From: Rhizophagus irregularis
Lineage: Eukaryota
DNA: 64,000 bases
NCBI RefSeq assembly: GCF_026210795.1
Contig: NC_089432.1
Coordinates: 2,852,001-2,916,000, forward strand
Direction of reading: 5' to 3'
Part shown: positions 1 to 64,000 of the stretch, in pieces
Layout of the letters: every line of letters starts with the position of its first letter
Numbering within the stretch: the stretch's first letter is position 1
Notes under the pieces: generated by a model
Database searches by the model: none
What the model was told of the DNA's origin: nothing
The model's input: the letters and a program-made list of their open reading frames with translations, nothing else
Made by a program: the position numbers and the translations under genes

Positions 1-1352
1 ATGTTTAGTTGATTAGATTTCTAAATAAACAATGTTCATACAGCAAATTTATTATTAAAATGCAAAAGCATCTTAAAACATTAAGCAGAATAAACAAATT
101 TTAATTAACAAAAAATTTAAGATAATGAAATTTTATTTATAAATAACATTCCCATTGGAAATACTAAAACTAAAGATTAGATCCAGTATTTAATATTCAG
201 ATTTAAATCCAAATATCAAAAGAAATCAGATATAATAAATCTGGATGGAAAAAAGGAAACCAGATTTATCATATCTAACTAAAACTAATTTGATTTTATA
301 TCTAAATATAAGTTTCTTTCAGATTCACATTTAAAATTTTTAATTTTCCTCTTCTTTTTATTAATTAATCTTCTAATATTTCTACAATACATTAGAATTC
401 TTTGAATATAATAATTTTATTTATGTTCAGTGTTAAAAAGTCAAAAAATGAAACTGGTAAAAAATATTTGGAAAAAAATTTTAAGGGGAAAGGGGCTCAA
501 AAAAGGTGGTAAATTAATAAGAAAATGTTGGATCATCGATTCAAAGACATAATATTGTTGTACAGGTTCTTTCTTTAATTAAATAATACGTTGAGATATA
601 TCATATGGCCTCATGTCATGTTGTACCGATATACATCTCTAGTAATGATTTGCTGAGTTGCTAATGTAAAAATTTTTTTTTTTTTCCCTAAAATAAATTA
701 CTATGATATTATTTGGGTTTTTTGTTTTGTAAAATTAATAAGCATATAAATATTGCATTATTTCAACAATTAAAAGTATTTTATTAGATGTTACAGATGA
801 CCAATAAATTTATAATTTGTGTAACTTATCATGCATTATTGACGTCTCACAATAAACACTTGATTTCTAGAGTGATCGGTTATTTATAAATATGGTAAAT
901 AATTTATAAACAGAATGAATAATTTATATAAGATACATAATTATTTGAAATATTTTTTTCTCTAAAATTTGAAATTAATGCTAATGTATAGATTTTTCTA
1001 ATATAAATTGTATTATGTGTTAATATTTAATATAACAAATATTCAAAATATTCAAAAGCAACATTTATTTCAATCATTATCCATGTTTATATACTATATA
1101 ATTTAATAATGAAATATGTAATAATTAAATTTTGTAAAGACTGTTAGCTATTTTTATTTTTTTTATTTATTTATTTATTTGTTTTTTTTTTCTTTCTGTG
1201 ATCAATTATTAGAAATTATCACACAGCTAATTTGACAAATCTGAATAAATTTTAAAAAAAATTTCTAATTTACATACAAAATTATCTTGACCTTTATATA
1301 GAAATTTTTTATGACTATTACATAATTTTTGTTACATATAATATATAAAATA

Positions 1353-2976
1353 GAAAATTGCTAACCGTCGCCTGGGCCTGGGACCTCGATCACGTGACAG
1401 ATTTAATATTTTTGATTGGCCAGATTGGCCACATGATCGCGTCATGTTTATTTGTTTATCGAATCTCGTTTTTCAGTTTTTTCGGTCTGTTTTTTCGGTC
1501 TCAAGGTATTTTTCTTTTCTTTTATTTTTATTTCTAACTTACATTCTGGTTTCTTACTACTCTGTTTCATTATTTTTAGGTCCTTTAGTCCTTCCGGTTC
1601 TGTAATTAAGGTTCAGTTGTTTTTCACTTTACGTTTCGTTTCTTTATTTTTTATTATTTTTATTTTGTTTCTGTTTCATATTTCGGTTTTCAACGATTTT
1701 ATTTAGATATTTTAGTTCTTTCGGTTCTACAATTAATAATGGTATGTTTTTTTATTTTATTTTTTTATTTTTTTTATTTCGTTTCTATCTTATATTTCGT
1801 TCCTTACTAAACTTCAATTTTTTTTACTTTATCTGTTATGGTTTTATTTTTTACTTGGTTTCATCATTACCCAACCTCCTATCATGATCATTTTAATTTT
1901 TTATTTTTTGTATTACTTCTCATTATTCCATCCTTTCGTCTCCCATTATTTTCTATTACAACTTTTCATTTTCTATTATCTCTATCTTTTTCTCTCCTGT
2001 TTACTTCCCATCATTTCCTTTTGCCTCTCATCACTCCTTTTCGTCTTCCATCAACTCCTCTTCATCTTCCCATCACTTCTTTTCGTCTCCCATCGCTCAT
2101 TTTCGTCTTCCATCACTTCTTTTCGCCTCCCATCACTTCTTTTCGTCCCTCATCACTCCTTATCGTCTCCCATTACTCCTCTTCATCTTCCCATCACTCC
2201 TCTTCATCTTCCCATCGCTCATTTTCGTCTCCAATCACTCCTTTCGTCTTCCATCACTAATATTCGTCTCCCATCACTTCTTTTTGTTTCTAATCACTTC
2301 TTTCGTCTCCCATCGCTTCTCTTCATCTTCCTATCACATCTTTTCGTCTCCCATCACCCCTTTTACCTTTAATCACTCTTCTTCGTCTCCCATCACTCCT
2401 TATCGTCTCCATCACTTCTTTTCATCTTCCATCACTCATCTTCATCTTCCCATCACTTCTTTTCGTCTTCCATCACTCCTTTTTACCTCCCATCACTCCT
2501 TTTAATCTCTCATCATGTCCTATTTCTCCTTTTTGTTTCCTATCACTTCTCATTATTCTTTTTCATCTTCTATTACTTTCCATTACTCCATTGTTGTTTC
2601 ATTTTTTTTATTAGCATCTTTCTCCTTGATCATTGTAATTTACTTATTTTTTTTTATTTATTGTTATTGTTTTTTTTATTTGTATTGCTTCATTAAAAAT
2701 AAATACGGTGATTTTTTTCTTTAAGATCGTAAATGTGTGACTTAAATTTTAATATTTGTAAATAAAAATAAAATTTCATTAAAATAAGATTTATTTTGAA
2801 TAAATGTGTTTGCAAAAAATTTTTTTAAAAAACATCTTTGCAATAAAATTTTAAGTTTAACCAATCAAAAGTTAAAAAAATCAGCCATCAGCCGATTTAC
2901 TATATATTGTACATCATGTGACATATTTGAAAAAAAACCCAGGCAACAATCGCCCAGGCGACGGTTAGCAATTCCC
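1353..2976. mobile_element. Non-autonomous TIR DNA transposon, MULE-like
   Basis: TIRs GAAAATTGCTAACCGTCGCCTGGGC (1353-1377) and GCCCAGGCGACGGTTAGCAATTCCC (2952-2976). Flanking 9-mers TATAAAATA (1344-1352) and TATAAAAAA (2977-2985) match 8/9, a MULE-size TSD. No transposase ORF. Confidence 0.75.
1880..2600. repeat. Pyrimidine-rich degenerate ~20-bp tandem repeat (CCATCACTTCTTTTCGTCTC-like)
   Basis: Unit recurs many times. It explains the spurious overlapping S/F/H/P-rich ORFs at 1838-2724. An inverted homolog lies at ~29650-30160. Confidence 0.85.
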
Positions 2977-3151
2977 TATAAAAAATATTTTTATGGATGG
3001 TTTCAAAATTATAATACTACTTTTGTGATATATAGTTGATATTATCATAAATTTTTTTCCAAAAAAATTTCTTGCATTTTTGGCATTTTCTGAACAAATT
3101 TTGTTTAGTCAATGTTATTTTTACTTTTCCATGGGACAATAGAACAAATCT

Positions 3152-3800
3152 TGTTATATTACATAATCGTCTAGCCAGCGGAATTAAAAGATTATTATGC
3201 GGAACGTCCACCACGTGTCTGTCTAAGGTCAGGCCAGAGAAACGGCTGCCTTGGCTCTGGTAGCTCACCACCCTCGGGCACAATCGAGCTATCATGACCA
3301 ATTGGTAGACCATTAGGTCGCAAAACTGGGGGGAGTAATCCTTCCCATATAAAAAAGGAATGTTTAGAATATATACGTAAAATATACAATATACATAAAA
3401 TGTCTATAGAATATCCATAAAATATATAAAAAATATACAAAATGGGCTCACTGTATATAAAATGTACAAAAAAGTATATGAGTCCCCTTTGCATATATCC
3501 TATGTATTTTATGGACATTCTATAAACATTTTATGTATAATGTACATTTTATGTATGTTTTCTGAACATTCCTTTTTTATAGGGTTCTGATAGCCGAAAT
3601 CATGCTTTCATCCTTACTTTGGTGGGTCCTGGCGTTCTTAGAACTCCCCGTTTCCCGTTCCATTTTTACCACCAAGGTGACACCTTGTAGCGGTTTGGTT
3701 TTCAATTTTCGAATTGCTATTGATTTTGTTTTAAAGTCTTTGTAATTTTTACTGTAACTTCGTTCACTTCGTGAAATAAAAATAAAAATAAAATATTACA
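3152..3800 (+). mobile_element. Possible solo LTR, interrupted by a MITE
   Basis: GC-richer block starting TGTTATATT and ending AATATTACA (TG...CA, 8/9 inverted repeat), with AATAAA motifs near the 3' end. No convincing TSD. Confidence 0.35.
3345..3584. mobile_element. MITE with CC-starting TIRs and 3-bp TSD (CMC/EnSpm-like)
   Basis: CCATATAAAAAAGGAATGTTTAGAA ... TTCTGAACATTCCTTTTTTATAGGG, with TTC on both sides (3342-3344, 3585-3587). Confidence 0.7.
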
Positions 3801-3871
3801 CAACCAGATTATGTTGTGTAACCTGGAAATTATTTACAAACACTATTCCGAATAGGACCCAGAAATATATA

Positions 3872-4835
3872 AACTCCCCCAGCGTAACAGTCAAAAAAAT
3901 CTTGGGCACGTGATTCATGTGATTTGACTGCGGCTAAGTGTGGCTATGGAAATTGCAATACGCAGTTATTGCTAAATTAACTTCCTAAAGTCAACACTAA
4001 CTCCAAAAGTAAAAGTTTCGGCCTAAACTAACCTTCCTTACCTAACCCTAAGATACTCCAATGTCTACGTTATTTTCAAGGATAAGTATTTCCGCCTAAA
4101 ACAACTTTCCTTACCCTAACCCTAAGAAACTCCAACATCAATTTATCTTCAAAGATAAGTATTTCAGCCTAAAGTAACTTTCCTTACCCTAAGATACTTC
4201 ACTCCAAAGATGATTGCTTGAGAATATAATGAAATTTTATAGATATTAATTCATAAGAGTAAAACAAATTCTTTTAAATTAATAAATTATTGTAATTATT
4301 TTATTTAATATTAATTTGACAATAAAATTTATTCAATTTTAATTTATTAAAATACATTAATTTAAAATAAATTATTTTAAATAATGAGTGCTATCAATAT
4401 GCCTTCCATGTTAATGACATGGTTCACTTATTTTGCCTTACTAATTTTTGATGCAGACTAGTTTTGCTTTTCTAGAAGAGAAGGTAGCATTAATTAGGCT
4501 GTCAAATAACAGTTGCAAATTAGTTTGTTGAACTGGTATTATTGCTTACTTGGTGATTTCCAAGATATTAGGTTTATTCTACAAATTTCATATATTTCTG
4601 CAAGTAGCTATTGTAAATAAAATAAGCCAACTTTTTTTTTTAAAAATAAAAATTTGTATTCTTTGGTATTGGTAATGTAGACGCGAAAAGAAAGGAAAGC
4701 TTTAAATAATAGCTTAAATAATACGCGATAAATATTTAAATAGATCAGTTGCCACAAACTGCACCGTATGTAACAAAATCACATGCCCAAAAATCACATG
4801 CCCGAGCTTTTTTTGATGGTGTTACTGGGGAAGAT
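3872..4835. mobile_element. Non-autonomous MULE-like element with 10-bp TSD
   Basis: Imperfect ~45-bp TIRs (AACTCCCCCAG...TCAAAAAAATCTTGGGCACGTGATT vs AATCACATGCCCGAGCTTTTTTTGA...CTGGGGAAGAT). Perfect TSD GAAATATATA at 3862-3871 and 4836-4845. Confidence 0.75.
4017..4200. repeat. Three ~70-bp tandem units with CCCTAA motifs
   Basis: GCCTAAA..AAC(T/C)TTCCTTACC(C)TAA(CCCTAA)GA(T/A)ACT repeated about 3 times inside the 3872-4835 element. Confidence 0.7.
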
Positions 4836-5027
4836 GAAATATATATATAGGGTCAGGTGATGAGAAAAATTTTTTACTATGAACTGTACGCATTTTTTCA
4901 GGGCCGGAATTATGATAATGTCAGTCGGTTACTATAATAGGAAATAAAATTCTGACTGGTATTATCTAAAAAAGGAAAGATTTTCATGACTTTTTTAGTT
5001 CAAAACTTCAAATACGCCTTTTATATA

Positions 5028-5746
5028 TAGTGCTTCGATCCGGATGAAATCCGTCATCCGGATTACACAAAAAAAAAATCCGGATTATATCCAGTTTGAT
5101 CCGGATTGAAATCCGGGTCAGAAATCCAGGTGAAATCCGGAATCCGGATCAGATTTCATATATAAAATTTTTTAGATTGCATATGACGATCCATATTAGA
5201 GATAATGGTACTTATTAATACAATTTGGTAGGTTTTTTTAAATTTTGTAGCCTTTTTTCCGATTTGATTATTGAATTTGAATTAGCTTATTTTATCATAA
5301 TTCGGGCCGGCACTATTAATTTGGCCTGAGTTACAAATTTTATTCAAATTTTGATAAAATCAGGCTTAAAAAACAATATCGCTTCTTAAATTATGATTTT
5401 ACTTAATAAGATTAATAAAAATGTAAAAATAATTTTCACTTTAATTATATTAAATAAATTAATAATAAATAAATAATTTTTTACTAATCATCAATTTATC
5501 GTTGTTCATGACAAAATTTATATATTACAAAATTATTTATCAGTTGCGAAACTAATAGACTATTTATTTATTACAAAATCTATAAAAAATATTAGAAAAA
5601 ATTTTTTTTTTCTATCCAGATTCCGGATGAATCCGGATATTTTTCATCTGGATCAAAATCTGGATCAAAACCGGATATCCGGATGAAAAAAAAATCCGGA
5701 TTCATCCGGATTCATCCGGATGGACTAGAAACGGATCGAAGCACTA
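5028..5746. mobile_element. hAT-type MITE (TAGTGCTTCGATCC family)
   Basis: 15-bp TIR TAGTGCTTCGATCCG / CGGATCGAAGCACTA. Perfect 8-bp TSD TTTATATA. Clustered subterminal ATCCGGAT motifs. Confidence 0.92.
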
Positions 5747-6003
5747 TTTATATATATATTTCTGGGTCCTTTCCAAATGATCATCACAAATTTTTTAACG
5801 AAATGCAAAATGAGACTGATACGCCACAGTCGCCACACTGCCACACAAAAAGTCACGTGCCGGTGATTTTTTGGACCATACATTTACTAATTTGATTATA
5901 TGGAAATTTATTTATAAGAACTATTCTGAATGATCATCAATTAATTTTTGACCATAAAGAACCATTTTTGTTGATAAAATTTTTTGGTTTACTTCATTGC
6001 ACT

Positions 6004-8467
6004 ATGTATAATAAAAACCATTTTTGCAAAATCCAAAATGACAAAAATAACAATGAATGGGTTGATTGGATCGAAGAAGCACTTGCTAAAGGATATTTTA
6101 AATATTACGAGATTGAAACGTTTAAAAATATTCAAGTGATTGGTTCCGGAGCATTTGGAAAAGTTTATCGTGCAAATTGGAAAAATGTTGAACGTTATTT
6201 AGCGTTGAAATCTTTTTTTAATCTTGATAACATCACCGTAAAAGAAATTGTTCATGAGGTAAATTTATTATTAAAAAAAAAAAAATTTTTTTAAATTGTA
6301 CATTTCTTTTAAATACATTTTATATTTTCTTAAAAATCCATAATATAGCTTAAACTACAACGAGATGTAGATTTTCATGGCAATGTTATTCGCTTTTATG
6401 GAATTACAAAATTGGAGTCAGGTATTGATAAATTACTAAATTCATAATATTTACTTAAAATTTATTTTTATTTTTATTTTTTTTTGCAAAAACTAATAAA
6501 ACTTTATTTCTTTTCTTTGTTAGAAAATAAAATCGACCAAACAATAAATTATATGTTGGTAATGGAGTACGCAGACGGTGGTACTCTTCGAGATTATTTG
6601 AAAAATAATTTTAATAGACTTACTTGGACCGATAAATATAATTTAGCTTATCAATTAGCTTGTTCTGTATCATGTCTACATGACGAAGGGATCGTTCACC
6701 GAGACCTGGTAATCTTTTTTTTTAATATAAAATAATAATATGATTATTCATAGAAGCTAACTTGCATTTATTTGTATTAGCATTCCCGTAATGTGTTAGT
6801 TCATCAGAATTCTATCAGATTGGCGGACTTTGGGTTATCTAAAAGGATCGACGAAGCATCTAGAACACGTTCAAAATTACTTGGTATGACTCCCTATATT
6901 GATCCAAAAGTATTATTGAACAACAATTTAAAATTAAATAAGAAGAGCGATGTGTATAGTATTGGCGTATTGTTATGGGAAATATCAAGCGGGTACCCAC
7001 CATTTCATTATGAGCCAAATCAGGTTAGTTTAATCTATGAAATTTCACAAAATCGAAGGGAAGAAATAATTCCTAATACTCCATATAATTATTCTAATCT
7101 CTATACTGGTAAATATAATTTCAATATTAAATACTGTATAAACATTTTTCAAAATAATTGTTTAATTAAATAAATATTATTAATTATTAGAGTGTTGGAA
7201 TGGTGAACCAATCAATCGACCAAATATACATGAAGTTGTTAATAGGCTAAAATTTATTTTAAATTTTAGTAATAGTATAACAGCTTGTCAACGGAATGAT
7301 ATGAATTATATGTCTAACCAAACTAATTCCAGGCTAAGGGAAATTCTAACTCCTAGTAGTACTAAAATTTCATTACATGGAGAATTATCTCAAATGATCG
7401 AAAATTTTAATAATATGAATACAAATGACATAGATAGGATGACTACAAATAGACAAATTAATGTTAATATTTTATCTGTGCAATTAAGCATTGTAGCTAA
7501 AGAAATAGCTGATCTTATTTTTAGGGAAATTAATGTAAGAAATATGGTGAATGAGAAACATGTTTTTGATTGTCTTAGAAATCATAATGTAAATTCAAGA
7601 GAAATTTTTGATTGGATATTAAATGATCAAAACAACCTAAATTCCATTTTTTTACTTGGATATTTTTTTTATTGTGGAATTGAAACAGGTAGGAATGAGT
7701 ATAAAGCATTTGGTTTATTTAATTATGCGTCGGGACAGGGTCATTTATTAGCACAACGTTATGTTGGAGAATGTTATGAATTTGGAAGAGGAATTACAAA
7801 AAATGAAGATGTAGCTTACGAATATTATAAAACATTGGCTCGTAAGGGTTATGCAATGGGACAATTTAAATTAGGTTGTTTCTTTGAATACGGATTAGTT
7901 GTTAGAAAGAATCTAGAAATAGCTGCATATTGGTATGAAAAAGCTGCATATCATGGAAATTTGGTAGCTTCGAAAGCTCTTGGTTATTTATATATGGTTG
8001 GAAATGGTGTTGATGAAAATCATCAAAAGGCTTTTGAATTATTCAAAAAATCAGCGGAAGGAGAAGATTTAGATGGAATTGTGTTGTTAGGAAATTGCTA
8101 TAGTGATGGAATTGGAATTAGTATTGATAAGCCAAAAGCAGCTGCATTATATCAGAAGGCTGCATGTTTAGGACATAAGGTAGCTCAATATAATCTTTCT
8201 ATAATTTATGATGAAGGAGTCGGTATTGAAAAAGATTTAGATAGAGCGATTTACTGGTATAATCGTTCTAAAGAAGATGTTTCTTTTGATGATGATAATC
8301 ATTCTTCCGTATCTTTTTCATCTAATTCTAACGATAATACTGATGATGATAACGATAATTATGATGATGATGACGGCGAAGAGAGTAACCATTACCGTAT
8401 TCAACGCAACCCCGAAAATAAGCAACATGGGCGGAATTATGGCATTTTTTTTGGCCCGCATTACTAA
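6004..8467 (+). CDS. Tyrosine-kinase-like protein kinase with C-terminal Sel1-like repeats (5 exons)
   Basis: Predicted exons 6004-6258, 6349-6421, 6524-6708, 6781-7108, 7191-8467, with GT-AG introns and consistent phases. Motifs GSGAFGKV, ALK, HRDLHSRN, DFG, SDVYSIG, followed by Sel1 repeats (e.g. AQYNLSIIYDEGVGIEKDLDRAIYWY) and an acidic tail. Confidence 0.92.
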
Positions 8468-8823
8468 ATCTTGGCTCGCATTACGTGCAAAAGTTGTTGC
8501 TTATTTTCGGATGAATACGTATTATAGATGCCTCTAAATTGATTTTTAGAGCCGATTCTCAATTTTCGTTCTATTAATGAATTTGTATCATTTGTATAAA
8601 AACATAAATTTCAATTATTTGAATTATTTATGTAGCATTGTATTTTTGTTTAGAATAAAATTATAATTATAAGATTTATAATAAATGATTAAATTTCCTG
8701 ATTTCCATTAAATGTTTTAAAATTGTTGTGTGGCATTTTAAAAGAAAATAATGACAGAATGTTAATTTTCCAACTAAAATTAAAAATAAATTGATTAAAT
8801 AGTCAACAAACTAACTTTATTAA

Positions 8824-9410
8824 TTGCCGATCCGCCTAAAAACGGCACTGCGTTACTAATAAAATTCGGGGATAATAGCGATAATAAAAAAAAGCATTTT
8901 TTGCATCTCGCGCGCGAAATAAGTTTCACCCATTTTACAAACAGAAATATCATAAAAACAATATTTTCTTTCATTTTATGACAAGTCATATTTGCCAAAA
9001 AATTTTATAATTATATTTCTGTAACTGGTTTTCTTCAACTTTCACTTGTTTTTAATAATAAAAATATTTTAAAAAAGCTTTTAAAACCAACTTTAGAAGC
9101 TAAAAATTATAGGTTTTTATTGTAAATAATGCAATATAGTAAAATGAAATATTGAAATTTCGTATATTTTAAGGTGTAAATCTGACGCGCGCGCATAGTA
9201 AACTCATTATTTTGCATACGAATGTATAACTTTTTTTTGCAAATTCGTTTTTTTCAAGTATTTTTTCAGTATATCATATGATTTTTTTTTTATAGTCAAT
9301 ATGTCATCTATGAGATATCCTTTTTTGAAGTTTGTGTTCTAGCACAAAATCGGCAAATTTAACCCCGAATTTTATTAGTAACGCAGTGCCGATTTTAGGC
9401 GGATCGGCAA
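8824..9410. mobile_element. MITE with ~48-bp TIRs flanked by TTAA
   Basis: TTGCCGATCCGCCTAAAAACGGCACTGCGTTACTAATAAAATTCGGGG and its near-perfect reverse complement at 9363-9410. TTAA at 8820-8823 and 9411-9414. Superfamily not assigned. Confidence 0.85.
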
Positions 9411-10398
9411 TTAATTAAATACCGTAGTTCTTAGACGCTGTATTTTATGTCTAATTACCTCGTAACAATTACATTGTCTTAAACTTGGTATTACTATTGT
9501 TATTACACTTAAGATTTTAAATTTCATATAACATTACTTTGTTATGTATAACTAATTGGTACTAAGTTTTTTGAGCCAAAAAGCGGTTTTTTGACAAGGA
9601 TTTGATGTAATCATAATTTTGATAATTTTTGCTTCAGTAATTGTCCATGTAAAAGTACTTACACTTTACAGTTAATATAGCTAACTTTAAATCCATCATA
9701 AATTAACATTCTTAACATCATTCTATCAGATGTTGTAAATTTTGTTTAAAGAAAAAAAAATAAAAAAAAATTATCCAGTAATTTTTTCTTTAAAAGAAAC
9801 ACGGAAATTTCCGTAATAATTATCTTACGGAATTAACTCATCCGCACTTTATTTTATCCAAACTGGTATTTATATAAATGTGACATCCATTTTTAGCTAA
9901 CAGTAACTTACTATATTTGGATAAATGTAAGAAATCATTGACTGTTGCAAAATACATTTTTAATAGTCCAAAGACAGCTAATTTGATATTAATTTATTAT
10001 TTATCGGATTAATATAAATGTAATAGACGTTAACTAATTTAGAAAATTATTTTGAGTTTAATGAAATAAGTAAATTATCAAATCATGGACGCGCGATTCC
10101 TTTAATGAGTTTAATGTGTAATATGATAATAACAGATGGCATCTGCCAATTTCGTATAATACTATATTATAATTATAATTAATGTTAATTAATAAAAAAA
10201 CCCCCGAATAAAATTTTACTTCCAAATAATGGGATCTACCGTTAGTATACTCTAATAATAAATAAAATTTCTTTCATTTTGACCATTTTGATTTTCTAAA
10301 GGAAATAATTGATCAATTAAATTAAAAGCACATTTAAAAAAATTTTGCGAATTTGTTTTTCAACTAATAATAAAACCTCTGCATTAACTTTATTAATA

Positions 10399-13300
10399 CT
10401 AGGAAACGGTAACCGTTGGTGCGTCCGAAGCGTCATAAATCACATGTTCATAAATTTAAACTATAAAATGTAATACTAATAATGTAACACTAAAAATGTA
10501 ACACTAAAAATGTAGTAAAAAAATGTAACACTAAAGTAATTGTATCACTAAAAAATGTCATTTTATTATCATACTTTGTATTACGTTGCAAATTTTCAAT
10601 TTATTCCCATGATTGTCAAAAAAAAAAATAATTATTAATGTGAATTTTGAAGAGTCATTAACCTTGATTCTTCTTCTATTCTTTCTTCTAATCTTTTGAG
10701 AGATTTGATGCGCTGGAGTCTTTCAAAGGAAAATGGGCTAAAGAGAATATCTTTAAGAGCACAGACTCGTGAAATAGCCACGAATGATTGTCCAGCTGCA
10801 TACTCCTTTTTTCCAATATCTATCACCGCTTTTTGTAAAGTTAAACCCTGACTTTTATGAATAGTAATAGCCCACGCAAGGCAAATAGGTACTTGCAAGC
10901 GTGAGCAAGTTACTTTTTTCCCCTCCCAACTGTATCTAATTGGTGAAACCGGCACAAGCCTTTTACCTTCTTCAGTAACAATAGCCGGCCCATAATAATT
11001 GTCAAATTCTATAAGAACAGCAATAGGAAGTGAAGGAGGGGACTGGTTTTCTTCGAATATGATTTCTTGGACAGTACCCAACGATCCATTGACCAAACCA
11101 ACTTCTGTCCATAAGTTAATCCTAAGCATAACTCTTGCTCCTCTTGCCAATAATAATTGAGCCTCAAGTCCTTTTGCCAGCTCAGGATCAGCTTTACTCG
11201 TCTCTTTACCTCCTGTATGGATAGCTTTGATTAGAGCAACAGGACAATTTAACGATTTAAGCTTATTAACATTAAATTCAGCAACATCGGACTTCCGATA
11301 CATGATACATATGGCATCTGAGAATTCTGCTGATGTAATATTTGTTCCGTTGCTGAATTGAGTAGTAAGTTCTTTCCAGTCATCTAGTGTTGATTCACCA
11401 TCACGCATTCGCAATAATATGGCTCTAAACTTGCGCTGTACATCCGAATCACCTGACTGACGTTGAATAACATCGAGCTTATAAACTTCACGGAACTGTC
11501 TATATGTCTTGATACCTTCATTTGACAATGTATCTCGAGAAATTTTTGAGTACATTGGTTCATCACGTACCGGCGGAAGCTGGCCAAAATCTCCAACCAA
11601 TATTATTGAGCGTCCACCAAAGACTTTATTTTGTTTCTGAGGGAAAGCTTGGCGTAATCTCATGTTGATTAAGGCAAGCATACGACGCCCTACCATACTT
11701 TTTTCATCTATAATTAAATATTCTACGCCTTCTAATTTTTTCTGTAACTTTTTCAGGCGTTCACCATTTAGATCTAGCTTATTGTTGGATATAGGAATTG
11801 AAAGCGCTGAATGTATTGTTATGCCGCGAATGTTGAAGGCCGCTACTCCGGTTGGCGCAAGCACTAAAACAGGTGAATGCTCAGTTATATTGTTATTTCT
11901 TGCAATTTCTTGCAAACGAGATCGAATCATATTAATTAAATACGACTTTCCAGTGCCTGCAGTTCCCATTACAATAACATTGAGCGCGTCAACGTTACCA
12001 GGATTCAATATTAATGCTTGATAATGAGATTCAACTCGCTCAAAGATTATTTTTTGTTTTTCATTTAATGTATGGGGGTCTACAACACGATCAGTGACAT
12101 TATCATTCTGTTCAACATACAAATTACGAGCATTTTGTATGAAATTGGGAGAATCAGCAAGATCAATATTGGTATAACGCTGTCTAACATCGCCAACCCA
12201 GTCATAATTTCTATCAATCTCACGTAAACCCAATTCAGAAGAACCTTCTAAAATCGCGTCCGGTCTCATTTCTGATAAGATCATCCAGTCAGGCCGCTGT
12301 TCTTCATCATCATCAAATTCCTCGTATTCGTAATCACTATCTTCATCATTTGATTCGTTCTCTAAGTTATCTACTGGAGGACCAAGTATGTCAACAGGAT
12401 CGTTTTCAATTATCTCACGATGGCGATAATAGAGTTCTGACCATGATATAGTATTGTTTTCGGTTAATTGGGAAAGGTCACGATGGCACACATGAAGAAG
12501 AACTTTTACACGGCAAAATTCTTCCCATTGAGGTCCATCAATCTGAGGTGAAGGTCGTGGCCAAATACGAACTATATTTTCTTTTTTACATGGTTTCCAC
12601 TGACCTTTCCAAAAGTTATATTGTAGGTGAAGCCGGAAAAGTGAAACATCATCAAGTTCAGCAGGACAAACCCAGTACTTTTGCAAAGGAGACTGTACTG
12701 TTTGGCCAACTTCACTATCGGCCAAAAATGATTCTTCGTTGTTGTCTCCCGTTCCACAAAGCCATCGATGCGTTAATTTGTTAAGGTTTAAAGTGACAAA
12801 CCGGCGACTTGAATGATATAAAGGAATACTGAGCAGCAGATGGCAAGTTTCCTGTGCCGAAATATCACGTTCAGCGACAGTATGGAGTAATAAACCTTGG
12901 AAAACAGGCAAAGACGAAGCATCAGGAGCATTTTCGTTGAGAATCTTGTTCAAGATCTCAGAAAAAGCGGCTGAGCGTGGTTCCGATTTGCTGGCGTACT
13001 TTGACACGTACTGTAAAGCCGTATTCATGCTGAGTATCGGTTTTAAATCAACGTTCGCTCGCCAACCTTGGAGTTGCAATCGATCATGAGGGTTGACATA
13101 CTCATCGTTTCTTGCCGTTATTAACTCAGGTTGTCCTTTATTATCTCGTAAGTACGTGTCATTAGTGATCTCTTTTGGATAACCAAATCTGCAAATATTT
13201 TTACCTGCGCGATCCACACGAAGACAATACGCAGGATTACATCTAGTATGACGCTGCAGTTTGTTGACTAACTCAATGTAATCTTGCAGGTCATCACTCA

Positions 13301-15630
13301 ATTCTTCAGGGCGTTTTTTACAGGGATGTTGAGCAGGCACAGGTGCGTCTTGATCAGGATTCTTTGTTGTAACTAATGAATCTAGGTAACGCACCACATT
13401 ATTCATCATGTCTTCATCTTCCTTCATTTTTTCCCAATCAATAGATGGAGCATCCTTCCTTTTCCCAATGCCATGAACATGAGGGCTGCCGCGGTGCTGC
13501 CACTCAAATCTATACCAATAATCTTCAAGATTCCATTTGGGAATTAACACTTTTTCTAAGAACAATTTGAAACGTTTTTCGAAAAACCAAGCGGAAATGT
13601 GAGGATTCTCAATCAAATCTTGTCGCCTATATCTATCAGCATCCTCTACATCCCCATGCGGCATAAGATTGTGTAACTCAGGCCAATGTAGGTCGGCTGC
13701 GCTGAATGTAAAAAATATCATTCCTTGTGATCCTAATTGCCTTATCATATCAGCAAGCTCATATCGCCTCTTTGTCCAAAACTGTCTAGTTCCACGTAAG
13801 GCTTCCCCAAATCTTACAATTCTGTCAGCCATGTGATTGTCTTTTTCTATCATCTCTTTTATTTCTTCAACGGTATACTGCTTATCATCTAAAACTTGCT
13901 TAACATATACTTTTGCTTCTTGCAGCGCCCTCCATCGCATTTGCGAATTTAACGCAAAATATCTCCAACGAGGATGACAGGCAAATCTTCCATCCTTATA
14001 TTTAAGTAAATGCGAAAAATATTCGGAAGGTTTAACCTCTCTAACGTGATTAGAACGAAGATCTCCATTCCCGGTTGGATACAAAGTAGGGAAGGCACAT
14101 GCAATATAACCGGGTGTTTGAAACTCATTGATAGGAGTTCCATCTATACTTGGCCACATAATAGGAAGATCATTATCTTGCATCCTGTTAAGAGTGTCGC
14201 CGATGGCTTGTTCTTCATTAGGTGATGGAAGTGGAGCAGGAACAAAGTTACTCCCTATCATATCTTCATAAACATCGTCATCATCGTTAAAGCGTTGTTC
14301 CACATCGTCAATTTGCGGAAGCTGATCATCAATTGGTCCGTCTTCAGGTAAGGATTGCAATACTTCTTCATCAATAACAATATCAGTATAATAACGATTA
14401 TTTTGTTTTAGCCAGCAAAGTGCGCGAGTGACCTTAGTGCGACGAACAGTGAAATTTTTGTATATCAAACTATTTGCAGATTTACGACGCACAATGAGAA
14501 CGTCAAGAGAAGACGGATTTCTGGGGAGCTGTGTTGCAAATTCTTCCACGTTTTGTGGAAAGTTTATAACATTACCACGATAAGCATACTGACCACCACG
14601 AAGACAATATACTGAAACAATAGGAAAGATCCTTGCAATCAACATTTCCTCTATTTCGGTAAGATCACGTAATTCTTCTGGCACATCACCAGGATCCATA
14701 TTGTTATCGGCAGAAAACTTTTTAACAGTATTTTTGTCATAGTAACAGCGACGACATTGTCCACTTATAATTTCGATGGATGGAAATCGTTCATTACACA
14801 CTGGGCAACAATTATTTACGAAGCTATTAATCTTAGTGCGAAATTCATGTAGGAGTTTCCTATCAGCTTCAGAAAGTCGAGATTCGTCAGAATCATCTTG
14901 CGTTGGTTCATCCTGTCTGTTGAGTTGCTCTTCAATATTTGATAGAGCAAGCCTTTCTTTTCTTTTCATATGGTAACGTTCACGTCTTTTTTGCAATCGT
15001 ATTTCACGTTGTTCTGCAGTCTCAGTTGCTCTTTTTACGCGTTTATTCTCTTTGTCCTGAGCCAGTCTATTTTCACGTTGCTCAACAGTTTCATCCGATC
15101 TGTTTTTTCGTTTTCGTAATGTATCACGAAGTGGCTGGGAAACCATTTGATTTACGATTTTACAAGCAATTAATATCAACGAAAACAACACAGCAATAAA
15201 AAATTCAGTGGTATATAATATTTATGAATACAATTGTTTTATTTTTTATTTATTTTTATTTTTATTTTAATTTTTAATTAAAAAAAACAAATACATTGTA
15301 AAAATTATAAATAATAAAAAAAAATTAATTACTATTTTTTGAATGCCGTAAAAAACTTTTAAGAAATAACTTAAAAGAATTTTAAGTAAGGGATGAAAAA
15401 AAACAAAATAATAAAATTAAATTTTTTGAAGATATTTTTAACGTGTAAACAGTCATGTGTCATGTGATTTTATAAAGATATTTTTAGAATCAGGGGCATA
15501 AAGATGCACGTAAACAAATCTAAGGTTACACCTGATCCTTAGATTTTATTGGCCATACACGCGTGCGGACAGACACCAACATGCATGGTATGGAGTAGTA
15601 TGGAAGTGTCCTACGCTTACGCTTCGGACA
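10399..15630 (-). mobile_element. Autonomous Helentron/Helitron2-type rolling-circle transposon
   Basis: Contains the RepHel ORF. 11-bp asymmetric subterminal inverted repeats GTCCGAAGCGT (10423-10433) and ACGCTTCGGAC (15619-15629). 3' palindrome AACGGTAACCGTT (10405-10417), then CTAG (10399-10402). 5' hairpin TGTCC...GGACA (15607-15630). T on both flanks on the minus strand, no TSD. Confidence 0.85.
10635..15146 (-). CDS. Rep/Helicase (HUH Rep plus PIF1-family helicase), ~1503 aa
   Basis: Single ORF, first ATG at 15146 (MVSQPLRD). Zn-finger CPVC..CRRC. Rep motifs FFTFS, EWQHRGSPHVH, YVSKYASK. Helicase motifs GTAGTGKS, IIDEKSM, GDFGQLPPV, AITIHKSQGLTL, GQSFVAISRV. Confidence 0.96.
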   Translation of the reverse strand: MVSQPLRDTLRKRKNRSDETVEQRENRLAQDKENKRVKRATETAEQREIRLQKRRERYHMKRKERLALSNIEEQLNRQDEPTQDDSDESRLSEADRKLLHEFRTKINSFVNNCCPVCNERFPSIEIISGQCRRCYYDKNTVKKFSADNNMDPGDVPEELRDLTEIEEMLIARIFPIVSVYCLRGGQYAYRGNVINFPQNVEEFATQLPRNPSSLDVLIVRRKSANSLIYKNFTVRRTKVTRALCWLKQNNRYYTDIVIDEEVLQSLPEDGPIDDQLPQIDDVEQRFNDDDDVYEDMIGSNFVPAPLPSPNEEQAIGDTLNRMQDNDLPIMWPSIDGTPINEFQTPGYIACAFPTLYPTGNGDLRSNHVREVKPSEYFSHLLKYKDGRFACHPRWRYFALNSQMRWRALQEAKVYVKQVLDDKQYTVEEIKEMIEKDNHMADRIVRFGEALRGTRQFWTKRRYELADMIRQLGSQGMIFFTFSAADLHWPELHNLMPHGDVEDADRYRRQDLIENPHISAWFFEKRFKLFLEKVLIPKWNLEDYWYRFEWQHRGSPHVHGIGKRKDAPSIDWEKMKEDEDMMNNVVRYLDSLVTTKNPDQDAPVPAQHPCKKRPEELSDDLQDYIELVNKLQRHTRCNPAYCLRVDRAGKNICRFGYPKEITNDTYLRDNKGQPELITARNDEYVNPHDRLQLQGWRANVDLKPILSMNTALQYVSKYASKSEPRSAAFSEILNKILNENAPDASSLPVFQGLLLHTVAERDISAQETCHLLLSIPLYHSSRRFVTLNLNKLTHRWLCGTGDNNEESFLADSEVGQTVQSPLQKYWVCPAELDDVSLFRLHLQYNFWKGQWKPCKKENIVRIWPRPSPQIDGPQWEEFCRVKVLLHVCHRDLSQLTENNTISWSELYYRHREIIENDPVDILGPPVDNLENESNDEDSDYEYEEFDDDEEQRPDWMILSEMRPDAILEGSSELGLREIDRNYDWVGDVRQRYTNIDLADSPNFIQNARNLYVEQNDNVTDRVVDPHTLNEKQKIIFERVESHYQALILNPGNVDALNVIVMGTAGTGKSYLINMIRSRLQEIARNNNITEHSPVLVLAPTGVAAFNIRGITIHSALSIPISNNKLDLNGERLKKLQKKLEGVEYLIIDEKSMVGRRMLALINMRLRQAFPQKQNKVFGGRSIILVGDFGQLPPVRDEPMYSKISRDTLSNEGIKTYRQFREVYKLDVIQRQSGDSDVQRKFRAILLRMRDGESTLDDWKELTTQFSNGTNITSAEFSDAICIMYRKSDVAEFNVNKLKSLNCPVALIKAIHTGGKETSKADPELAKGLEAQLLLARGARVMLRINLWTEVGLVNGSLGTVQEIIFEENQSPPSLPIAVLIEFDNYYGPAIVTEEGKRLVPVSPIRYSWEGKKVTCSRLQVPICLAWAITIHKSQGLTLQKAVIDIGKKEYAAGQSFVAISRVCALKDILFSPFSFERLQRIKSLKRLEERIEEESRLMTLQNSH

Positions 15631-16369
15631 ATAAAATCTTAAGCAGATCTTAACGTGACCGTAGATGATTATCATATGGTTATTATTGGACAGGGGCGTT
15701 TAAAAGTCTTAACAGACTATTTTTCTACCGATTTTCTCAATATTGTAAAAAGTTCGTATTCGTAATATTACATTGAATTTAATTAATAATATTTAGTTTT
15801 TACTTTTTATTTATCAGACAAATAAAGCTTGATTATGATTTATTGCTTGCTCGTGTAATCCTACTCACGTGATAATAAGTCAAAAACTCAGTTAATAAAA
15901 TTTGACAAATCAGTAGATTGATGATGAATTTATCGATGTTAAAAGTACATACGAATATGAAAATTTTCCAAGAAATTAGTTCCAAAATATAAAAGTCGCT
16001 GCGCGCTGAAAATTTAAAATACTAAAATATATTTAACGTCTCAATAAGTTTATTAAAATTTCTTTAATTAACTTTTTTATTTAACCAACTTTGTTCTAAC
16101 AGATAAAAAGAGTAATCATATACAGTACATGTACTTGACTTCGGAAAGAAATTAATTTTACATATTTTGTTACAATCGTTATTAAAAATTTTGTAATTCT
16201 GTAAAAACGAATAATATTCAGTTATTTCAGTATCATAACAATCTACGGTTTCGTTAACGTTAAAGCTAATGCTGATCTTCGTTATACTTATTTATTTAAA
16301 TATAGAAAAGAAAAAGTTAACTAAAATATATAAGAAAACTGCGAATTACGACGACAATGCTTTTATGTG

Positions 16370-16465
16370 CGAAAAGGAATTGGAATTGAATAAGACGTAG
16401 ATTAAGAAATTTATTGGTATGAACAATCTGCTAAACAAGGTATCAATATGCTAAAAATCGATTAA
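16370..16465 (+). pseudogene. Decayed fragment of a terminal Sel1 repeat
   Basis: Reads GIGIE*DVD*..IYWYEQSAKQG..YAKNRL with stops and frameshifts, matching the C-terminus of the 17560-19933 gene. Confidence 0.6.
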
Positions 16466-16764
16466 TATATTTAAAATTAGAAATAATTCATGTAAAACTA
16501 ATTAAAAAATATTTATAAATTGTTCTCTTACGTAACTTCTCAGATTATTTAAAATATTGGTATGTAATTTTCTACTAAAACATTTAAAATTGATGTGTCT
16601 TTTGAACTGACCGACCGGTTGACAATCATTTTAAACAAATGAAGTACCTAAAGAAAAAATAATTTTAATTTTTTTTTTAAAAAATGATACATATAAAAGT
16701 TATTTAACATTCTGGCTGACAAATTGTTGTTCAGATCACACAGTTGGTGATGATCATGTGCTAC

Positions 16765-17414
16765 AACCCCCGTAAAAATTCCGCAACATCACTTCCCGTC
16801 TTCCCGTGATGATCCAATAAATTTTATTGGGTCATATTTGTTTGTGTACCATTTATATTGGAAATTTCCACGATTTTTTTTAAAAAAAGAACAATTAAAA
16901 GGTCAAAAGAATATTTACAATGCAATTCTTGTAAAATGTTTCGTTTCGTTTACAAAATTTACTATTAATTTTTTTTAGGGATATCTTATTTATTATTTTT
17001 AAAAAATTTAGTTTTAAAAAAGATTTAGTATTAAAAAATTGTTTTTTTTAAAAAAGAAAATTTATACTTCAAAGTCATGTTTAATAACAACTGGTTTTCT
17101 TGTGAGATACTAAAATTAAATAAATACATTATTTTAATGTAAATAAGGTAAAATATATCCTTTATTATATATTCTTGTCGAAAGTTTTTCGTTCCAAGTT
17201 TTCAATAAAAACGGTATTTTAGTATGTATTTTAATATTATCAACTATACAATGAATAAGATAAAATAATATTTATATATAGCAAATGGAAAAACTGTAGA
17301 CGATATTTATGGTAAAAGGGCTGAAAGGAGCGGAAAAACGTATCTTTGTACTTTAGTGAAATGTCACATCTGATCATCACGGGAAGTGATATTACGGGAT
17401 TTTTTTCGGGTGTT
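16765..17414. mobile_element. Degenerate TIR element directly upstream of a kinase-Sel1 gene
   Basis: AACCCCCGTAAAAATTCCGCAACATCACTTCCCG...TGATGATC vs GATCATCACGGGAAGTGATATTACGGGATTTTTTTCGGGTGTT. TSD not clear. Confidence 0.7.
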
Positions 17415-17559
17415 ACTTTGAATAACGCCTATGTAACGCTATCCCTGCCGCGGATGGACTTCAATGTTTGTTACTAAAAAAGTAAACTCTATCACAAGGT
17501 CCCATAAGTTTTTTTTCGTCCTGTTTTGTCAATAAATTTTTTCACTTACTTCATTCACT

Positions 17560-19933
17560 ATGTCTAATATTAATAATAATAATAATAACGAAATGAAAAA
17601 TAACGGGAATACAGATGAATGGATAAATTGGATTGAAGAAGCGATTGATAAAGAATATTTAAAATATTATGAGTATGAAAATTTTAAAAATATTCAAGAA
17701 ATTGGATCCGGAGCATTCGGAAAAGTTTATCGTGCAAATTGGAAACATTTTGAAGATTATTTAGCGTTAAAATCTTTTTTTAATCTTAATAACGTCACCA
17801 TAAAAGAAATTGTTAATGAGGTAATTTTATAAAAATATATATACTATGTATATATATATTATTTATTTTTGCATATTCTTTGTAAATTTAAAGAAGTGTA
17901 ATTCAAATTTTTTTTTTTAAAAAAAAAACTTTTAAATGATTATACATTTATTATTTTAGCTCAAACTTCAACTTGACGTAAGCTTTCATAATAATATTAT
18001 TCGCTTTTGCGGAATTACAAAATTTGAATCAGGTATTGATAATTTTTACAATTACGTATATTTATTTTTAAAAATGTTTTTTTTGCGTAAATTCAATAAA
18101 TAAATAATTATTATTAATTTTTTAATTTTTTTTTTAGAAAATAAATTCGACCAATCAAAAAATTATTTGTTGGTAATGGAGTACGCGGACGGTGGTACTC
18201 TTCGAGACTATTTAAAGTATAACTTTAGTAGACTTACTTGGATCGAAAAATATAACTTGGCTTATCAATTAGCTTGTTCTATATCATGTCTACATGATGA
18301 AGGAATCGTTCATCGAGATTTGGTAATTTTTTATTATTAAACGATAATAATAATATTCCATAAAGTTAGCTTACTTTTGTTTGTACATTATAATAGCATT
18401 CTCGTAATGTGTTGGTTCATCAGAATTCCATCAAGTTGGCAGACTTTGGGTTATCGAAAAGGATTGATGATGCAACAAAAACACAATCAAAATTGCTTGG
18501 TATGATTCCTTATATTGACCCAAAAGTATTAGTGGATGAAAATTTAAAGTTAAATGAAAAGAGCGATGTATACAGTATTGGAGTATTATTATGGGAAATA
18601 TCAAGTGGAAATTCACCATTTCATGAAAAGACAAATAAGGTTAGTTTAATCTATAGTATTTTGCAAGGTAAAAGAGAAGAGATTATTCCTGATACTCCTA
18701 TTGATTATTCTAATCTCTATACTGGTAAATATGATTTCAATATATTAAATATAACGTTTCTTTATTATTTATCGAAATAATTGTTTAATCAGATACATAT
18801 TTTAATTATTAGATTGTTGGAATGGTGAACCAAGTAAACGACCATCCATACATGAAGTTGTTGATAGGTTAAGAAAATTTGTTATAAATTCAAACAGAAT
18901 AACAATTTATCAACAGAATGATATGTCTAATCAAACTAATATCAAGCCAAATGATAATCTAGGTTCAGTTAATAGTGGAAATTCGTTATCTGGGGAATTT
19001 TCTCAAGTGATCAAAAATTTTGGTAATACGAATTCAAATGAACTAGATATGATGTTTGCAGATAAATTCAGAGATAAAATTTCATCTGAGAAAATAAGCA
19101 TATTAGTTAATGAAGTAGTTGATCTCATTTTTAAAGAGATTAATGAAAGAAATGTTGCAAAGCGACGTCATGTTCTCAATTATCTTAATAATCATAATGT
19201 GAATTCAAAAGAAATTTATGATTGGTTATTATCTAATGAATCTAGTAATACAAGTTTTATTTTTTTACTTGGATATTTTAATTATGTGGGGATTGAAACA
19301 ACTAAGAATTATGAGAAAGCTTTCGATTTATTTATTAATGCACTAGATAAGGATAGCCTATTAATACAATTTTTTGTTGGAGAATGTTATGAAAATGGAA
19401 ATGGTGTTACAAAGAATGAAAATCTAGCTTTTGAATATTATGAAGAATTGTCCGATATAGGGTATGCAATGGGTCAATTTAAATTAGGCTGGTTTTATGA
19501 AAATGGATTAGGCGTTAAAAAAGATTTTAAATTAGCAGCTCAATTTTATGAAAAAGCTGCAAATAATGGACATTTGTTAGCTATGCATAATCTTGGAAAT
19601 TTCTATAGACGTGGGGTCGGTGTTGAAATGAATCATCATAAAGCTTTTGAATTATTTAAAAAATCAACTGAAGGAAAATATTCAGGTGGAATAATGATGT
19701 TAGGATATTGTTATGATCTTGGTATTGGAATTGATAATGATAAGCAAAAGGCAGTTGAGTTGTATGAAAAAGCAGCAAATTTAGGACATAAGGTGGCTCA
19801 ATATAATCTTGCTATGATGTATGAAATAGGTGACGTAGTTGAAAAAGATTTAGATAAAGCAATTTATTGGTATGAAAAATCTGCTAAGCAAGGAGATAAA
19901 GATGCTCGAAATAAGTTAGATGGATTTATATAA
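17560..19933 (+). CDS. Tyrosine-kinase-like protein kinase with Sel1-like repeats (5 exons), paralog of 6004-8467
   Basis: Exons 17560-17820, 17960-18032, 18138-18322, 18397-18724, 18813-19933, with the same intron positions as the first copy. GSGAFGKV, HRDLHSRN and DFG intact. Multiple Sel1 repeats. Confidence 0.93.
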
Positions 19934-20044
19934 AATTTTTTTTAATAAGTAATTTCATTTTATTACATACATATATATACGTAAATTTAACCTTTCTGAT
20001 TTATATAAATTATTTAATATTTATTTATTTTTTTTTATAACAAA

Positions 20045-20073
20045 CTAGCAGTTACCCGTTGCTTCGCACCGGG
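20045..20073 (-). mobile_element. Canonical Helitron 3' terminus
   Basis: Minus strand reads CCCGGTGCGAAGCAACGGG (GC-rich hairpin), TAACTG, CTAG, then T. The 5' end was not located. Confidence 0.7.
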
Positions 20074-21115
20074 ACCAATGAGTTTGTTTAAATAGAAAAT
20101 TTTTGTAATACTAAGTAAATTGCTTATAATTAGGAATTCAATATAAGTAATAATTAGTTGACAAAAATTAATAAAATAATATGTATTGAATTATAAGTGT
20201 AAATTTAGATCTCGTCCCTTTGCGTGATGTTTAAATCTCGCCTTTATTTCAAAAAAGGATATTTTTATGCCGATCATTTAATTCTGACCAGAATTAAATA
20301 CGTCTGATTTAATGAAACCCCCCTTCCCGAAAATTCAATAAGTCAAAAATAATATTAGAAACCATCTTTGTTGCTTTAAGTAAACTTGCAGAGCAGGGGA
20401 AAATACACATAGTAAACATTTATTAAAAAGTTTGTATATTAAGATTTTCTTTTTTTGTTATAGGATGCGAAATTTTAAAATCATACAGGGGCAAAAATTA
20501 CACGTTCTCGACCCTCCTCATATTACTTTCTTGACCCGGTCAAAATAGGCATGATCATGTATGACAAAAATTTATTTTCTTGACCTGCAAAAAAAACACT
20601 GACGTATTGTTATTTTTCTTTTATAGACACAATCACACAAAGAGATTAATTGAAAAAAATAATATTAATACGAAGTGGGTCAAGAACGTAATTTTTGCAT
20701 CAGGGGAGGCATATCACGGGCTTTAATTATATGGCATGGGATTTCAAGTTACACAATTTAAACTATTTATACATGCTAGTTTAAAGGTTACGGTTACACT
20801 TGTATTTTTTTAGTTATATACAGTAGATTATGATTCAAACCTAGTATAATAAATGATTAATTTTCTATTTAAAATTGTTTTGTCTTTTTAAAGAAAATAA
20901 TTGTTAGAATATTAATAAGGGAATGTTCTAGTCTAAATTATTAAAATTAATTAACTAACAAATTTTATTAATCTAATGATTTATTTACAACAACAATTAC
21001 ATTATCATAAACACAAGTTATATATAAAGTAAAATAAAAGAATTTAGTTAGTTTAAATTATAATTAAATATTATATTATATAAACAAGTAATAATAGAAT
21101 TAATAAATAACTTAC

Positions 21116-22242
21116 AAACTATTTAATAAAGAATTTGTTAGTAATAATAGAATAAAATAAATAACAGTAGTTTAAATTATATGTAAGACGGGGTGATGAT
21201 CACCGGTGGCTGAAATTATGACGATCGACCAGCATTAAAAAATATAGTGCCGGTATAATTGATAATTCTGGCCAACGGTGATGATCACCCTGGTGATTTG
21301 AAGTAAAAATCATAATAAAATTAAATAAATAACTCATAACTTACCAACTAAAGAAATACAAAATAATTTTTAAATAAAGAATTTAGTTAGTTTAAATTAT
21401 ATGTAAATACTATGATATAATAGAATTAAATAATTAACATACCATCTATAAATAATTTTTTAAATAAAAGAATTTAGTTTAAATAAATTATAATAAAATT
21501 AAATAAATAACATATAACTTACCAACTAAAAGACATTACAAAATAATTTTAAAGAATTTAGTTAGCTTAAAATTATATAAATAATAGAAATATAGGTATT
21601 TATAACTTACACCCTAGTATTAATTAATTAATTATTAGTTAAATATAAATGTAATACAAATATTTTACTGCATATTAAATATATCACTTACAATCTGGTT
21701 ATTTAAATTAAGAATATAATTAGTTGAATTATATAAAATATTAAAACAAATAAATATAATATTGTAACTTACTATCTGTAATACAATTAATTATTAAATA
21801 GTTATTTAAATAAAGAATTTAGTTATTTTGAATATTATGCAAAATAAATAAAGTAAAAAAAAAATCTAATAACTATCAACTTACTGACTATATTGATTAC
21901 ATGAAATATAACAAAAATGATAAGTAATTCTATTATTATTCAATTGTAATATAACTTATTAACTTACGAGCTAAAAATATTTAATATAATTTTTTGTATA
22001 ATATAGTTAATTTAAATTATATTTATATATTATGTAAGGTATAAATAATTATAGGTAGTATTTAAATGTATTTACAAATAAAAATTTAATATTTTAGCAT
22101 GTTTAATATACCTTTAGATTCCCTGATGCTACTTTCTTTAAATTCTTCAGAAACTAATTTATTACATTGCAAGTTTGTTAAAAATTTTAGAGTTCTAATT
22201 ATATACTATATAATTATTACCTTTATTATTACTTTCAGCCAT
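21116..22242 (-). pseudogene. Orphan, truncated copy of the micro-exon N-terminal cassette (no kinase domain follows)
   Basis: Exons 22242-22221 (MAESNNK) and 22153-22112 (VSEEFKESSIRESK). Then 3-nt exons, each flanked by AG/GT: CTC (21968-70), TCA (21885-87), ATA (21773-75), ATT (21692-94), GGT (21611-13), TTG (21523-25), ATG (21443-45), TTG (21345-47), TTT (21116-18). Inverted homolog of ~34090-35000. Confidence 0.75.
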
Positions 22243-23949
22243 TATTATATAATTATCTCTGACTGGAAAAGATAATGTAAATATTTTTTTCTTTTTTTTA
22301 TTGTTAAACGCTTTTATTAATATGGGTATATATGGTAATAATATTTATGCCAAGCATTGTAGAACTTGAGCCCGTGTAATACACGTTTGCCACCTCAAAG
22401 CTACAAAAGATCGTCCTTTATTTATAACAACAAAATATTAATATATCCCAAGTTACACATATACTATAATAACGCACGTCAATAAAGGGTTCACTCTTTT
22501 TCCTGAACGAATTCCTTTCGTATTTATAATATTTCACAACTCTTCCCAGATACCTTTCAAGTATCGCCTATTGCAAGAACAAATTAAATAAAATTACACA
22601 AAAATTAAAATCGCACAAAATAATATTTACACAAAAAAATATTTACACAAGAATAGTTTAACGTAAATTACGGTCGTTACACTAATAAAATACTTTAAGA
22701 ATTTATACACTTAAACTAAATATAATACTGCGCTCTATAATTAATTGCGAAATCGCAGTAACTGGTTGATCATTTCGTCTTTATCGTCTTTAATAGGTAA
22801 TTACTAATCACCTTTATTTTATTTTTTTGTGTTACAATTGATTATATTGTTAGAGTCTTTATTAACTTGAAGATAAGAATGCCGAAAAGCTTGAATCCAT
22901 AAACAGATTTTTCTTAATATATTCTACATTATTACAAACAAAACATAAATACACAACTCACAATAAATAACATATTAACTGAAAAAATATTAAAGGGCGT
23001 GCCAACTTGATTCCTGACGCCACCCTAGTTATTATATTATTTTAGTTAGGATTTCTATACGTTTCTTTTATAGTTCACCATCACCAATTCACCACCACTA
23101 CCATCACTGCTACTTTTATCCTCATATTGCCTTTCTGTTAACATTTTTTTTAATTTATAAACTATTTGGGTAAATTTAATAATACACTAAATACAGTATG
23201 TATATTATTATTTAATGGATGCAATAGAAGAAAGAAAAAAAAATTTGGGGAAAAGAAAAAGGATAAAGAAAGAAATGGGATTTAAAAAAAACAAGTACCG
23301 AAAAAAAGGACAATAATTCGGTCAAAAAAAAGACCAAAAAAAAATTCAAAATAAAAATTAATAATATGGTCAACAAAAAGACCGAAAAAAATAATATAAG
23401 TCTTAAAAGATTATTTAATAAAAAAAAAGTAATAATTTTTCGGTTTTGGAAAAAAACCAAATCTAGACGGGAAAAGAATGAAAAAAAAAACAAAAAAAAA
23501 GAGAAAAAGGAAAAAAAACGAAAAATTTTTGAAAAAGATAAGAAAAAGGAAAAGAAAAAGGTGTTTCGAAAGAAATTTGAAAAAAAAGTTTGAAAAAAAA
23601 GAAAGAACTATTTGTAAAGGATCGGTTCAAGAAAAAAAAAGAAAATTAAAAAAAGGGGAAACGAAAAAATTTACCGATCGGTTGGAAAAAACCAAAAAAA
23701 AAAGCCGATCAAGCGGCTCTTAACAATTCAAAATTAATTTATACAGGCTAATCTAAACGTTCATAACTAAATTTTCTACTATATAAAAATAAATTTAACT
23801 ATACTAAAGTAATTTTCTGTGTAGTGTGTTATGTTTGATCTAAAGAAATATTTGTCACAATATTACCTATATCTTATTCAGCGTTACCTCTTTTTAATAT
23901 TTTTACATCTCAATTTTTTTTAATCTTTGTTTTTCTGTAAATTTCCATC

Positions 23950-24620
23950 ATCATTAATAATATAGTCTCGTCGAGTCGTCGATATATTAAGGTCCTTTGA
24001 CAACGACTAATACGTATGTTAAAGCACCTTTCCCATAATTTGAGTACAACCCTTTAGTATCTTTATCGTGTTAAATTTATTGCTTGTACTAATTTCCAAG
24101 CTTTGAATTTTCCATAAAAAATTTTTGAATTTTTGCGCATTATTTTGATAAAATATATATTAATGGATCTTATTATTTGACATTTCTCTCTATATATATA
24201 TATATAAAATATATATATTGATTCAAATTTATGAATTCTTCTAATTTCGTCAATGATTTCTAACATAGTGGCTTCATTTCGTCATATTCTCAAACGTGTT
24301 CCCATGATTCCTCCTCTTAATTGCATCGAGGTTACATTCCAGAAATAATCATTACTATTTTTGTTAAAATAAACACTATACGTGGGCAAATCTTTCAAAA
24401 AAATTTTTATTATTTTGTACATTCTATCGTTACTATCCACTATATTTTTTGTAATTATTTTGATTGTTGATAAATTTCAACAGTAGTAATCCAATCAAAT
24501 TCTTGTAGAACATTGTTATCATAATTTATCATTTCGTTCTTGTATTTTGCATTCTTGGCAAGCCTTTAATTAAATTGTTGCCACCTGATCACCAATGGAA
24601 AGTGATAAGAAAAATTTTCT
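23950..24620 (-). mobile_element. Degraded non-LTR retrotransposon (LINE) C-terminal fragment
   Basis: Minus-strand fragments EFDWITT, KDLPTYS and PRCN*EEESWEHV*E resemble the Zn-binding region downstream of LINE RT. Stops and frameshifts present. Boundaries approximate. Confidence 0.6.
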
Positions 24621-25588
24621 ATAGTAATACGTATTCCAAATTATTTCGTAATTACATTATTTCAAATTATTATCAATGAAGGCGAAGTAAAGGAGTATTT
24701 TTGCCGCGTTTCTCTATGGTATTGCGCCACGTTGAAATTTACAATTGATAATTTGAAAATGTGAGAATTTGATGTAAATAATTATTTTAAACCAGTCATC
24801 CGTAAAATCGTAAATTATTAATGAGGACAAAGTAAAGGAGGTGTATAATTATTTTTGCTATGTTTTTCTGTATTGCATTTAAAATATGGATTATCACTTG
24901 AACTTGAGCGAAATGTTTCGGGCATCAAACTTTATAATGAATCCAAAAAAGTCTACTTCTTACTTTTTTAAAGTGGTAGAAGTACTGTATATCCAAATTA
25001 TTTTCTGAAATTAACAAAATTAATAAAATTAACTAATATCCCGATTTAAAAATATTTTTATATTTTCTTCAAAATGCACAATAAAATTTACCGCCAATTA
25101 AATGAATCAAAATGGCGAATTTTTCTAATTAACCAAATAAGAAAATAAAATATGAGTAAATGATTTTATAACTAATTTTTATTTTTATTTTCTTATGTTT
25201 TGTTTCTTAATTAAATACTCTTTGTATGTACAAAAAAATTTATTTATGAAAAAAAAAGCATAATAACGTCTAGTAATATGCAAGTAATGTTACCATTCGT
25301 CATTTCTTAAGCGATATTAAATCTTCATTTTATTTTATTTACATGATTTTCATGATATACATTCGAAGATATGCCATTAAGTAATACAAACTAGTGAATC
25401 GCCTAAACCTTGTGAAGCCCGGACTAATAATTTCCCATCCATGTTGATCATTTGATCATCAACTTATAAGGATGTGATACAAATTAGCTTTGTGCAACCT
25501 ATTTATTTTTAAAATTAAAAAAAAAAAATCATTACCAGTTAATATGCTGTAAGCGTACACCACTTGGTTTTTAAAAAAAGAAAAAAAA

Positions 25589-27063
25589 ATGACATCACTT
25601 TTTTATTCCAATCTTTCAAAAGACCTCTCCTTAATATTAAATAATGCTGACGATTACAATGTCATTATCCATGTTGGTGAAAACGACAATAAAAAAGAAT
25701 TTTATGCGCACTCAGTTATTTTACGTGCTCGTTCTTCTTATTTCAAGAGTGCACTTTCTACTAATTGGATTACAAAGAAAAATAATATGATTATATTTAA
25801 TAAACCAAATATTACTCCAGCCATTTTTGACATAATTATAAAGTAAGGATAATAATATTATTATTTTATTACATTATATTTGTTTTAATAAATTTTAATT
25901 TAAGATATATTTATACCGGAGAGCTTGATTTAACTAAACAACCGGGTGAAAATATTCTTGGATTGTTAATTGCATCTGATGAATTACTCCTTGAAGAATT
26001 ATTTGAATATGTTCAAAATTATTTAATTGAAAAACGAACTAGTTGGATTTATCAAAATTTCGTTCTCGTTCTTAATGATGTGTTTAGACTCGACAGTTGT
26101 AAGAAGCTACAAAATTATTGTCTTGAGTCTATCTGTAAGGATCCACTTCCATTTATTACTTCAAAATCTTGTCTGTTATTAGATGATAATGTCGTTTTTA
26201 GCTTGCTTAAAAGAGATGATTTACAAGTTAGAGAGATTATAATTTGGAACTTTTTAATCGAATGGGGTATTGAACAAACTCCTGATTTGCGAAGTGATAG
26301 AAATAATTGGAATAATGAGAATTACGAAACATTGGAGAAAACTTTAAATCAATTTATTCCTCTTATTCGGTTTGTGGGAATTTCTCATGAAGAATTAATT
26401 GATAAAGTTCAACCTTATAAGGCTATTATTCCCAATAATCTTTTAAAAGAAATTGAAGAATTTTGTTATAATAATATCTTACCAACTTTACCTCTCAGAA
26501 CGAGAAAAATTGAATCAAATATTATCAAATCAGAACTTATAAATTTAATAATAGTTAATTGGATTGACAAAAAAGATATTATGATTACTCGTACTGGTAA
26601 TGATCCTTTATATAAATTTAATCTTATTTATCGTGGTAGTCGTGATGGAATTAATAATAAATCATTTAAAAATAAGTGTAATGGAAGGGTAGCAAGTTTA
26701 GTTTTAATCAAAGTTTCAGGATCGAATAGAATCTTTGGTGGATATAGTTCTATTGGATTTAGTGCTTTAGGAAATAATCTTTGGAATAAATATGATGGAA
26801 TATTTTATGATTCATCAGATAATTTTATTTTTTCATTTGAAAATAGTGAAGATATACATAATATAAAAATAGGTCGTATAATAAATAATGATAAAGCTAT
26901 TCAAGATATTGAAACTTGTGGTTTTAATTTTGGTTGGAGTTCATTATCAATGATTAATACTAATTTAAATATTGTTAATCATGATATTTATGAAAGGATT
27001 TTACCTACAGAAAAAATTTTTTATATTACGGAATTAGAAACTTTTTCTGTAACTAAATTATAA
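25589..27063 (+). CDS. BTB/POZ-BACK-TLDc domain protein (2 exons)
   Basis: Exons 25589-25842 and 25905-27063 (phase-2 GT-AG intron). BTB motif FYAHSVILRARSSYF, BACK-like helical region, TLDc motifs LIYRGSRDG, IFGGYS, FIFSF, ELETF. Confidence 0.93.
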
Positions 27064-27539
27064 TTTTGTTTCATTCTCATTTAATAAAGCATATAATTTA
27101 TTATTATTATAATTCTAAAGTCATTAAGAGACAAAGGATGCAGCTTTTTTAAGTGATTTTATTAATAAATCTTTAATTTTTAAGGCATAGGTAAAGGGAG
27201 CTTTTATTATGTGAATATGGAAAATATAATCAATTTTAATTGAACAAATCCGTGTTATGTTTGATTATGAGAAATCAAACCTTTACATTGTTCAATATTC
27301 ATAATCAAATAACTACCAAAATATAGGGTGTCCGATAAATCCAAATAATTCGCAAAGTGTAGCGTTATAATTAATCACTAATAATGAAAGAATTGATAGT
27401 ATTGAAAATAATTAACCATAAGGTCACATGCAATATATTAATAATAATTTTTTGTTAATAAATTGGTTTTTTGTATTTTGAATTTTGACAATCACTGAAG
27501 AAAAATTCATGCAATTTTTTTTTCTTAATATTAAGAGAG

Positions 27540-28737
27540 CTTAATTGTGGATTATGCTGCAATTGAATTTCATAATCCTGAGATTAAAAAATCAGTGTCA
27601 ATCCCTAGTAGGTCAATAATTATAACATGTAAAAATATCAAATTTCTTAATCAGATTATAAATAATAATCAGTAGAAGATATATCATGTATTCAATTTAA
27701 TTGAAAATATTAAACAAAATCTTAATCATCTTTCAATCATTATAGATGAATGTAGTACAATTCTATTACAAAATTTAGGACAAACCAATCCTCCTAAATT
27801 AGAAAATTTACATCTGTATCTTTATTAGTGCTTCGATCCATGCATGGATAAAACCGCGGTATCCGGATATCCAAAAAAAAAATAGCTATCCGGATACCGC
27901 GGTTTTATCCAGATAAAATATCCGGAGAGAAAATATCTGGTTTGAACCGTTATCCGGATAAAAAAAATTATAAAATATTTTTTTTAATCATTTAAATTAC
28001 CTTATTTATTGAAATTATTATCTATTAAATTACCATTTGTTAAAATCATAATCTATCTTACTAAAATTACTATTAGAATATTCAATAATTCAGGCCATCT
28101 ATAATGCCAGCCCGAATTTTGTGAAATTGATATTTGTCAAGAGGCAGCAGTATCCGGCCCAGCTTAATAAAATTTGGGATTTTTGTAATTTTGGCCGCCA
28201 TTATATGTTTGGCCCAAATTACTGTTGATCCATGATTTAAAAAAAAAATTTTTTCTAATAGTTAGGCTGAATTGATTAATTTTATGTTACAAAATGGTAT
28301 ATAAATATAATAAAAATAATTAGTTTATGCCTAATCTTCCATTATTTTGCGATTTTAATGTGCTTTTTATATTTATAATAATGTATTTATTGCAAAATTT
28401 TACGTTTCTCAAATTTTCAAAAAATTGACATAATTCAGGCAAAATTCGTAGTGCTGGCCGAAATTAAAATTTTATTTTGTTTAAAATTAATAAAATGTCA
28501 CTAATTTCGTTAAAAATATTAAGTCAAAATTTAATTAAGTTAATGCCACTGATATTATTTGTTAAGATCGATCAATGAAAAAAATTATTTATATATAATC
28601 TTATCCGGGTTTCAGTTTCTATCCGGATATATCCGGATTTATATCCGAACCGAATAATCCAGATAAAACCCGGATAATTTTTTTAATTTATCTGGATAAC
28701 GGTTTCTACCCGGATCGAAGCACTAATCTTTATCACA
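27540..28737 (+). pseudogene. Upstream part of a disrupted F-box-like paralog
   Basis: CKNIKFL..LIENIKQNLNHLSI..LQNLGQTNPPKLENLHLYLY matches the 44594 and 47542 genes. Interrupted by a hAT MITE, then by the 14.8-kb insertion. The N-terminal part is missing or decayed. Confidence 0.85.
27826..28725. mobile_element. hAT-type MITE (same TIR family as 5028-5746)
   Basis: TIR TAGTGCTTCGATCC / GGATCGAAGCACTA. Perfect 8-bp TSD ATCTTTAT (27818-27825, 28726-28733). Confidence 0.93.
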
Positions 28738-29475
28738 TTAGATTATATACTAAAGAAATCAAATTTTTTAAAAAATTTCTTTAGTAACTGGATGAACAAT
28801 TTCTAGAATTCGACAAGTTAGAATCTACAGTTTAAGTTTAAATTATATTAAAGTTAGTTATAGAGTCATTAATGGTCTGTCATTAATGGTTCTAGATATT
28901 TAGAAAGTTTATACGTTATATTTTATATAATAAACTAAATAAATGCGTTACTAACTAAAAAAAAAAAATTAGGAAAAGGATTATTACAATTAAAAAGTCA
29001 GGATGAACTGACAGTAGGTGAAAACGGGATTTGAGACCACGGGCGCGGATTAAGTCAAACAATCACACATTTAGAGCATCAAAAGACGAACAATATTATG
29101 ATGTAGCTGATAGTTTAGCAGATCTGAAGGTTTCTAATGGCGAAAATAAAGATGTATCAACAGGTAAAGTAAGTACTAAAGAGAAAGAAAATGTAGGTAT
29201 TATCAATGTAAATAGGAAATGTGCTGCTGAAACTCAAGCTTCTAGAGGGTATAATGATATCAATAGTAAAAGTAGTGATAGTGATGGACTATGGAAAGCC
29301 GCCATGGTCAAAAGTGCGTAGCAAAACATAGCGTGTATACGCTATGTTTTGTAGCGCGTATACGTTATATTTCACGGCGGGTTACCCCTGTTCTGTCTGT
29401 TTCAGGGGTAACCTGTTGCAAAAAATAGCGTTTAATACGCTATATTTCATAGCGTTATATACATTATATGTTATG

Positions 29476-29610
29476 ACGGGTACCCGTTATAAGAAACGGC
29501 AGGTACCTGTTATAAGGAACGGCGGGTACCCGCTATAAGAAACGGCGGGTACCCGTTATAAGAAACAACAGGTACCCGCTATAAGAAACGGCGGGTCCCG
29601 TTATAAGAAC
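29476..29610. repeat. ~23-bp tandem repeat GGGTACCCGTTATAAGAAACGGC
   Basis: About 6 units. A related array (GGCGGGTACCCGATATGTGAA) lies at 31470-31600 in the same element. Confidence 0.85.
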
Positions 29611-30697
29611 TGGCAGTCAGCATATTAACTTTTGATATCAATAATGATAATTATTTATTTAATGAAATTTTATTTGCAAATATTAAAATTTAAGTCACCC
29701 ATTTACGATTTTAAAGAAAAAAATCACCATATATTTATTTTTATTTAAGTGTAAAAATAAAAGAAACAATAACAATAAATAAAAGGATAAGTAAATTACA
29801 ATAATCAAGGAGAAAGATGCTAATAAAAAAATGAAATAACAGTGGGAGTAATGGAAAGTAATAGAAGATGAAAGGTAGTAAAAAAGAGTAATGAGAAGTG
29901 ATAGGAAACAAAAAGGAGAAATAGGACATAATGAGAGATGAAAAGGAGTGATGGGAGACGAAAAGAAGTGATGGGAGACAAAGAGGAGTGATAAGCAATA
30001 AAAAGGAGTTATGGGAGACAAAAAGAAGATGAAGAGGAACAAAAAGAAGTGATGGGAGACGAAAAGAACGAAAAAGAGTGATGGTAGACGAAGAGGAGTG
30101 GTGGAAGACGAAAAGGAGCGATGGGAGATGAAAAGAAGTGATGGGAAGATGAAGAGAAGTAAAAATTTATTAAAATTGTAAATTTAATAAAAAATTTTCC
30201 AATAAATTTTCAATCAATTTTTATAAAAAAAATTAAAAAAAAATTTCAAGCCAAAATTCTCAATACACTTATTAAAAAAAAACTATTATCAATAAAATTT
30301 TCTATTAAGATTTCTAAACAAAATTCTCCATCAAAAAAATAAAAAAAATTTTCAACAAACAATTCTCTAATGAAATTCTCAATCAAAAAAAATATTCCTG
30401 ATTAAAAAGATTCTTACCACCTATTAAAAAAAATTCTCAAAGAATTTCTATATCAAAAAAAAACTCTCCTATTAAAAAAAAAATCTTTACCGAAATTCTC
30501 TATCAAAAAAAAGTCTTCCCTGTTAAAAAAATTTACACTAACGAAATTATCTATCAAAAAAAAATTCTATGATGAAATTTCTATCAAAAAAAAAAAAAAT
30601 TCTCAGCGAAATTCTTTAATGAAATTCTCTATCAAAAACAATCCCCCTATTAAAAAAAATTCTCTAATAAAATTCTCCGTCAAAAAATACTTTCACC

Positions 30698-30963
30698 TAG
30701 GGATGGCAACGGTTATAATCATAACCGTTTAACTGACCGTTTAACCACATTTAACTGACCGTTTGACCGACCATTTAAACATTTGACCGACCATTTTTAA
30801 CCGTTTAACCGACCATTTGACTAATTATTTAAGTAAAATAGTATAACCGACCATTTAACCGACCGTTTAACCAATTTTTTAACCGACCATAACCGACTGT
30901 TTAAATTTCTATAACTGATTATAACCGACCATAACCGACCATAACCGACCGTTGCCATCCCTA
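30698..30963. mobile_element. hAT-type MITE nested in the IS3EU-like element
   Basis: TIR TAGGGATGGCAACGGT / ACCGTTGCCATCCCTA. Perfect 8-bp TSD CTTTCACC. Internal TAACCGACC repeats. Confidence 0.95.
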
Positions 30964-33900
30964 CTTTCACCCATTAAAAAAATTCTCAAAAGAAATTCTT
31001 TATCAAGGAAAACTCCCTCAATTAAAAAAAAATTCGTAACGAAATTCTCTATCAAAAAAAATTTCACTTGTTAAAAAATTTTCTAACGAAATTATCTATC
31101 AAAAAAAAATCTTCTCTATTAAATAATTCTCTATCAAAAAAATCTCTCCTGTTAAAAAAAATTGCTCCAACAAATTAAGTATACATCAAAAAAAAAAAAT
31201 CTCATTAAAAAAAATTCTCCAATGAAATTTCTATCAATTAAAAGTTTTTAACAAAATTATCCATCAAAAAAAAACTCAGAAATGTTCCTATCAATGAAAA
31301 AAATTTTCTAACGAAATTTTTTATCAAAAAAAATCTTCTTATTAAAAAAATTCCCAATGAAATTCTATCAAACAAAGCCTTTGCCTATATTAAAAATAAA
31401 AATTCTCTACAAAATTTGTTTATAAAAAAAAGCCAATAAAAAAAAAAAATTTTTTTTTAAAAAAAATTAAATGGCAGGTACCCGATATGTGAAATGGCGG
31501 GTACCCGATATGTGAAGCGGCAGGTACCCAATATGTGAAGCGGCGGGTACCTGATATGTAGAACGGCGGGTACCTGATATTTGAAACGGCAGGTATTCGA
31601 TCCCTTAATAATTTAAAATTTGGTCCAAAATAAATTAATAAACCATTATAATATAAAGCGCATACGCGTTAAATTATGTAGCGTATACACGTTGCTTTTT
31701 ATGGCGGTGTAAACAGTCAAATATCAAGCATGAAAATATGATAAAATTCAACCACCAAATGTAATTGCCAAATATCAAGAACGAACAAATTAATTGTGAA
31801 TTGGCGTAGACGGATAAATAATTAGCCGAAAAGGATAAACATTTAGGAAGAGATATGATCTACATGATGTAATATTTATCAAATGATTGACAAAGAACCA
31901 ATAGGATAAATAGAGTCGATCAATTGGGGCTTAGCAATCTTTAACAATGAGAACGATTAGAAAGAATAATTATAAGCCACAAAAGATAGATTATAAGCAA
32001 AACACATAAAGCGAATTGAAAGAACATATAAAATAATGTCAGAAAGATTAAAGAACATAAAATAATATAAAAGATAATATAAAAAGATAGTATAAAGATG
32101 GAACATAAAAGATGACATATTAAAAAGAACATATATAAAAAGATAGCGTATTTAAAATATAGATAATACAAAGATATTATAAAAGATAATATATATATAA
32201 AAGATAGCATATTAAAAGATAGCGTATTTAAAATATAGATAGTATATTAGAAAGATAGTTCAAAGATAATATGTAAAAAGAACATAAAAGATAGTATATA
32301 GATAGAATAGAAAGTAGCGTAAAATTTGTATAAATAGAGAACGGAATTCAAAGTAATTCCACAGTTCTCATCCACAGAACTCAATAAAAATATAAGTTTC
32401 ATTTAATTATTTGTTAATGAAGTTTAATATTAATTAGAGGTAATAGGTTCGCCCTAAACTTTAATTAATGTTCGCTTAATTAATTTTGATTGAATAAAAT
32501 GGAAATTTAAGATGAATTAAATATATACTTTTGGAAGGTAATAATTCGTAGCGAGAGCTATCGAAGTTTGAAATTAAAGGTAAAAGTGGATATAATTTGG
32601 GGAAAATTTAGAGAAGTTAATTTTTATTTTATATCGTTTAATGTTTTATATTACTAACGCTATTTATGTCATGAACCAAGAATGTTGTTGTTATATGTTG
32701 TTGTATGTTGTTCGTTGATTATGTTGTTTGATTATGTCGTTAATTATTTGCTTGTTCGTTTAATTGCTCGTTCGTTTGTTTATTTGTTCGTTCGACCATG
32801 AGAATGCCCGTTCGATGTGGCAACTCTGTAAATTGATGACAGAGGGAATTGGGGGATCTCAGCAGGTTACCCCTGAAATTGACAGGTTAACCCAACAGAA
32901 CAGGGGTAACCCGCCGTGAAATATAACGTGTATACGCTATGTTTTGTAGCGTGTACACGCTATGTTTTGCTACGCACTTTTGACCACTACCGCTTGCCAT
33001 AATGGACATACGCTAGATTAGACAAGTTTTAAACTAGCATGGTCTTTTTTGGTGTAGGTTTCAATATAAATTTGTAGAAAATAGATACTTTATTGACACA
33101 CTGTATGTATATATGGTGAATATGGGTCTGATTAAGATGTTAATTGACTCCAGCACTAATAAAGTATTAGTCAAAAAAAAAAAAAAATTAACCAGTTAAT
33201 GTACCTTCGAAAATTAATTAACTAGTTAATAACTGTATGTACATATATACTGTATATTCTTTTATAATAATTTTACAATAATTAAAAAGTATTTTTACTA
33301 AATAAAACAATGCTACTTGATATTATATTATAAATTAAAATTATTCAAAATTACAAAAAACAGTTATTTATAAAAACTACATATATTAAAATTAATGTTA
33401 AATAACTCTTGAATGTAAAAATATTCAAAATAATAGGTCATCAGAATTTTAATATTCAGCTGGAATAATCTTGAAATTGTAACACTTAAAAGAAGTGATT
33501 TTATAACTGTTCCTGAAGCAATTAGAGAATATGAATGACTTGAAAGAATAGCCAATAACCTCTTGCCAATCTAACGTCTATTGCACCTATTGAATAATAA
33601 TATACATATTATTAAATTTGCTCAAATAGTTTATAAATTAATGAATAAAATGTTAATTTGATTTTTTTCACAGCATAAAACAATCATGTTAATAGAGGCA
33701 ATATGAGGATAAAAGTAGTAGTGATGGTAATGGTGGTGGTGATGAACTATTTACACCTCCCTAGTTAATTGTAAACGAAATGTCGAAACATATAGAATTC
33801 TAACTAAAATGATATAATAATAAATACCCTAACAATATAATCAATTGTAATTAGGAGCTTTGAAATTACAAATCATGTGATAAGATGCAGTGTAAGACGA

Positions 33901-34091
33901 ATAAGAAACACCAAAAAAATAAATAGTAATTGCCTAAAACGAAATGATCAACCAGTTACTGCGATTTCGTAACATATGCAATGCTTGTACTTGTGATCAA
34001 CGGCTTTTGCATATAATGCATTTTGTATAAATATTACCATATATACCCATATTAAAGAATATTTACATTATCTTGAGATAATTATATAGTA

Positions 34092-37000
34092 ATGGCTCAC
34101 AGTAATGATAAGGGTAATAATTATATGTAATATATATAGCGTATAATTAGAATAAAATTTTTAAACAAATTTGCAATGTAATAAAATTAGTTTCCGAAGA
34201 ATTTGAAGGAAGTACTAGTACCAAGGAATCTGAAGGTATATTGAACAGGCTGAAATATTAAATTTTTGTTTGCATACTATCTATAATTGTACCTTACATA
34301 ATAATTTAAGCAAACTAACTATTATACAAAAAATTATATTAAATAATTTAGCTCGTAAGTTAATAGGTTATATTACAATTGAATAATAATGGAATTACTT
34401 ATCATTTTTGTTATATTTCATGTAATTAAATAACTTATTTAATAATTAATAATACTATAGTCAGTAAGTTATTAGTTATTTAAATATTTGGTTTTTTACT
34501 TTATTTTATTTTACATAATATTCAAAATAACTAAATTCTTTGTTTAATAACTATTTGATTAATTAATTGTATTACAGTTGGTAAGTTACAATATCATATT
34601 TATTTGTTTAATATTTTATATAATCCAACTAATTATATTCTTAATTTAAATGACCAGATTGTAAGTAATATATTTAATTTGCAGTAAATATTTTGTATTA
34701 CATTTATATCCAACTAAATAGTTAATTAATAATACTAGGGTGTAAGTTATATATACCTATATTTCTGTTATTTATATAATTTAAATTAATTAAATTAAAA
34801 TTATTTTGGAATTTCTTTTAGTTGGTAAGTTATATGTTATTTATTTAATTCTATTGTTACTTAATTTAAACTAATTAAATTTCTTTATTTAAATAGATAG
34901 TAAGTTATAAGCTATTTATTTAATTCTATTATTACTTGTTTATATAATATTTATATATAATTTAAACTAACTAAATTTCTTTATTTAAATAGATAGTAAG
35001 TTATAGGTTATTTATTTTATTACTTGTTTATATAATATTTACATATAATTTAAATAACTAAATTCTTTATTTAAATAGATTGTAAGTTATAAGTTATTTA
35101 TTTAATTCTATTATTACTTATTTATATAATATTTATTTATAATTTAAACTAATTAAATTATTTATTTATAATATTATTTAATAATATAGGGTGTAAGTTA
35201 TTTATTTAATTCTATTATTACTTATTTATATAATATTTACATATAATTTAACTAACTAAATTCTTTATTTAAAAAAATATTTTGTAATTTCTTTTAGTTG
35301 GTATGTTATAACTTATAAGTTATCTATTTAATTCTATAATATTTATTTACATTAGTTGTTTACATATATGATTTATATATAATTTAAAATTAACTTCTTA
35401 TTTAAAAAATTATTTTGTAATTTCTTTTAGTTGGTAAGTTATAAGTTTTTTATTAATCCTATTATTACTTGTTTATGTGATAATTAAATATAATTTAAAC
35501 CAATTAAATTCTTTATTTAAATTATTTAAATAGATGGTAAGTTATAAGTTATTTAATTCTATTATTACTTATTTATATAATATTTACATATAATTTAAAC
35601 TAACTAAATTCTTTATTTAAATAGATGGTAAGTTATAAATTATTTATTTAATTCTATTATTACTTATTTACATATAATTTTAACTGACTAAATTCTTTAT
35701 TTAAATAGATTGTAAGTTATAAGGATTGATTTAATTCTATTATTACTTATTTATATAATAATATTTACATATAATTTAAATTAACTAATAAATTCTTTAT
35801 TTAAATAGATGGTAAGTTATAAGTTATTTATTTAATTCTATTATTACTTATTTATATAATATTTATTATTTACATACAATATAAACTAACTAAATTCTTT
35901 ATTTAAAAATTTATTTTATAGGTGGTATGTTATTTATTTAATTCTTTTATTACTTATTTATATAATATTTATAATATGAGTAAATTTATTCATCGCACGT
36001 GCGATGCATCGCCACTTTCCTTTTTTGTAAATTATTTATGTTGATCAACCTGCTTATACATCGCCACCCCCCTTAAAATGGCAATGATAAACATAAAAAT
36101 TTGCATCGCACGTGCGATAAATAAATTATTTCTTATAATATTTACGTGTAATTTAAACTAATAAAATTCTTTATTTAAATAGATTGTAAGTTATAAGTTA
36201 TTTATTTAATTCTATTATTACTTATTTATATAATACTTATATATAATTTAAACTAACTAAATTTTTTATTTATAGGGCGTAAGTTATATTTATTTAATTC
36301 TATTATTACTTACTAATTATATAATATTTACATACAATTTAAACTAACTAAATTCTTTATTTAAAAAATTATTTATAGATGGTATGTTATTTATTTAATT
36401 CTATTATTACTTATTTATATAATATTTTCATATAATTTAAGCTAACTAACAAATTCTTTATTTAAATAGATGGTAAGTTATGAGTTTTTTATTTAATTCT
36501 ATTATTAGTACTTATTTATATAATATTTACATATAATTTAAACTAACTAAATTCTTTATTTATAATATTATTTAATAATATAGGGCGTAAGTTATTTATT
36601 TAATTCTATTATTACTTATTTATATAATATATACATACAATTTAAACTAACTAAATTCTTTATTCAAAAAATTATTTCATAGATGGTATGATGTTATTTA
36701 TTTAATTCTATTATTACTTATTTATATAATATTTACATATAATTTAAACTAATTAAATTCTTTATTTATAATATTATTTAATAATATAGGGCGTAAGTTA
36801 TTTATTTAATTCCATTATTACTTATTTATATAATATTTATTATTTACATACAATTTAAACTAACTAAATTCTTTATTTAAAAAATTATTTTATAGATGGT
36901 ATGTTATTTATTTAATTCTATTATTTAATATTTACATATAATATGAATTAACTAAATTCTTTATTTAAATAGATAGTAAGTTATAAGTTATTTATTTAAT

Positions 37001-39476
37001 TCTATTATTACTTGTTTATATAATATCTATATATAATTTGAACTAACCAAATTCTTTATTTAAATAGATTGTAAGTTATAAGTTATTTACTTAATTCTAT
37101 TATTACTTATTCATATAATATTTACGTATAATTTGAAGTTTTAAACTAACTAAATTCTTTGCTTAAAAAATTGTTTTATAGATGGTATGTTATTTATTTA
37201 ATTCTATTATTACTTATTTACATAATATTTTCATATAATTTAAACTAACTAAATTCTTTATTGAAAAATTATTATTTAATAATATCTGATAGGGAGTAAG
37301 TTATTTATTTAATTCTATTATTACTTATTTATCATATAATTTAAACTAAATTCTTTATTTAAAAAATTATTTAATATTATAGGGCGTAAGTTATTCTATT
37401 ATTACTCATTTATATAATGTTTACATATAATTTAAACTAACTAAATTCTTTATTAAAAAATGATTTTGTAATTTCTTTAGTTGGTAAGTTATAGGTTATT
37501 TATTTAATTCTATTATTACTTATTTGCATATAATTTAAACTAACTAAATTCTTTATTTAAATAATTATTTTATAGATGGTATGTTATTTATTTAATTCTA
37601 TTATTACTTATTTATACATATAATTTAAAGTTTTAAACTAACTAAATTCTTTATTTAAATAGATACTAGTAAGTTATAAGTTATTTATTTAATTCTATTG
37701 TTACTTATTTATATAATTTACATGTAATTTAAACTAACTAAATTCTTTATTTTTATAGATGGTATGTTACTTATTTAATTCTACTATTACTTATTTATAC
37801 AATATTTATATACTAATTTAAACTAACTAAATTCTTTATTTATAAAAATTGATTTAATAATATAGCTTGTAAGTTATTTGTTGTTTGTATTTTATATAAT
37901 ACTTATTTGTTAATTGAATTTTTTCATTCAAATTTCTGTTACTTTAGTTGGTAAGTTGTAGGTTATTATTATTATATATATTTATACAAAAACTAAGACA
38001 TACAGTATATTATATTAAATTTTTATTTAAATTTTAGAGTAAGTGTTGATTTTAATCTTATAACTTTTGATATAAATTTCAATATAATTTCAATTATTTA
38101 AATTTGTAGATTTGGAAAAAGTGGAAATGTAAATATGGATAACTTTATTTTAGAAAAAAAATTAAAATGGATTCCTTATGATAAATTTAAAAATATTGAA
38201 TATCTTGATAAAGGAGGATTTGGTACTATATATAAAGCTAATTGGTTAATTAATAATGAAGATAAAGAAGTAGTTCTTAAATGTCATGATAATTTAAGTG
38301 AAAATTTAAATGAATTTTTAAATGAAGTATGATAATATATTATTTTATTTTATAATTTAAATCATAATTTATTTATACTAATATATTATGATTTTTTTAT
38401 AGTGGAAATATCACAAAAGTTGTTTAGGTTCAGATAAAATTATTTATTTTTATGGCTTTACAAAAGCTCCAAATACTTTGAAATATATGATGGTAATGGA
38501 TTATGCAAATGGAGGTAATTTAAGAGGAAACTTAACAAGAATAATCGAAATTGTTTGGAATCAAAAATTATATATGTTACATGAAATTATTTCTGGACTT
38601 AATAATATACATGAACAAAATCTTATTCATTGTGATTTTCATGATGGTAATATTTTAAATCATTATGAGAATAAAATTTATATTAGTGATTTAGGATTAT
38701 GTAAACCTGTAAAATCATTTATGAAAAAATATGATATTTATGGTGTTATACCATTTATGGCACCTGAAGTTTTAAGAGGCAAATCTTATACTCCAGCTAG
38801 TGATATTTATAGTTTTGCTATGATTATGTGGGAATTTACATCTGGGGTAACACCATTTAATAATAGAGCACATGATGTTCAACTTAGTTTAAGTATTTGT
38901 AAAGGTGAACGTCCTGAAATTATCAAAAATACTCCACAATGTTATGTAGATTTAATGGAAAAGTGTTGGGATGAAAACCCATTAAAAAGGCCATCTTCTA
39001 AAGAAGTTTTGAATATTATTAAAAATTGGGTTTTTTTTTCAGGTAAAGGGGAAGTTGAAGATATTAATGAAAAATTGAAATGTAATATTATGGAATTTAT
39101 AAATGCACCAATTGGGCATAACAATAATCTTTCTATTGAATCTCATCCACAGTCATGTTATACAAGTCGCTTACATGGTTTTACTAGTAAACAATTGAAT
39201 GAAATTCTTGGAAGTAGAGATTTACAAGCTTATTATTCAAGTCAATCTACTAGTGGAAAAGTGAATGAAATTCTTGAAAGTGAAGATTCACAAGCTAGTG
39301 TAAAAGTGGATGAAATGCTATTAAGTGAAAATTTGGATGATTGTATATTTAATTTGAAGTCATTAGGTATGTAATATAGTATATAAAAAGAATTAAATTT
39401 TATGAATTATTTATATGAAATTAATTTAATTATTTAATTATTTAATTAATTAGATATTAAAACAGACAAAAAATAA
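34092..39476 (+). CDS. Tyrosine-kinase-like protein kinase with a micro-exon-encoded N-terminal segment (predicted 42 coding exons, ~460 aa)
   Basis: Exons 34092-34113 (MAHSNDK), 34191-34235 (VSEEFEGSTSTKESE), 37 micro-exons in 34352-38038, then 38110-38326, 38403-39366, 39454-39476. Kinase motifs KGGFGTIY, VVLK, HCDFHDGN, DLG, APE, SDIYSF. The kinase part is certain; the N-terminal model rests on splice signals and frame closure. Confidence 0.8.
34236..38109 (+). other. Tandem intron/micro-exon array (38 introns, 37 micro-exons)
   Basis: Repeating unit GTAAGT/GTATGT ... (A)ACTAAC-type branch site ... YAG, followed by a 3-nt exon. Introns are about 70-130 nt; one is 258 nt because of a MITE. 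Confidence 0.85.
35978..36132. mobile_element. MULE-like MITE inside a micro-exon-array intron
   Basis: TIRs GAGTAAATTTATTCATCGCACGTGCGATGCA / TGCATCGCACGTGCGATAAATAAATTATTTC. Perfect 9-bp TSD TTATAATAT. Confidence 0.88.
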
Positions 39477-39867
39477 CTAATTATAAAAATTTATAGTTTT
39501 TTTTAAAGTGATATTTGATGTCATGCATTTAACAGAAATTGTTTAGATTTATTTAAACACTAAGGCTAAAGTAGTAAAATAGTTTACAAATTTCTTAGTT
39601 TGTAATTTAAATAATTCCTTTTTTTTATAGCTTATCCAAGAATTAAATATTATATTCTCTTTTATTTTACTTAGAATTATTTAAGCACTAAGACTAGAGT
39701 AGTAAATATTTTACAAGTTTCTTAGTTTGTAATTTAAATAAATCTTTTTTTTTAACTTTTCCAATTATTATATATAAATTATCAAAATAATAATATAAAA
39801 CCATGACCAATAATGTGTTGGCTTTTATTTTTAAAAATTATATATTAAGACAAGACATTACATTATA

Positions 39868-40379
39868 CATCAGGAAATTTGTTTAGGCATAATTTAGTGT
39901 AATATTTCGGAGGTGGTGTAAAATTTCGAAATATTACACTAAAAATGTAATATTACAAAAGTTTACACTTTTAAATTTGAATAATTATAGTAATTTAAAA
40001 TATCTCGCTATCTACTGATCCAATCAAGACGATCTATAGCTCATTGGAATCAGACGAATCGAATGGTAGTAAAATCGCATTTCTACAGTTGATAGAATGT
40101 TCTATAGTATGCAATAAAGTTTTAAATTAATAGAAAGTTATCTATCAAACGTAAAGATACGATTTTACTACCATTCGATTCGTCATGATGAGCTGATTCC
40201 AATGAGCTATAGATCGTCTTGCTTGGATCAGTAGATAGTGAGATATTCTTAAATTACTATAATTATTCAAATTTAAGAGCATAAACTTTTGTAATATTAC
40301 GTTTTTAGTGTAATATTTCAAAATTTTACACCACCTCCGAAATATTACACTAAATTACGCCTAAACAAATTTCCTGATG
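39868..40379. mobile_element. Fold-back MITE with TA TSD (Tc1/mariner-like)
   Basis: Starts CATCAGGAAATTTGTTTAGGC, ends GCCTAAACAAATTTCCTGATG. Inverted arms exceed 200 bp. TA on both sides. Confidence 0.9.
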
Positions 40380-40726
40380 TACATAATTATTTATAGTTAT
40401 TTTAACTTTATTACACTAATAAGCATTAAAAGGCAGTTAATGGTCAAATTGTAAAATATTTTTAGAACTTTTTTGTTTACAACATTTTAAAAATTATTTT
40501 AGCAGTCATTACAAACTTATTATGATTTTTTTAAATCATATTAACATTTCCTAATAAAGATATGTATTGAAAATATTTTGCATGTTTAAGTGACCAATTT
40601 CACATTTGCCTATTTGATTCGAAAGGTTACCTTTGTTTTGTAAGCTATTTTTAAATAGCTTTTTTAATAACCTTGACACCTTTGCATTTGATAATTGATC
40701 AAATTTTTACATGTAAAAGATATTTG

Positions 40727-41597
40727 TAGAGCTCCAAATGGGTCAGGTCAGGTCAGGTTATATCAGGTTGTCTGTTTGACCTGACCTGACCTGAAACCTG
40801 AAAAATTTTTATTAAAGTATTGAAAAAAAACGGTACAAAACTTTTTTTTTTAATATAATATTATGAAAAAAAACGTTTTTGCAACGTTTTTTATTAAAAT
40901 ATTGAAAAAAAATATTGCAAAACGTTTTTTTTAATATAACATTATGAAAAAAATGTTTTCGCAACGTTATTATTGAAATATCAAAAAAAAAACGTTACAA
41001 AACATTTTTTTAATATAATATTATGAAAAAACGTTTTCACAATGTTTTTTCTCGAAATCTTGCGATTCAACATTTTTATATTAAAATCATATAAAAAAGT
41101 GAATCCCAATACTGCAATTCACTTTTTTATATTGATTTTGTATAAAAAAAGTGAGTTGCGGTATTGCGATTCACTTTTTTATATAGATTCTATATAAAAA
41201 AAGTGAGTTGCGGTATTGCAATTCACTTTTTTTATATAGAATTAATATAAAAAAGTGAATCGCAATATCGCAACTCACTTTTATTATATAAAATCAATAT
41301 AAAAAAGTGAATCGCAATACCGAAACTCACTTTTTTTATATAGAATCTATATAAAAAAGTGAATCGCAATACTGCAACTCACTTTTATTATATAAAATCA
41401 ATATAAAAAAGTGAATCGCAATACTGCAACTCACTTTTATTATATAGTAGAATCAATAGTTTCAGGTCAACAGGTCAATCAGGTCAGGTCAATCTTCATA
41501 CCTGACCTGAATTTTTTTTAAAATCTCATACCTGACCTGAACTTCAGGTCAGGTCAGGTCAGGTTACCTGAATTTGGCTGACCTGTTCGGAGCTCTA
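40727..41597. mobile_element. hAT-type MITE
   Basis: Ends TAGAGCTCC / GGAGCTCTA. Perfect 8-bp TSD GATATTTG. Subterminal GGTCA/TGACC repeats and internal AAAAAAGTGAATCGCAATAC..CAACTCACTTTT arrays. Confidence 0.93.
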
Positions 41598-43547
41598 GAT
41601 ATTTGCACAAATTTTTTAGAGTTGATTATATACTATATGAATTTTTGGAGGAAAATAATCATTTATTAACCTTTTTCCAGAAATAGGGATAATACAAATA
41701 ATGCATCAACTAATAATGAAACAAAAGATCTTGAGTTAACAAAAATTTTGCCACTAGATAACTAGTAAATTGAAAATACAATGTAAGTACTAGCTATATA
41801 ATAATAAATAATAGAATTAAAGAAAACAATAAGTACTATTAAATAACCTAATAAAATTTTCCACCTTAATTTAAAGTACATAATAATAATTGGAAAAATA
41901 AATGAAGAATAAAGTATATATATTATGGTATTATTCATAGGAAAACTTCATATATAGAAAGATTCCACCCCACACATTACTGAAACCTAAGAATTACTAC
42001 TGCTAGTTTTAAATGAAAATTTGTAGAAGCTATAGATAGCTAAATGAATTATAAATAAGCAACTTGTAAATTACTATAGATAGTTTAATAATTTACTAAT
42101 TAGCAGCTTTTACAATACTTATAGATTACTAAGTATTTGTGTTATTAATCAATTTATAGTATTTTAGGTGACCTAAATATATATTAAAGTAAACATGTAT
42201 TAAATTACTAGACCACCTAGTGGCAGCTATGTAATTATATTATAGCAATAATATAATAAATACAGTAAGTAATAAAATAAACAGCTGTAAAATAAAATTG
42301 AATAATTCTTTCCATTTGTATTACTTTCATCATGTATAAAGTATGCATGATGGGTAGGGATGATGATGACTCTATTGATTCAACTTGGTTCTACAAATTG
42401 AAATAAGACAGAGTGAGTGACTCAAAAAACATGTTCAGAGTGGAATTTGGAACCAAACTGACTTGGAGTGACTCAATGCAACAAAAAAATCAAGTTTTGA
42501 TACGTACAAAACTTGGTCTTTCATTTTCCCAGAAGCCCCACTCGAAAAATCTATGCATATACTTGAGAAGTACAAGGTCTAATGAAGTTGTCCTTAAAAA
42601 AGCAATTTTGTTTAAAGGAGACCTAAAAGAATATAAGAACCAGTTAGTATAATGTTATTTTTTTAAAAAAACTTTTGTCAGATATTTGCAAGACCTAATT
42701 AATTCCTTTTCCTGAAACTCTAAAACTAGAAAAAATAAGATAAACAGTAAATCAAAAAAAAATTTAAGTTTCAAAACTTACATTCGCATCCATTTATAGC
42801 TGAATTGAAGTCTACAATAAAAATTTGAATTCTAGCCAAATTCTTTAAAAAAAAAAAGGTTTACTATTTCACTATTTAAAATATTATAAAATATTAAAGT
42901 TATATAACAAAACATTACAAATCTTACCATTTTAATGAAAAGATAGTCCCAAAACCTACAAAATAAAGGAAAAATTAACATGATATTTCTTTCAAAAAAA
43001 TAAATTGAAAAAAAAGTTTTGAAATGAGACAAAACTTATCACTTCTTTAACATATCACTATCCAGATGGTCCCAAAATCTACAAATAAAAAAAACATTAA
43101 TATGACATTTAAAGAAGTTAGGTTTTAATATGAAGCTTACTTTTTCTGATTCTTATTGTTTGGACCTACATAATCCAAAATCAGATGTTGGACCTGCAAA
43201 AAGACAAATTGCAAAACATTAGTTAATGTTTTATCAAAAACAAAACAAAATAATAACAAAATTTATGCCTTTGAAGTATCTAAAGCAGAAATAGAAACTG
43301 GAGAGAACCTACAAAAAGAGAGTAAAGAAAAGTTAGTAATATTTCTTCAGAAAAAAAATGAACTTTGAAACTGAAATTCATCTCAGGATTCTCATTAGGA
43401 ACCTTGAAAGAACAACAATCGTAATTTTTCTTCAAATTTGGGTATGTTGCTATGGTAGAAAGAAAATGAGCAATCGCTGTTGTATAGTAAAACTTTGTGG
43501 CACTTGCGAAAAGTGGACTGGCTGCAAATAAAGCGTTTTATAAGTGA

Positions 43548-43747
43548 TTAGAGAATGTGATATTGAAGTATTTCTAAAAAATTCTCAAGATACTTTTGTT
43601 AAGAAATTATTAATCTGTAGCATTTATAATCAGGAAGATATTTTACCTTCTATAAAAGCTAAGAATATATCTTTTAAAAAAAGAAGGGTTAAGTATTTGG
43701 CTATTAATGTTTTTTTTAGAATAAATGATAAGGAATTGTTTTCATTT
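43548..43747 (+). pseudogene. Downstream part of the disrupted F-box-like paralog
   Basis: RECDIEVFLKNSQDTFVKKLLI..QEDILPSIK..KKRRVKYLAIN..ELFS matches the C-terminus of 44594-46165. The downstream flank (~43870-44060) resembles ~46400-46620. Confidence 0.88.
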
Positions 43748-44593
43748 ACTTGTTATTGAGATTATCATTGTTTTTATTAGTTCAAAAATCTGAATTCTTT
43801 CTTTATTTGGTGATACAATAATTTGTTTTGTCATAATTATGCTCTATTAACTTTTGGTTTTTGTATTATTTACTGGAAAAAAATTATTAAACCAAGTAGC
43901 CAAAAGGAGGAGAAAATTAAAATGAGGATGCAACAAAGAAGTTTAAGCATTGTTGTAACAATATTTCTATCATAAATATCTTAATATCTTATTAAATGTA
44001 ATGCTGGATGCACAGATATATGAAATGGGAATAACTGAACGGAGTAAAAGTAGATAAAGCTTCGAATAATTTATAAAAAAATTAAACATAACTCGCATAA
44101 ATGAAGCAAAAAAAGAATTAAATTAAGTGAACTCTAACTTTAATTACAATCATTTTCCATGATTCAAAAAAGTTGTGATTTCAACAGTTAAAGGGTAGGT
44201 ATTTATTATATAAATTTTATTATTATAAATTATATTTAATAGGGTGCCTATTAACCTAAGCATTTACATAAAATAGATTTTCTATAATAAAGCACTGTGA
44301 GGGTATAAGTTATAAAAAATATCAACCTAAACATTAAAAAATTTTGGTAAAAAAAAATTAGAGATTAAAAGTTTATTACGGCTTAAAAAAATTTTGATTA
44401 ATATTGCATGATCGGCATCATCAATTAGACGAGTTTTTTAATTCTTGACATTATAAGTTTGTTATTTACGTCAGTGACGTTACACAATACAAATTGTGCG
44501 ACAATATCGGAATCACCATTTCCGAAAATTTAAATTTATTCATAGTAAAATGTGATACACAAATACCTCTCTTTTTCTCCTTTAGTTTACAAT

Positions 44594-46165
44594 ATGTCAT
44601 GTTCAAAAATATTTTCAGGAAATTTTCCCGAATTAACTTATGAAATTATAAAATATTTTCAAAATGATTTTTTAACTTTGCATTCATGTATTTTAGTTAA
44701 CAGATTATGGTGTCGTTTAGCAACTCCATTATTATGGGAAAATCCTTTTTCAATTCATACTGAAAATTATAATTATATTGAAATTTACTTACAATATTTA
44801 AATGATGATTTTAAAGCGAAATTAAAAGAATATAATATTATTATTAATTCATTACCTTCAAATACACTCTTCAATTATTCTAGTTTTTTAAAATATTTGA
44901 ATATATCTAAGTTTATTTCTTCTGTTATAAATTGGCTTGAAGCTACTAATGAAACTTCAATCTATTCTGATTTTATAAGATTAACATCTGATATATGTTT
45001 ATCATTATTGAAAATATTTATTGAAAATGAAGTAAATTTAAATGTTCTTGAAATTGACTTCAAATATACTCCTTATAAGATAAATTTAGATGATATTCTT
45101 GAGTTAATTTTACAGAATACAAATTTCATTCACAATATTAGAAATTTAAACCTTTATATTGTAGAAAATAAGGAACTTAAACATCGTATATTACCAATAA
45201 TTGAGTTACATCAAAACCTTAAAAAAATTTTATTAGATAATAGTTTTTTTTCATATCAATCATTATTGTTATCAAAAGATTATAATTGTTCAAACACCTT
45301 AAGTACAATTATTTTCTTTTACGTTGACTTTGAAGGTATAATCAATTTAAATAGAATATTTGAACAATTAAATGTTTTAGAATCCGTTCATATAATTCAT
45401 TGTTCTTCTTTAAATACTAGTTTTACTCAACAAATTATTAATTTAACTAAACCATTTAAATTAAAGTCTTTATTTATAGAAAATATAGAAGAGTTATCAG
45501 AAATTGAATCATTACAATTATTAATACAAAAGTCTTGTGATTATTTAGAAAATTTTGGGTATGATTGCGGACTTATTTATCCACATGAGCTAAATACTGG
45601 GATCCCTCAGGGAATACATCAATTATTAGATTTAATTATGATACATTGTAAAAATATCAAATTTCTTGATCTGGATATAAATGATAATCGGATTATTTTT
45701 CCAGCACTCAATTTAATTGAAAATATTAAACATAATCTTAATTATCTTTCAATCGATATATATGATAATATTAAAGAAAATAATTCATTTGTAATACAAA
45801 GATTAGGAGAAATTATTCCTTTTAAATTAGAATATTTGCATTTATATCTTTATTACATTGAAGCATGTGATTTTGAAGTATTTTTAAAAAGTTCTCAAGA
45901 TACATTTATTAAGAAACTATTGATCAATAACTTTAACTTTACTGAAGGTCAAGATATTTTACCCTCTATAAAAACATATATCATGAAAAAGAGAAGGGTT
46001 AAGTATTTAGCTATTAATGGTGCTTTCTTTAGATCTGAATTCGTTAGTGATGAATTGTTTTCATTGAAAGACGAAGTGAAGGAATTTATGTTGTATGATA
46101 TTAAAGTGCAAAGTTATCATGACTCAATAATTAACTTGTATGATTATATGAAAGAAGTTAATTAA
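44594..46165 (+). CDS. F-box-like N-terminus with degenerate LRR-like C-terminus (expanded glomeromycete-type family)
   Basis: Intronless ORF from ATG 44594. F-box-like FPELTYEIIKYF..LHSCILVNRLWCRLATPLLWENPF, followed by LxxL-rich repeats. Confidence 0.85.
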   Translation: MSCSKIFSGNFPELTYEIIKYFQNDFLTLHSCILVNRLWCRLATPLLWENPFSIHTENYNYIEIYLQYLNDDFKAKLKEYNIIINSLPSNTLFNYSSFLKYLNISKFISSVINWLEATNETSIYSDFIRLTSDICLSLLKIFIENEVNLNVLEIDFKYTPYKINLDDILELILQNTNFIHNIRNLNLYIVENKELKHRILPIIELHQNLKKILLDNSFFSYQSLLLSKDYNCSNTLSTIIFFYVDFEGIINLNRIFEQLNVLESVHIIHCSSLNTSFTQQIINLTKPFKLKSLFIENIEELSEIESLQLLIQKSCDYLENFGYDCGLIYPHELNTGIPQGIHQLLDLIMIHCKNIKFLDLDINDNRIIFPALNLIENIKHNLNYLSIDIYDNIKENNSFVIQRLGEIIPFKLEYLHLYLYYIEACDFEVFLKSSQDTFIKKLLINNFNFTEGQDILPSIKTYIMKKRRVKYLAINGAFFRSEFVSDELFSLKDEVKEFMLYDIKVQSYHDSIINLYDYMKEVN

Positions 46166-46737
46166 CTATTAGTAATAATAATTGGAAAATATTAGATAGG
46201 AATATTCTTTTGTATTACAATAAATTTGTTATTATTTTACTTATTCTAAATAAAAATATTTATTTATTTATTTGATATTAAAATTATCAAGAATTTTTAC
46301 TTTTTTTATCGGTCCAACAAGGGATCTCAAACAGTAATTTGACATGTCATAATTTAAAGAAAAAACAAAATTCTCTCTATGAACACTAGTTCCTGTCTTA
46401 TTTACTGAAAAAAATGATAATAAAAGTAGTCAAAAGGGGAGAAAGAAAATAAGAAGGAAAATGGAGGTAAGAAAATCAAGAAGAAGTTTAACTTTTAAAT
46501 ATTGTAATTTCATCATAAAATATAATCTTATAGAAACTAGTAGCCAGCGCTATTGGTTGATGTAATAATAATTCCATTCAATAATGTATTACAAAATGAG
46601 AATAACAGGAGTAAAAGTTGTAGAGAGAAGCCCAAAGGAGTAGAAAAAATTCTAGAAAAATTAATTTTCCAGAGTGGTTAATTATTACTCTAATAAGCTT
46701 TGTTATTACTGTAAAGGAGTTGCAAGTAGTCCCTACT

Positions 46738-46878
46738 AATGAAAAGCCGGCACCTGATTCTGTGATTCGAGGGCAACCCGAAAGGTATGTACCTGAAAGA
46801 ATACTTCAACATCGTATTAGGAAATGCCAGCATCAATACTTAGTTACATGGGAATGTTATCCAGATACTGAAGCTACC
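46738..46878 (+). mobile_element. Chromodomain fragment, probably a chromovirus (Ty3/gypsy) integrase C-terminus remnant
   Basis: NEKPAPDSVIRGQPERYVPERILQHRIRKCQHQYLVTWECYPDTEAT fits the chromo fold pattern. No surrounding ORF. Confidence 0.65.
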
Positions 46879-47541
46879 AAAGTCACATTGAACTAGACAA
46901 TTTTGAAAAATTACATTACTAATTTGTTTAATAAGTGGGTTAAAAAAAAATGTTGATCAGTTTATAGCCACCTGTAGTAAATATTTCACTAATTTTATTT
47001 CATTTTTTTTTTTTTGAATTTTCAAGATTTTTGATTTAAATATGTGTAAATAGCTGAAGGATACGATTTAGATAATTTTGAGAAAAGTGGGAACAAATTT
47101 TAAGACAATTAATATGTTTGTAATTAAAATAAATCTGGTCATATTTAGATTCCTAGTCTGAATTATGTACTCCGCTAAATTTATATCATTATGTTATGGT
47201 TATCTCCAAAATAATTGATTGGTGTAATGGATTTGATCAATAGATTCATATTATGAATGTTGACCATTTTTGTTGACGATAACATAATAATTTATCACTA
47301 AATTAGAATAAATTTCATAAATTGGAAAAATTTAATATGTATACAATCTATAATAATTTTGTCCAGAATTATTAAAGTGAAACAATCGCTGATTGACATA
47401 TAATTACGTTATGATGTTTACGCAAAATTGGCGAAAATTGTGCGACAAATATCGGGATCGTCATTCCGAAAATTATACTTAAACAATCCATAGTAAAATG
47501 TGATACACGATTACCCTCTCTCCCCTTCTTTCGTTTACAAT

Positions 47542-49086
47542 ATGTCATGTTCAAAAATATTTTTAGGAGATTTGCCCGAATTAACTTATGAAGTTGTAAA
47601 ATATTTTCATAATGATTTTTCAACTTTATATTCATGCGTTTTAATTAACAGATTATGGTGTCGTTTAGTGACTCCATTATTATGGGAAAATCCTTTTTCA
47701 ATCCGTACCAGGAACTATAATTATTTAGAAGTTTACTTACAATATTTAAATGATGATATTAAAACACAACTAAAAGAATATAAAGTTATTAATAATTCAT
47801 TACCTTCAAATACATTCTTTAATTATTCTATGTTTTTAAAACATTTGAATATACATAAGTTTGTTTTATCTTTTGAAAATTGGCTACGAGCTAAAACTCC
47901 AACCTTCGAAATTAGATTTACAATACTATTGAATGATATATGTACATCACTATTTAAAATATTTATCGAAAATGAGATAAAATTACATACTCTTGAACTT
48001 GAGATTTACTTTTTATATAGTGACACAATTTATGATAATATTATTAAATTAATTTTAAAGCATCCAAATTTCATTCATAATATTAGAAATCTAAAATATC
48101 TTGTGCGTGATTTTTGTACTAATATTCCAGTTAATGATCATCTATTACAAATAATTAAATCACATCAAAATTCAAAAAAAAATTTATTATCAGGATATAT
48201 TGATTTTCGTCTATATCAATCATTATTATTTTCAAAAGATTTTAATTGTTCAAATACCTTAAATACAATTACATTCTATCGAGCCAATTTGATTCATTTT
48301 ACTAGTAACATATTCGAACAATTAAATGTTTTGGAATCTGTTCATATTATTTATTGTTATTCTTTAAATGAGAATTTTCTTCAACAAATTAATAATTTAA
48401 CTAAACCATTTAAATTAAAATCTTTATTTATGGATGGTTTAATATCAATCGAATCAATAGAATTATTATTACAAAAATCTGGAAGTTATTTAGAAAATTT
48501 TGGGTATAAAATTCGCAATTCACTAATAAGTCAACGACATTTAGAATTAATTATAAAATATTGTAAAAATCTCAAATTTCTTGATTTTCATGGATATGAA
48601 AATCGGGTTACTTTTCGAGTAATCGAAAATATTATTAAACAAAATCTTAATTATCTTTCAATCAATATTGGGAGAGATTGTTATGGTAATATTAAAGGTA
48701 GTTCAATCATATTACAAAATTTAGGTCAAGTTCTCCCTTCTAAATTAGAATACTTGAGTTTGACTCTTACTATTAAAAGAAGTAAATTTAGAGTATTCTT
48801 AGAAAATTCCCAAAATATTTTTATTAATAAATTATTAATAATGCAAATAGGTAGTTATGATATTTTACATTATACAAAGGAATTTATTATGAATGAAAAA
48901 AGAGTCAATTATTTAGCTATCAGGAACAGTTATAATATAGATTTGTATGATTTGAGAGATGTAGTAAAGGAATTTAAGTTACATAATATTAAAGTTCGAA
49001 GTTTTTATGATTTAAGTTTATCTGATAAACTTAACCATCCTAGAGATTCTTTAAATAATAATCTTATTGATTATTTACGAGGATGA
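47542..49086 (+). CDS. F-box-like/LRR-like protein, tandem paralog of 44594-46165
   Basis: Intronless ORF from ATG 47542 with LPELTYEVVKYF..LYSCVLINRLWCRLVTPLLWENPF. Upstream sequence is shared with the first copy. Confidence 0.85.
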   Translation: MSCSKIFLGDLPELTYEVVKYFHNDFSTLYSCVLINRLWCRLVTPLLWENPFSIRTRNYNYLEVYLQYLNDDIKTQLKEYKVINNSLPSNTFFNYSMFLKHLNIHKFVLSFENWLRAKTPTFEIRFTILLNDICTSLFKIFIENEIKLHTLELEIYFLYSDTIYDNIIKLILKHPNFIHNIRNLKYLVRDFCTNIPVNDHLLQIIKSHQNSKKNLLSGYIDFRLYQSLLFSKDFNCSNTLNTITFYRANLIHFTSNIFEQLNVLESVHIIYCYSLNENFLQQINNLTKPFKLKSLFMDGLISIESIELLLQKSGSYLENFGYKIRNSLISQRHLELIIKYCKNLKFLDFHGYENRVTFRVIENIIKQNLNYLSINIGRDCYGNIKGSSIILQNLGQVLPSKLEYLSLTLTIKRSKFRVFLENSQNIFINKLLIMQIGSYDILHYTKEFIMNEKRVNYLAIRNSYNIDLYDLRDVVKEFKLHNIKVRSFYDLSLSDKLNHPRDSLNNNLIDYLRG

Positions 49087-50269
49087 ATATCATATATAAT
49101 TCATGACGATTTTATCATATGACAAAAAATTGGATGTTCCCTGTAGTTAAATCGATTGCAAATAAAAGTTTTAATAAATCATTTGATATTAAATTATTGC
49201 AAAATTAGATATGAACTAAAGCTTTTAATCTTATAAATTTCTTACTATCTGGATGAGCGAATACTGCATATTTTTTTCTTTTAAAATATATCCTTTCGAT
49301 ATCTAATGATCCGATTATCCATGTTTTGGCTAAAAATGCAGAAACATTCCTGAGAATAATTTTCTTTTTAAATATATTTCTCTAGATTGTGAAGCATCTT
49401 GCATAATTATTAGGAGCATATTGTTTTCGTTATAAAGGAAAAATCTTCGAATTTTGATACGAGTTATCGTGAAAAAAAAATGTTTGTGTTATAAATAATT
49501 TTTACTTTATTTTATTATTTATTGTAAATTCTGATATCATTTCTTCTCCACAGCGAGAAATTTTTTTACTAAAAAAAATTCAAATTACTATTAATATTTT
49601 CAAAATGTATCCCTAATAACATTTTAATCGAAGAAGTTAAAAAGATTTACCCTTATTAAGCTAATTTGGAGACTTCAAATAATTCGAATGAAAGTTAGTA
49701 ATTTTTTGGGTGATTTCAATTTGAAATTTAACTTTTAAGTGTTTCTCGTTTGGAGTTTCTAATATTTCCACCTGACAAAAAATGTTCGAAATTACTAAAA
49801 TATGCTTAGTTACTTATTTTATTTAGATTTTACTCACTTTAGCATACCCGTATTTATTTTCTTATTTAGAAATTTGCCAAAAAATGATTTATAATACGCT
49901 CATATCGATGTGGTAAAGTTACCAATAAAGGTCATTAATAAAAAAAGAAAAAAAATAAGCTTTATTTTATTGTAAGTCAAAGTATTACCGTAAATATAGT
50001 AGATCAAACTAGTAACGCAATTGCATCAAAGATTTAAATATCTGGGATATCTATTGGATAATAGGGAAGGATAATATGCGGATAAATCATTATCGGATTT
50101 GACGGATAATGGATCCAAACTCTAGGTTGATATTGAATAGTACATAATTTTTTTTTATAGCAAATATTGGAAAAATATTTTTCAATAAAATACATGAAAA
50201 GTTACAAATTTTATTCCATCATGAGATAATCATTGAATTGTGATGTGTGCCGTGACCGATGAACCTGGA

Positions 50270-50670
50270 TAATTACCTGGATAATTTTATTTTCCGGATA
50301 TCCGGTTTTATCCGGATAAATATCTGGTTAAAAAATATCCGGTGAATCCGGATAATAAAGTTTTGAAAAAAAATTTTAAAACCATAAGGGTAGTGGCGCA
50401 GCAATTTTAATGATCACGATTTTAACGGAAAATCGATTTTTTTTTTATATGCTTCAATTTATTTGCTTTTATATATATTGTAATATATTTATTTATGTTA
50501 ATTACATTTTTTTATAAATTTAAAAAATTGGTAGCATAATTCAGGTAAAATTCATAATGCCGGCCGAAATTATAATTTTTAATAAATGTCATTTATCTGA
50601 ATCGGTAAAAATCGGATAATTTTTTTAATTTATCCGGAATTTATTCGGATAACGGATTCTATCCGGATCG
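50270..50670. mobile_element. Degenerate member of the ATCCGGAT hAT-MITE family
   Basis: ATCCGGAT clusters plus the internal CATAATTCAGG.AAAATTC.TA.TGC.GGCCGAAATTA block shared with 27826-28725. Termini eroded. Confidence 0.65.
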
Positions 50671-50856
50671 AAAAGTTCGAAACATTATTTTGAGGCACAG
50701 ATCTTACTAAAATAAGTTAATTTTGAATGGACGCTTCCGAGATGATCGATAATTTACGCCAACTTATGGTTGTACAAACGTACGCTTAAATGTAAATATT
50801 ATTCCTAAAAATCTTACACTGGTAGAAGTTTAATTCTTTTGCAACAAAAAAAAAAT

Positions 50857-53800
50857 ATGGAAGGAAGTTCATGTCAGGTAAATTACAATTTAAGTAATAT
50901 TAATTATTTTAATTAATTAAAAATTGAGTTTATAATAATTTCATAAACATGTAGAGCGGAAGTTCTTCTAGCAATACTATTCCAGAAATTCACGACTCTG
51001 TTTTTTCATATAAAATTGTTTCGCATGAAAACTTCATCAATAATAGTATTCTTTTAAAATTAGAAGAGGATGGATTTATAACTCCCGATGAAAAGGCAGA
51101 AGAACTTATTAAGAAACTGACCGGCATAAAATATTTGTATGTATTAAAATTACTTTTTGAAAATTTACAAAATGAATTTTCACCTCAAATTCTCCGAGAT
51201 ACTTTGGTTGCCTTAGCGGATCCGACTCCATTCGATTTTTATGCAAAACAAAGTGTGACTAGATTGGAGTTACATTTAAGAACTTGGGTAACAGTCTTAG
51301 AACGGATATGCTTTTCACCAATAGTACTTAGTAAAGAACTTAGAGATAAAGTTTATAATTCTTTATCAAAATTTGCAGAAATTCATCGTAAAACGACTCA
51401 AGTTTTTGAAATAGGACTTGATAATAATTTTAGATCAAATTTTAACCAATTTAATCAACAAAACAACGATCAAGATGGCCAAATTATCAACAAAAAGCGT
51501 AATTATAACATTGACTTCTTATTAATCCACTTACGAGACACATTACATAGTTTGCGTGATGATGAAACTTGGTTTCAAGAAATTATACGAAGAACTAAAG
51601 AATTACTTAAAGCTACATTGAATATTACCCCAGGAATTTTATCAGTGGCGGGAGTTGCTCTTCCAAATGATAATTGTTCAATCTTATCAATGCTTACTCA
51701 AATACGTAAAAGCTTAAGTTTTAAATATCCTGTAGCATCTTATTATGTAGATTGGAGAATTATGTTGATGTTTCAACATAATCTTTTCACCTGGTCTGAA
51801 GGTACTGAAATGATAATTAGTAAGAAATTCTGCGAGTTGGTATTAATGGAATATCTTTGGGGCTTCTTGGAAAGAGAATGGATTGACATAACTAATAAAT
51901 CTATTTTAGATTCTCAAACAAAATTTGATGAAGTATCAAATAAAGTTACTAAAGCTTTAAAAAACACTGGAAATTTCTTAAATGATCTCGCTGGAAATGA
52001 ACCTATTGCATTACCACATACCTTATGGTTTGGAATATTGGATCTTGCACAAAACCTTATTCAAAAATCTACTCAAACTGCTACATATGGTCTTTGTTAT
52101 TATTTAGCAATTGAATCACTTAATAAAGCTCCAAGTAGTTTCATTCAATTTAAAGCAGTTGAAATATTATTACATTTACATAATATTGATAGTAAAATGT
52201 TTTCAATGATTGATGATGATATTGATCAATATATAAAAAAATTAAATGAAAATAAATCATTTGAAGAAAAATTTCAAAATTTATTATTATTTATTAAAGG
52301 AAAATATCTTGAAGACTTAAAAATTTTAAGTGAAAATATTGGAAAAGAAAAGGAAGGAAAAGGAAAAGGAAAAAGTTTAAGTCAAAATTCATATTTAAAG
52401 AGAGAACAAACATCAAATTCTAATGTTATAGATATTATAGCAGATGAAATGACATGTCCAATTAGTAGTGAACCAGAGGATCAATTATGTATTTTAATAT
52501 GTCAACATACATTATCATTAAATAATTTAAAATTATTAAAACAAAAATTATGTCCTAAATGTAGAGAAAAAATTGAAGAAAATGACATCAGATATTTACC
52601 ACAAAATTCCATTTATAAAAATTTATATATTAAATTTTCTGAATCTGGACATATTATACCTCCAATTAAATTAGAAAATTCAGATCAAATATATGATAGT
52701 GATGATTCAGATAATTCAGAAGCTGATCTTATATTAGCTAAAAAGAAAAAATCTATGAATTCAATTATTAAATTAAATTCAAATATATCATTATCATCAA
52801 TACTTTCAAGAAATTCAAAAAAACAACATCCGACTTATCAAAATATTATAAAAGAAATAAATGAAAAACATTATGAAAAAGCTGAATCATTGTGCAAAGA
52901 ATTTTTAAATTTTTTTCCTAAAAGTTATTCTTTAAGATGCATTTTAGGTTTTATTTATAGATGTCTTAAAAATTATGAACAAGCACACTTCTATTTGAAA
53001 GAAGCCATTAATTTAAAACCAAAAGAACCAATTGCTTATTTAATTTGTGGAGAAATATTTTTTTGGCAAAGTAACTATAGTGAATCAGTAAATAATTTAT
53101 GCATGTCAATAGATTATAAGGTTAAAATAAATAACGTATATATAATAACTGGAAATAGTAACTTATTTCATGACTGTTATGGTACATATTACTATAATAT
53201 TGCATTAAGAAATGATCCAGATAATTATTTATGTCTTAAGTATAATGCATTTTGCTATGCAAAGTATGGTTATTATAATAATGCTTTAGAAATGTTAGAT
53301 AAACTGCTGAATATCAACAATGATGATTCATTAATTTTATGTTATTATGGAGAAATTTTATATATCATAGGACAATATAGTAAAGCTATATCATATTTTA
53401 CAAAAGCAAATATTATTGATCCAGAAAATACTCATAATTTAATTAAAAGAGCTATTGCCTATTATACTCTTCAAGATTATAATAAAGTTTTATTAGATCT
53501 TGATAAAGTTATACAATTAGATCCATTAAATAGTTTAGCATATTATATCAAGTGTCAAATTTATTATGCAAAAAAAGATATTGATAATTCTATAATGGTA
53601 TTTAAAAAGTATAAAGAATTATTAGATTTTAATGATATATTAGCAAAAACTCGACTATTTCATCTAGAATATTTACTGAATAAAAATAATTCTACAGAAT
53701 TAAATAATAAATTAACAAAAATTAAAATTAATCAAATTTCTAATATTCAAGGTAGTGTATTACTACTTTTTGTTAGATGCAAAGTATACATAGAATTAAA

Positions 53801-54878
53801 AATGTATCATGAAGCAATGTTAGACTTGGACTTGTTACATTCTAAACGTTATGGATATGAATATAATTCATATATTCATTTATTACGAGAATACACGGAT
53901 TTTTGGTTATATTTAAATGTTAATAACAATAATGATCTTTCCGAACTTGGAATTGTTAATGGATTTAGTAAACACATTTATGAAAGTAAGAGAATGCTTA
54001 ATTTATTAATTTCTTATAATGTTTTATAATTGATCTATTAATTAATAAATTATTTAGAATCACACGTTTATTTTATATCAAATCTGGTAAATTTAAATAG
54101 TGAACTTCATCAACTTCAAGAAAATGAAATAAATAGGTAAATGAATGTATTCATTATGCATTTTAAAATTTCAAAATTGTGTGGTAAATTTTTTAACTAT
54201 GAATTTCTTAGTTTATCAGGAAAGATAATAAGTTCAAAAAATGAAGAGCTTCATTTGAATTTGCCCATGCTATATTTTGAGTGGTGTGATGGAATTATTT
54301 GGAAAATAAATGTTAAAGAAATACTAAATAAAGATTGCTTTATAAAATTTATAATTAAAAGCACTGTAAGTTTATTAATTGCTAAAATCTCTTTTTTCAC
54401 TATTAAAATGTTATTTTAAATTAATATATGGATTTATTATTTCTGCATAGTATAAGGATTCTAAACTAAAACATTATGAACATGTGTTAAAATATGAAGA
54501 TGTGTTAAAACTTGAGGGATTAGGTTGGATTGAATATAAACTTCCAAAAATTAGAAATAACCATTATATACAACCTTCAATTGAAATAAATGGTTCTATT
54601 AATATGGTATATTTCATTTTACTTGTGACATTTTATATAAAAGAAAATTGGTTTGAGTAACTCAGCATTATTATTTATTCATATAGCAAATAGATTATTT
54701 CCGACATGGGTCTAATAGAGAAAAGATAACTTATATTCCTAACGTATGTATAGGTGATTTATTACCAAATTTTTATAAAACTTGTCCAAATATTCCAGAA
54801 ACTTTTGAAGATAAATATTTTTCAAGAAAAGAAATGGAAAGCTTGCTTGAGCTGAAGGATATAATTAACCACCTATGA
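50857..54878 (+). CDS. Large protein with an uncharacterised helical N-terminus, a U-box/degenerate RING and TPR repeats (6 exons)
   Basis: Exons 50857-50877, 50955-53985, 54058-54136, 54212-54365, 54451-54606, 54687-54878, phase-consistent. U-box/RING-like MTCPIS...CQHTL...CPKCREKI. TPR-like YYGEILYIIGQYSKAISYFTKANIIDPEN. Confidence 0.85.
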
Positions 54879-55291
54879 CTGTTTTTTTTTAAATTGATAC
54901 TGTTTCATTTTTTTTCATTTGCTTTATTTGTAATATTTTAAAATTAATGAATTCATTTTATTTATTGTAAAAAAAATTCAATTTAAAAATAATTAAACTA
55001 ATATATTAAAAACTTTAGACATCACTAACCTTGACCCAAACCTAAAAGATAAAAGAAAGAAAAATAATAGAAAGAAAAAAAATAGTAAAAAAATACTAGG
55101 AAAAAAATATTATTAAAATAAAATTTGGAGGTATTTATTATAGCATCACAGCATCTTTCCGATCACTGATCCAAATATAATAGGTAAAAGAATGAAAAAA
55201 AAATATTAACAAAAAAATAGATGTGAAAAAAAATTATTATTGAAAACAAGGATTGAGAAAAAGAATGATTAATAATGTACTTATATAACAA

Positions 55292-55328
55292 CTAGTTAGG
55301 TTGATGTGTGGTGACTTCATCGCCACCA
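55292..55328 (-). mobile_element. Possible Helitron 3' terminus
   Basis: Hairpin TGGTGA-CTTCA-TCGCCA about 13 nt from CTAG, followed by T on the minus strand. Confidence 0.4.
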
Positions 55329-55879
55329 GATAGATTGTTCAAAGCATAAGTGATTGGGTTAAAAATAATACAATTTTTTTTTTTTGATAAATGATAGAAA
55401 ATTTTCTTTCTATGATTTAGAGTGCGAAGTTCACTGTTAATAAACACATATTCTAGATATCAAATAATAATTAAAACATTACAAATAAAAAATTTTTTCT
55501 TTTAGTAATAAACGCCGTTACTAGATTAGTATTTATGACAAATTGTAATTTGTATAATAGAAATCTCGTACAAATAAAATATAGTATCAGGCAAACATTA
55601 TTTATTAGGTGTTATTGCATATTACAATATTACAAATATCAGTTATTATAAATTGAACAATTATTATAATAGTAGAAATTTCCTGCAATGGCTATTTGTC
55701 ATTTTATTTTTTTTATTAAATCTGAAGTCTTGGTAAACCCAGACAATATAATTTCATCACTTTTTCATTATGCTGTACTTCTCTTTTATCAGCTTTTAAG
55801 TCAGCATCAGATATTTCTTCAGTTAATTTTTGCATATCTGAACTGAAAATCTTCCTTTATTTCTTCTTTTGTTACTTTG

Positions 55880-55999
55880 ACACTCCAGCTGATTAATTTC
55901 TGTATAACCAGAAATTGCCATTGCTTCAAACTTTTCATTTCCGGCATCAAATATTGATTGAATTGTTGAATCTCTTCCTGAATGGTTAGAAATATTCAT
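55880..55999 (-). mobile_element. Tyrosine-recombinase (Crypton-like) remnant
   Basis: MNISNHSGRDSTIQSIFDAGNEKFEAMAISGY carries the HxxR...SG(H) catalytic pattern of YR proteins. Decayed. Confidence 0.6.
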
Positions 56000-56128
56000 C
56001 TAGATATATAATACCACATACAATGCAGACTTCTTCGTGAAGCCATTTCTCTGAACAATTTTTCACCAAGTAATCAATAAATCAATCTGCATGTACAATT
56101 TGACAGATATTAATATTTTTAAAATAAA

Positions 56129-56160
56129 CTAGCAGTCACCCATTGCTTCGTACTAAGATC
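56129..56160 (-). mobile_element. Degenerate Helitron 3' terminus, same family as 20045
   Basis: CTAGCAGTCACCCATTGCTTCG vs CTAGCAGTTACCCGTTGCTTCG at 20045. Hairpin partly mutated. Confidence 0.6.
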
Positions 56161-57825
56161 AATGAACTTAAACCATAAATAAATTGTGCACAAATAATAT
56201 TTAAATTTATAATCATTTTAATGATTACATACTAATTAAAAGGTTGTAAACAAAAAAATATATAATTATTTTAATTATTACGCAGCAATGACCCGATCCA
56301 AAGCTATGAGATGAAGAGATGAAAAAAAAATTATGAAGGGAAAATAATTGGTAAAAAAATAAAGAAATGGGGAAAAAGCCAATCTGATCACTGATCCAAA
56401 CATAAATGGTGAAATTTTTTCGGTTTGAAAAAAAACCGAAACGAAAAAAAAGGGAGAAATTTCAGTTTAGAAAAAACCAAAAAAAAGAAAATTAAGAATA
56501 TTAATTAAATATTTAGAAGAAAAAATTTAGGTTGAAAAAAAAAATGAAAAAAATTTTAAGAAAAAATTAGCTTTAAAAAAACCAAAAAGAAACTAAATTT
56601 AAAATATTAAATACTGGAAAATTTTTGGTTTAGAAAGAAATTAAGAATATTTGGGGTGAAAAAAAACTGAAAAATTTCAACAGTGGAATAATAAAAAAAA
56701 AATTCCGTTAACCGGAATTGGATTAGCCCTCTGTACATTGAATCATCATTTGTGATGGAAAAGCAAAAAAAATGAGCGCTGTATCATAACCTAAACTGGA
56801 AACTAAAGGCGTTGACACTTTTGGCTTTTCTTTACCGCTATTAGATCGTGAAAAGATTGGTAAATTCAGCATCTTGGTATTATCTGTAGAGTCTAAAAAT
56901 AATCTAATGATCAATTTTTTTCGAAATTATTTATTGATATTATAATACAATAAAAAAAAATTAAAAATTTTCTTTTACCTCATTCTTGAGTTCAAACTTC
57001 ATAATAATCTGTATCCTTTATCAAGAATGTTAAACAATAAGTTTCATAGTTTTGCTCTGCTGGAATATCATTTATTGTTTGCGTAAGGGAAGGTTTTATT
57101 GCAATTTCCTATGTAACCGTTGGAGCAATACCAGGATATATCTGAGTAAGTACCTTTTATTGTAATTTCAGATTTTTCTATTGCTGATACATTTGTCTAT
57201 CAAGATACGGTCAGAGCTCAATACAACTAGTATGCGATATAACGAATTTCATGATAAAGCTATTTTTCAAGATTTTATTTATATACAGTATATGAATATA
57301 CTTACAGACGGCTCTAAACATAAATTTCGACATAGCAAGTTCTGACTTTACGTTAAATCAGCTATATAAAATAGACAATGTTATATGTTACTTTGTTTTT
57401 TTTTATTTCATTCTAAGTTGATACTATTATGCAGTATGCTGTAGCGTATTCTTCGCATATAAGTATTTCCATTTACTGTAGGTCTCTCATTTTTCTATTT
57501 TACAATTACAGCATTTGTAACAGACTAATAGTATGAATAAAATAAAAAAAATGTAGTAATAATAAAGTTTTTTCTTTATGATTCTTGAAGGTATTAAGCA
57601 ATATTAATTAACATGTCTAATTTAGAGCAAAGTTTTTGTGAAATCATGTATTATGGCAGTGGTATAATGATTTTATAGACAAAAATTTATTTTATTTATA
57701 AATTATAAAAATTATATCGTTTAAATACAAAAAAAAATTGAAAAATACAAATTACTTTGAACTATAATTATTTAATTTTTAATTAAACTAAAAATCCAAA
57801 AAAAAAGCTATTATTAAATTCAATC

Positions 57826-60057
57826 TTAAACTTTTTTCAACATATTTAATTTTAATTTTGCATCTTGATCTCCTTGTTCAGCAGCTTTTTTGTACCAATA
57901 AATTGCTTGATTTATATCCTTTTTAATTCCATTACCATTTTCATACATTAATGCAAGATTAAATTGAGCTGTATCATTTTCTAAATTTGCTGCTTCTTGA
58001 TATAATTCAAATGCCTTTTGTACATTAACATCAGTTCCAATTCCATTATCATAACAATATCCTAAAAGATTTATTCCACCTGAATTTTTTCCATCCGCTG
58101 ATTTTTTAGATAATTCAAAAGCTTTATTATCATCATCAAGTCCAAATTCACTTCCATGTATATGTAATAATGCAAGATTATATTGAGCTAAATTATTACC
58201 TAAATCTGCTGCTTTTTGATATAATTCAAATGCTTTTATCCTATTAACATCAGTTCCTATTCCATTATAATAACAATATCCTAATAAATTTATTCCACTT
58301 AAATACTTTTTTTCTACTAATTTATTAGATAATTCAAAAGCTTTAATATGATTTATAATAGTACCATCACCATCTATATACATTAAAGCAAGACTAAATT
58401 TAGCTATATTATTACCTAATTCGGCTGATTTTTTATATAATTCAAAAGCTTTTTGTTTATTAATAATAGTTCCAATTCCATAATAATTAAAATATCCAAG
58501 TAAATAAATAGAATTAGAATTATTTTGATTATTTAAGAGCCAATTATAAATTTCTTTTATAGAAATATTAAAAGTATTAATAATTTTAAAAACATCTTTT
58601 CTTCTTGTTTTTTCTTCTTTTCCTTCATTTACTTCCTTAAAATAAAGTTTAACTAATTCATCAATAATAATACTTAAATCCTCTTCATAAATGTTTCCAT
58701 GAATATTTTGTGTTGTAGGTTCGATTTCCTTTATATTAATTTTATTAAAATTTGGAATAATTTGAAATAATTCTTCATTCGATGAATCATTTGTATTTGA
58801 TGTATTACCATAATCAAAATTAAGTTTAGGTTTCTGTGTTATCGTTTTGTTTTTTGTAATAATTTCTTTTAATTTAGCAACTACTTGATCCATTGTTGGT
58901 CTATTATCTGGTTCATTATCCCAGCATTCTAAACAAGAAACAAAATGAGATCTTTCAAATTTAATGTTTTTAAAAATTAAATCATTATATTTACCTGTAT
59001 AAAGAATAGAGTAATCAAGAGGAGTATTTTGAACAATCGTCTCTCTATAACCTTGTAAGATTCGCATAACCAAACCAGTATCAAATGGTTCATCCTTAAA
59101 TGGTAGTCTACCACTTGATATTTCCCATAATAATACACCAATACTATATACATCACTCTTCTCATTTAATGGAGATTGCTTTATTATATTAATATTATTT
59201 AACCATTTTGGATCAATATAAGGAATTTTATCGAATGAACTCGATCGTTGATTATTAGATTCTTCAATTCTTTTTGATAAAAATCCAAAATCGGCTAATT
59301 TGATAGTATTTTGATGAACTAATATACTGCCAGGGTGCTATTATAAAAATATAATAATAAAATATATAAGTGATCAAACATAAAAATAATTTTTAAAATA
59401 ATTTTAATGAAATAAGTCAATTAAGTCAATTACCAAATTACAATGTACGATCCATCTATCATGTAAAAATAATACAGCACATGTCAATTGATATGCCATT
59501 TCATGTTTATCTTTCCAAGTAAGATTATTAAAATTTTCTTTTAAATAGCTTCGAAGGGAACTACCATCAGCATACTCCATTACAAGTAAACATTTCTTAG
59601 TTTGATCAATTAGATTTTCTAGAAATAAATGAGTTTATTGATATAAAAAAAAAGTAAATATAATATTCTTAAAAATATTTAATATTTTTTCTTACCTTTG
59701 TCAGTGATACCAAAAAATTTAATAATTTTTTTATTTAAATCAACTTCACGACGAAGTTCAAGCTAATATTATTAAAATTAATATTAATTCTATTACGAAT
59801 AAATTAATCGTATATAATAAAATTACCTCGTGGATGATTTCCTTTACATTTGTGCTGTTAGCGTTAAAGGATTTAAGTACAAAACATTTTTCCGAATTTT
59901 TCCAATTTGCACGACAAACATTTTTACCAATTTTTTTAATATTATGAAAATGTTCGTATTCATAATATTTTATATCATTTTCAGAAATGGCTTTTTCAAT
60001 CCAAATAATCCAGTCATTTGGATTTTTGTTAATTTGTACGTCGTTTTTGTCAGACAT
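57826..60057 (-). CDS. Pseudokinase (TKL-like) with Sel1-like repeats (5 exons)
   Basis: Same exon layout as the + strand kinase-Sel1 genes. Gly-rich loop deleted (KKIGKNVCRA), catalytic loop reads HCNLHPGS, DFG retained. Long Sel1 array. Confidence 0.88.
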
Positions 60058-60269
60058 TGAAAAAAATTATTATAGAGAGTACTATGGAGTTAAAAAAAAA
60101 AATAAATAAATAAAATAAAAATGAAAAGGCCAAACATTAACCCTTTATAAGTAAACATATTAGTCAGGTCATTGATCTGTTACGTTATTTGGTTAGTCAA
60201 TTATGCACGTTATCTATTATGCATAATAGTTGTTTTGTGATTTGTCACGTGATATTTCGATATTGTTAA

Positions 60270-60634
60270 TTCAATGACGGATAACTTCCCGACAACCATT
60301 TTCTCGGCGTACCCTTTACCCAACAATGATTGTTCCGACATGGCAGATACCCAAAGGACTTTTACCAATAGGCACATTTCCCCAAAATGAGTGATTGGAT
60401 AATCGTTCGTGGACAATTTAGCATATTTTCTTTTTCTTTCTGTCGATAAAATGTCTGTCGGAATATATTTGTTGGGATATATGTTGTTTGGATACGTATT
60501 GTTGGAATGTGTTGTTGGGATAATATCACGTCGAGAAAGTCCATTCGGTAATATGTCGTGCCGACCGCCGATAAAACGTTGTCGAGCAAAGGATATTTTG
60601 GAGAATGGTCGTCGGGAAAACCGTGGTATGTCCC
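60270..60634. mobile_element. Degenerate TIR element upstream of the pseudokinase gene
   Basis: TTCCCGACAACCATTTTC vs GAGAATGGTCGTCGGGAA and further imperfect inverted blocks. TSD not found. Confidence 0.55.
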
Positions 60635-60798
60635 TTTAATATGAAGTATAAAATGATTCAACATAATTTCTTATATAATTTTCCTAATTTTGTTAATTTC
60701 AAAGATTTCTTTGTATGAACAATGTAAACAAATACAGACAGACCTATACTGTTGTTTTGGGAAAATATATCGGTATATCAAATTATCGTTATCGTTAC

Positions 60799-60915
60799 GG
60801 GTCTGGTTCACTTCATCGACAAACATTTCACGACAAACGTTTCACCGACAAACGTTTCACCGACAAACGTTTCACCGACAGGGTTATTTTACCGACAGAC
60901 AATCATTTCACCGAC
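60799..60915. repeat. 15-bp tandem repeat ACAAACGTTTCACCG, probably a TE subterminal array
   Basis: About 4-5 units after GGGTCTGGTTCACTTCA. A similar same-orientation block lies at 61245-61305. Confidence 0.7.
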
Positions 60916-62009
60916 ATAAAAAATAAATATTGAATAAACCAGTACAACTAAAATTCGTTACTCAGTTTGCAACATATAACAGAGTTAGAATTATAAATTA
61001 AAACTGGTATCGTAAAAATAAGAAAAGTTACTTGAAACAACATATTAAAAAGTGTAAAGGATTCGTGAAACCAACAAAAACTAGTTAGCTCGATCTCAGT
61101 CCGGAACTAAAGCAAGCTTTATATAGTACAGTAAATGATCGCTAAAAGTTTGTATAATTCCGAGTTAGATACTATATACAGTTGATAATTGCCTGTACCG
61201 ATAAATTTTCCATGTCCCGTTTCACAATTACAGTAATAAAAAAACCGGGTCGCGTTTAACTCACCGGCAATTACTTCACCAACAAACATTTCACCGACGA
61301 ACGTTTACAAATATATATAAAATTAAATATAAAAATTTTAAATATTTTTACATATATCTTAATATGAAATAGGAAATTTTTATTGTTAGTAACAAGTATT
61401 TCTTTGTTAGATTAATAAAATACAAAAAACTACTACTATAGATTTCCTTAGGGGAATAGCACGTACTTTTCAGAATAGTTTATTTTTTTTAATAAATGTA
61501 TCAATGTTTTGTTGTGATGATCAAAACTAAAAAGGTTAATACAGTATATATATTATATATATTTGTTAGTAACGCGCATTTCTTTTATTATTTTAATAAA
61601 ATTTATAATTACATATAAAAAATATAAAAGATATAACTATATGTTATTCTATCTGCTAACCACTCTAAGATGAAAGAAAGTATTAATACTTAACTAAATA
61701 TCTAAAAAAAGGTTTTATAATAAAATATCTATTTTTTTTAAAGTAAGCATCACGAACATAATATCCAATTATGTATTAATTATTTAATTATAATTTATTA
61801 GCTCTTACATGTTTATTTTTAATATATACCGAAATCAAAAGTCGTATATAAATATATAATTAAATTTAATTTGTACAATCTCGTAAATATTATCACTCTT
61901 TAGCGTAAAAAAAAAAGGTATGATAAACCTATACTATTATTAAATCAAACTAAAATATTGTTTATCTAAAAATTATCTATAGTTTATAATTCAAATAATT
62001 CATTATTTT

Positions 62010-64000
62010 TTAAAAAAATTCTTGCATATCATTTAAATCATTTAATCTATACATAGCATCTTTATCTCCTTGTTCAGAAGATCTTTTATACCAATAAATT
62101 GCTTGACTCATATCTCTTTTAGTCCCATTTCCACTTTCATACATCAAAGCAAGATTATATTGAGCTATACTATTTCCTAAATTTGCAGCTTTTTGATATA
62201 ATTCAAAACCTTTTTCCATATCAATATCAGTACCAATTCCTTTATAATAACAATAACCTAATAAATTCATACCACCTGAATGACCACCTTCCGCTGATCT
62301 TTTAGATAATTCGAAAGCTTTATCATCATCTTTATCAATAACTTCACCATCAATATACATATCAGCAAGATTACATTGAGCTCTAATATTTCCTTGATCA
62401 GCAGCTTTTTGAAATAATTCAAATGCTTTTTGTACATCAACATCAGTTCCAATTCCATTATAATAATAATATCCTAAAAGATTTATTCCACTCAAATATT
62501 CTTTTTCTGCTAATTTTTTAGATAATTCAAAAGCTTTATCATAATTTTTAATATCACCTTCACCATCTTCATATAAATAAGCAAGACTATATTGAGCCAA
62601 ACAATTATCTAATTCTGCTGATTTTTGATATAATTCAACTGCTTTTTCTTTATAAACATTAATTATAATTCCATGATAATTAAAATATCCTAATAAATAA
62701 ATAGAATTTGAATCATTTTGATTATTTAAAAGCCAATTATAAATTTCTTGTAAATTTATTTTAAAATTATTAATATAATTTAAAATATTTTTCTTTCTTG
62801 TACTTTCTTCTTTTCCTTCATTTACTTCTTTAAAAGAAAAATTAATCAATTCATCAATCACAATACTTAAATTTTCTTCAAATATATTTTTATGAATATT
62901 CTTTGTTGTAGGTTCTAATTCTTTTATATTTGTTTTATCAAAATTTTGAATAATTTGATATAAATCTTCATTTAATTGATTATTATCTGATGTTAGTGAT
63001 GTAGAATCAAGTTGATCTGATCGTTTTAATATCATTTTGTTTTTCGTAATAATTGTTTTTAATTTAGAAACCACTTGATTAATTTCGGGTCTATTATCTG
63101 GATCGTTATTCCAACATTCTAAAAATAATAATAATAATAATAATAGTAAATATAAGATTTTAATTTAAATAACATTAAAAATTAATTATATTTACCAATA
63201 TAGAGAATAGAATAATCAAGAGGAGTATTTGAAACAATTGATTCTCTATAACCTTTTAAAATTTTCATAATTAAATTATCATTATATGATTCATCTTTAA
63301 ATGGTGATTGACCACTTGATATCTCCCATAATATTACACCAATACTATAAACGTCACTCTTCTGATTTAATGAGTACGGATTTGATGAGTACGAATTTAA
63401 TAAGTACGGTTTTAACATTTTTGGTTCAATATAACATATCAAATCCGATTTTTGATTAGATAATTCCTTGGCCCTTTTCGATAATCCAAAAACGGTTAAT
63501 TTGATTGTATTTTGATGAATTAATATATTATTAGGGTTCTATTGTAAAAAAAATATATAATATGAATTTTATGAAAATCTTTTAAATTATTCAACATTAT
63601 AAAAATTAGTAAAATTACCAAGCCACAATAGGAAATCCCTTTATCATGTAAATGTGATACAGCACATGTTAACTGGTATGCAAATTCGTACTTGTCTTCC
63701 CAAGTTAGTTTATTAAAGTTTTCTTTCAAATAGTTTCGAAGGGAATTACCATTAGCGTACTCCATTACTAATAAATATTCCTTCGCTTGATTATTTCGAA
63801 CTTCTAATTCAAAAGTAGTTAATTAATATATTTTATAAAGTCGAATTAAAAATATATAATTCATAACTTTAAATATTGTAATACATATATTACCTTTACT
63901 CGTAATACCAAAAAATCTAATGATATTTACGTGTAAATTAACATCGTTACAAAATTCAAGCTAAATTACAAATATAACTGATTCGTAAATGATTAGACCA
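62010..64000 (-). CDS. Pseudokinase (TKL-like) with Sel1-like repeats; 5' end lies outside the window
   Basis: Exons near 63896-63960, 63619-63803, 63196-63538 and 62010-63118. Catalytic loop reads SYCGLNPNN and DFG is replaced by VFG. Sel1 repeats are intact. Confidence 0.88.

Follow-up and report, generated by a model that had tools for sequence, protein, structure and literature searches.

Candidate arrays of codon-sized exons in a Rhizophagus irregularis kinase-family gene and in a kinase-less copy that is probably a relic

Two inverted copies and their neighbourhood

The window, that is, the whole stretch of 64,000 nucleotides of Rhizophagus irregularis analysed here (contig NC_089432.1, positions 2,852,001 to 2,916,000), carries two related gene copies, copy A (plus strand) and copy B (minus strand), which lie 11 kb apart in inverted orientation and have introns that are ~92% identical. 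Copy A opens with an exon 1 of 22 nt (34092-34113) and an exon 2 of 45 nt (34191-34235), followed by an array (34352-38038) of 35 slots of 3 nt, one of 6 nt and a final one of 1 nt, together 112 nt, with introns of 72-258 nt. The kinase exons (PF07714/PF00069) occupy 38110-38326, 38403 onward and a last short exon after 39449 (to 39470), and the full chain from the conserved ATG through the array to the kinase exon is one open frame. The main ORF (38403-39371) is 100% identical to a kinase model of R. irregularis DAOM 197198w and matched only kinase families in Pfam, and the best 120 of its 751 matches were all from Rhizophagus where the organism was named. Three public models of copy A start within the kinase, so that exons 1-2 and the array are missing from them. 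Upstream of the ATG of copy A, a single base at 33891 (+) stands between CAG and GTAAG and might represent a 1-nt exon of the 5′ UTR; copy B lacks the site.

Copy B begins with an exon 1 of 22 nt (22242-22221, minus strand), which starts with ATG and ends in phase 1, and a Ser/Glu/Lys-rich exon 2 of 42 nt (22153-22112), followed by nine slots of 3 nt at 21970, 21887, 21775, 21694, 21613, 21525, 21445, 21347 and 21118, all flanked by YAG and GTA[AT]G. Its spliced translation equals the one given in the original prediction, and the frame-preserving 3-nt indel in exon 2 (42 nt against 45 nt in copy A) was likewise found. Micro-exons 1-6 (21523-21970) are collinear with copy A, and their splice sites, proposed earlier to be conserved, are all identical. 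Micro-exon 3 reads ATA in copy B and TTG in copy A between the identical flanks that had been quoted; the more general statement that the exon codons have changed applies to this one of the six collinear micro-exons, while the other five are identical. Micro-exons 7-9 (21116-21445) retain consensus splice sites and are not collinear with copy A: the best matches of slots 7 and 8 are internal units of copy A that share their intron type, and nothing in copy A clearly corresponds to slot 9.

The retained exons of copy B are free of stops and frameshifts, and all ten complete introns have consensus ends. Intron 10 contains a 116-nt MITE-like insertion (21302-21187), with 29-nt inverted arms at 83% identity and 4-nt direct repeats at its flanks. 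An insert with an inverted repeat, also MITE-like, is carried by the 258-nt intron 19 of copy A (35925-36182, plus strand), and since copy A is expressed, the insertion in copy B is no proof of decay. The last intron unit of copy B (21030-21115) is incomplete: it has a donor and a branch-like region and no acceptor, and it ends with the homology to copy A at about 21030, some 10-15 nt before the expected acceptor position. As had been predicted, the array ends without a kinase. No kinase sequence or motif was detected in six frames over the following 1,097 nt, up to the stop codon of a convergent Sel1-kinase gene; the corresponding part of copy A measures 4,280 nt. Copy B thus has the family N-terminus (exons 1-2 and the first micro-exon) and, unlike copy A, no protein kinase domain. 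Rfam gave no match in 19900-24600.

Homology between the copies spans about 23230 to 21030 of copy B, with the outer limit near 23230, and it includes the shared upstream non-coding blocks that the original prediction had described. One set at 23070-23228 corresponds to about 33577-33751 of copy A, within which 23152-23090 pairs with 33676-33738, and two more blocks at 22745-22864 correspond to 33818-33850 and 33936-33972, the latter matching 22781-22745 at 35/37 positions. Between the upstream block and the ATG-proximal region, copy B has ~400 nt (22345-22744) that are absent from copy A and have no other copy in the window.

The window also contains Sel1-kinase pairs, a BTB-TLDc gene, a TPR gene and a Helitron ORF. 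The latter (10638-15221, minus strand) encodes a Rep/PIF1 helicase in 1,528 uninterrupted codons. Three gene pairs are duplicated at 73-76% identity: two Sel1-kinase pairs, in the order listed at 5966-8260/17524-19873 and 57844-59771/62040-63968, and a third pair at 44491-46122/47435-49010, the third type being ORFs of ~530 residues with no Pfam match. Two near-identical, inverted GC hairpin sequences in the region of ~8820-9410, with ends at 8859 (+) and 9375 (-), are likely the ends of a small inverted-repeat element. Transposon-like pieces also occur at and past the break of copy B, namely, on the side towards the Sel1-kinase gene, a MITE-like element with inverted arms (20502-20689) and, ~1 kb past the break, a Helitron-like 3′ end (20045-20081, minus strand; a GC hairpin followed by CTAG). 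A similar terminus lies at 56116-56165, its likeness to the end at 20045 being limited to 50 nt. R. irregularis has been reported to possess a TE-rich, more methylated compartment with expanded families, including Sel1 and BTB genes (PMC8647823), and an expanded set of high-copy kinase genes with 2,533 members (PMC10234402). By its gene content, the neighbourhood of copies A and B is the repeat-rich compartment described in the available text of PMC8647823, and truncated duplicates are unsurprising there.

Three-base slots as candidate exons

A scan of the window for YAG-(1 to 9 nt)-GTA[AT]G found 49 three-base sites, whereas 200 local shuffles gave 5.3 on average and never more than 12; every other exon length gave 1-7 sites. 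Copies A and B hold 44 of the 49 (35 and 9, respectively), and the slot pattern is not a product of chance. Moreover, none of the 63 splice-site positions in the seven collinear introns differs between the copies, against 10.7 differences expected from base-matched intron rates, while 42 of 537 intron core positions differ (7.8%). Splicing therefore constrained the lineage of copy B during most of the period after its divergence from copy A. Many consecutive candidate 3-nt exons with canonical and constrained splice signals, which define an array of codon-sized exons of the Tuber nank type, were thus found in both copies. The comparison with copy A shows array splice signals that are under selection, with the first six units stable and the rest reshuffled.

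The reading frame was evaluated from the codons of copy A that exist only after splicing. Read in phase 1, their usage index is 0.68 against 0.72 for a reference of 4,220 local codons, and 29% of random draws are as low, while the same codons read in phase 0 give 0.29, a value reached in 0 of 5000 draws. In copy B the index is 0.64 in phase 1 and 0.38 in phase 0, on 7-8 codons. The probability of an open frame across 37 codons is 0.04-0.055 under shuffles. The final 1-nt slot of copy A has consensus sites and sets the kinase frame. A phase-0 reading is also open and makes third-base changes look synonymous; it would produce a hydrophobic Met/Ile/Leu/Gly stretch, as in seven public models. It was rejected because its codon usage is so far off, and it also requires a second ATG, which is absent from copy B, and a weak donor 4 nt behind the consensus donor.

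Copy A is transcribed and spliced. The contigs of run X6, whose type was guessed as RNA, have edges that coincide exactly with the kinase exon edges, and contig 1 matches 38110-38326 without mismatch and carries 127 extra letters at its 5′ side. These letters are absent from the last introns (depth 0) and from exons 1-2, where the depth is 1.08 and 0 against 7.6 and 6.7 expected if the array were skipped. Their number is what full inclusion of the array predicts, with 112 nt from the slots and 15 nt from exon 2, the latter too short to map. Raw reads confirm only the splice between exons 1 and 2 of copy A, with a GT..AG joint at 34112/34190 in one read of X23 and three reads of X24; the reads mapped to copy A are mostly paralogous (823/1100 and 862/1236, at 90-95% identity). 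No joined micro-exons occur among the reads listed for copy A, and no transcript-derived protein with the micro-exon peptide was found among 61 short homologues. Taken together, the slots of both copies are likely exons; in copy A we infer their inclusion in the mRNA, with which the RNA contig agrees indirectly.

The original prediction held that splice signals are conserved while exon bases change, and only its first half was borne out. Exon bases differ between the copies at 13 of 82 positions (15.9%), against 7.8% in introns, which gives a raw p of 0.034. This excess reflects base composition, in that sites involving G or C differ about equally often in exons (36%) and in introns (39%), and base matching yields an expectation of 13.0 for the 13 differences seen (P=0.56). 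Faster exon evolution between the two copies was therefore rejected, and for the B/A pair the exon bases proved no more variable than neutral sites, an outcome named beforehand as speaking against the proposal. For the micro-exons alone, 2 of 18 bases differ (p=0.65). Positive selection on the copy B exons was likewise rejected, as pN (0.155) is below pS (0.22).

The idea of more variable exon bases survives only inside copy A. Of 11 near-identical units there, 4 carry A, 4 carry T and 3 carry G as the third base of the slot (minor fraction 0.64), while 0 of 102 intron columns exceed a minor fraction of 0.30. Because these units were chosen by acceptor context and are related by block duplication, and so are not independent, the excess is suggestive only. 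Because the third base of a slot opens the next codon in phase 1, its variation changes the residue. Splicing also constrains this base, since all eight GTATG donors in copy A are preceded by G, against 9 of 29 GTAAG donors.

The family and the origin of copy B

A gene family, as originally proposed, does exist: the N-terminus of exons 1 and 2 was recognised in 25 of 226 retrieved proteins, and the models that bear it come from R. irregularis and R. diaphanus. Public models overall read the slots in phase 0 or skip them. Nine of the retrieved proteins read from micro-exon 1 into intron 3, as copy B would. A Met/Ile/Leu/Gly run that fits the phase-0 reading of the slots is present in 7 of the 226 proteins, nine having passed the threshold and two short read-through models having been dropped. 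These seven public kinase models with odd Met/Ile/Leu/Gly-rich N-termini (P0007, P0028, P0030, P0040, P0065, P0079 and P0123) are likely micro-exon arrays called in the wrong frame.

Outside these genomes, a scan of metagenome contigs returned two loci, of which L002 is a chance match in bacterial-like DNA and L001 a true diverged array. The latter (60-950, minus strand) has nine diverged 3-nt slots whose introns belong to the family seen here, slots 3 and 4 being further apart, and probably comes from another Glomeromycota fungus; its array is gapped and its phase-1 index of 0.41 versus 0.36 adds nothing on the frame. Viral contigs gave no arrays by pattern, with 0 of 35 candidates confirmed, and prokaryote genomes gave none.

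Copy B is probably the 5′ part of a Rhizophagus kinase-family gene that lost the rest of its array and its kinase through a recent deletion and is now a non-functional relic. Of the three roles originally offered (a relic, a short peptide gene or a gene-conversion donor), the relic is the best supported, since the kinase part is lost and the final unit has no acceptor. Loss of a functional coding part, which characterises truncated duplicates, is evident in copy B. Its splice sites stayed intact while the introns drifted by ~8%, so that it would have been functional for most of that time, and the loss of its 3′ two-thirds is therefore likely recent. Because the retained exons and introns are undamaged, decay itself is not demonstrated.

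In an intact member such as copy A, the short introns would interrupt codons after the first base (phase 1), and every unit of intron plus 3 nt would contribute a single residue to a low-complexity stretch of acidic and aromatic character (Asp/Asn/Trp/His/Tyr/Gly/Phe) that precedes the kinase, whose frame would be set by the final 1-nt exon. Near-identical introns in tandem invite unequal exchange, and unequal crossing-over between them is the likely means by which the array gains, loses and reorders units, which would alter the peptide codon by codon with the frame unshifted. Such an exchange is a candidate route to the truncation, and either it or a transposon-associated deletion likely cut copy B. 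Copy B need not be a direct copy of A, since the 3-nt-shorter exon 2 is common among paralogues (9/16 and 8/24 reads mapped to copy A) and its intron 2 agrees with two other models at one position where copy A differs. Differences between the two copies make copy B more AT-rich in 31 cases and less in 13 (p=0.0096, unpolarised).

An improbable alternative is that copy B is a live gene without a kinase, producing a short acidic peptide of about 30-55 residues or a non-coding RNA and perhaps serving as a decoy for partners of the kinases' variable N-terminus. It does retain undamaged upstream blocks, its start codon, the reading frame and all of its splice sites, and 18 of 19 short matches are public models of the exon 1/2 N-terminus without a kinase domain. 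However, copy B has no terminal exon, and each acceptor tried past its last slot leads to an early stop or sits in the antisense strand of the neighbouring gene. The short public models run on into one of the first three introns or end in other sequence; gene finders unable to cross an array give such products, which are thus no proof that kinase-less genes exist, and they were rejected as evidence of other orphans.

Less probable still is capture of the fragment by a non-autonomous Helitron, which would have moved it rather than left it broken in place. Helitrons can capture genes; the Helitron-like 3′ end at 20045 lies on the same strand as copy B, the Rep/helicase ORF at 10638-15221 is in the same window, and the intron 2 position mentioned above fits other paralogues better than copy A. 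Against such a capture, no 5′ terminus was found, the end at 56116 shares just 50 nt, the 3′ end of the ORF-bearing element itself did not match, and the segment formed by copy B and its tail has no second copy in the window.

It is very unlikely that the break is an assembly join inside the repeat, with the kinase of copy B lying elsewhere. The break does fall within an AT-rich repeat unit, and the best DNA-like runs contained only 0.35-0.44 of the words of the copy A region, so that short reads assemble such arrays poorly. Yet the 36-unit array of copy A was assembled with distinct units, the units of copy B are more diverged from each other and easier to span, and the window has long contiguous gene pairs. 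The chance is smaller again that the arrays are an intronic minisatellite of pseudo-splice sites excised as one intron, to which several public models that keep no slot or a single one between the exon-2 region and the kinase, and intronic paralogue reads that cover the array at low depth, lend some support; it is opposed by the splice-site conservation, the phase-1 codon usage, the frame-setting 1-nt slot with its consensus sites, the GC content of the slots (37% against 11% in introns) and the absence of X6 contig 1 from exons 1-2. That copy B donated variant codons to copy A by gene conversion, as had been suggested, is barely credible: the copies are close, inverted and similar enough in their introns, but divergence is even over the seven introns (p=0.45), no run of identity exceeds 35 nt although shuffling predicts 49 nt, there is no near-identity tract (copy A being the only recipient considered), and copy B differs in one micro-exon of the collinear part.

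Known micro-exon systems and the kinase family

Schistosoma micro-exon genes (MEGs) contain runs of short symmetric exons in fast-changing families, with exons longer than one codon and secreted products, whereas the phase-1 translation of the Rhizophagus array has no evident signal-peptide-like stretch. The closest published parallel is found in Tuber melanosporum, where the available texts on the nank (NACHT-ANK) NLR family describe codon-sized micro-exons that diversify an expanded family, with alternative splicing reported (PMC4986451, PMC13449251). Both systems have tens of codon-sized exons, belong to an expanded family of a mycorrhizal fungus and consist of frame-neutral units able to diversify a short region. 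In contrast to nank, the Rhizophagus host protein is a kinase of Glomeromycota with the array at its N-terminus, the units are tandem copies of one intron, introns likely split the codons after their first base (phase 1), and the array ends in a 1-nt exon. The NACHT and ankyrin domains that define the nank family are missing from the Pfam result for copy A, which is kinase only. The Rhizophagus arrangement thus works like the nank arrays and lies outside that family.

Single 1-nt and 3-nt exons are also spliced in Coprinopsis cinerea, for which the available text reports 89 gene models that contain an exon no longer than 3 nt (PMC12230235). In that fungus, the 27 exons of three nt belong to 26 genes (PMC12230235), while here 35 occur in one gene and 9 in copy B. 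Copy A belongs to the high-copy kinases of R. irregularis by its ORF identity and neighbourhood, and the available parts of PMC10234402 and PMC8647823 contain no mention of micro-exons. Among the matches listed, no title or abstract opening described the present Rhizophagus array; subscription papers and supplements lay outside this search, and some of them, such as the Nanopore-refined annotation of PMC10234402, could contain correct models.

A more far-reaching proposal, extrapolated from these two copies and rather unlikely at present, is that in a large subfamily of arbuscular mycorrhizal kinases dozens of single-codon exons might encode a hypervariable recognition segment at the N-terminus, so that unit copy number, order and skipping would generate peptide diversity between paralogues, strains and transcripts with the frame preserved, while kinase-less cassettes like copy B would act as expressed decoys or unit reservoirs.

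Taken by itself, copy B is most likely unremarkable gene-family debris, and its value is comparative, against copy A. The family, with arrays of codon-sized exons ahead of an expanded kinase family, matters more than the orphan. If the slots are included in the mRNA, many kinases of R. irregularis, a model species among mycorrhizal fungi, would have a variable N-terminal segment that is missing or misframed in public models, and intron definition would be put to an extreme test by the splicing of 36 consecutive one-codon exons plus one of 1 nt. The arrangement, if true, would also parallel the diversification of truffle NLRs and may offer a handle on why these fungi keep thousands of kinases.

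What the first reader, a model, noticed from the sequence alone, without database searches (positions are those of the whole stretch)
28738..43547. 14.8-kb insertion carrying the whole micro-exon kinase splits an F-box-like gene exactly
Seen: joining 28737 to 43548, after removing the hAT MITE and one TSD, gives uninterrupted ...CAT CTG TAT CTT TAT CAC ATT AGA GAA TGT GAT ATT GAA..., collinear with the intact paralog near 45840. Minus-strand ends fit canonical Helitron rules (A|TC ... hairpin ... CTAA|T), although the hairpin is AT-rich with a 15-nt loop. The junctions can also be read as a 6-bp ATTAGA direct repeat without TIRs, as left by tyrosine-recombinase elements. No transposase is visible inside. 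Inference: an apparently intact, diversifiable kinase gene is mobilised as cargo, which could spread this family through the genome.
Basis: partly seen in the sequence, partly recalled or inferred. Interest (0 to 1): 0.8.

Follow-up and report, generated by a model that had tools for sequence, protein, structure and literature searches.

The report
Kinase-carrying insertion with Helitron-like ends
In the mycorrhizal fungus Rhizophagus irregularis, a 14.8-kb block holding an open-frame kinase gene predicted to be built from one-codon exons sits exactly inside a broken F-box gene fragment and was likely dropped there once by a Helitron rolling-circle transposon, but no sister copy turned up, so it does not show that transposons spread this kinase family.

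Summary
The insertion is real. Removing it and the adjacent hAT MITE restores one reading frame, collinear with seven F-box-family homologs. Single contigs from 3 of 4 runs bridge the left junction.

Corrections: the host is a ~135-codon pseudogene remnant, not an intact gene. About 5.3 kb of the block are nested elements, so the core is ~9.5 kb. A gene model from another isolate has the block's left part beside the same neighbour gene but lacks the 3.7-kb nested element, so the block is older than that element.

The ends fit Helitron1 best: A|TC, CTAA|T, and a perfect 12-bp stem 6 nt before CTAA, the only one among 462 CTRR|T sites in the window. The 6-bp repeat lacks recombinase-type inverted arms.

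Family-wide mobilisation is unsupported. No kinase copy between 84% and the locus itself was found, the left end is low-copy, and the neighbouring paralog lacks the ends.

Best reading: an old, probably one-off Helitron read-through capture (0.55). The right end and expression were not tested.

The parts
25589..27063 (+). BTB-BACK-TLDc gene, left neighbour used as synteny anchor
   Evidence: Pfam; tblastn of P0121; cluster members in another isolate and R. diaphanus
27616..27825 (+). Left half of F-box-family pseudogene remnant (5'-truncated, one in-frame stop)
   Evidence: tblastn and alignment with P0128-P0132 and two window paralogs
27826..28725 (.). hAT-type MITE, 900 bp, 14-bp TIRs, 8-bp TSD ATCTTTAT; ends 12 bp from the big insertion
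   Evidence: a relative at 5028-5746 with its own 8-bp TSD
28738..43547 (-). The insertion, 14,810 bp (core about 9.5 kb without nested elements); Helitron register A|TC ... CTAA|T
   Evidence: left junction bridged in 3 of 4 runs
28737..28742 (+). ATTAGA, left copy of the 6-bp junction repeat
28748..28786 (-). Perfect 12-bp stem, 15-nt loop, 6 nt before CTAA: candidate Helitron 3' terminator
28738..29289 (+). Segment A: low-copy left part with an ORF-like fragment of no known family; present beside the same BTB gene in another isolate
29290..33001 (.). Nested non-autonomous TIR element, TATGG..CCATA ends, 6-bp TSD ATGGAC (IS3EU-like; label recalled); high-copy interior; absent in the P0121 assembly
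30698..30963 (.). hAT-type MITE nested in the previous element, 8-bp TSD CTTTCACC
34092..39475 (+). Predicted 42-exon TKL-type kinase gene, 460 aa open frame; 37 micro-exons (35 of 3 nt, one of 6, one of 1) at 34352-38038; all 41 introns GT-AG
   Evidence: Pfam PK_Tyr_Ser-Thr E 1e-34; C-terminal 392 aa match public model P0126; splicing not shown
35970..36140 (.). Small palindromic MITE inside one kinase intron
39866..40381 (.). Tc1/mariner-like MITE bounded by TA (label recalled)
40727..41597 (.). hAT-type MITE, 8-bp TSD GATATTTG
41606..43547 (-). Segment E: right part of the core ending in the candidate Helitron 5' TC; intron-like signals on the minus strand (read by eye); no Pfam or Rfam match
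43547..43552 (+). ATTAGA, right copy of the 6-bp junction repeat
43548..43759 (+). Right half of the F-box-family remnant, losing similarity before the family's C-terminus

Best explanation
A 14.8-kb block carrying an open-frame kinase gene interrupts an F-box pseudogene fragment at an exact base, and it was likely placed there long ago, once, by a Helitron1-type rolling-circle event driven in trans. Shown: the exact interruption, the A|TC and CTAA|T junctions, the terminal stem, the absence of a recognisable transposase, and the later nested insertions (5.3 kb). Inferred: a RepHel protein from elsewhere nicked at the 5' TC end (43547, minus strand), read past its normal terminator through a chromosomal copy of the kinase gene, stopped at an AT-rich stem plus CTAA that served as a new 3' end, and joined the strand between A and T of the target. 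The 6-bp repeat would then be no duplication: two bases follow from the A|T rule and four from a target that matches the element's own 3' end. The block shows no sign of having moved again and has collected MITEs since.
For: Helitron1 definition: 5' TC, 3' CTRR, hairpin, insertion between A and T, no TSD (passages of PMC11417382; PMC4289320). All are met in one register and on one strand. 1 of 462 CTRR|T sites in the window has a >=12-bp perfect stem 2-9 nt upstream, and it is this breakpoint; 4 of 462 at >=10 bp. Spacing of 6 nt is within HelSearch's 5-8. A random 6-bp-TSD insertion mimics A|TC..CTRR|T in 0.4% of trials. 3'-end bypass with capture of flanking DNA and new 3' ends is shown for Helraiser (passages of PMC4778049). 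Helitrons are abundant in Glomerales (passage of PMC11952901). Age: P0121, 98% identical to the window's BTB protein, continues into segment A and reads through the site of the 3.7-kb nested element, while P0124 reads into it. The nearest kinase relative is about 0.2 changes per site away.
Against: The stem is AT-rich with a 15-nt loop; HelSearch asks for 2-4 nt, although the minimum-energy fold has a 3-nt loop plus a bulge. The four extra matching bases have a chance of 0.6% (49 of 8,624 AT sites), about as unlikely as the coincidence the rival needs. No second copy of either end was found (window only; 80 short metagenome loci). The one autonomous Helitron in the window carries DUF6570, an HLE2 marker by PMC11417382, and its ends do not resemble these, so no partner is identified. 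HELIANO's authors warn that TC/CTRR signals give many false positives. Fungal Helitrons rarely carried host gene fragments in Pleurotus. It is not shown that the kinase arrived with the ends rather than later: no kinase above 84% was found from the isolate that has segment A.
Confidence: 0.55

Rival explanations
1. Non-autonomous tyrosine-recombinase (Crypton-type) element: excised as a circle and integrated by recombination at a shared ATTAGA core, carrying the kinase as cargo.
For: Cryptons have 4-6-bp terminal direct repeats and no TIRs (passages of PMC3212892; PMC13465315). About 1,800 CryptonA-type copies are reported in Glomeromycota, most in R. irregularis and near kinase repeats (section 7 of PMC13465315). 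The target held the hexamer once: the Ile-Arg codons are conserved in P0128-P0131. It explains the 6-bp repeat without coincidence.
Against: No 11-13-bp inverted arms around the core: best 6 of 13 at the predicted circle joint, reached by 69% of random pairs. It leaves the TC/CTRR grammar (0.4%) and the one-sided stem unexplained. No recombinase remnant. The Glomhopper paper found no identifiable repeats and its cargo passages concern Starships.
Confidence: 0.2
2. No transposon: a one-off capture of a chromosomal segment during break repair (microhomology-guided or from an extrachromosomal circle), probably from the same neighbourhood, which is rich in these kinases and F-box genes.
For: Ends low-copy, no transposase, 6-bp microhomology. 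Relatives lie close by: a second micro-exon gene 5.5 kb away; an 81% kinase and the closest intact F-box gene on the same named scaffold; in R. diaphanus an 80% kinase and the closest F-box gene are six accession numbers apart.
Against: It needs the stem (0.3% per end) and the TC/CTRR grammar (0.4%) both by chance.
Confidence: 0.15
3. A DDE or other element that makes a true 6-bp TSD and whose TIRs have decayed or never existed (Pack-MULE-like carriage, or an undescribed class).
For: Perfect 6-bp duplication of a target that had the hexamer once. Kinase genes are enriched next to MULEs in this species and a Pack-MULE-like role was proposed (passages of PMC8647823).
Against: No inverted repeat links the two ends among the 25 longest of 6,116 pairs. 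The nested elements all keep clear TIRs. MULE TSDs are usually 9-11 bp (recalled).
Confidence: 0.1

Closest known systems
Non-autonomous Helitron1 (HLE1) elements with captured genes, e.g. helpo1.3 of Pleurotus ostreatus (PMC4289320, passages) and Helraiser 3'-end bypass products (PMC4778049, passages)
   Same: A|TC and CTRR|T junctions, subterminal stem at the right distance, no TIR, no transposase, about 10-kb size with gene cargo
   Different: AT-rich stem with a 15-nt loop, CTAA instead of CTAG, a 6-bp junction repeat, no sister copies or autonomous partner found; cargo is a whole 42-exon host gene
Crypton / Glomhopper tyrosine-recombinase transposons (PMC3212892 passages; PMC13465315 abstract, section 7, passages)
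   Same: 6-bp terminal direct repeat, no TIR, same organism and kinase-rich repetitive setting
   Different: No recombinase gene, no inverted arms around the core, one-sided stem, large cargo
MULE-linked kinase expansion in R. irregularis, Pack-MULE hypothesis (PMC8647823, passages)
   Same: Idea that DNA transposons move high-copy kinase genes in this species
   Different: No TIRs and no 9-11-bp TSD here; that paper reports proximity, this is a base-exact insertion holding a whole gene
Starship elements (PMC13465315 background passage)
   Same: Cargo genes between short direct repeats
   Different: No DUF3435 captain, far smaller, and Starships are described as confined to filamentous Dikarya

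Membership tests
Helitron1 (HLE1), non-autonomous | 5' end TC | tested here: met
   minus strand at 43547
Helitron1 (HLE1), non-autonomous | 3' end CTRR | tested here: met
   CTAA at 28741-28738
Helitron1 (HLE1), non-autonomous | Insertion between A and T, no TSD | tested here: inconclusive
   A|T holds in register 28738-43547, but the same junctions read as a 6-bp repeat
Helitron1 (HLE1), non-autonomous | Hairpin 5-8 nt before CTRR, >=6 pairs, short loop | tested here: inconclusive
   12 pairs and 6-nt spacing met; loop 15 nt against 2-4, or 3 nt with a bulge in the minimum-energy fold
Helitron1 (HLE1), non-autonomous | Ends shared with other copies and with an autonomous RepHel element | not testable with these tools
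Helitron2/Helentron (HLE2) | Short asymmetric TIRs and T|T insertion | tested here: not met
   No inverted repeat between the ends in the listed pairs; junctions A|T
Crypton (tyrosine recombinase) | 4-6-bp terminal direct repeat, no TIR | tested here: met
Crypton (tyrosine recombinase) | 11-13-bp inverted arms around a 6-8-bp core (general YR site) | tested here: not met
   best 5-7 of 13 at four joints, random background 39-91%
Crypton (tyrosine recombinase) | YR gene, or ends shared with a YR-coding copy | tested here: inconclusive
   No YR inside; sharing of ends not testable without the genome
TIR DNA transposon / Pack-MULE | Terminal inverted repeats with TSD | tested here: not met
   junction sequences
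TKL-type protein kinase (PF07714) | Kinase domain above cut-off with Lys, His-x-Asp, Asn, Asp-x-Gly and APE motifs | tested here: met
   120 bits against cut-off 23; motifs; activity and expression not tested

The most novel reading that the evidence does not exclude
The block is one member of an unrecognised family of non-autonomous rolling-circle (or recombinase) cargo elements in arbuscular mycorrhizal fungi. They choose targets that mimic their own 3' end, pick up whole micro-exon kinase genes, and have seeded much of the kinase family across the genome, with ends now too diverged for the searches possible here.
Probability: 0.12. Interest if true: 0.72.

Novelty: new member of a known kind. 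Interest (0 to 1): 0.36.

Why it matters
How R. irregularis multiplied and scattered its kinase genes is open; the published link is proximity to MULEs (PMC8647823, passages). A base-exact insertion that holds a whole kinase gene is a direct record of one such gene changing place, and it gives two precise ends to search the genome with. As it stands it is one old event in a pseudogene, of a kind (Helitron gene capture) well known elsewhere. It would matter more if the 5' end proved to be multi-copy and paired with other kinase cargo. Searches that found no report of it; most subscription papers and bioRxiv supplements are outside the library.

Tried and rejected
No genome is held for this window, so the ends could not be searched genome-wide. 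Run search: 24 runs listed, no RNA holder listed; this says nothing on expression. Reads were laid only on 27300-33150; the high-copy nested element filled the joint and loose-end tables, so an empty site or other flanks could be hidden there. Metagenome scan with a kinase alignment: 80 loci kept of 226, only 4 of 80 at least 5 kb; segments A, B, D, E and both flanks hit 0 of 80, the kinase's 3' part hit 4 of 80: inconclusive. Left-end pattern: 1 match in the window (itself), 0 in viral contigs. Four end motifs: 0 hits in the one supplement held for PMC11075540; supplements of PMC8647823 were listed, not read; a TE library in supplements not seen could hold these ends. Fanzor/omega-RNA idea for the right end: no stable fold (z +0.6 to +2.1), no Rfam match at either end, no TnpB match: rejected. 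The window's RepHel as partner: HLE2 marker and unlike ends: rejected. Segment A in the Atlas: no usable hit; its only protein hit is a gene model of the same locus. Two segment E ORFs are not in the collection by exact sequence; a sensitive search of segment E is still lacking. My recollection of a 'Voltron' element in Rhizophagus found no paper. Six of seven look-ups in earlier scan findings returned nothing. One search picked the wrong MITE copy; only its tail and its micro-exon list were used, and one search repeated the join properly.
Full report
Organism and setting. The kinase exon at 38403-39371 is 100% identical to a protein of Rhizophagus irregularis; 1,143 proteins matched at E<=0.001 and the best 120 were listed. 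No genome is held for the window. The window is AT-rich and holds Sel1-type kinases, BTB-TLD and F-box genes and an intact RepHel ORF.

The observation. A 900-bp hAT-type MITE (27826-28725, 8-bp TSD) ends 12 bp left of the block. With the MITE, one TSD and 28738-43547 removed in a script, the frame is continuous and aligns without a gap at the site to 7 of 7 homologs. Both halves rank the homologs alike: P0129 39/49 left and 49/67 right, P0128 36/49 and 49/64, the window gene at 44594 29/49 and 41/67, the one at 47542 30/47 and 23/61. The host is a remnant: it covers about residues 355-490 of 521-524-aa relatives, has an in-frame stop and no F-box domain. Whether it decayed before or after the insertion is unknown. 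P0131, a 99-aa metagenome protein sharing the remnant's peculiar residues, crosses the site uninterrupted, with only 6 residues on the left.

Assembly check. Contigs from four runs were laid on 27300-33150. Single contigs of X4, X6 and X8 (three studies) bridge the left junction with at least 42 bases on the left and 0-2 differences; X1 shows none among the listed pieces. These runs look nearly identical to the window, so they test the assembly, not polymorphism. In two other named assemblies the BTB gene and the kinase have consecutive accession numbers.

Anatomy. About 5,286 of 14,810 bp are later insertions: a 3.7-kb TIR element with a 6-bp TSD (IS3EU-like, label recalled) that holds a hAT MITE, an intronic palindromic MITE, a Tc1-like MITE and another hAT MITE. 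The core of about 9.5 kb has segment A, the kinase gene and segment E. None of 24 frames of the non-kinase core matches Pfam at E<=0.05. None of 20 Rfam matches reaches its gathering score, and none lies at an end. A 42-exon model gives a 460-aa open frame: 37 micro-exons (35 of 3 nt, one of 6, one of 1), all 41 introns GT-AG, catalytic motifs present. The three public models of this gene start after the array. Splicing is predicted, not shown. The kinase exons have 3 CpG against 17 expected and segment E 7 against 32, while the BTB gene has 23 against 23. This suggests long residence in methylated DNA (inference; such kinases are more methylated in PMC8647823, passages).

Age. P0121 (PKY54013.1) is a gene model 98.4% identical to the window's BTB protein over 383 aa. 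It continues into segment A at 98.7% over 78 aa and ends with the residues predicted if the 3.7-kb element is absent, whereas P0124 reads into that element's TIR. So the block's left part is at the same place in another isolate and predates the nested element. This rests on a protein model, not on DNA. No kinase from that isolate above 84% turned up, so the kinase may have joined the block later, or been missed there.

The ends. On the minus strand the junctions read A|TC and CTAA|T, with a perfect 12-bp stem 6 nt before CTAA. It is the only such stem among 462 CTRR|T sites in the window (4 of 462 at 10 bp); z -2.8. The same junctions read as a 6-bp repeat. Each reading needs one coincidence: four extra matching bases under Helitron rules (0.6%), or the TC/CTRR grammar under a repeat model (0.4%). 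The stem breaks the tie, since only the Helitron model predicts it, on that end and at that distance (PMC11417382, PMC4289320, passages). Recombinase-type inverted arms are absent (best 6 of 13 at the circle joint; 69% of random pairs reach that; expectation from PMC3212892, passage). Against the Helitron: the long AT-rich loop, the warning on false positives of such signals, and no partner. The window's RepHel has DUF6570, an HLE2 marker, and unlike ends.

Mechanism. Most likely (0.55) a Helitron1 5' end was nicked in trans, replication ran past its terminator through a kinase gene, and an AT-rich stem plus CTAA served as a new 3' end, as shown for Helraiser (PMC4778049, passages). This predicts a repeated 5' end and a near-unique 3' end; only the second could be checked. 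Rivals: Crypton-type recombination at the hexamer (0.2), repair capture from a neighbourhood rich in relatives (0.15), another TSD-making element (0.1). These odds are my estimates.

Does it spread the family? Not on present evidence. In a tree of 33 rows (at least 74% identity over 230 aa; two duplicate models of this locus left out) the nearest neighbour is P0002, about 0.2 changes per site away (98/93). The left end lies in unbroken contigs in X4 and X8. Summed depth on 28868-29259 is 73 and 50 against 24-34 for single contigs in X4, and 591 and 662 against 225-250 in X8, versus up to 1e4-1e5 in the nested repeat. The tool warns that this is no copy number; it allows one or two diverged relatives of segment A, not a large young family. 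The second micro-exon gene at 21032-23228 matches 33577-35270 at 76% and has neither end nearby. The 80 metagenome loci were too short to judge.

Novelty. Helitron gene capture is known in fungi (PMC4289320, passages) and a transposon role in this kinase expansion has been proposed for MULEs (PMC8647823, passages). I found no report of this block or of Helitron-carried kinases in Glomeromycota (listings only, except the papers named). Papers seen: PMC13465315 (abstract, section 7, passages), PMC8647823, PMC3627910, PMC11417382, PMC11952901, PMC3212892, PMC4289320, PMC4778049 (passages), PMC11075540 (listing and one supplement search). Verdict: a real, well-bounded, old insertion; new member of a known kind; interest 0.36. 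The more surprising feature is the cargo's exon array, which recurs upstream of related kinases in 11 of 80 metagenome loci and is independent of this insertion as far as could be seen.

Noticed in passing
window 34352-38038; L004, L016, L018, L028, L043, L047, L050, L052, L063, L065, L080: Arrays of three or more 3-nt candidate exons stand on the kinase strand in 11 of 80 metagenome loci (up to 18 in L047) and in none on the opposite strand; a 1-nt candidate exon closes the array here and in L002, L004, L009. A family-wide feature, missed by the public gene models of this locus; splicing untested.
   Followed up: partly
window 21032-23228 (-): Second, truncated micro-exon gene: promoter, first two exons and part of the array, 76% identical to 33577-35270, no kinase domain, outside the insertion.
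   Followed up: partly
window 10399-15640 (-): Intact RepHel ORF (10635-15221) with DUF6570; CTAG|T end with a small hairpin near 10399 and an 11-bp inverted repeat near 10425 and 15620 (read by eye); a full-length sister in the same 90% cluster on another scaffold. Possibly a recently active HLE2 with a CTAG end.
   Followed up: partly
window 20046-20210 (-): Small Helitron-like element with a GC-rich hairpin 10 nt before CTAG|T (fold z -4.4); 5' end not verified.
   Followed up: no
window 29290-33007: The 3.7-kb TIR element with 6-bp TSD is very high copy in its interior and appears polymorphic between isolates (P0121 versus P0124). Part of its interior recurs at 1923-2794.
   Followed up: partly
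window 5028-5746: Another copy of the hAT MITE family of 27826-28725, with its own 8-bp TSD TTTATATA.
   Followed up: no
window 42300-43400 (-): A run of short exon-like pieces with branch points and AG acceptors, read by eye, starting near the candidate 5' end; no open frame or Pfam match. Could be a decayed gene or a spliced non-coding transcript.
   Followed up: partly
R. diaphanus records RGB36606.1 and RGB36612.1 (P0005, P0128): An 80% relative of the kinase and the closest intact relative of the F-box remnant lie six accession numbers apart on one 208,722-bp contig, hinting at an older local association of the two subfamilies.
   Followed up: no
window 28861-28895: Two tandem copies of an 11-bp palindromic unit 120 bp inside the left end that can fold into a long stem.
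   Followed up: no

What the first reader, a model, noticed from the sequence alone, without database searches (positions are those of the whole stretch)
34092..39476. Kinase whose N-terminal peptide is spelled by 37 tandem micro-exons, about one codon per intron
Seen: the 'satellite' at 34236-38109 parses as YAG|exon|GTAAGT or GTATGT(A) again and again, usually with a CTAAC-type branch motif upstream. Exons in order: CTC(34352) TCA(34461) TTG(34578) ATT(34658) GGT(34739) TTG(34822) ATA(34897) ATA(34993) ATT(35079) GGT(35190) TTG(35298) TTG(35431) ATG(35534) ATG(35625) ATT(35709) ATG(35809) GTG(35922) ATT(36183) GGC(36276) ATG(36379) ATG(36470) GGC(36584) ATG(36683) GGC(36790) ATG(36896) ATA(36973) ATT(37068) ATG(37182) GGA(37293) GGC(37383) TTG(37481) ATG(37576) ATACTA(37663) ATG(37759) CTT(37866) TTG(37948) A(38038). 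Joined in phase 1 after the ATG exon and the 45-nt exon, they give MAHSNDKVSEEFEGSTSTKESE-ALIDWFDNNWFVDDDYGDWHDGHGHDNYGRLDDTNAFE-FGKSGNVNMDNF..., stop-free and in frame with the kinase. Established: micro-exon genes that vary by exon skipping are known (Schistosoma MEGs); I know of no dozens-long 3-nt exon array on a fungal kinase. Inference: a hypervariable N-terminal sensor, bait or docking segment on a signalling kinase, invisible to standard gene finders and repeat maskers.
Basis: partly seen in the sequence, partly recalled or inferred. Interest (0 to 1): 0.97.

Follow-up and report, generated by a model that had tools for sequence, protein, structure and literature searches.

The report
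One-codon exons build a kinase N-terminus
In the mycorrhizal fungus Rhizophagus irregularis, an apparent 3.9-kb satellite is a row of 37 tiny exons (35 of three bases), the last ten of which are found spliced letter for letter onto a protein kinase exon in two sequencing runs, likely adding a fast-varying acidic-aromatic segment that may act as a sensor, as similar arrays are reported to do in truffle immune receptors.

Summary
Confirmed, with RNA support. All 37 AG|exon|GTA(A/T)G units lie where stated (35x3, 1x6, 1x1 nt). Contigs of two runs from two studies match the kinase exon without a difference and carry, before acceptor 38110, 30 of 30 letters of the predicted join of the last ten micro-exons, 1-nt exon included. 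This fixes phase 1 and excludes a hydrophobic reading frame used by several public gene models of paralogs. Only these 30 letters were seen; the unlaid lengths (127, 140) fit full inclusion. Exon skipping was not seen. The gene is an R. irregularis tyrosine-kinase-like kinase annotated only from ATG 38135 or later. The layout is family-wide: 26 of 29 related soil-metagenome kinase loci with upstream DNA carry such units. The third exon base is the most variable column of its repeat class, so diversity seems to arise in DNA. The principle is in print: tens of codon-sized exons in Tuber melanosporum NLR (nank) genes. This scan also noted such arrays on other DNA (HET genes, a kinase tail), several without RNA data. 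New here: a kinase N-terminus, Glomeromycotina, a 1/4-nt phase-adapter exon. A sensor role is inferred.

The parts
34092..34113 (+). Exon 1 (ATG, 22 nt, ends in phase 1)
   Evidence: Sequence; same N-terminus in public models of paralogs P0005, P0049, P0143. Its use at this locus was not seen in RNA.
34191..34235 (+). Exon 2 (45 nt, Glu/Ser-rich, phase 1-1)
   Evidence: Sequence; covered by poly(A) reads, mostly of paralogs (X23: 27 of 34 reads at 34213 lack 3 nt); codon usage fits phase 1 better than phase 0.
34236..38109 (+). Array of 38 introns and 37 micro-exons (35 x 3 nt, 1 x 6 nt, 1 x 1 nt; 112 nt) coding a 38-residue acidic-aromatic segment
37182..38038 (+). The ten micro-exons seen joined in transcripts (last 2 nt of 37182-37184, then 37293, 37383, 37481, 37576, 37663-37668, 37759, 37866, 37948, 38038)
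   Evidence: Loose end before 38110 in X1 and X2 equals the predicted join in 30 of 30 letters.
38038..38038 (+). Single-nucleotide exon that adapts the phase-1 array to the phase-2 kinase acceptor
   Evidence: Joint 38038 to 38110 with GT..AG ends in X2; 8 of 8 relatives with a 1- or 4-nt last exon have a phase-2 acceptor.
38110..38326 (+). First kinase exon (Gly-rich loop, catalytic Lys); holds the ATG 38135 used by public models
   Evidence: X1 contig matches all 217 nt without a difference; P0001 residues 1-64.
38403..39366 (+). Main kinase exon (PF07714)
   Evidence: 100% identical to R. irregularis EXX61485.1; Pfam E 1.3e-42; intron 38327-38402 spliced in 4 of 4 runs laid (reads there include paralogs).
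39454..39476 (+). Last exon with the stop codon
   Evidence: GT..AG joint in X1 at depth 22.5; C-terminus of GBC22045.1 = P0124.
35925..36182 (+). Longest array intron (258 nt): a normal unit with a roughly 150-nt, more GC-rich insertion; splice signals intact
21118..22242 (-). Second, truncated copy: exon 1, exon 2 (42 nt) and nine 3-nt exons, with no kinase exon behind it
   Evidence: first six introns 90-96% identical to those of the main copy, and no kinase match on that strand nearby.

Best explanation
The array is a set of real spliced exons, about one codon each, and it likely builds a rapidly diversifying N-terminal recognition or docking segment on a cytosolic tyrosine-kinase-like kinase. 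SHOWN: the last ten micro-exons are joined exactly to the kinase exon, in phase 1, through a 1-nt adapter exon. INFERRED, strong: all 37 are included in the main mRNA, giving a protein of about 460 residues with a Glu/Ser-rich start, a 38-residue segment (11 acidic, 8 aromatic, 3 His, 1 basic) and the kinase. INFERRED, moderate: the repeat unit is 'intron plus one codon', so unequal crossing-over or gene conversion between near-identical introns adds, removes or swaps whole codons without breaking the frame, and changes of the third exon base (first codon position in phase 1) switch residues; diversity is therefore made mainly in DNA, between paralogs and strains, with exon skipping as a possible second layer. 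INFERRED, weak: the segment binds a variable partner (nonself cue or signalling partner) and gates the kinase. Odds: spliced phase-1 coding array about 0.95; DNA-level diversifier under selection about 0.65; nonself sensor in particular about 0.35.
For:: two runs, two studies, 30 of 30 letters; unlaid lengths 127 and 140 equal 112 plus 15 or 28 nt; an X2 contig of a paralog has eight triplets joined between two retained introns, 11 of 12 letters equal to micro-exons 3-6. Family: 26 of 29 loci with at least 150 nt upstream carry units, 21 carry two or more; spacers are 79 x 3 nt, 4 x 1 nt, 4 x 4 nt. 26 of 31 give array phase 1 by a fixed rule; 0 phase-1 stops in 42 junctions against 2.5 expected, P 0.037. 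Codon usage z: phase 1 -0.52, phase 0 -4.65. In ten like units exon base 3 has heterozygosity 0.73 against a mean of 0.09 and a maximum of 0.60 in 98 intron columns, while bases 1-2 are invariant. Precedent for the same design in fungal NLR sensor domains.
Against: Only 30 of the 112 nt were seen at this locus; exons 1 and 2 were not seen joined to the array here. X1 and X2 are RNA by guess and by their spliced introns, not by record; the run recorded as poly(A) RNA (X23) listed no loose end at 38110, having only 4 paralog-like reads there. No skipped isoform was listed (contigs drop rare forms). Base-3 variability may tune donor strength or reflect old variants kept through gene conversion; in the six GG-class units 3 of 100 intron columns are as variable. 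Between the two window copies 2 of the first 7 triplets differ, no clear sign of either constraint or excess. Relatives' phase-1 codon usage is itself below expectation (z -2.49). No ligand, protein, phenotype or population data. The metagenome loci are short, partly related to each other and of unnamed species.
Confidence: 0.6

Rival explanations
1. Tolerated linker: the exons are spliced and translated, but the segment is a disordered spacer; intron-plus-codon units multiply by drift because each duplication keeps the frame.
For: Paralogs differ widely in length and sequence; any order of the 3-nt exons is stop-free at internal junctions; a truncated copy lies 12 kb away; no function shown.
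Against: Exon base 3 varies far more than neutral intron columns in the AT class; the layout persists across kinases of only 51-76% identity despite the cost of 38 splicing events; the same design sits on recognition proteins in truffle.
Confidence: 0.25
2. Splicing throttle or isoform generator: the point of the array is post-transcriptional; retention of any intron or loss of the 1-nt exon gives an early stop, and skipping of 3-nt exons gives many in-frame isoforms, as reported for truffle nank genes.
For: Partly spliced forms exist (retained introns around joined triplets; retained intron before the 1-nt exon); skipping the whole array shifts the frame; the weaker GTATG donor follows a G-ending exon in 8 of 8 cases.
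Against: Both runs show the same full inclusion of the last ten exons; no skipped form listed. Partly spliced contigs can be ordinary intermediates. Not exclusive of the best explanation.
Confidence: 0.1
3. Phase-0 reading: an ATG at 34105, the triplets read as Leu/Ile/Met/Gly and a 5-nt last exon give a membrane-anchored kinase.
For: The frame is open and strongly hydrophobic (mean hydropathy 2.55); ten public models of paralogs carry such Gly/Met/Ile/Leu strings.
Against: The transcript junction has the 1-nt exon, not the 5-nt one, in both runs; relatives give phase 1 in 26 of 31 and phase 0 in 2 of 31; codon usage z -4.65.
Confidence: 0.02
4. Non-coding satellite or recursive-splicing ratchet; the kinase starts at ATG 38135 as annotated.
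For: Tandem Repeats Finder calls it; 3 of 3 public models of the locus start at or after 38135.
Against: Micro-exon letters are kept in the transcript contigs, which a ratchet or an untranscribed satellite would not give; spacer length fixed at 3 nt.
Confidence: 0.02

Closest known systems
Codon-sized micro-exons of the Tuber melanosporum nank (NACHT-ANK) NLR family (Iotti et al. 2012, PMID 22289772; not held; known to me only from passages of PMC4986451, PMC3689799, PMC13449251, PMC10197012, PMC9815663)
   Same: Tens of 3-bp exons in an expanded gene family of a mycorrhizal fungus, spelling a variable protein segment.
   Different: Here the host is a kinase with no NACHT or ankyrin domain, the segment is N-terminal rather than the C-terminal sensor, the fungus is a glomeromycete, a 1- or 4-nt adapter exon closes the array, and alternative splicing was not seen.
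Schistosoma micro-exon genes (MEGs; passages of PMC10526429)
   Same: Runs of very short exons of lengths divisible by three.
   Different: MEGs have 10-20 exons, mostly 15 bp, with introns of 100-5000 bp, and code small secreted proteins with a signal peptide; here 37 exons of 1-6 nt, introns mostly 71-130 nt that are tandem copies of one unit, about 8% of a kinase.
Isolated 1-3 nt exons (Coprinopsis cinerea, passages of PMC12230235; Arabidopsis single-nucleotide exon, PMC4674806, abstract start only)
   Same: 1-nt and 3-nt internal exons are spliced in fungi and plants.
   Different: In C. cinerea 27 exons of 3 nt are spread over 26 genes; this one gene has 35 in a row.
Expanded protein kinase repertoire of R. 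irregularis (2,533 members, passage of PMC10234402); PF07714 tyrosine-kinase-like kinases
   Same: The catalytic part is an ordinary member.
   Different: The N-terminal micro-exon segment is absent from or misframed in the public models examined; some relatives have a Cys-rich stretch at this place instead.

Membership tests
Tuber nank codon-sized micro-exon NLR genes | Tens of tandem 3-bp exons spliced into the mRNA | tested here: met
   37 units; last ten seen joined in two runs.
Tuber nank codon-sized micro-exon NLR genes | Alternative splicing of the micro-exons | tested here: inconclusive
   Same full inclusion in two contigs, no skipped form listed; contigs drop rare variants and raw reads of this locus were too few.
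Tuber nank codon-sized micro-exon NLR genes | NACHT plus ankyrin (NLR) architecture, array in the C-terminal sensor | tested here: not met
   Pfam finds only kinase families; the array is N-terminal. Works like, is not a member.
Tuber nank codon-sized micro-exon NLR genes | Expanded paralog family sharing the layout | tested here: met
   26 of 29 related loci; second copy in the window; the count in the R. irregularis genome was not made (no genome held).
Schistosoma MEG | Short exons divisible by three | tested here: met
   36 of 37.
Schistosoma MEG | 10-20 exons of mostly 15 bp, long introns, small protein made mostly of micro-exons | tested here: not met
   37 exons of 1-6 nt, introns 71-258 nt, 38 of about 460 residues.
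Schistosoma MEG | N-terminal signal peptide | tested here: not met
   By inspection only, no predictor run: acidic, hydrophilic N-terminus; segment hydropathy -1.21.
PF07714 tyrosine-kinase-like protein kinase | Profile match above the curated cut-off | tested here: met
   146 bits against 23.1.
PF07714 tyrosine-kinase-like protein kinase | Catalytic motifs (Gly-rich loop, Lys, catalytic-loop Asp/Asn, D-x-G, APE) | tested here: met
   GGFG, VVLK, HCDFHDGN, DLG, APE in order; the strict G-x-G-x-F-G pattern did not match (first Gly replaced).
PF07714 tyrosine-kinase-like protein kinase | Phosphotransfer activity and substrate | not testable with these tools
   Needs an assay.
Recursive splicing ratchet points (definition recalled) | Bases between AG and GT are absent from the mature RNA | tested here: not met
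   They are present.

The most novel reading that the evidence does not exclude
Arbuscular mycorrhizal fungi carry a large family of kinases whose N-terminal sensor is written one codon per exon and is re-dealt both by recombination between identical introns and by frame-safe exon skipping: a combinatorial nonself-recognition repertoire wired directly to a kinase, convergent with truffle NLRs and HET genes, and hidden so far because the arrays are masked as satellites or read in the wrong frame.
Probability: 0.25. Interest if true: 0.9.

Novelty: new variant of a known kind. Interest (0 to 1): 0.72.

Why it matters
It is a transcript-backed case of extreme exon density (35 three-base exons and a one-base exon in 3.9 kb) in the model AM fungus, which makes exon definition at 1-3 nt directly testable. 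It shows that a sizeable kinase subfamily of Glomeromycotina is misannotated at the N-terminus (truncated or misframed). It extends the codon-sized exon design from NLR sensors to kinases, which points to a recurrent fungal way of building variable protein segments, and offers a concrete candidate for how part of the unexplained kinase expansion of AM fungi may read variable cues.

Tried and rejected
Run search: no RNA holder listed on record; not used as evidence. Exact DNA pattern of the first kinase exon in metagenome contigs: 0 hits. Array unit in viral contigs: 0 hits. Protein searches with N-terminal parts (10 and 32 hits) found no full-length model with the phase-1 segment; P0013 and P0049 hold short phase-1 pieces; one search scored only 8000 candidates. 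Shuffling exon order is not a useful frame test (78% stop-free). The 'signal column' figure was not used because the alignment staggered the intron ends. Nearest-neighbour test (base 3 differs in 6 of 13 pairs against about 4% in flanks) is biased by pair choice; one search was used instead. Rows: L030 was dropped as a duplicate of L027, and two single hits (L050 TAA, L078 TGG) are probably chance matches; one search keeps L030 and its 5 exceptions (L018, L019, L054, L058, L078). 37 of 80 loci lack the first kinase exon and 14 more have under 150 nt upstream. X3 behaves like DNA (covers introns, runs across acceptor 38110 unspliced). A short exact match at 37812-37847 draws reads of an unrelated transcript. 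No fold or complex was predicted. Sequence look-up in earlier findings gave only unrelated prokaryotic notes; none for this genome.
Full report
1. Observation. The region 34236-38109 is 12-18% GC and is called a satellite of about 100 bp period. Joined after exon 1 (34092-34113) and exon 2 (34191-34235), the frame is open through the kinase. Skipping the whole array shifts the frame and stops early. A branch-like word lies in 25 of 36 introns. The 26 core introns average 88% identity, with lengths from 72 to 130 nt and several different 3' ends, yet each is followed by three bases and a donor. The weaker GTATG donor follows a G-ending exon in 8 of 8 cases, GTAAGT follows G in 9 and other bases in 20 (the units are related, so this is not an independent-sample test).

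2. What the gene is. The main exon is 100% identical to R. irregularis protein EXX61485.1, a PF07714 kinase with catalytic motifs in order. The three public models of this locus begin at ATG 38135 or further downstream. 1143 relatives passed the search; nearly all of the 120 listed are named from Rhizophagus species, the rest are unnamed JGI or NCBI records. Ten of the 159 proteins fetched carry Gly/Met/Ile/Leu-rich strings before the kinase, which is what the triplets give in phase 0. This raised a rival: an ATG at 34105 and a 5-nt last exon give an open, strongly hydrophobic frame.

3. RNA. No holder was on record as RNA. Four runs were laid on the gene and four on 37720-38330. In X1 a 346-nt contig of depth 21.6 matches 38110-38326 without a difference and has 127 further letters before 38110; in X2, from another study, a 220-nt contig matches 38110-38189 without a difference and has 140. 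In both, the 30 letters shown equal the predicted join of the last ten micro-exons in 30 of 30 places, including the 6-nt and the 1-nt exon. That string occurs on neither strand of the window and differs from the genomic, skip-all and phase-0 predictions. X2 also shows the joint 38038 to 38110 with GT..AG ends. The lengths fit 112 nt plus 15 or 28 nt of exon 2, but those letters were not shown. X1 and X2 are RNA by the tool's guess; both also splice 38327-38402. A second X2 contig, from a paralog, has eight triplets joined between two retained introns, matching micro-exons 3-6 in 11 of 12 letters. Against: X23, recorded as poly(A) RNA, gave no listed loose end at 38110 (4 paralog-like reads there; about a quarter of the run was read), X24 was laid only, whose tables were cut (435 loose ends and 27 joints not shown), and X3 behaves like DNA. 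No skipped isoform was listed.

4. Relatives. A scan of metagenome contigs kept the best 80 of 266 loci, 51-76% identical in the kinase. 43 hold the first kinase exon; 29 of these have at least 150 nt upstream; 26 of 29 carry at least one AG|1-6 nt|donor unit and 21 carry two or more. The 87 spacers are 79 of 3 nt, 4 of 1 nt, 4 of 4 nt, none of 2, 5 or 6. The introns resemble the window's unit. By a fixed rule 26 of 31 loci put the array in phase 1, 3 in phase 2 and 2 in phase 0; all 8 loci with a 1- or 4-nt last exon have a phase-2 acceptor, and 18 of 23 with a 3-nt last exon have a phase-1 acceptor. In 42 neighbouring pairs there are 0 phase-1 stops (2.5 expected, P 0.037) and 9 phase-2 stops. 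The other kinases of the window (with Sel1-like repeats, label recalled) show no such cluster. A truncated second copy lies at 22242-21118 on the minus strand.

5. How it likely works. The unit of repetition is an intron plus one codon's worth of exon. Any gain, loss or exchange of a unit keeps the frame, and no pairing of this array's internal exons makes a stop. In phase 1 the third exon base is the first base of the next codon. In ten like units this base has heterozygosity 0.73, above all 98 flanking intron columns (mean 0.09), while bases 1 and 2 are invariant; in six GG-class units it is 0.60, matched or passed by 3 of 100 columns. I read this as likely diversifying selection on the encoded residues; tuning of donor strength or old variants kept through gene conversion are not excluded. 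The product is a hydrophilic 38-residue segment, 11 acidic, 8 aromatic, 3 His, set where some relatives have a Cys-rich stretch. Acidic-aromatic disordered stretches often serve as docking motifs (general knowledge, recalled, not tested). I therefore commit to a variable recognition or docking segment diversified mainly in DNA (0.6), with a tolerated linker (0.25) and a splicing-level device (0.1) as rivals.

6. What is known. Passages of five papers (PMC4986451, PMC3689799, PMC13449251, PMC10197012, PMC9815663) state that its nank NLR genes carry tens of codon-sized exons that are alternatively spliced; the primary paper is not held and I saw nothing of it. MEG features come from passages of PMC10526429, isolated fungal 1-3 nt exons from passages of PMC12230235, the kinase count from passages of PMC10234402, in whose passages on exon, intron, kinase, splicing and tandem I saw no mention of such arrays; its supplements and annotation files were not seen and could hold a correct model. 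Ten searches (listings and abstract starts) showed no report of micro-exon arrays in AM fungi or on fungal kinases; the library lacks most subscription papers. The scan has noted similar arrays on other DNA, behind a kinase and before HET genes among others; these notes are unchecked and several say that no RNA data were obtained.

7. Verdict. Real, spliced and family-wide; it works like the truffle nank arrays but is not a member of that family. New variant of a known kind. Interest 0.72: surprising to a splicing or AM-fungus specialist and directly testable, but the principle is in print and the function is inferred.

Noticed in passing
window 22242-21118 (-): Truncated paralog: exons 1-2 and nine 3-nt exons, an insertion with inverted-repeat look at about 21300-21190, no kinase behind it; probably a dead copy.
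   Followed up: partly
window about 35978-36130: About 150-nt insertion with a repeated CATCGCACGTGCGAT word near both ends inside one array intron; possible small mobile element.
   Followed up: no
L022, L025, L027, L030, L032, L033, L035, L037, L039, L052, L054, L064, L070 and others, behind the kinase: A recurrent AG|9 nt|GTA(A/T)G unit after the kinase exon (twice in L039 and L070), a possible conserved 9-nt 3' micro-exon.
   Followed up: no
L054 101-400: A 3-nt unit upstream of an exon that keeps the Cys-rich stretch: array and Cys-rich part can co-occur.
   Followed up: partly
P0007, P0028, P0030, P0040, P0065, P0079, P0126, P0140, P0150, P0151: Public models with Gly/Met/Ile/Leu-rich strings that are probably micro-exon arrays read in the wrong frame; P0079 would hold about 65 units.
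   Followed up: partly
P0122, P0138, P0142, P0152, P0156, P0159: The Glu/Ser-rich exon 1-2 module annotated as part of non-kinase proteins; probably mis-joined models where the array broke the prediction.
   Followed up: no
window 10635-15221 (-): Intronless 1528-aa frame at 39% GC with helicase-like motifs; looks like a Helitron-type element (label recalled, no scan run).
   Followed up: no
window 4016-4192: 73-bp repeat, 2.4 copies, holding TTAGGG words; its AG..GTAAG matches look like chance.
   Followed up: partly
window 25831-27063, 44549-46165, 47497-49086, 5896-8467, 17659-19933, 57826-60066, 62010-63822: Neighbours: a BACK-TLDc protein, two related 530-aa frames (the first scanned, no Pfam match), and four kinases followed by Sel1-like repeats (label recalled).
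   Followed up: partly

What the first reader, a model, noticed from the sequence alone, without database searches (positions are those of the whole stretch)
34352..37950. Junction-built codons with a stop-proof exon alphabet: a possible combinatorial splicing code
Seen: all introns in the array are phase 1, so each codon is the last base of one exon plus the first two bases of the next. Exons begin only with AT, TT, GG, GT, CT or TC, never AA, AG or GA. Any skipping among the 3n exons therefore keeps frame and cannot create a stop. The one exception is joining a T-ending exon directly to the final 1-nt exon, which gives TAA. The single longer exon is 6 nt, also frame-preserving. Inference: skipping would both shorten the peptide and change residue identity at the new junction (e.g. 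D to H/N/Y, G to W/R), so one locus could yield a very large isoform library. Caveat: the restricted alphabet may simply reflect descent from a few founder units.
Basis: partly seen in the sequence, partly recalled or inferred. Interest (0 to 1): 0.88.

Follow-up and report, generated by a model that had tools for sequence, protein, structure and literature searches.

The report
One-codon exon array before fungal kinase
A kinase gene of a mycorrhizal fungus (Rhizophagus) has 37 tiny predicted exons in a row, mostly three bases long, that would spell a variable 38-residue front end; related kinase genes carry similar arrays that do include stop-making exons, so the 'stop-proof code' is likely inheritance from a few copied units, while the array itself is real and is missing from the public gene models examined.

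Summary
34352-38038 carries 35 three-nt, one six-nt and one one-nt predicted exons. With two upstream exons they join in phase 1 into a stop-free 455-aa ORF ending in a Rhizophagus high-copy kinase. No 3n exon starts with AA/AG/GA; 0 of 666 skip joins make a stop. RNA shows the kinase exons spliced and 127 unread letters upstream of the last acceptor; the microexon joins were not read.

The 'stop-proof code' is not supported. The units descend from about 8-9 founder types (chance about 0.1). Homologous arrays sit before 16 of 33 related kinase loci, and 23 of 98 of their exons start AA/AG/GA, so 70 of 757 skip joins would stop. Caveat: those 23 are all in a sister subfamily.

Best reading: a tandemly duplicated, fast-changing microexon module that varies the kinase N-terminus mainly at DNA level; alternative splicing is plausible but untested. 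Known precedent: Tuber nank codon-sized mini-exons. This scan noted such arrays before on other DNA (HET genes, protists). New here: split-codon phase 1, in mycorrhizal kinases.

The parts
34092..34113 (+). Predicted first coding exon (ATG, 22 nt, ends in phase 1)
   Evidence: similar N-termini in annotated paralogues P0005, P0008, P0012, P0013
34191..34235 (+). Predicted exon 2, 45 nt, phase 1-1, E/S-rich
   Evidence: homologous segment in P0005, P0008, P0013, P0045 and in the window paralogue
34352..37950 (+). Array of 36 predicted microexons (35 x 3 nt, 1 x 6 nt) between 72-130 nt introns (one 258 nt); four amplified unit classes plus singles
35970..36140 (.). Insertion with 39-nt inverted arms (MITE-like) that makes one intron 258 nt
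38038..38038 (+). Predicted 1-nt exon that turns phase 1 into phase 2
   Evidence: a 1-nt exon at this place in L001-L004 and a 4-nt one in L007, L008
38110..38326 (+). Kinase exon A (N-lobe); its acceptor is used in RNA
   Evidence: contig of X1 lies on 38110-38326 with 0 differences, depth 0 at 38040-38097
38403..39374 (+). Kinase exon B to the stop (PF07714, PF00069)
   Evidence: joint 38326-38403 GT..AG in all 4 runs laid
21040..22242 (-). Truncated paralogue: exons 1-2 and 9 three-nt units, no kinase behind them

Best explanation
This is a Rhizophagus high-copy kinase gene whose N-terminal 38 residues are predicted to be spliced together from 37 microexons, an array that arose by tandem copying of acceptor-exon-donor units and likely varies mainly at the DNA level, with its stop-free alphabet likely inherited from a few founder units rather than evolved as a code. 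Shown: the units, their four amplified classes, the open phase-1 frame, transcription and splicing of the kinase exons, and like arrays before related kinases. Inferred: short fungal introns are removed one by one so that most mRNA keeps most exons; unequal crossing-over or conversion adds, drops and reorders units between paralogues and isolates; change falls on the third exon base, which is the first base of the next codon and nearly always changes the residue (D/N/Y/H, G/R/W). The product would be a paralogue-specific D/G/H/W/N/Y-rich segment at the place where array-less relatives have a CxxC..CxxC motif, probably a variable binding or sensing arm of the kinase. Some skipping is likely tolerated as a by-product.
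For: Exon start follows flank class in 26 of 28 classified units (0 of 20000 permutations as high). Window gene and paralogue share units 1-6 in order at 92% identity, then continue with different classes. In class A (11 units) diversity is 0, 0, 0.73 at exon bases 1-3 against 0.05 in the flanks, and 0 of 17 flank sites are as variable; class C is similar, classes B and D are not. 28 of 36 exons have T at base 2 = codon position 3, the commonest third base in the kinase (204 of 395), and a codon ending in T cannot be a stop. Homologues hold 23 of 98 stop-capable starts, while neighbouring stop joins are borderline rarer than in shuffled order (2 v 5.2, P=0.049), which fits selection on the all-in product. 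One X1 contig runs unbroken for 127 letters upstream of 38110 (112 microexon letters predicted) and stops matching exactly at 38110, which argues against direct joining of exon 2 or of the last 3-nt exon (inference from the alignment edge).
Against: The microexon joins were never read in RNA. Contigs drop minor isoforms, so cannot exclude a library. L010 has a stop in its all-in phase-1 reading yet an open kinase to the contig end (114 of 114 codons of exon B), and L009 has a 1-nt unit and an open kinase (72 of 72): young pseudogenes, or a need to skip. The Tuber precedent reports extensive alternative splicing. No isolate-to-isolate comparison of this locus was possible. The sensing role is inference only.
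Confidence: 0.5

Rival explanations
1. Tuber-like isoform generator: exons are skipped often, one locus gives many N-termini, and stop-bearing products are simply wasted. No special alphabet is needed.
For: [quoted passage not shown] All 36 array exons keep frame. L010 and L009 have defective all-in readings before open kinase exons.
Against: One unbroken X1 contig path of 127 letters upstream of the last acceptor (weak). Borderline lack of neighbouring stop joins. Other defective arrays sit on broken kinases (L021/L022, L025).
Confidence: 0.27
2. One reading: selection has purged AA/AG/GA-starting exons so that any combination translates.
For: 0 of 36 at this locus, 0 of 9 in the paralogue and 0 of 5 in L001-L003.
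Against: About 8-9 independent founders give P about 0.1; the paralogue shares 6 units, so it is not independent. 23 of 98 in homologues; 70 of 757 stop joins. Annotated models of the same subfamily that appear to chain these exons in phase 0 hold E/D/N/K residues, i.e. GA/AA starts (P0036, P0042, P0046, P0127; indirect, DNA not seen).
Confidence: 0.06
3. Neutral intron proliferation: the unit copies itself by slippage or unequal exchange and is tolerated because it keeps frame in a dispensable linker; the peptide has no selected role.
For: High-copy, often broken gene family (truncated paralogue; L025 stop); many public models start at an internal Met behind the array.
Against: 36 intact acceptor-donor pairs with no frame-breaking unit at this locus; variation focused on one amino-acid-changing base in classes A and C; arrays kept in two subfamilies.
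Confidence: 0.13
4. The exons are read in phase 0 as a hydrophobic (L/I/M/G/V) stretch, joined to the kinase by a 5-nt exon that uses the GT four bases downstream, as several public gene models imply.
For: 19 of 83 proteins with the motif have 'SK' before it; models P0036, P0061, P0077, P0124, P0127 show such hydrophobic chains.
Against: Exons 1-2 end in phase 1, where the 5-nt form gives a stop; L010 has two TGA exons, stops in phase 0; the sister subfamily enters its kinase exon in phase 1 with no adaptor.
Confidence: 0.04

Closest known systems
Codon-sized (3-bp) mini-exon arrays of Tuber melanosporum nank (NACHT-ankyrin) NLR genes, Iotti et al. 2012 Fungal Biol 116:261 (not held; read only as passages in PMC4986451, PMC13449251, PMC9815663)
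   Same: Tens of 3-nt exons in a row in an expanded fungal signalling or recognition gene family of a mycorrhizal fungus; proposed diversifier.
   Different: Host gene is a kinase, not an NLR; array is N-terminal; Glomeromycotina rather than Pezizomycetes; codons are split across junctions (phase 1) with a 1-nt adaptor; alternative splicing not shown here. The phase of the Tuber introns was not given in the passages read.
Schistosoma micro-exon genes (MEGs) (bioRxiv 10.1101/2023.06.21.545858, passages)
   Same: Runs of very short, mostly 3n exons; variation through the exon set.
   Different: MEG exons are mostly 15 bp, 10-20 per gene, introns 0.1-5 kb, secreted proteins; here 3-nt exons, about 95-nt tandem-copied introns, a kinase with no signal peptide apparent in the predicted N-terminus (not computed).
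High-copy S/T/Y kinase family of Rhizophagus irregularis (PMC8647823, passages)
   Same: Kinase exons 100% identical over 89% of exon A to annotated R. irregularis proteins P0001, P0003; PF07714/PF00069.
   Different: None of the 174 proteins retrieved holds this array's peptide; the two identical ones start at an internal Met behind the array.
Single 1-3 nt exons in fungi (Coprinopsis cinerea: 89 gene models with an exon of 3 nt or less; bioRxiv 10.1101/2024.05.10.593147, passages)
   Same: Shows that fungal splicing can include 1-nt and 3-nt exons.
   Different: There about one per gene; here 37 in tandem.

Membership tests
Tuber nank-type codon-sized mini-exon array | Tens of consecutive 3-bp exons with canonical splice sites | tested here: met
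   35 three-nt units with YAG and GTA[AT]G
Tuber nank-type codon-sized mini-exon array | Host gene is a NACHT-ankyrin NLR | tested here: not met
   PF07714/PF00069 kinase in exon B, no family in exon A; so like nank in layout, not a nank gene
Tuber nank-type codon-sized mini-exon array | Extensive alternative splicing of the mini-exons | tested here: inconclusive
   One search shows splicing at 38110 but not the upstream letters; no transcript-derived N-terminus among 104 short proteins
Tuber nank-type codon-sized mini-exon array | Occurs across an expanded gene family | tested here: met
   16 of 33 related loci have at least one 3-nt unit; 6 of the 33 had under 200 nt upstream; paralogue in the window
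Schistosoma MEG | Exons mostly 15 bp with introns of 0.1-5 kb, secreted product | tested here: not met
   3-nt exons, 71-130 nt introns, C-terminal kinase
Rhizophagus high-copy PK_Tyr_Ser-Thr kinase | PF07714 domain with close R. irregularis homologues | tested here: met
   E 1.3e-34; 109 homologues, all named Rhizophagus
Rhizophagus high-copy PK_Tyr_Ser-Thr kinase | Catalytic activity | not testable with these tools
   Gly-loop, catalytic-loop D..N, D-L-G and APE motifs are visible in the translation; motif names recalled
   23 of 98 such starts; 1-nt unit in L009, 2-nt unit in L021; all in the sister subfamily

The most novel reading that the evidence does not exclude
Arbuscular mycorrhizal fungi run a split-codon splicing lottery on scores of kinase genes: skipping 3-nt phase-1 exons both shortens and recodes an aromatic, acidic N-terminal arm, giving each largely clonal fungus a somatic repertoire of kinase sensors for partners, endobacteria or non-self.
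Probability: 0.25. Interest if true: 0.82.

Novelty: new variant of a known kind. Interest (0 to 1): 0.58.

Why it matters
A model symbiont's largest signalling family appears to carry an N-terminal hypervariable module that the public gene models examined miss or read in another frame. That changes the predicted proteins of many Rhizophagus kinases. It also offers a directly testable source of variation in a lineage whose sources of variation are debated: existing long-read RNA, realigned with 3-nt exons allowed, decides between DNA-level reshuffling and a Tuber-like splicing library. It extends one-codon exon arrays from truffle NLRs to Glomeromycotina kinases in a split-codon form.

Tried and rejected
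No whole genome is held for this window, so no genome-wide census of arrays and no isolate comparison. A 30-nt array motif found 0 matches in genome contigs and 0 in viral contigs. No RNA holder was listed as on record; this blank is no evidence. In one search the loose-end table showed 24 rows and left out 174, among them the letters upstream of 38110; these letters remain unread. Raw reads of X23 and X24 mostly come from other alleles or paralogues (4 of 1211 and 8 of 1388 reads at 99% or more). Protein searches for transcript-derived N-termini gave none (one search listed only 120 of 732 hits). The automatic parse mis-called two window units (missed one ATG, added a false 2-nt unit); window counts therefore use. 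Homologue counts use 14 of the 16 loci with units: L022 repeats L021, L033 was not parsed. Considered and rejected: plain minisatellite (acceptor-donor spacing is fixed at 3 nt while intron length varies); phase-0 hydrophobic reading (see rivals); nested-intron (stwintron, recalled) structure, since no join rebuilds a splice site in a regular way (by inspection only). Iotti 2012 is not held. No fold was run.
Full report
WHAT IS THERE. Between 34352 and 37950 the + strand holds 36 units of the form YAG, a few bases, GTA[AT]G: 35 with 3 bases and one with 6 (37663-37668). A 37th unit has 1 base, at 38038. Introns are 71-130 nt, except one of 258 nt that holds an insertion with 39-nt inverted arms. 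The strict pattern occurs 34 times against a mean of 0.022 in 500 base shuffles and never elsewhere on the + strand. Upstream lie an ATG exon (34092-34113, 22 nt) and a 45-nt exon (34191-34235); downstream lie two kinase exons (38110-38326, 38403-39374). Joined in a script, all 41 exons give a 455-aa frame with no internal stop. Exon B matches PF07714 (E 1.3e-34). All 109 homologues of exon A are named Rhizophagus, two of them identical over 89% of it. The array would supply 38 residues rich in D, G, H, W, N, F and Y.

PHASE. Exons 1 and 2 end in phase 1, and the 1-nt exon brings the frame to the phase 2 needed by exon A. Homologues agree: a 1-nt exon at this place in L001-L004, a 4-nt one in L007 and L008, direct phase-1 entry in the sister subfamily, and two TGA exons in L010 that would be stops in phase 0. 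Several public models instead seem to chain such exons in phase 0 through a 5-nt exon, giving L/I/M/G/V-rich N-termini (P0036, P0061, P0077, P0124, P0127). I read these as mis-predictions; their DNA was not seen. None of 174 proteins holds this array's peptide.

Starts are AT 19, GG 7, TT 6, CT 2, TC 1, GT 1. 0 of 666 ordered joins make a stop; 8 of 36 exons end in T and would give TAA on the 1-nt exon; losing the 1-nt exon shifts the frame.

RNA. On 38040-38900, all 4 runs laid show the joint 38326-38403 (GT..AG), and depth is 0 at 38040-38097. One X1 contig (346 letters; RNA is a guess for this run) fits 38110-38326 with 0 differences and has 127 further letters upstream that do not lie on the intron. 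The all-in model predicts 112 microexon letters, then exon 2. The fit ends exactly at 38110; a direct join from exon 2 or from the last 3-nt exon would match one or two bases further, so this weakly favours the 1-nt (or 5-nt) exon. This is inference from the alignment edge. The 127 letters were not displayed and remain unread, so neither inclusion of the 3-nt exons nor skipping is shown. Raw reads of X23 and X24 are mostly from other alleles or paralogues. A search for short transcript-derived proteins gave none among 104.

IS THE ALPHABET SPECIAL? Units fall into four amplified classes by their flanks, plus singles; exon start follows class in 26 of 28 classified units (0 of 20000 permutations). 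The effective sample is about 8-9, not 36. With 22-23% of starts expected to be AA/AG/GA, none in 8-9 has P 0.09-0.13; treated as 36 independent draws it would be 1e-4, and with 12 founders 0.04-0.05. 28 of 36 exons have T at base 2, the third codon position, where the kinase also prefers T (204 of 395 codons); T-ending codons cannot be stops.

HOMOLOGUES. Of 33 related metagenome loci, 16 have at least one 3-nt unit upstream of the kinase; 6 of the 33 had under 200 nt upstream. In 14 parsed loci (L022 repeats L021; L033 not parsed), 23 of 98 three-nt exons start AA/AG/GA, and 70 of 757 ordered joins would be stops if all are phase 1. L009 has a 1-nt unit and L021 a 2-nt unit inside the array. 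Neighbouring stop joins are 2 against 5.2 expected from shuffled order (P=0.049, non-3-nt units dropped); one of the two lies upstream of L009's 1-nt unit, where the phase is uncertain. Against my reading: all 23 come from six loci of a sister subfamily that lacks the 1-nt exon, and the 5 exons seen in L001-L003 include none. The only sign from the window's own subfamily is indirect: E/D/N/K residues in the phase-0 public models. Also, L010 has a stop in its all-in reading but an open kinase to the contig end (114 of 114 codons of exon B), and L009 72 of 72. These are young pseudogenes or genes that need skipping; the second would favour alternative splicing while still denying a stop-proof code. 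L021/L022 and L025 have broken kinases.

HOW IT VARIES. A truncated paralogue on the - strand (about 22242-21040) has exons 1-2 and 9 units. It shares units 1-6 in order at 92% identity, one exon differing at 2 of 3 bases, and then continues with other classes: the body of the array turns over at DNA level. In class A, diversity is 0, 0 and 0.73 at exon bases 1-3 against 0.05 in the flanks; class C is similar; classes B and D show none at base 3. Base 3 is the first base of the next codon, so change there recodes the residue. This looks like diversifying selection, but was not tested against relatedness or against the constraints of the donor site. Array-less relatives (L015, L017-L020, L024) have a CxxC..CxxC motif at this place, so the array likely replaces an N-terminal module; a binding or sensing role is inference.

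MECHANISM, COMMITTED. Most likely (0.5): short introns are removed one by one, most mRNA keeps most exons, and the repertoire comes from many paralogues and from gain, loss and recoding of units. Next (0.27): frequent skipping as reported for Tuber. Neutral proliferation 0.13; an evolved stop-proof code 0.06; phase 0 0.04.

WHAT IS KNOWN. [quoted passage not shown] I took this lead from earlier scan notes, which list like arrays in fungal HET genes and in protists; I did not check those loci. Schistosoma MEGs differ in exon size, intron size and product (passages). Exons of 1-3 nt occur in Coprinopsis (passages). Rhizophagus kinases are a known high-copy family (passages of PMC8647823). I found no paper on microexon arrays in these kinases: 'microexon'+'Rhizophagus' gave 3 unrelated listings, 'mini-exon'+'kinase'+'Rhizophagus irregularis' 1, none, one unrelated, and none of the 20 listed of 200 held 'Glomeromycot'. 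Subscription papers and supplements of genome papers were not seen and may mention them.

VERDICT. A real and striking gene structure, a new variant of a known kind. The headline idea of a stop-proof combinatorial code is not supported; the isoform library is open. Interest 0.58.

Noticed in passing
window 22242-21040 (-): Truncated paralogue with exons 1-2 and 9 microexon units, an unrelated insertion of about 140 nt before the last unit, and no kinase behind it.
   Followed up: partly
window 35970-36140: MITE-like insertion with 39-nt inverted arms in one array intron; L021/L022 have another such insertion in their last intron.
   Followed up: partly
window 10635-15221 (-): 1528-aa ORF that looks like a Helitron Rep-helicase (motifs recalled, not scanned).
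   Followed up: no
window 5896-8467 (+), 17536-19933 (+), 57826-63822 (-): Several kinase plus Sel1-repeat-like genes (by inspection), without microexon arrays.
   Followed up: no
window 50955-54029 (+); 25553-27063 (+); 44549-46165 and 47497-49086 (+): A long ORF with RING- and TPR-like parts, a BTB-TLDc-like gene and two F-box/LRR-like ORFs (by inspection only).
   Followed up: no
P0036, P0042, P0046, P0061, P0077, P0124, P0127: Public Rhizophagus models with odd L/I/M/G-rich N-termini ending in SK; probably microexon arrays chained in the wrong frame, and so a handle for finding more arrays.
   Followed up: partly
L010:1-2974; L009:1-2270: Long arrays (28 and 22 parsed units) whose all-in phase-1 reading is broken, in front of kinase exons that are open to the contig end.
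   Followed up: partly
window 1994-2529 and 29931-30146: A 20-nt minisatellite family in two places, in opposite orientation.
   Followed up: no
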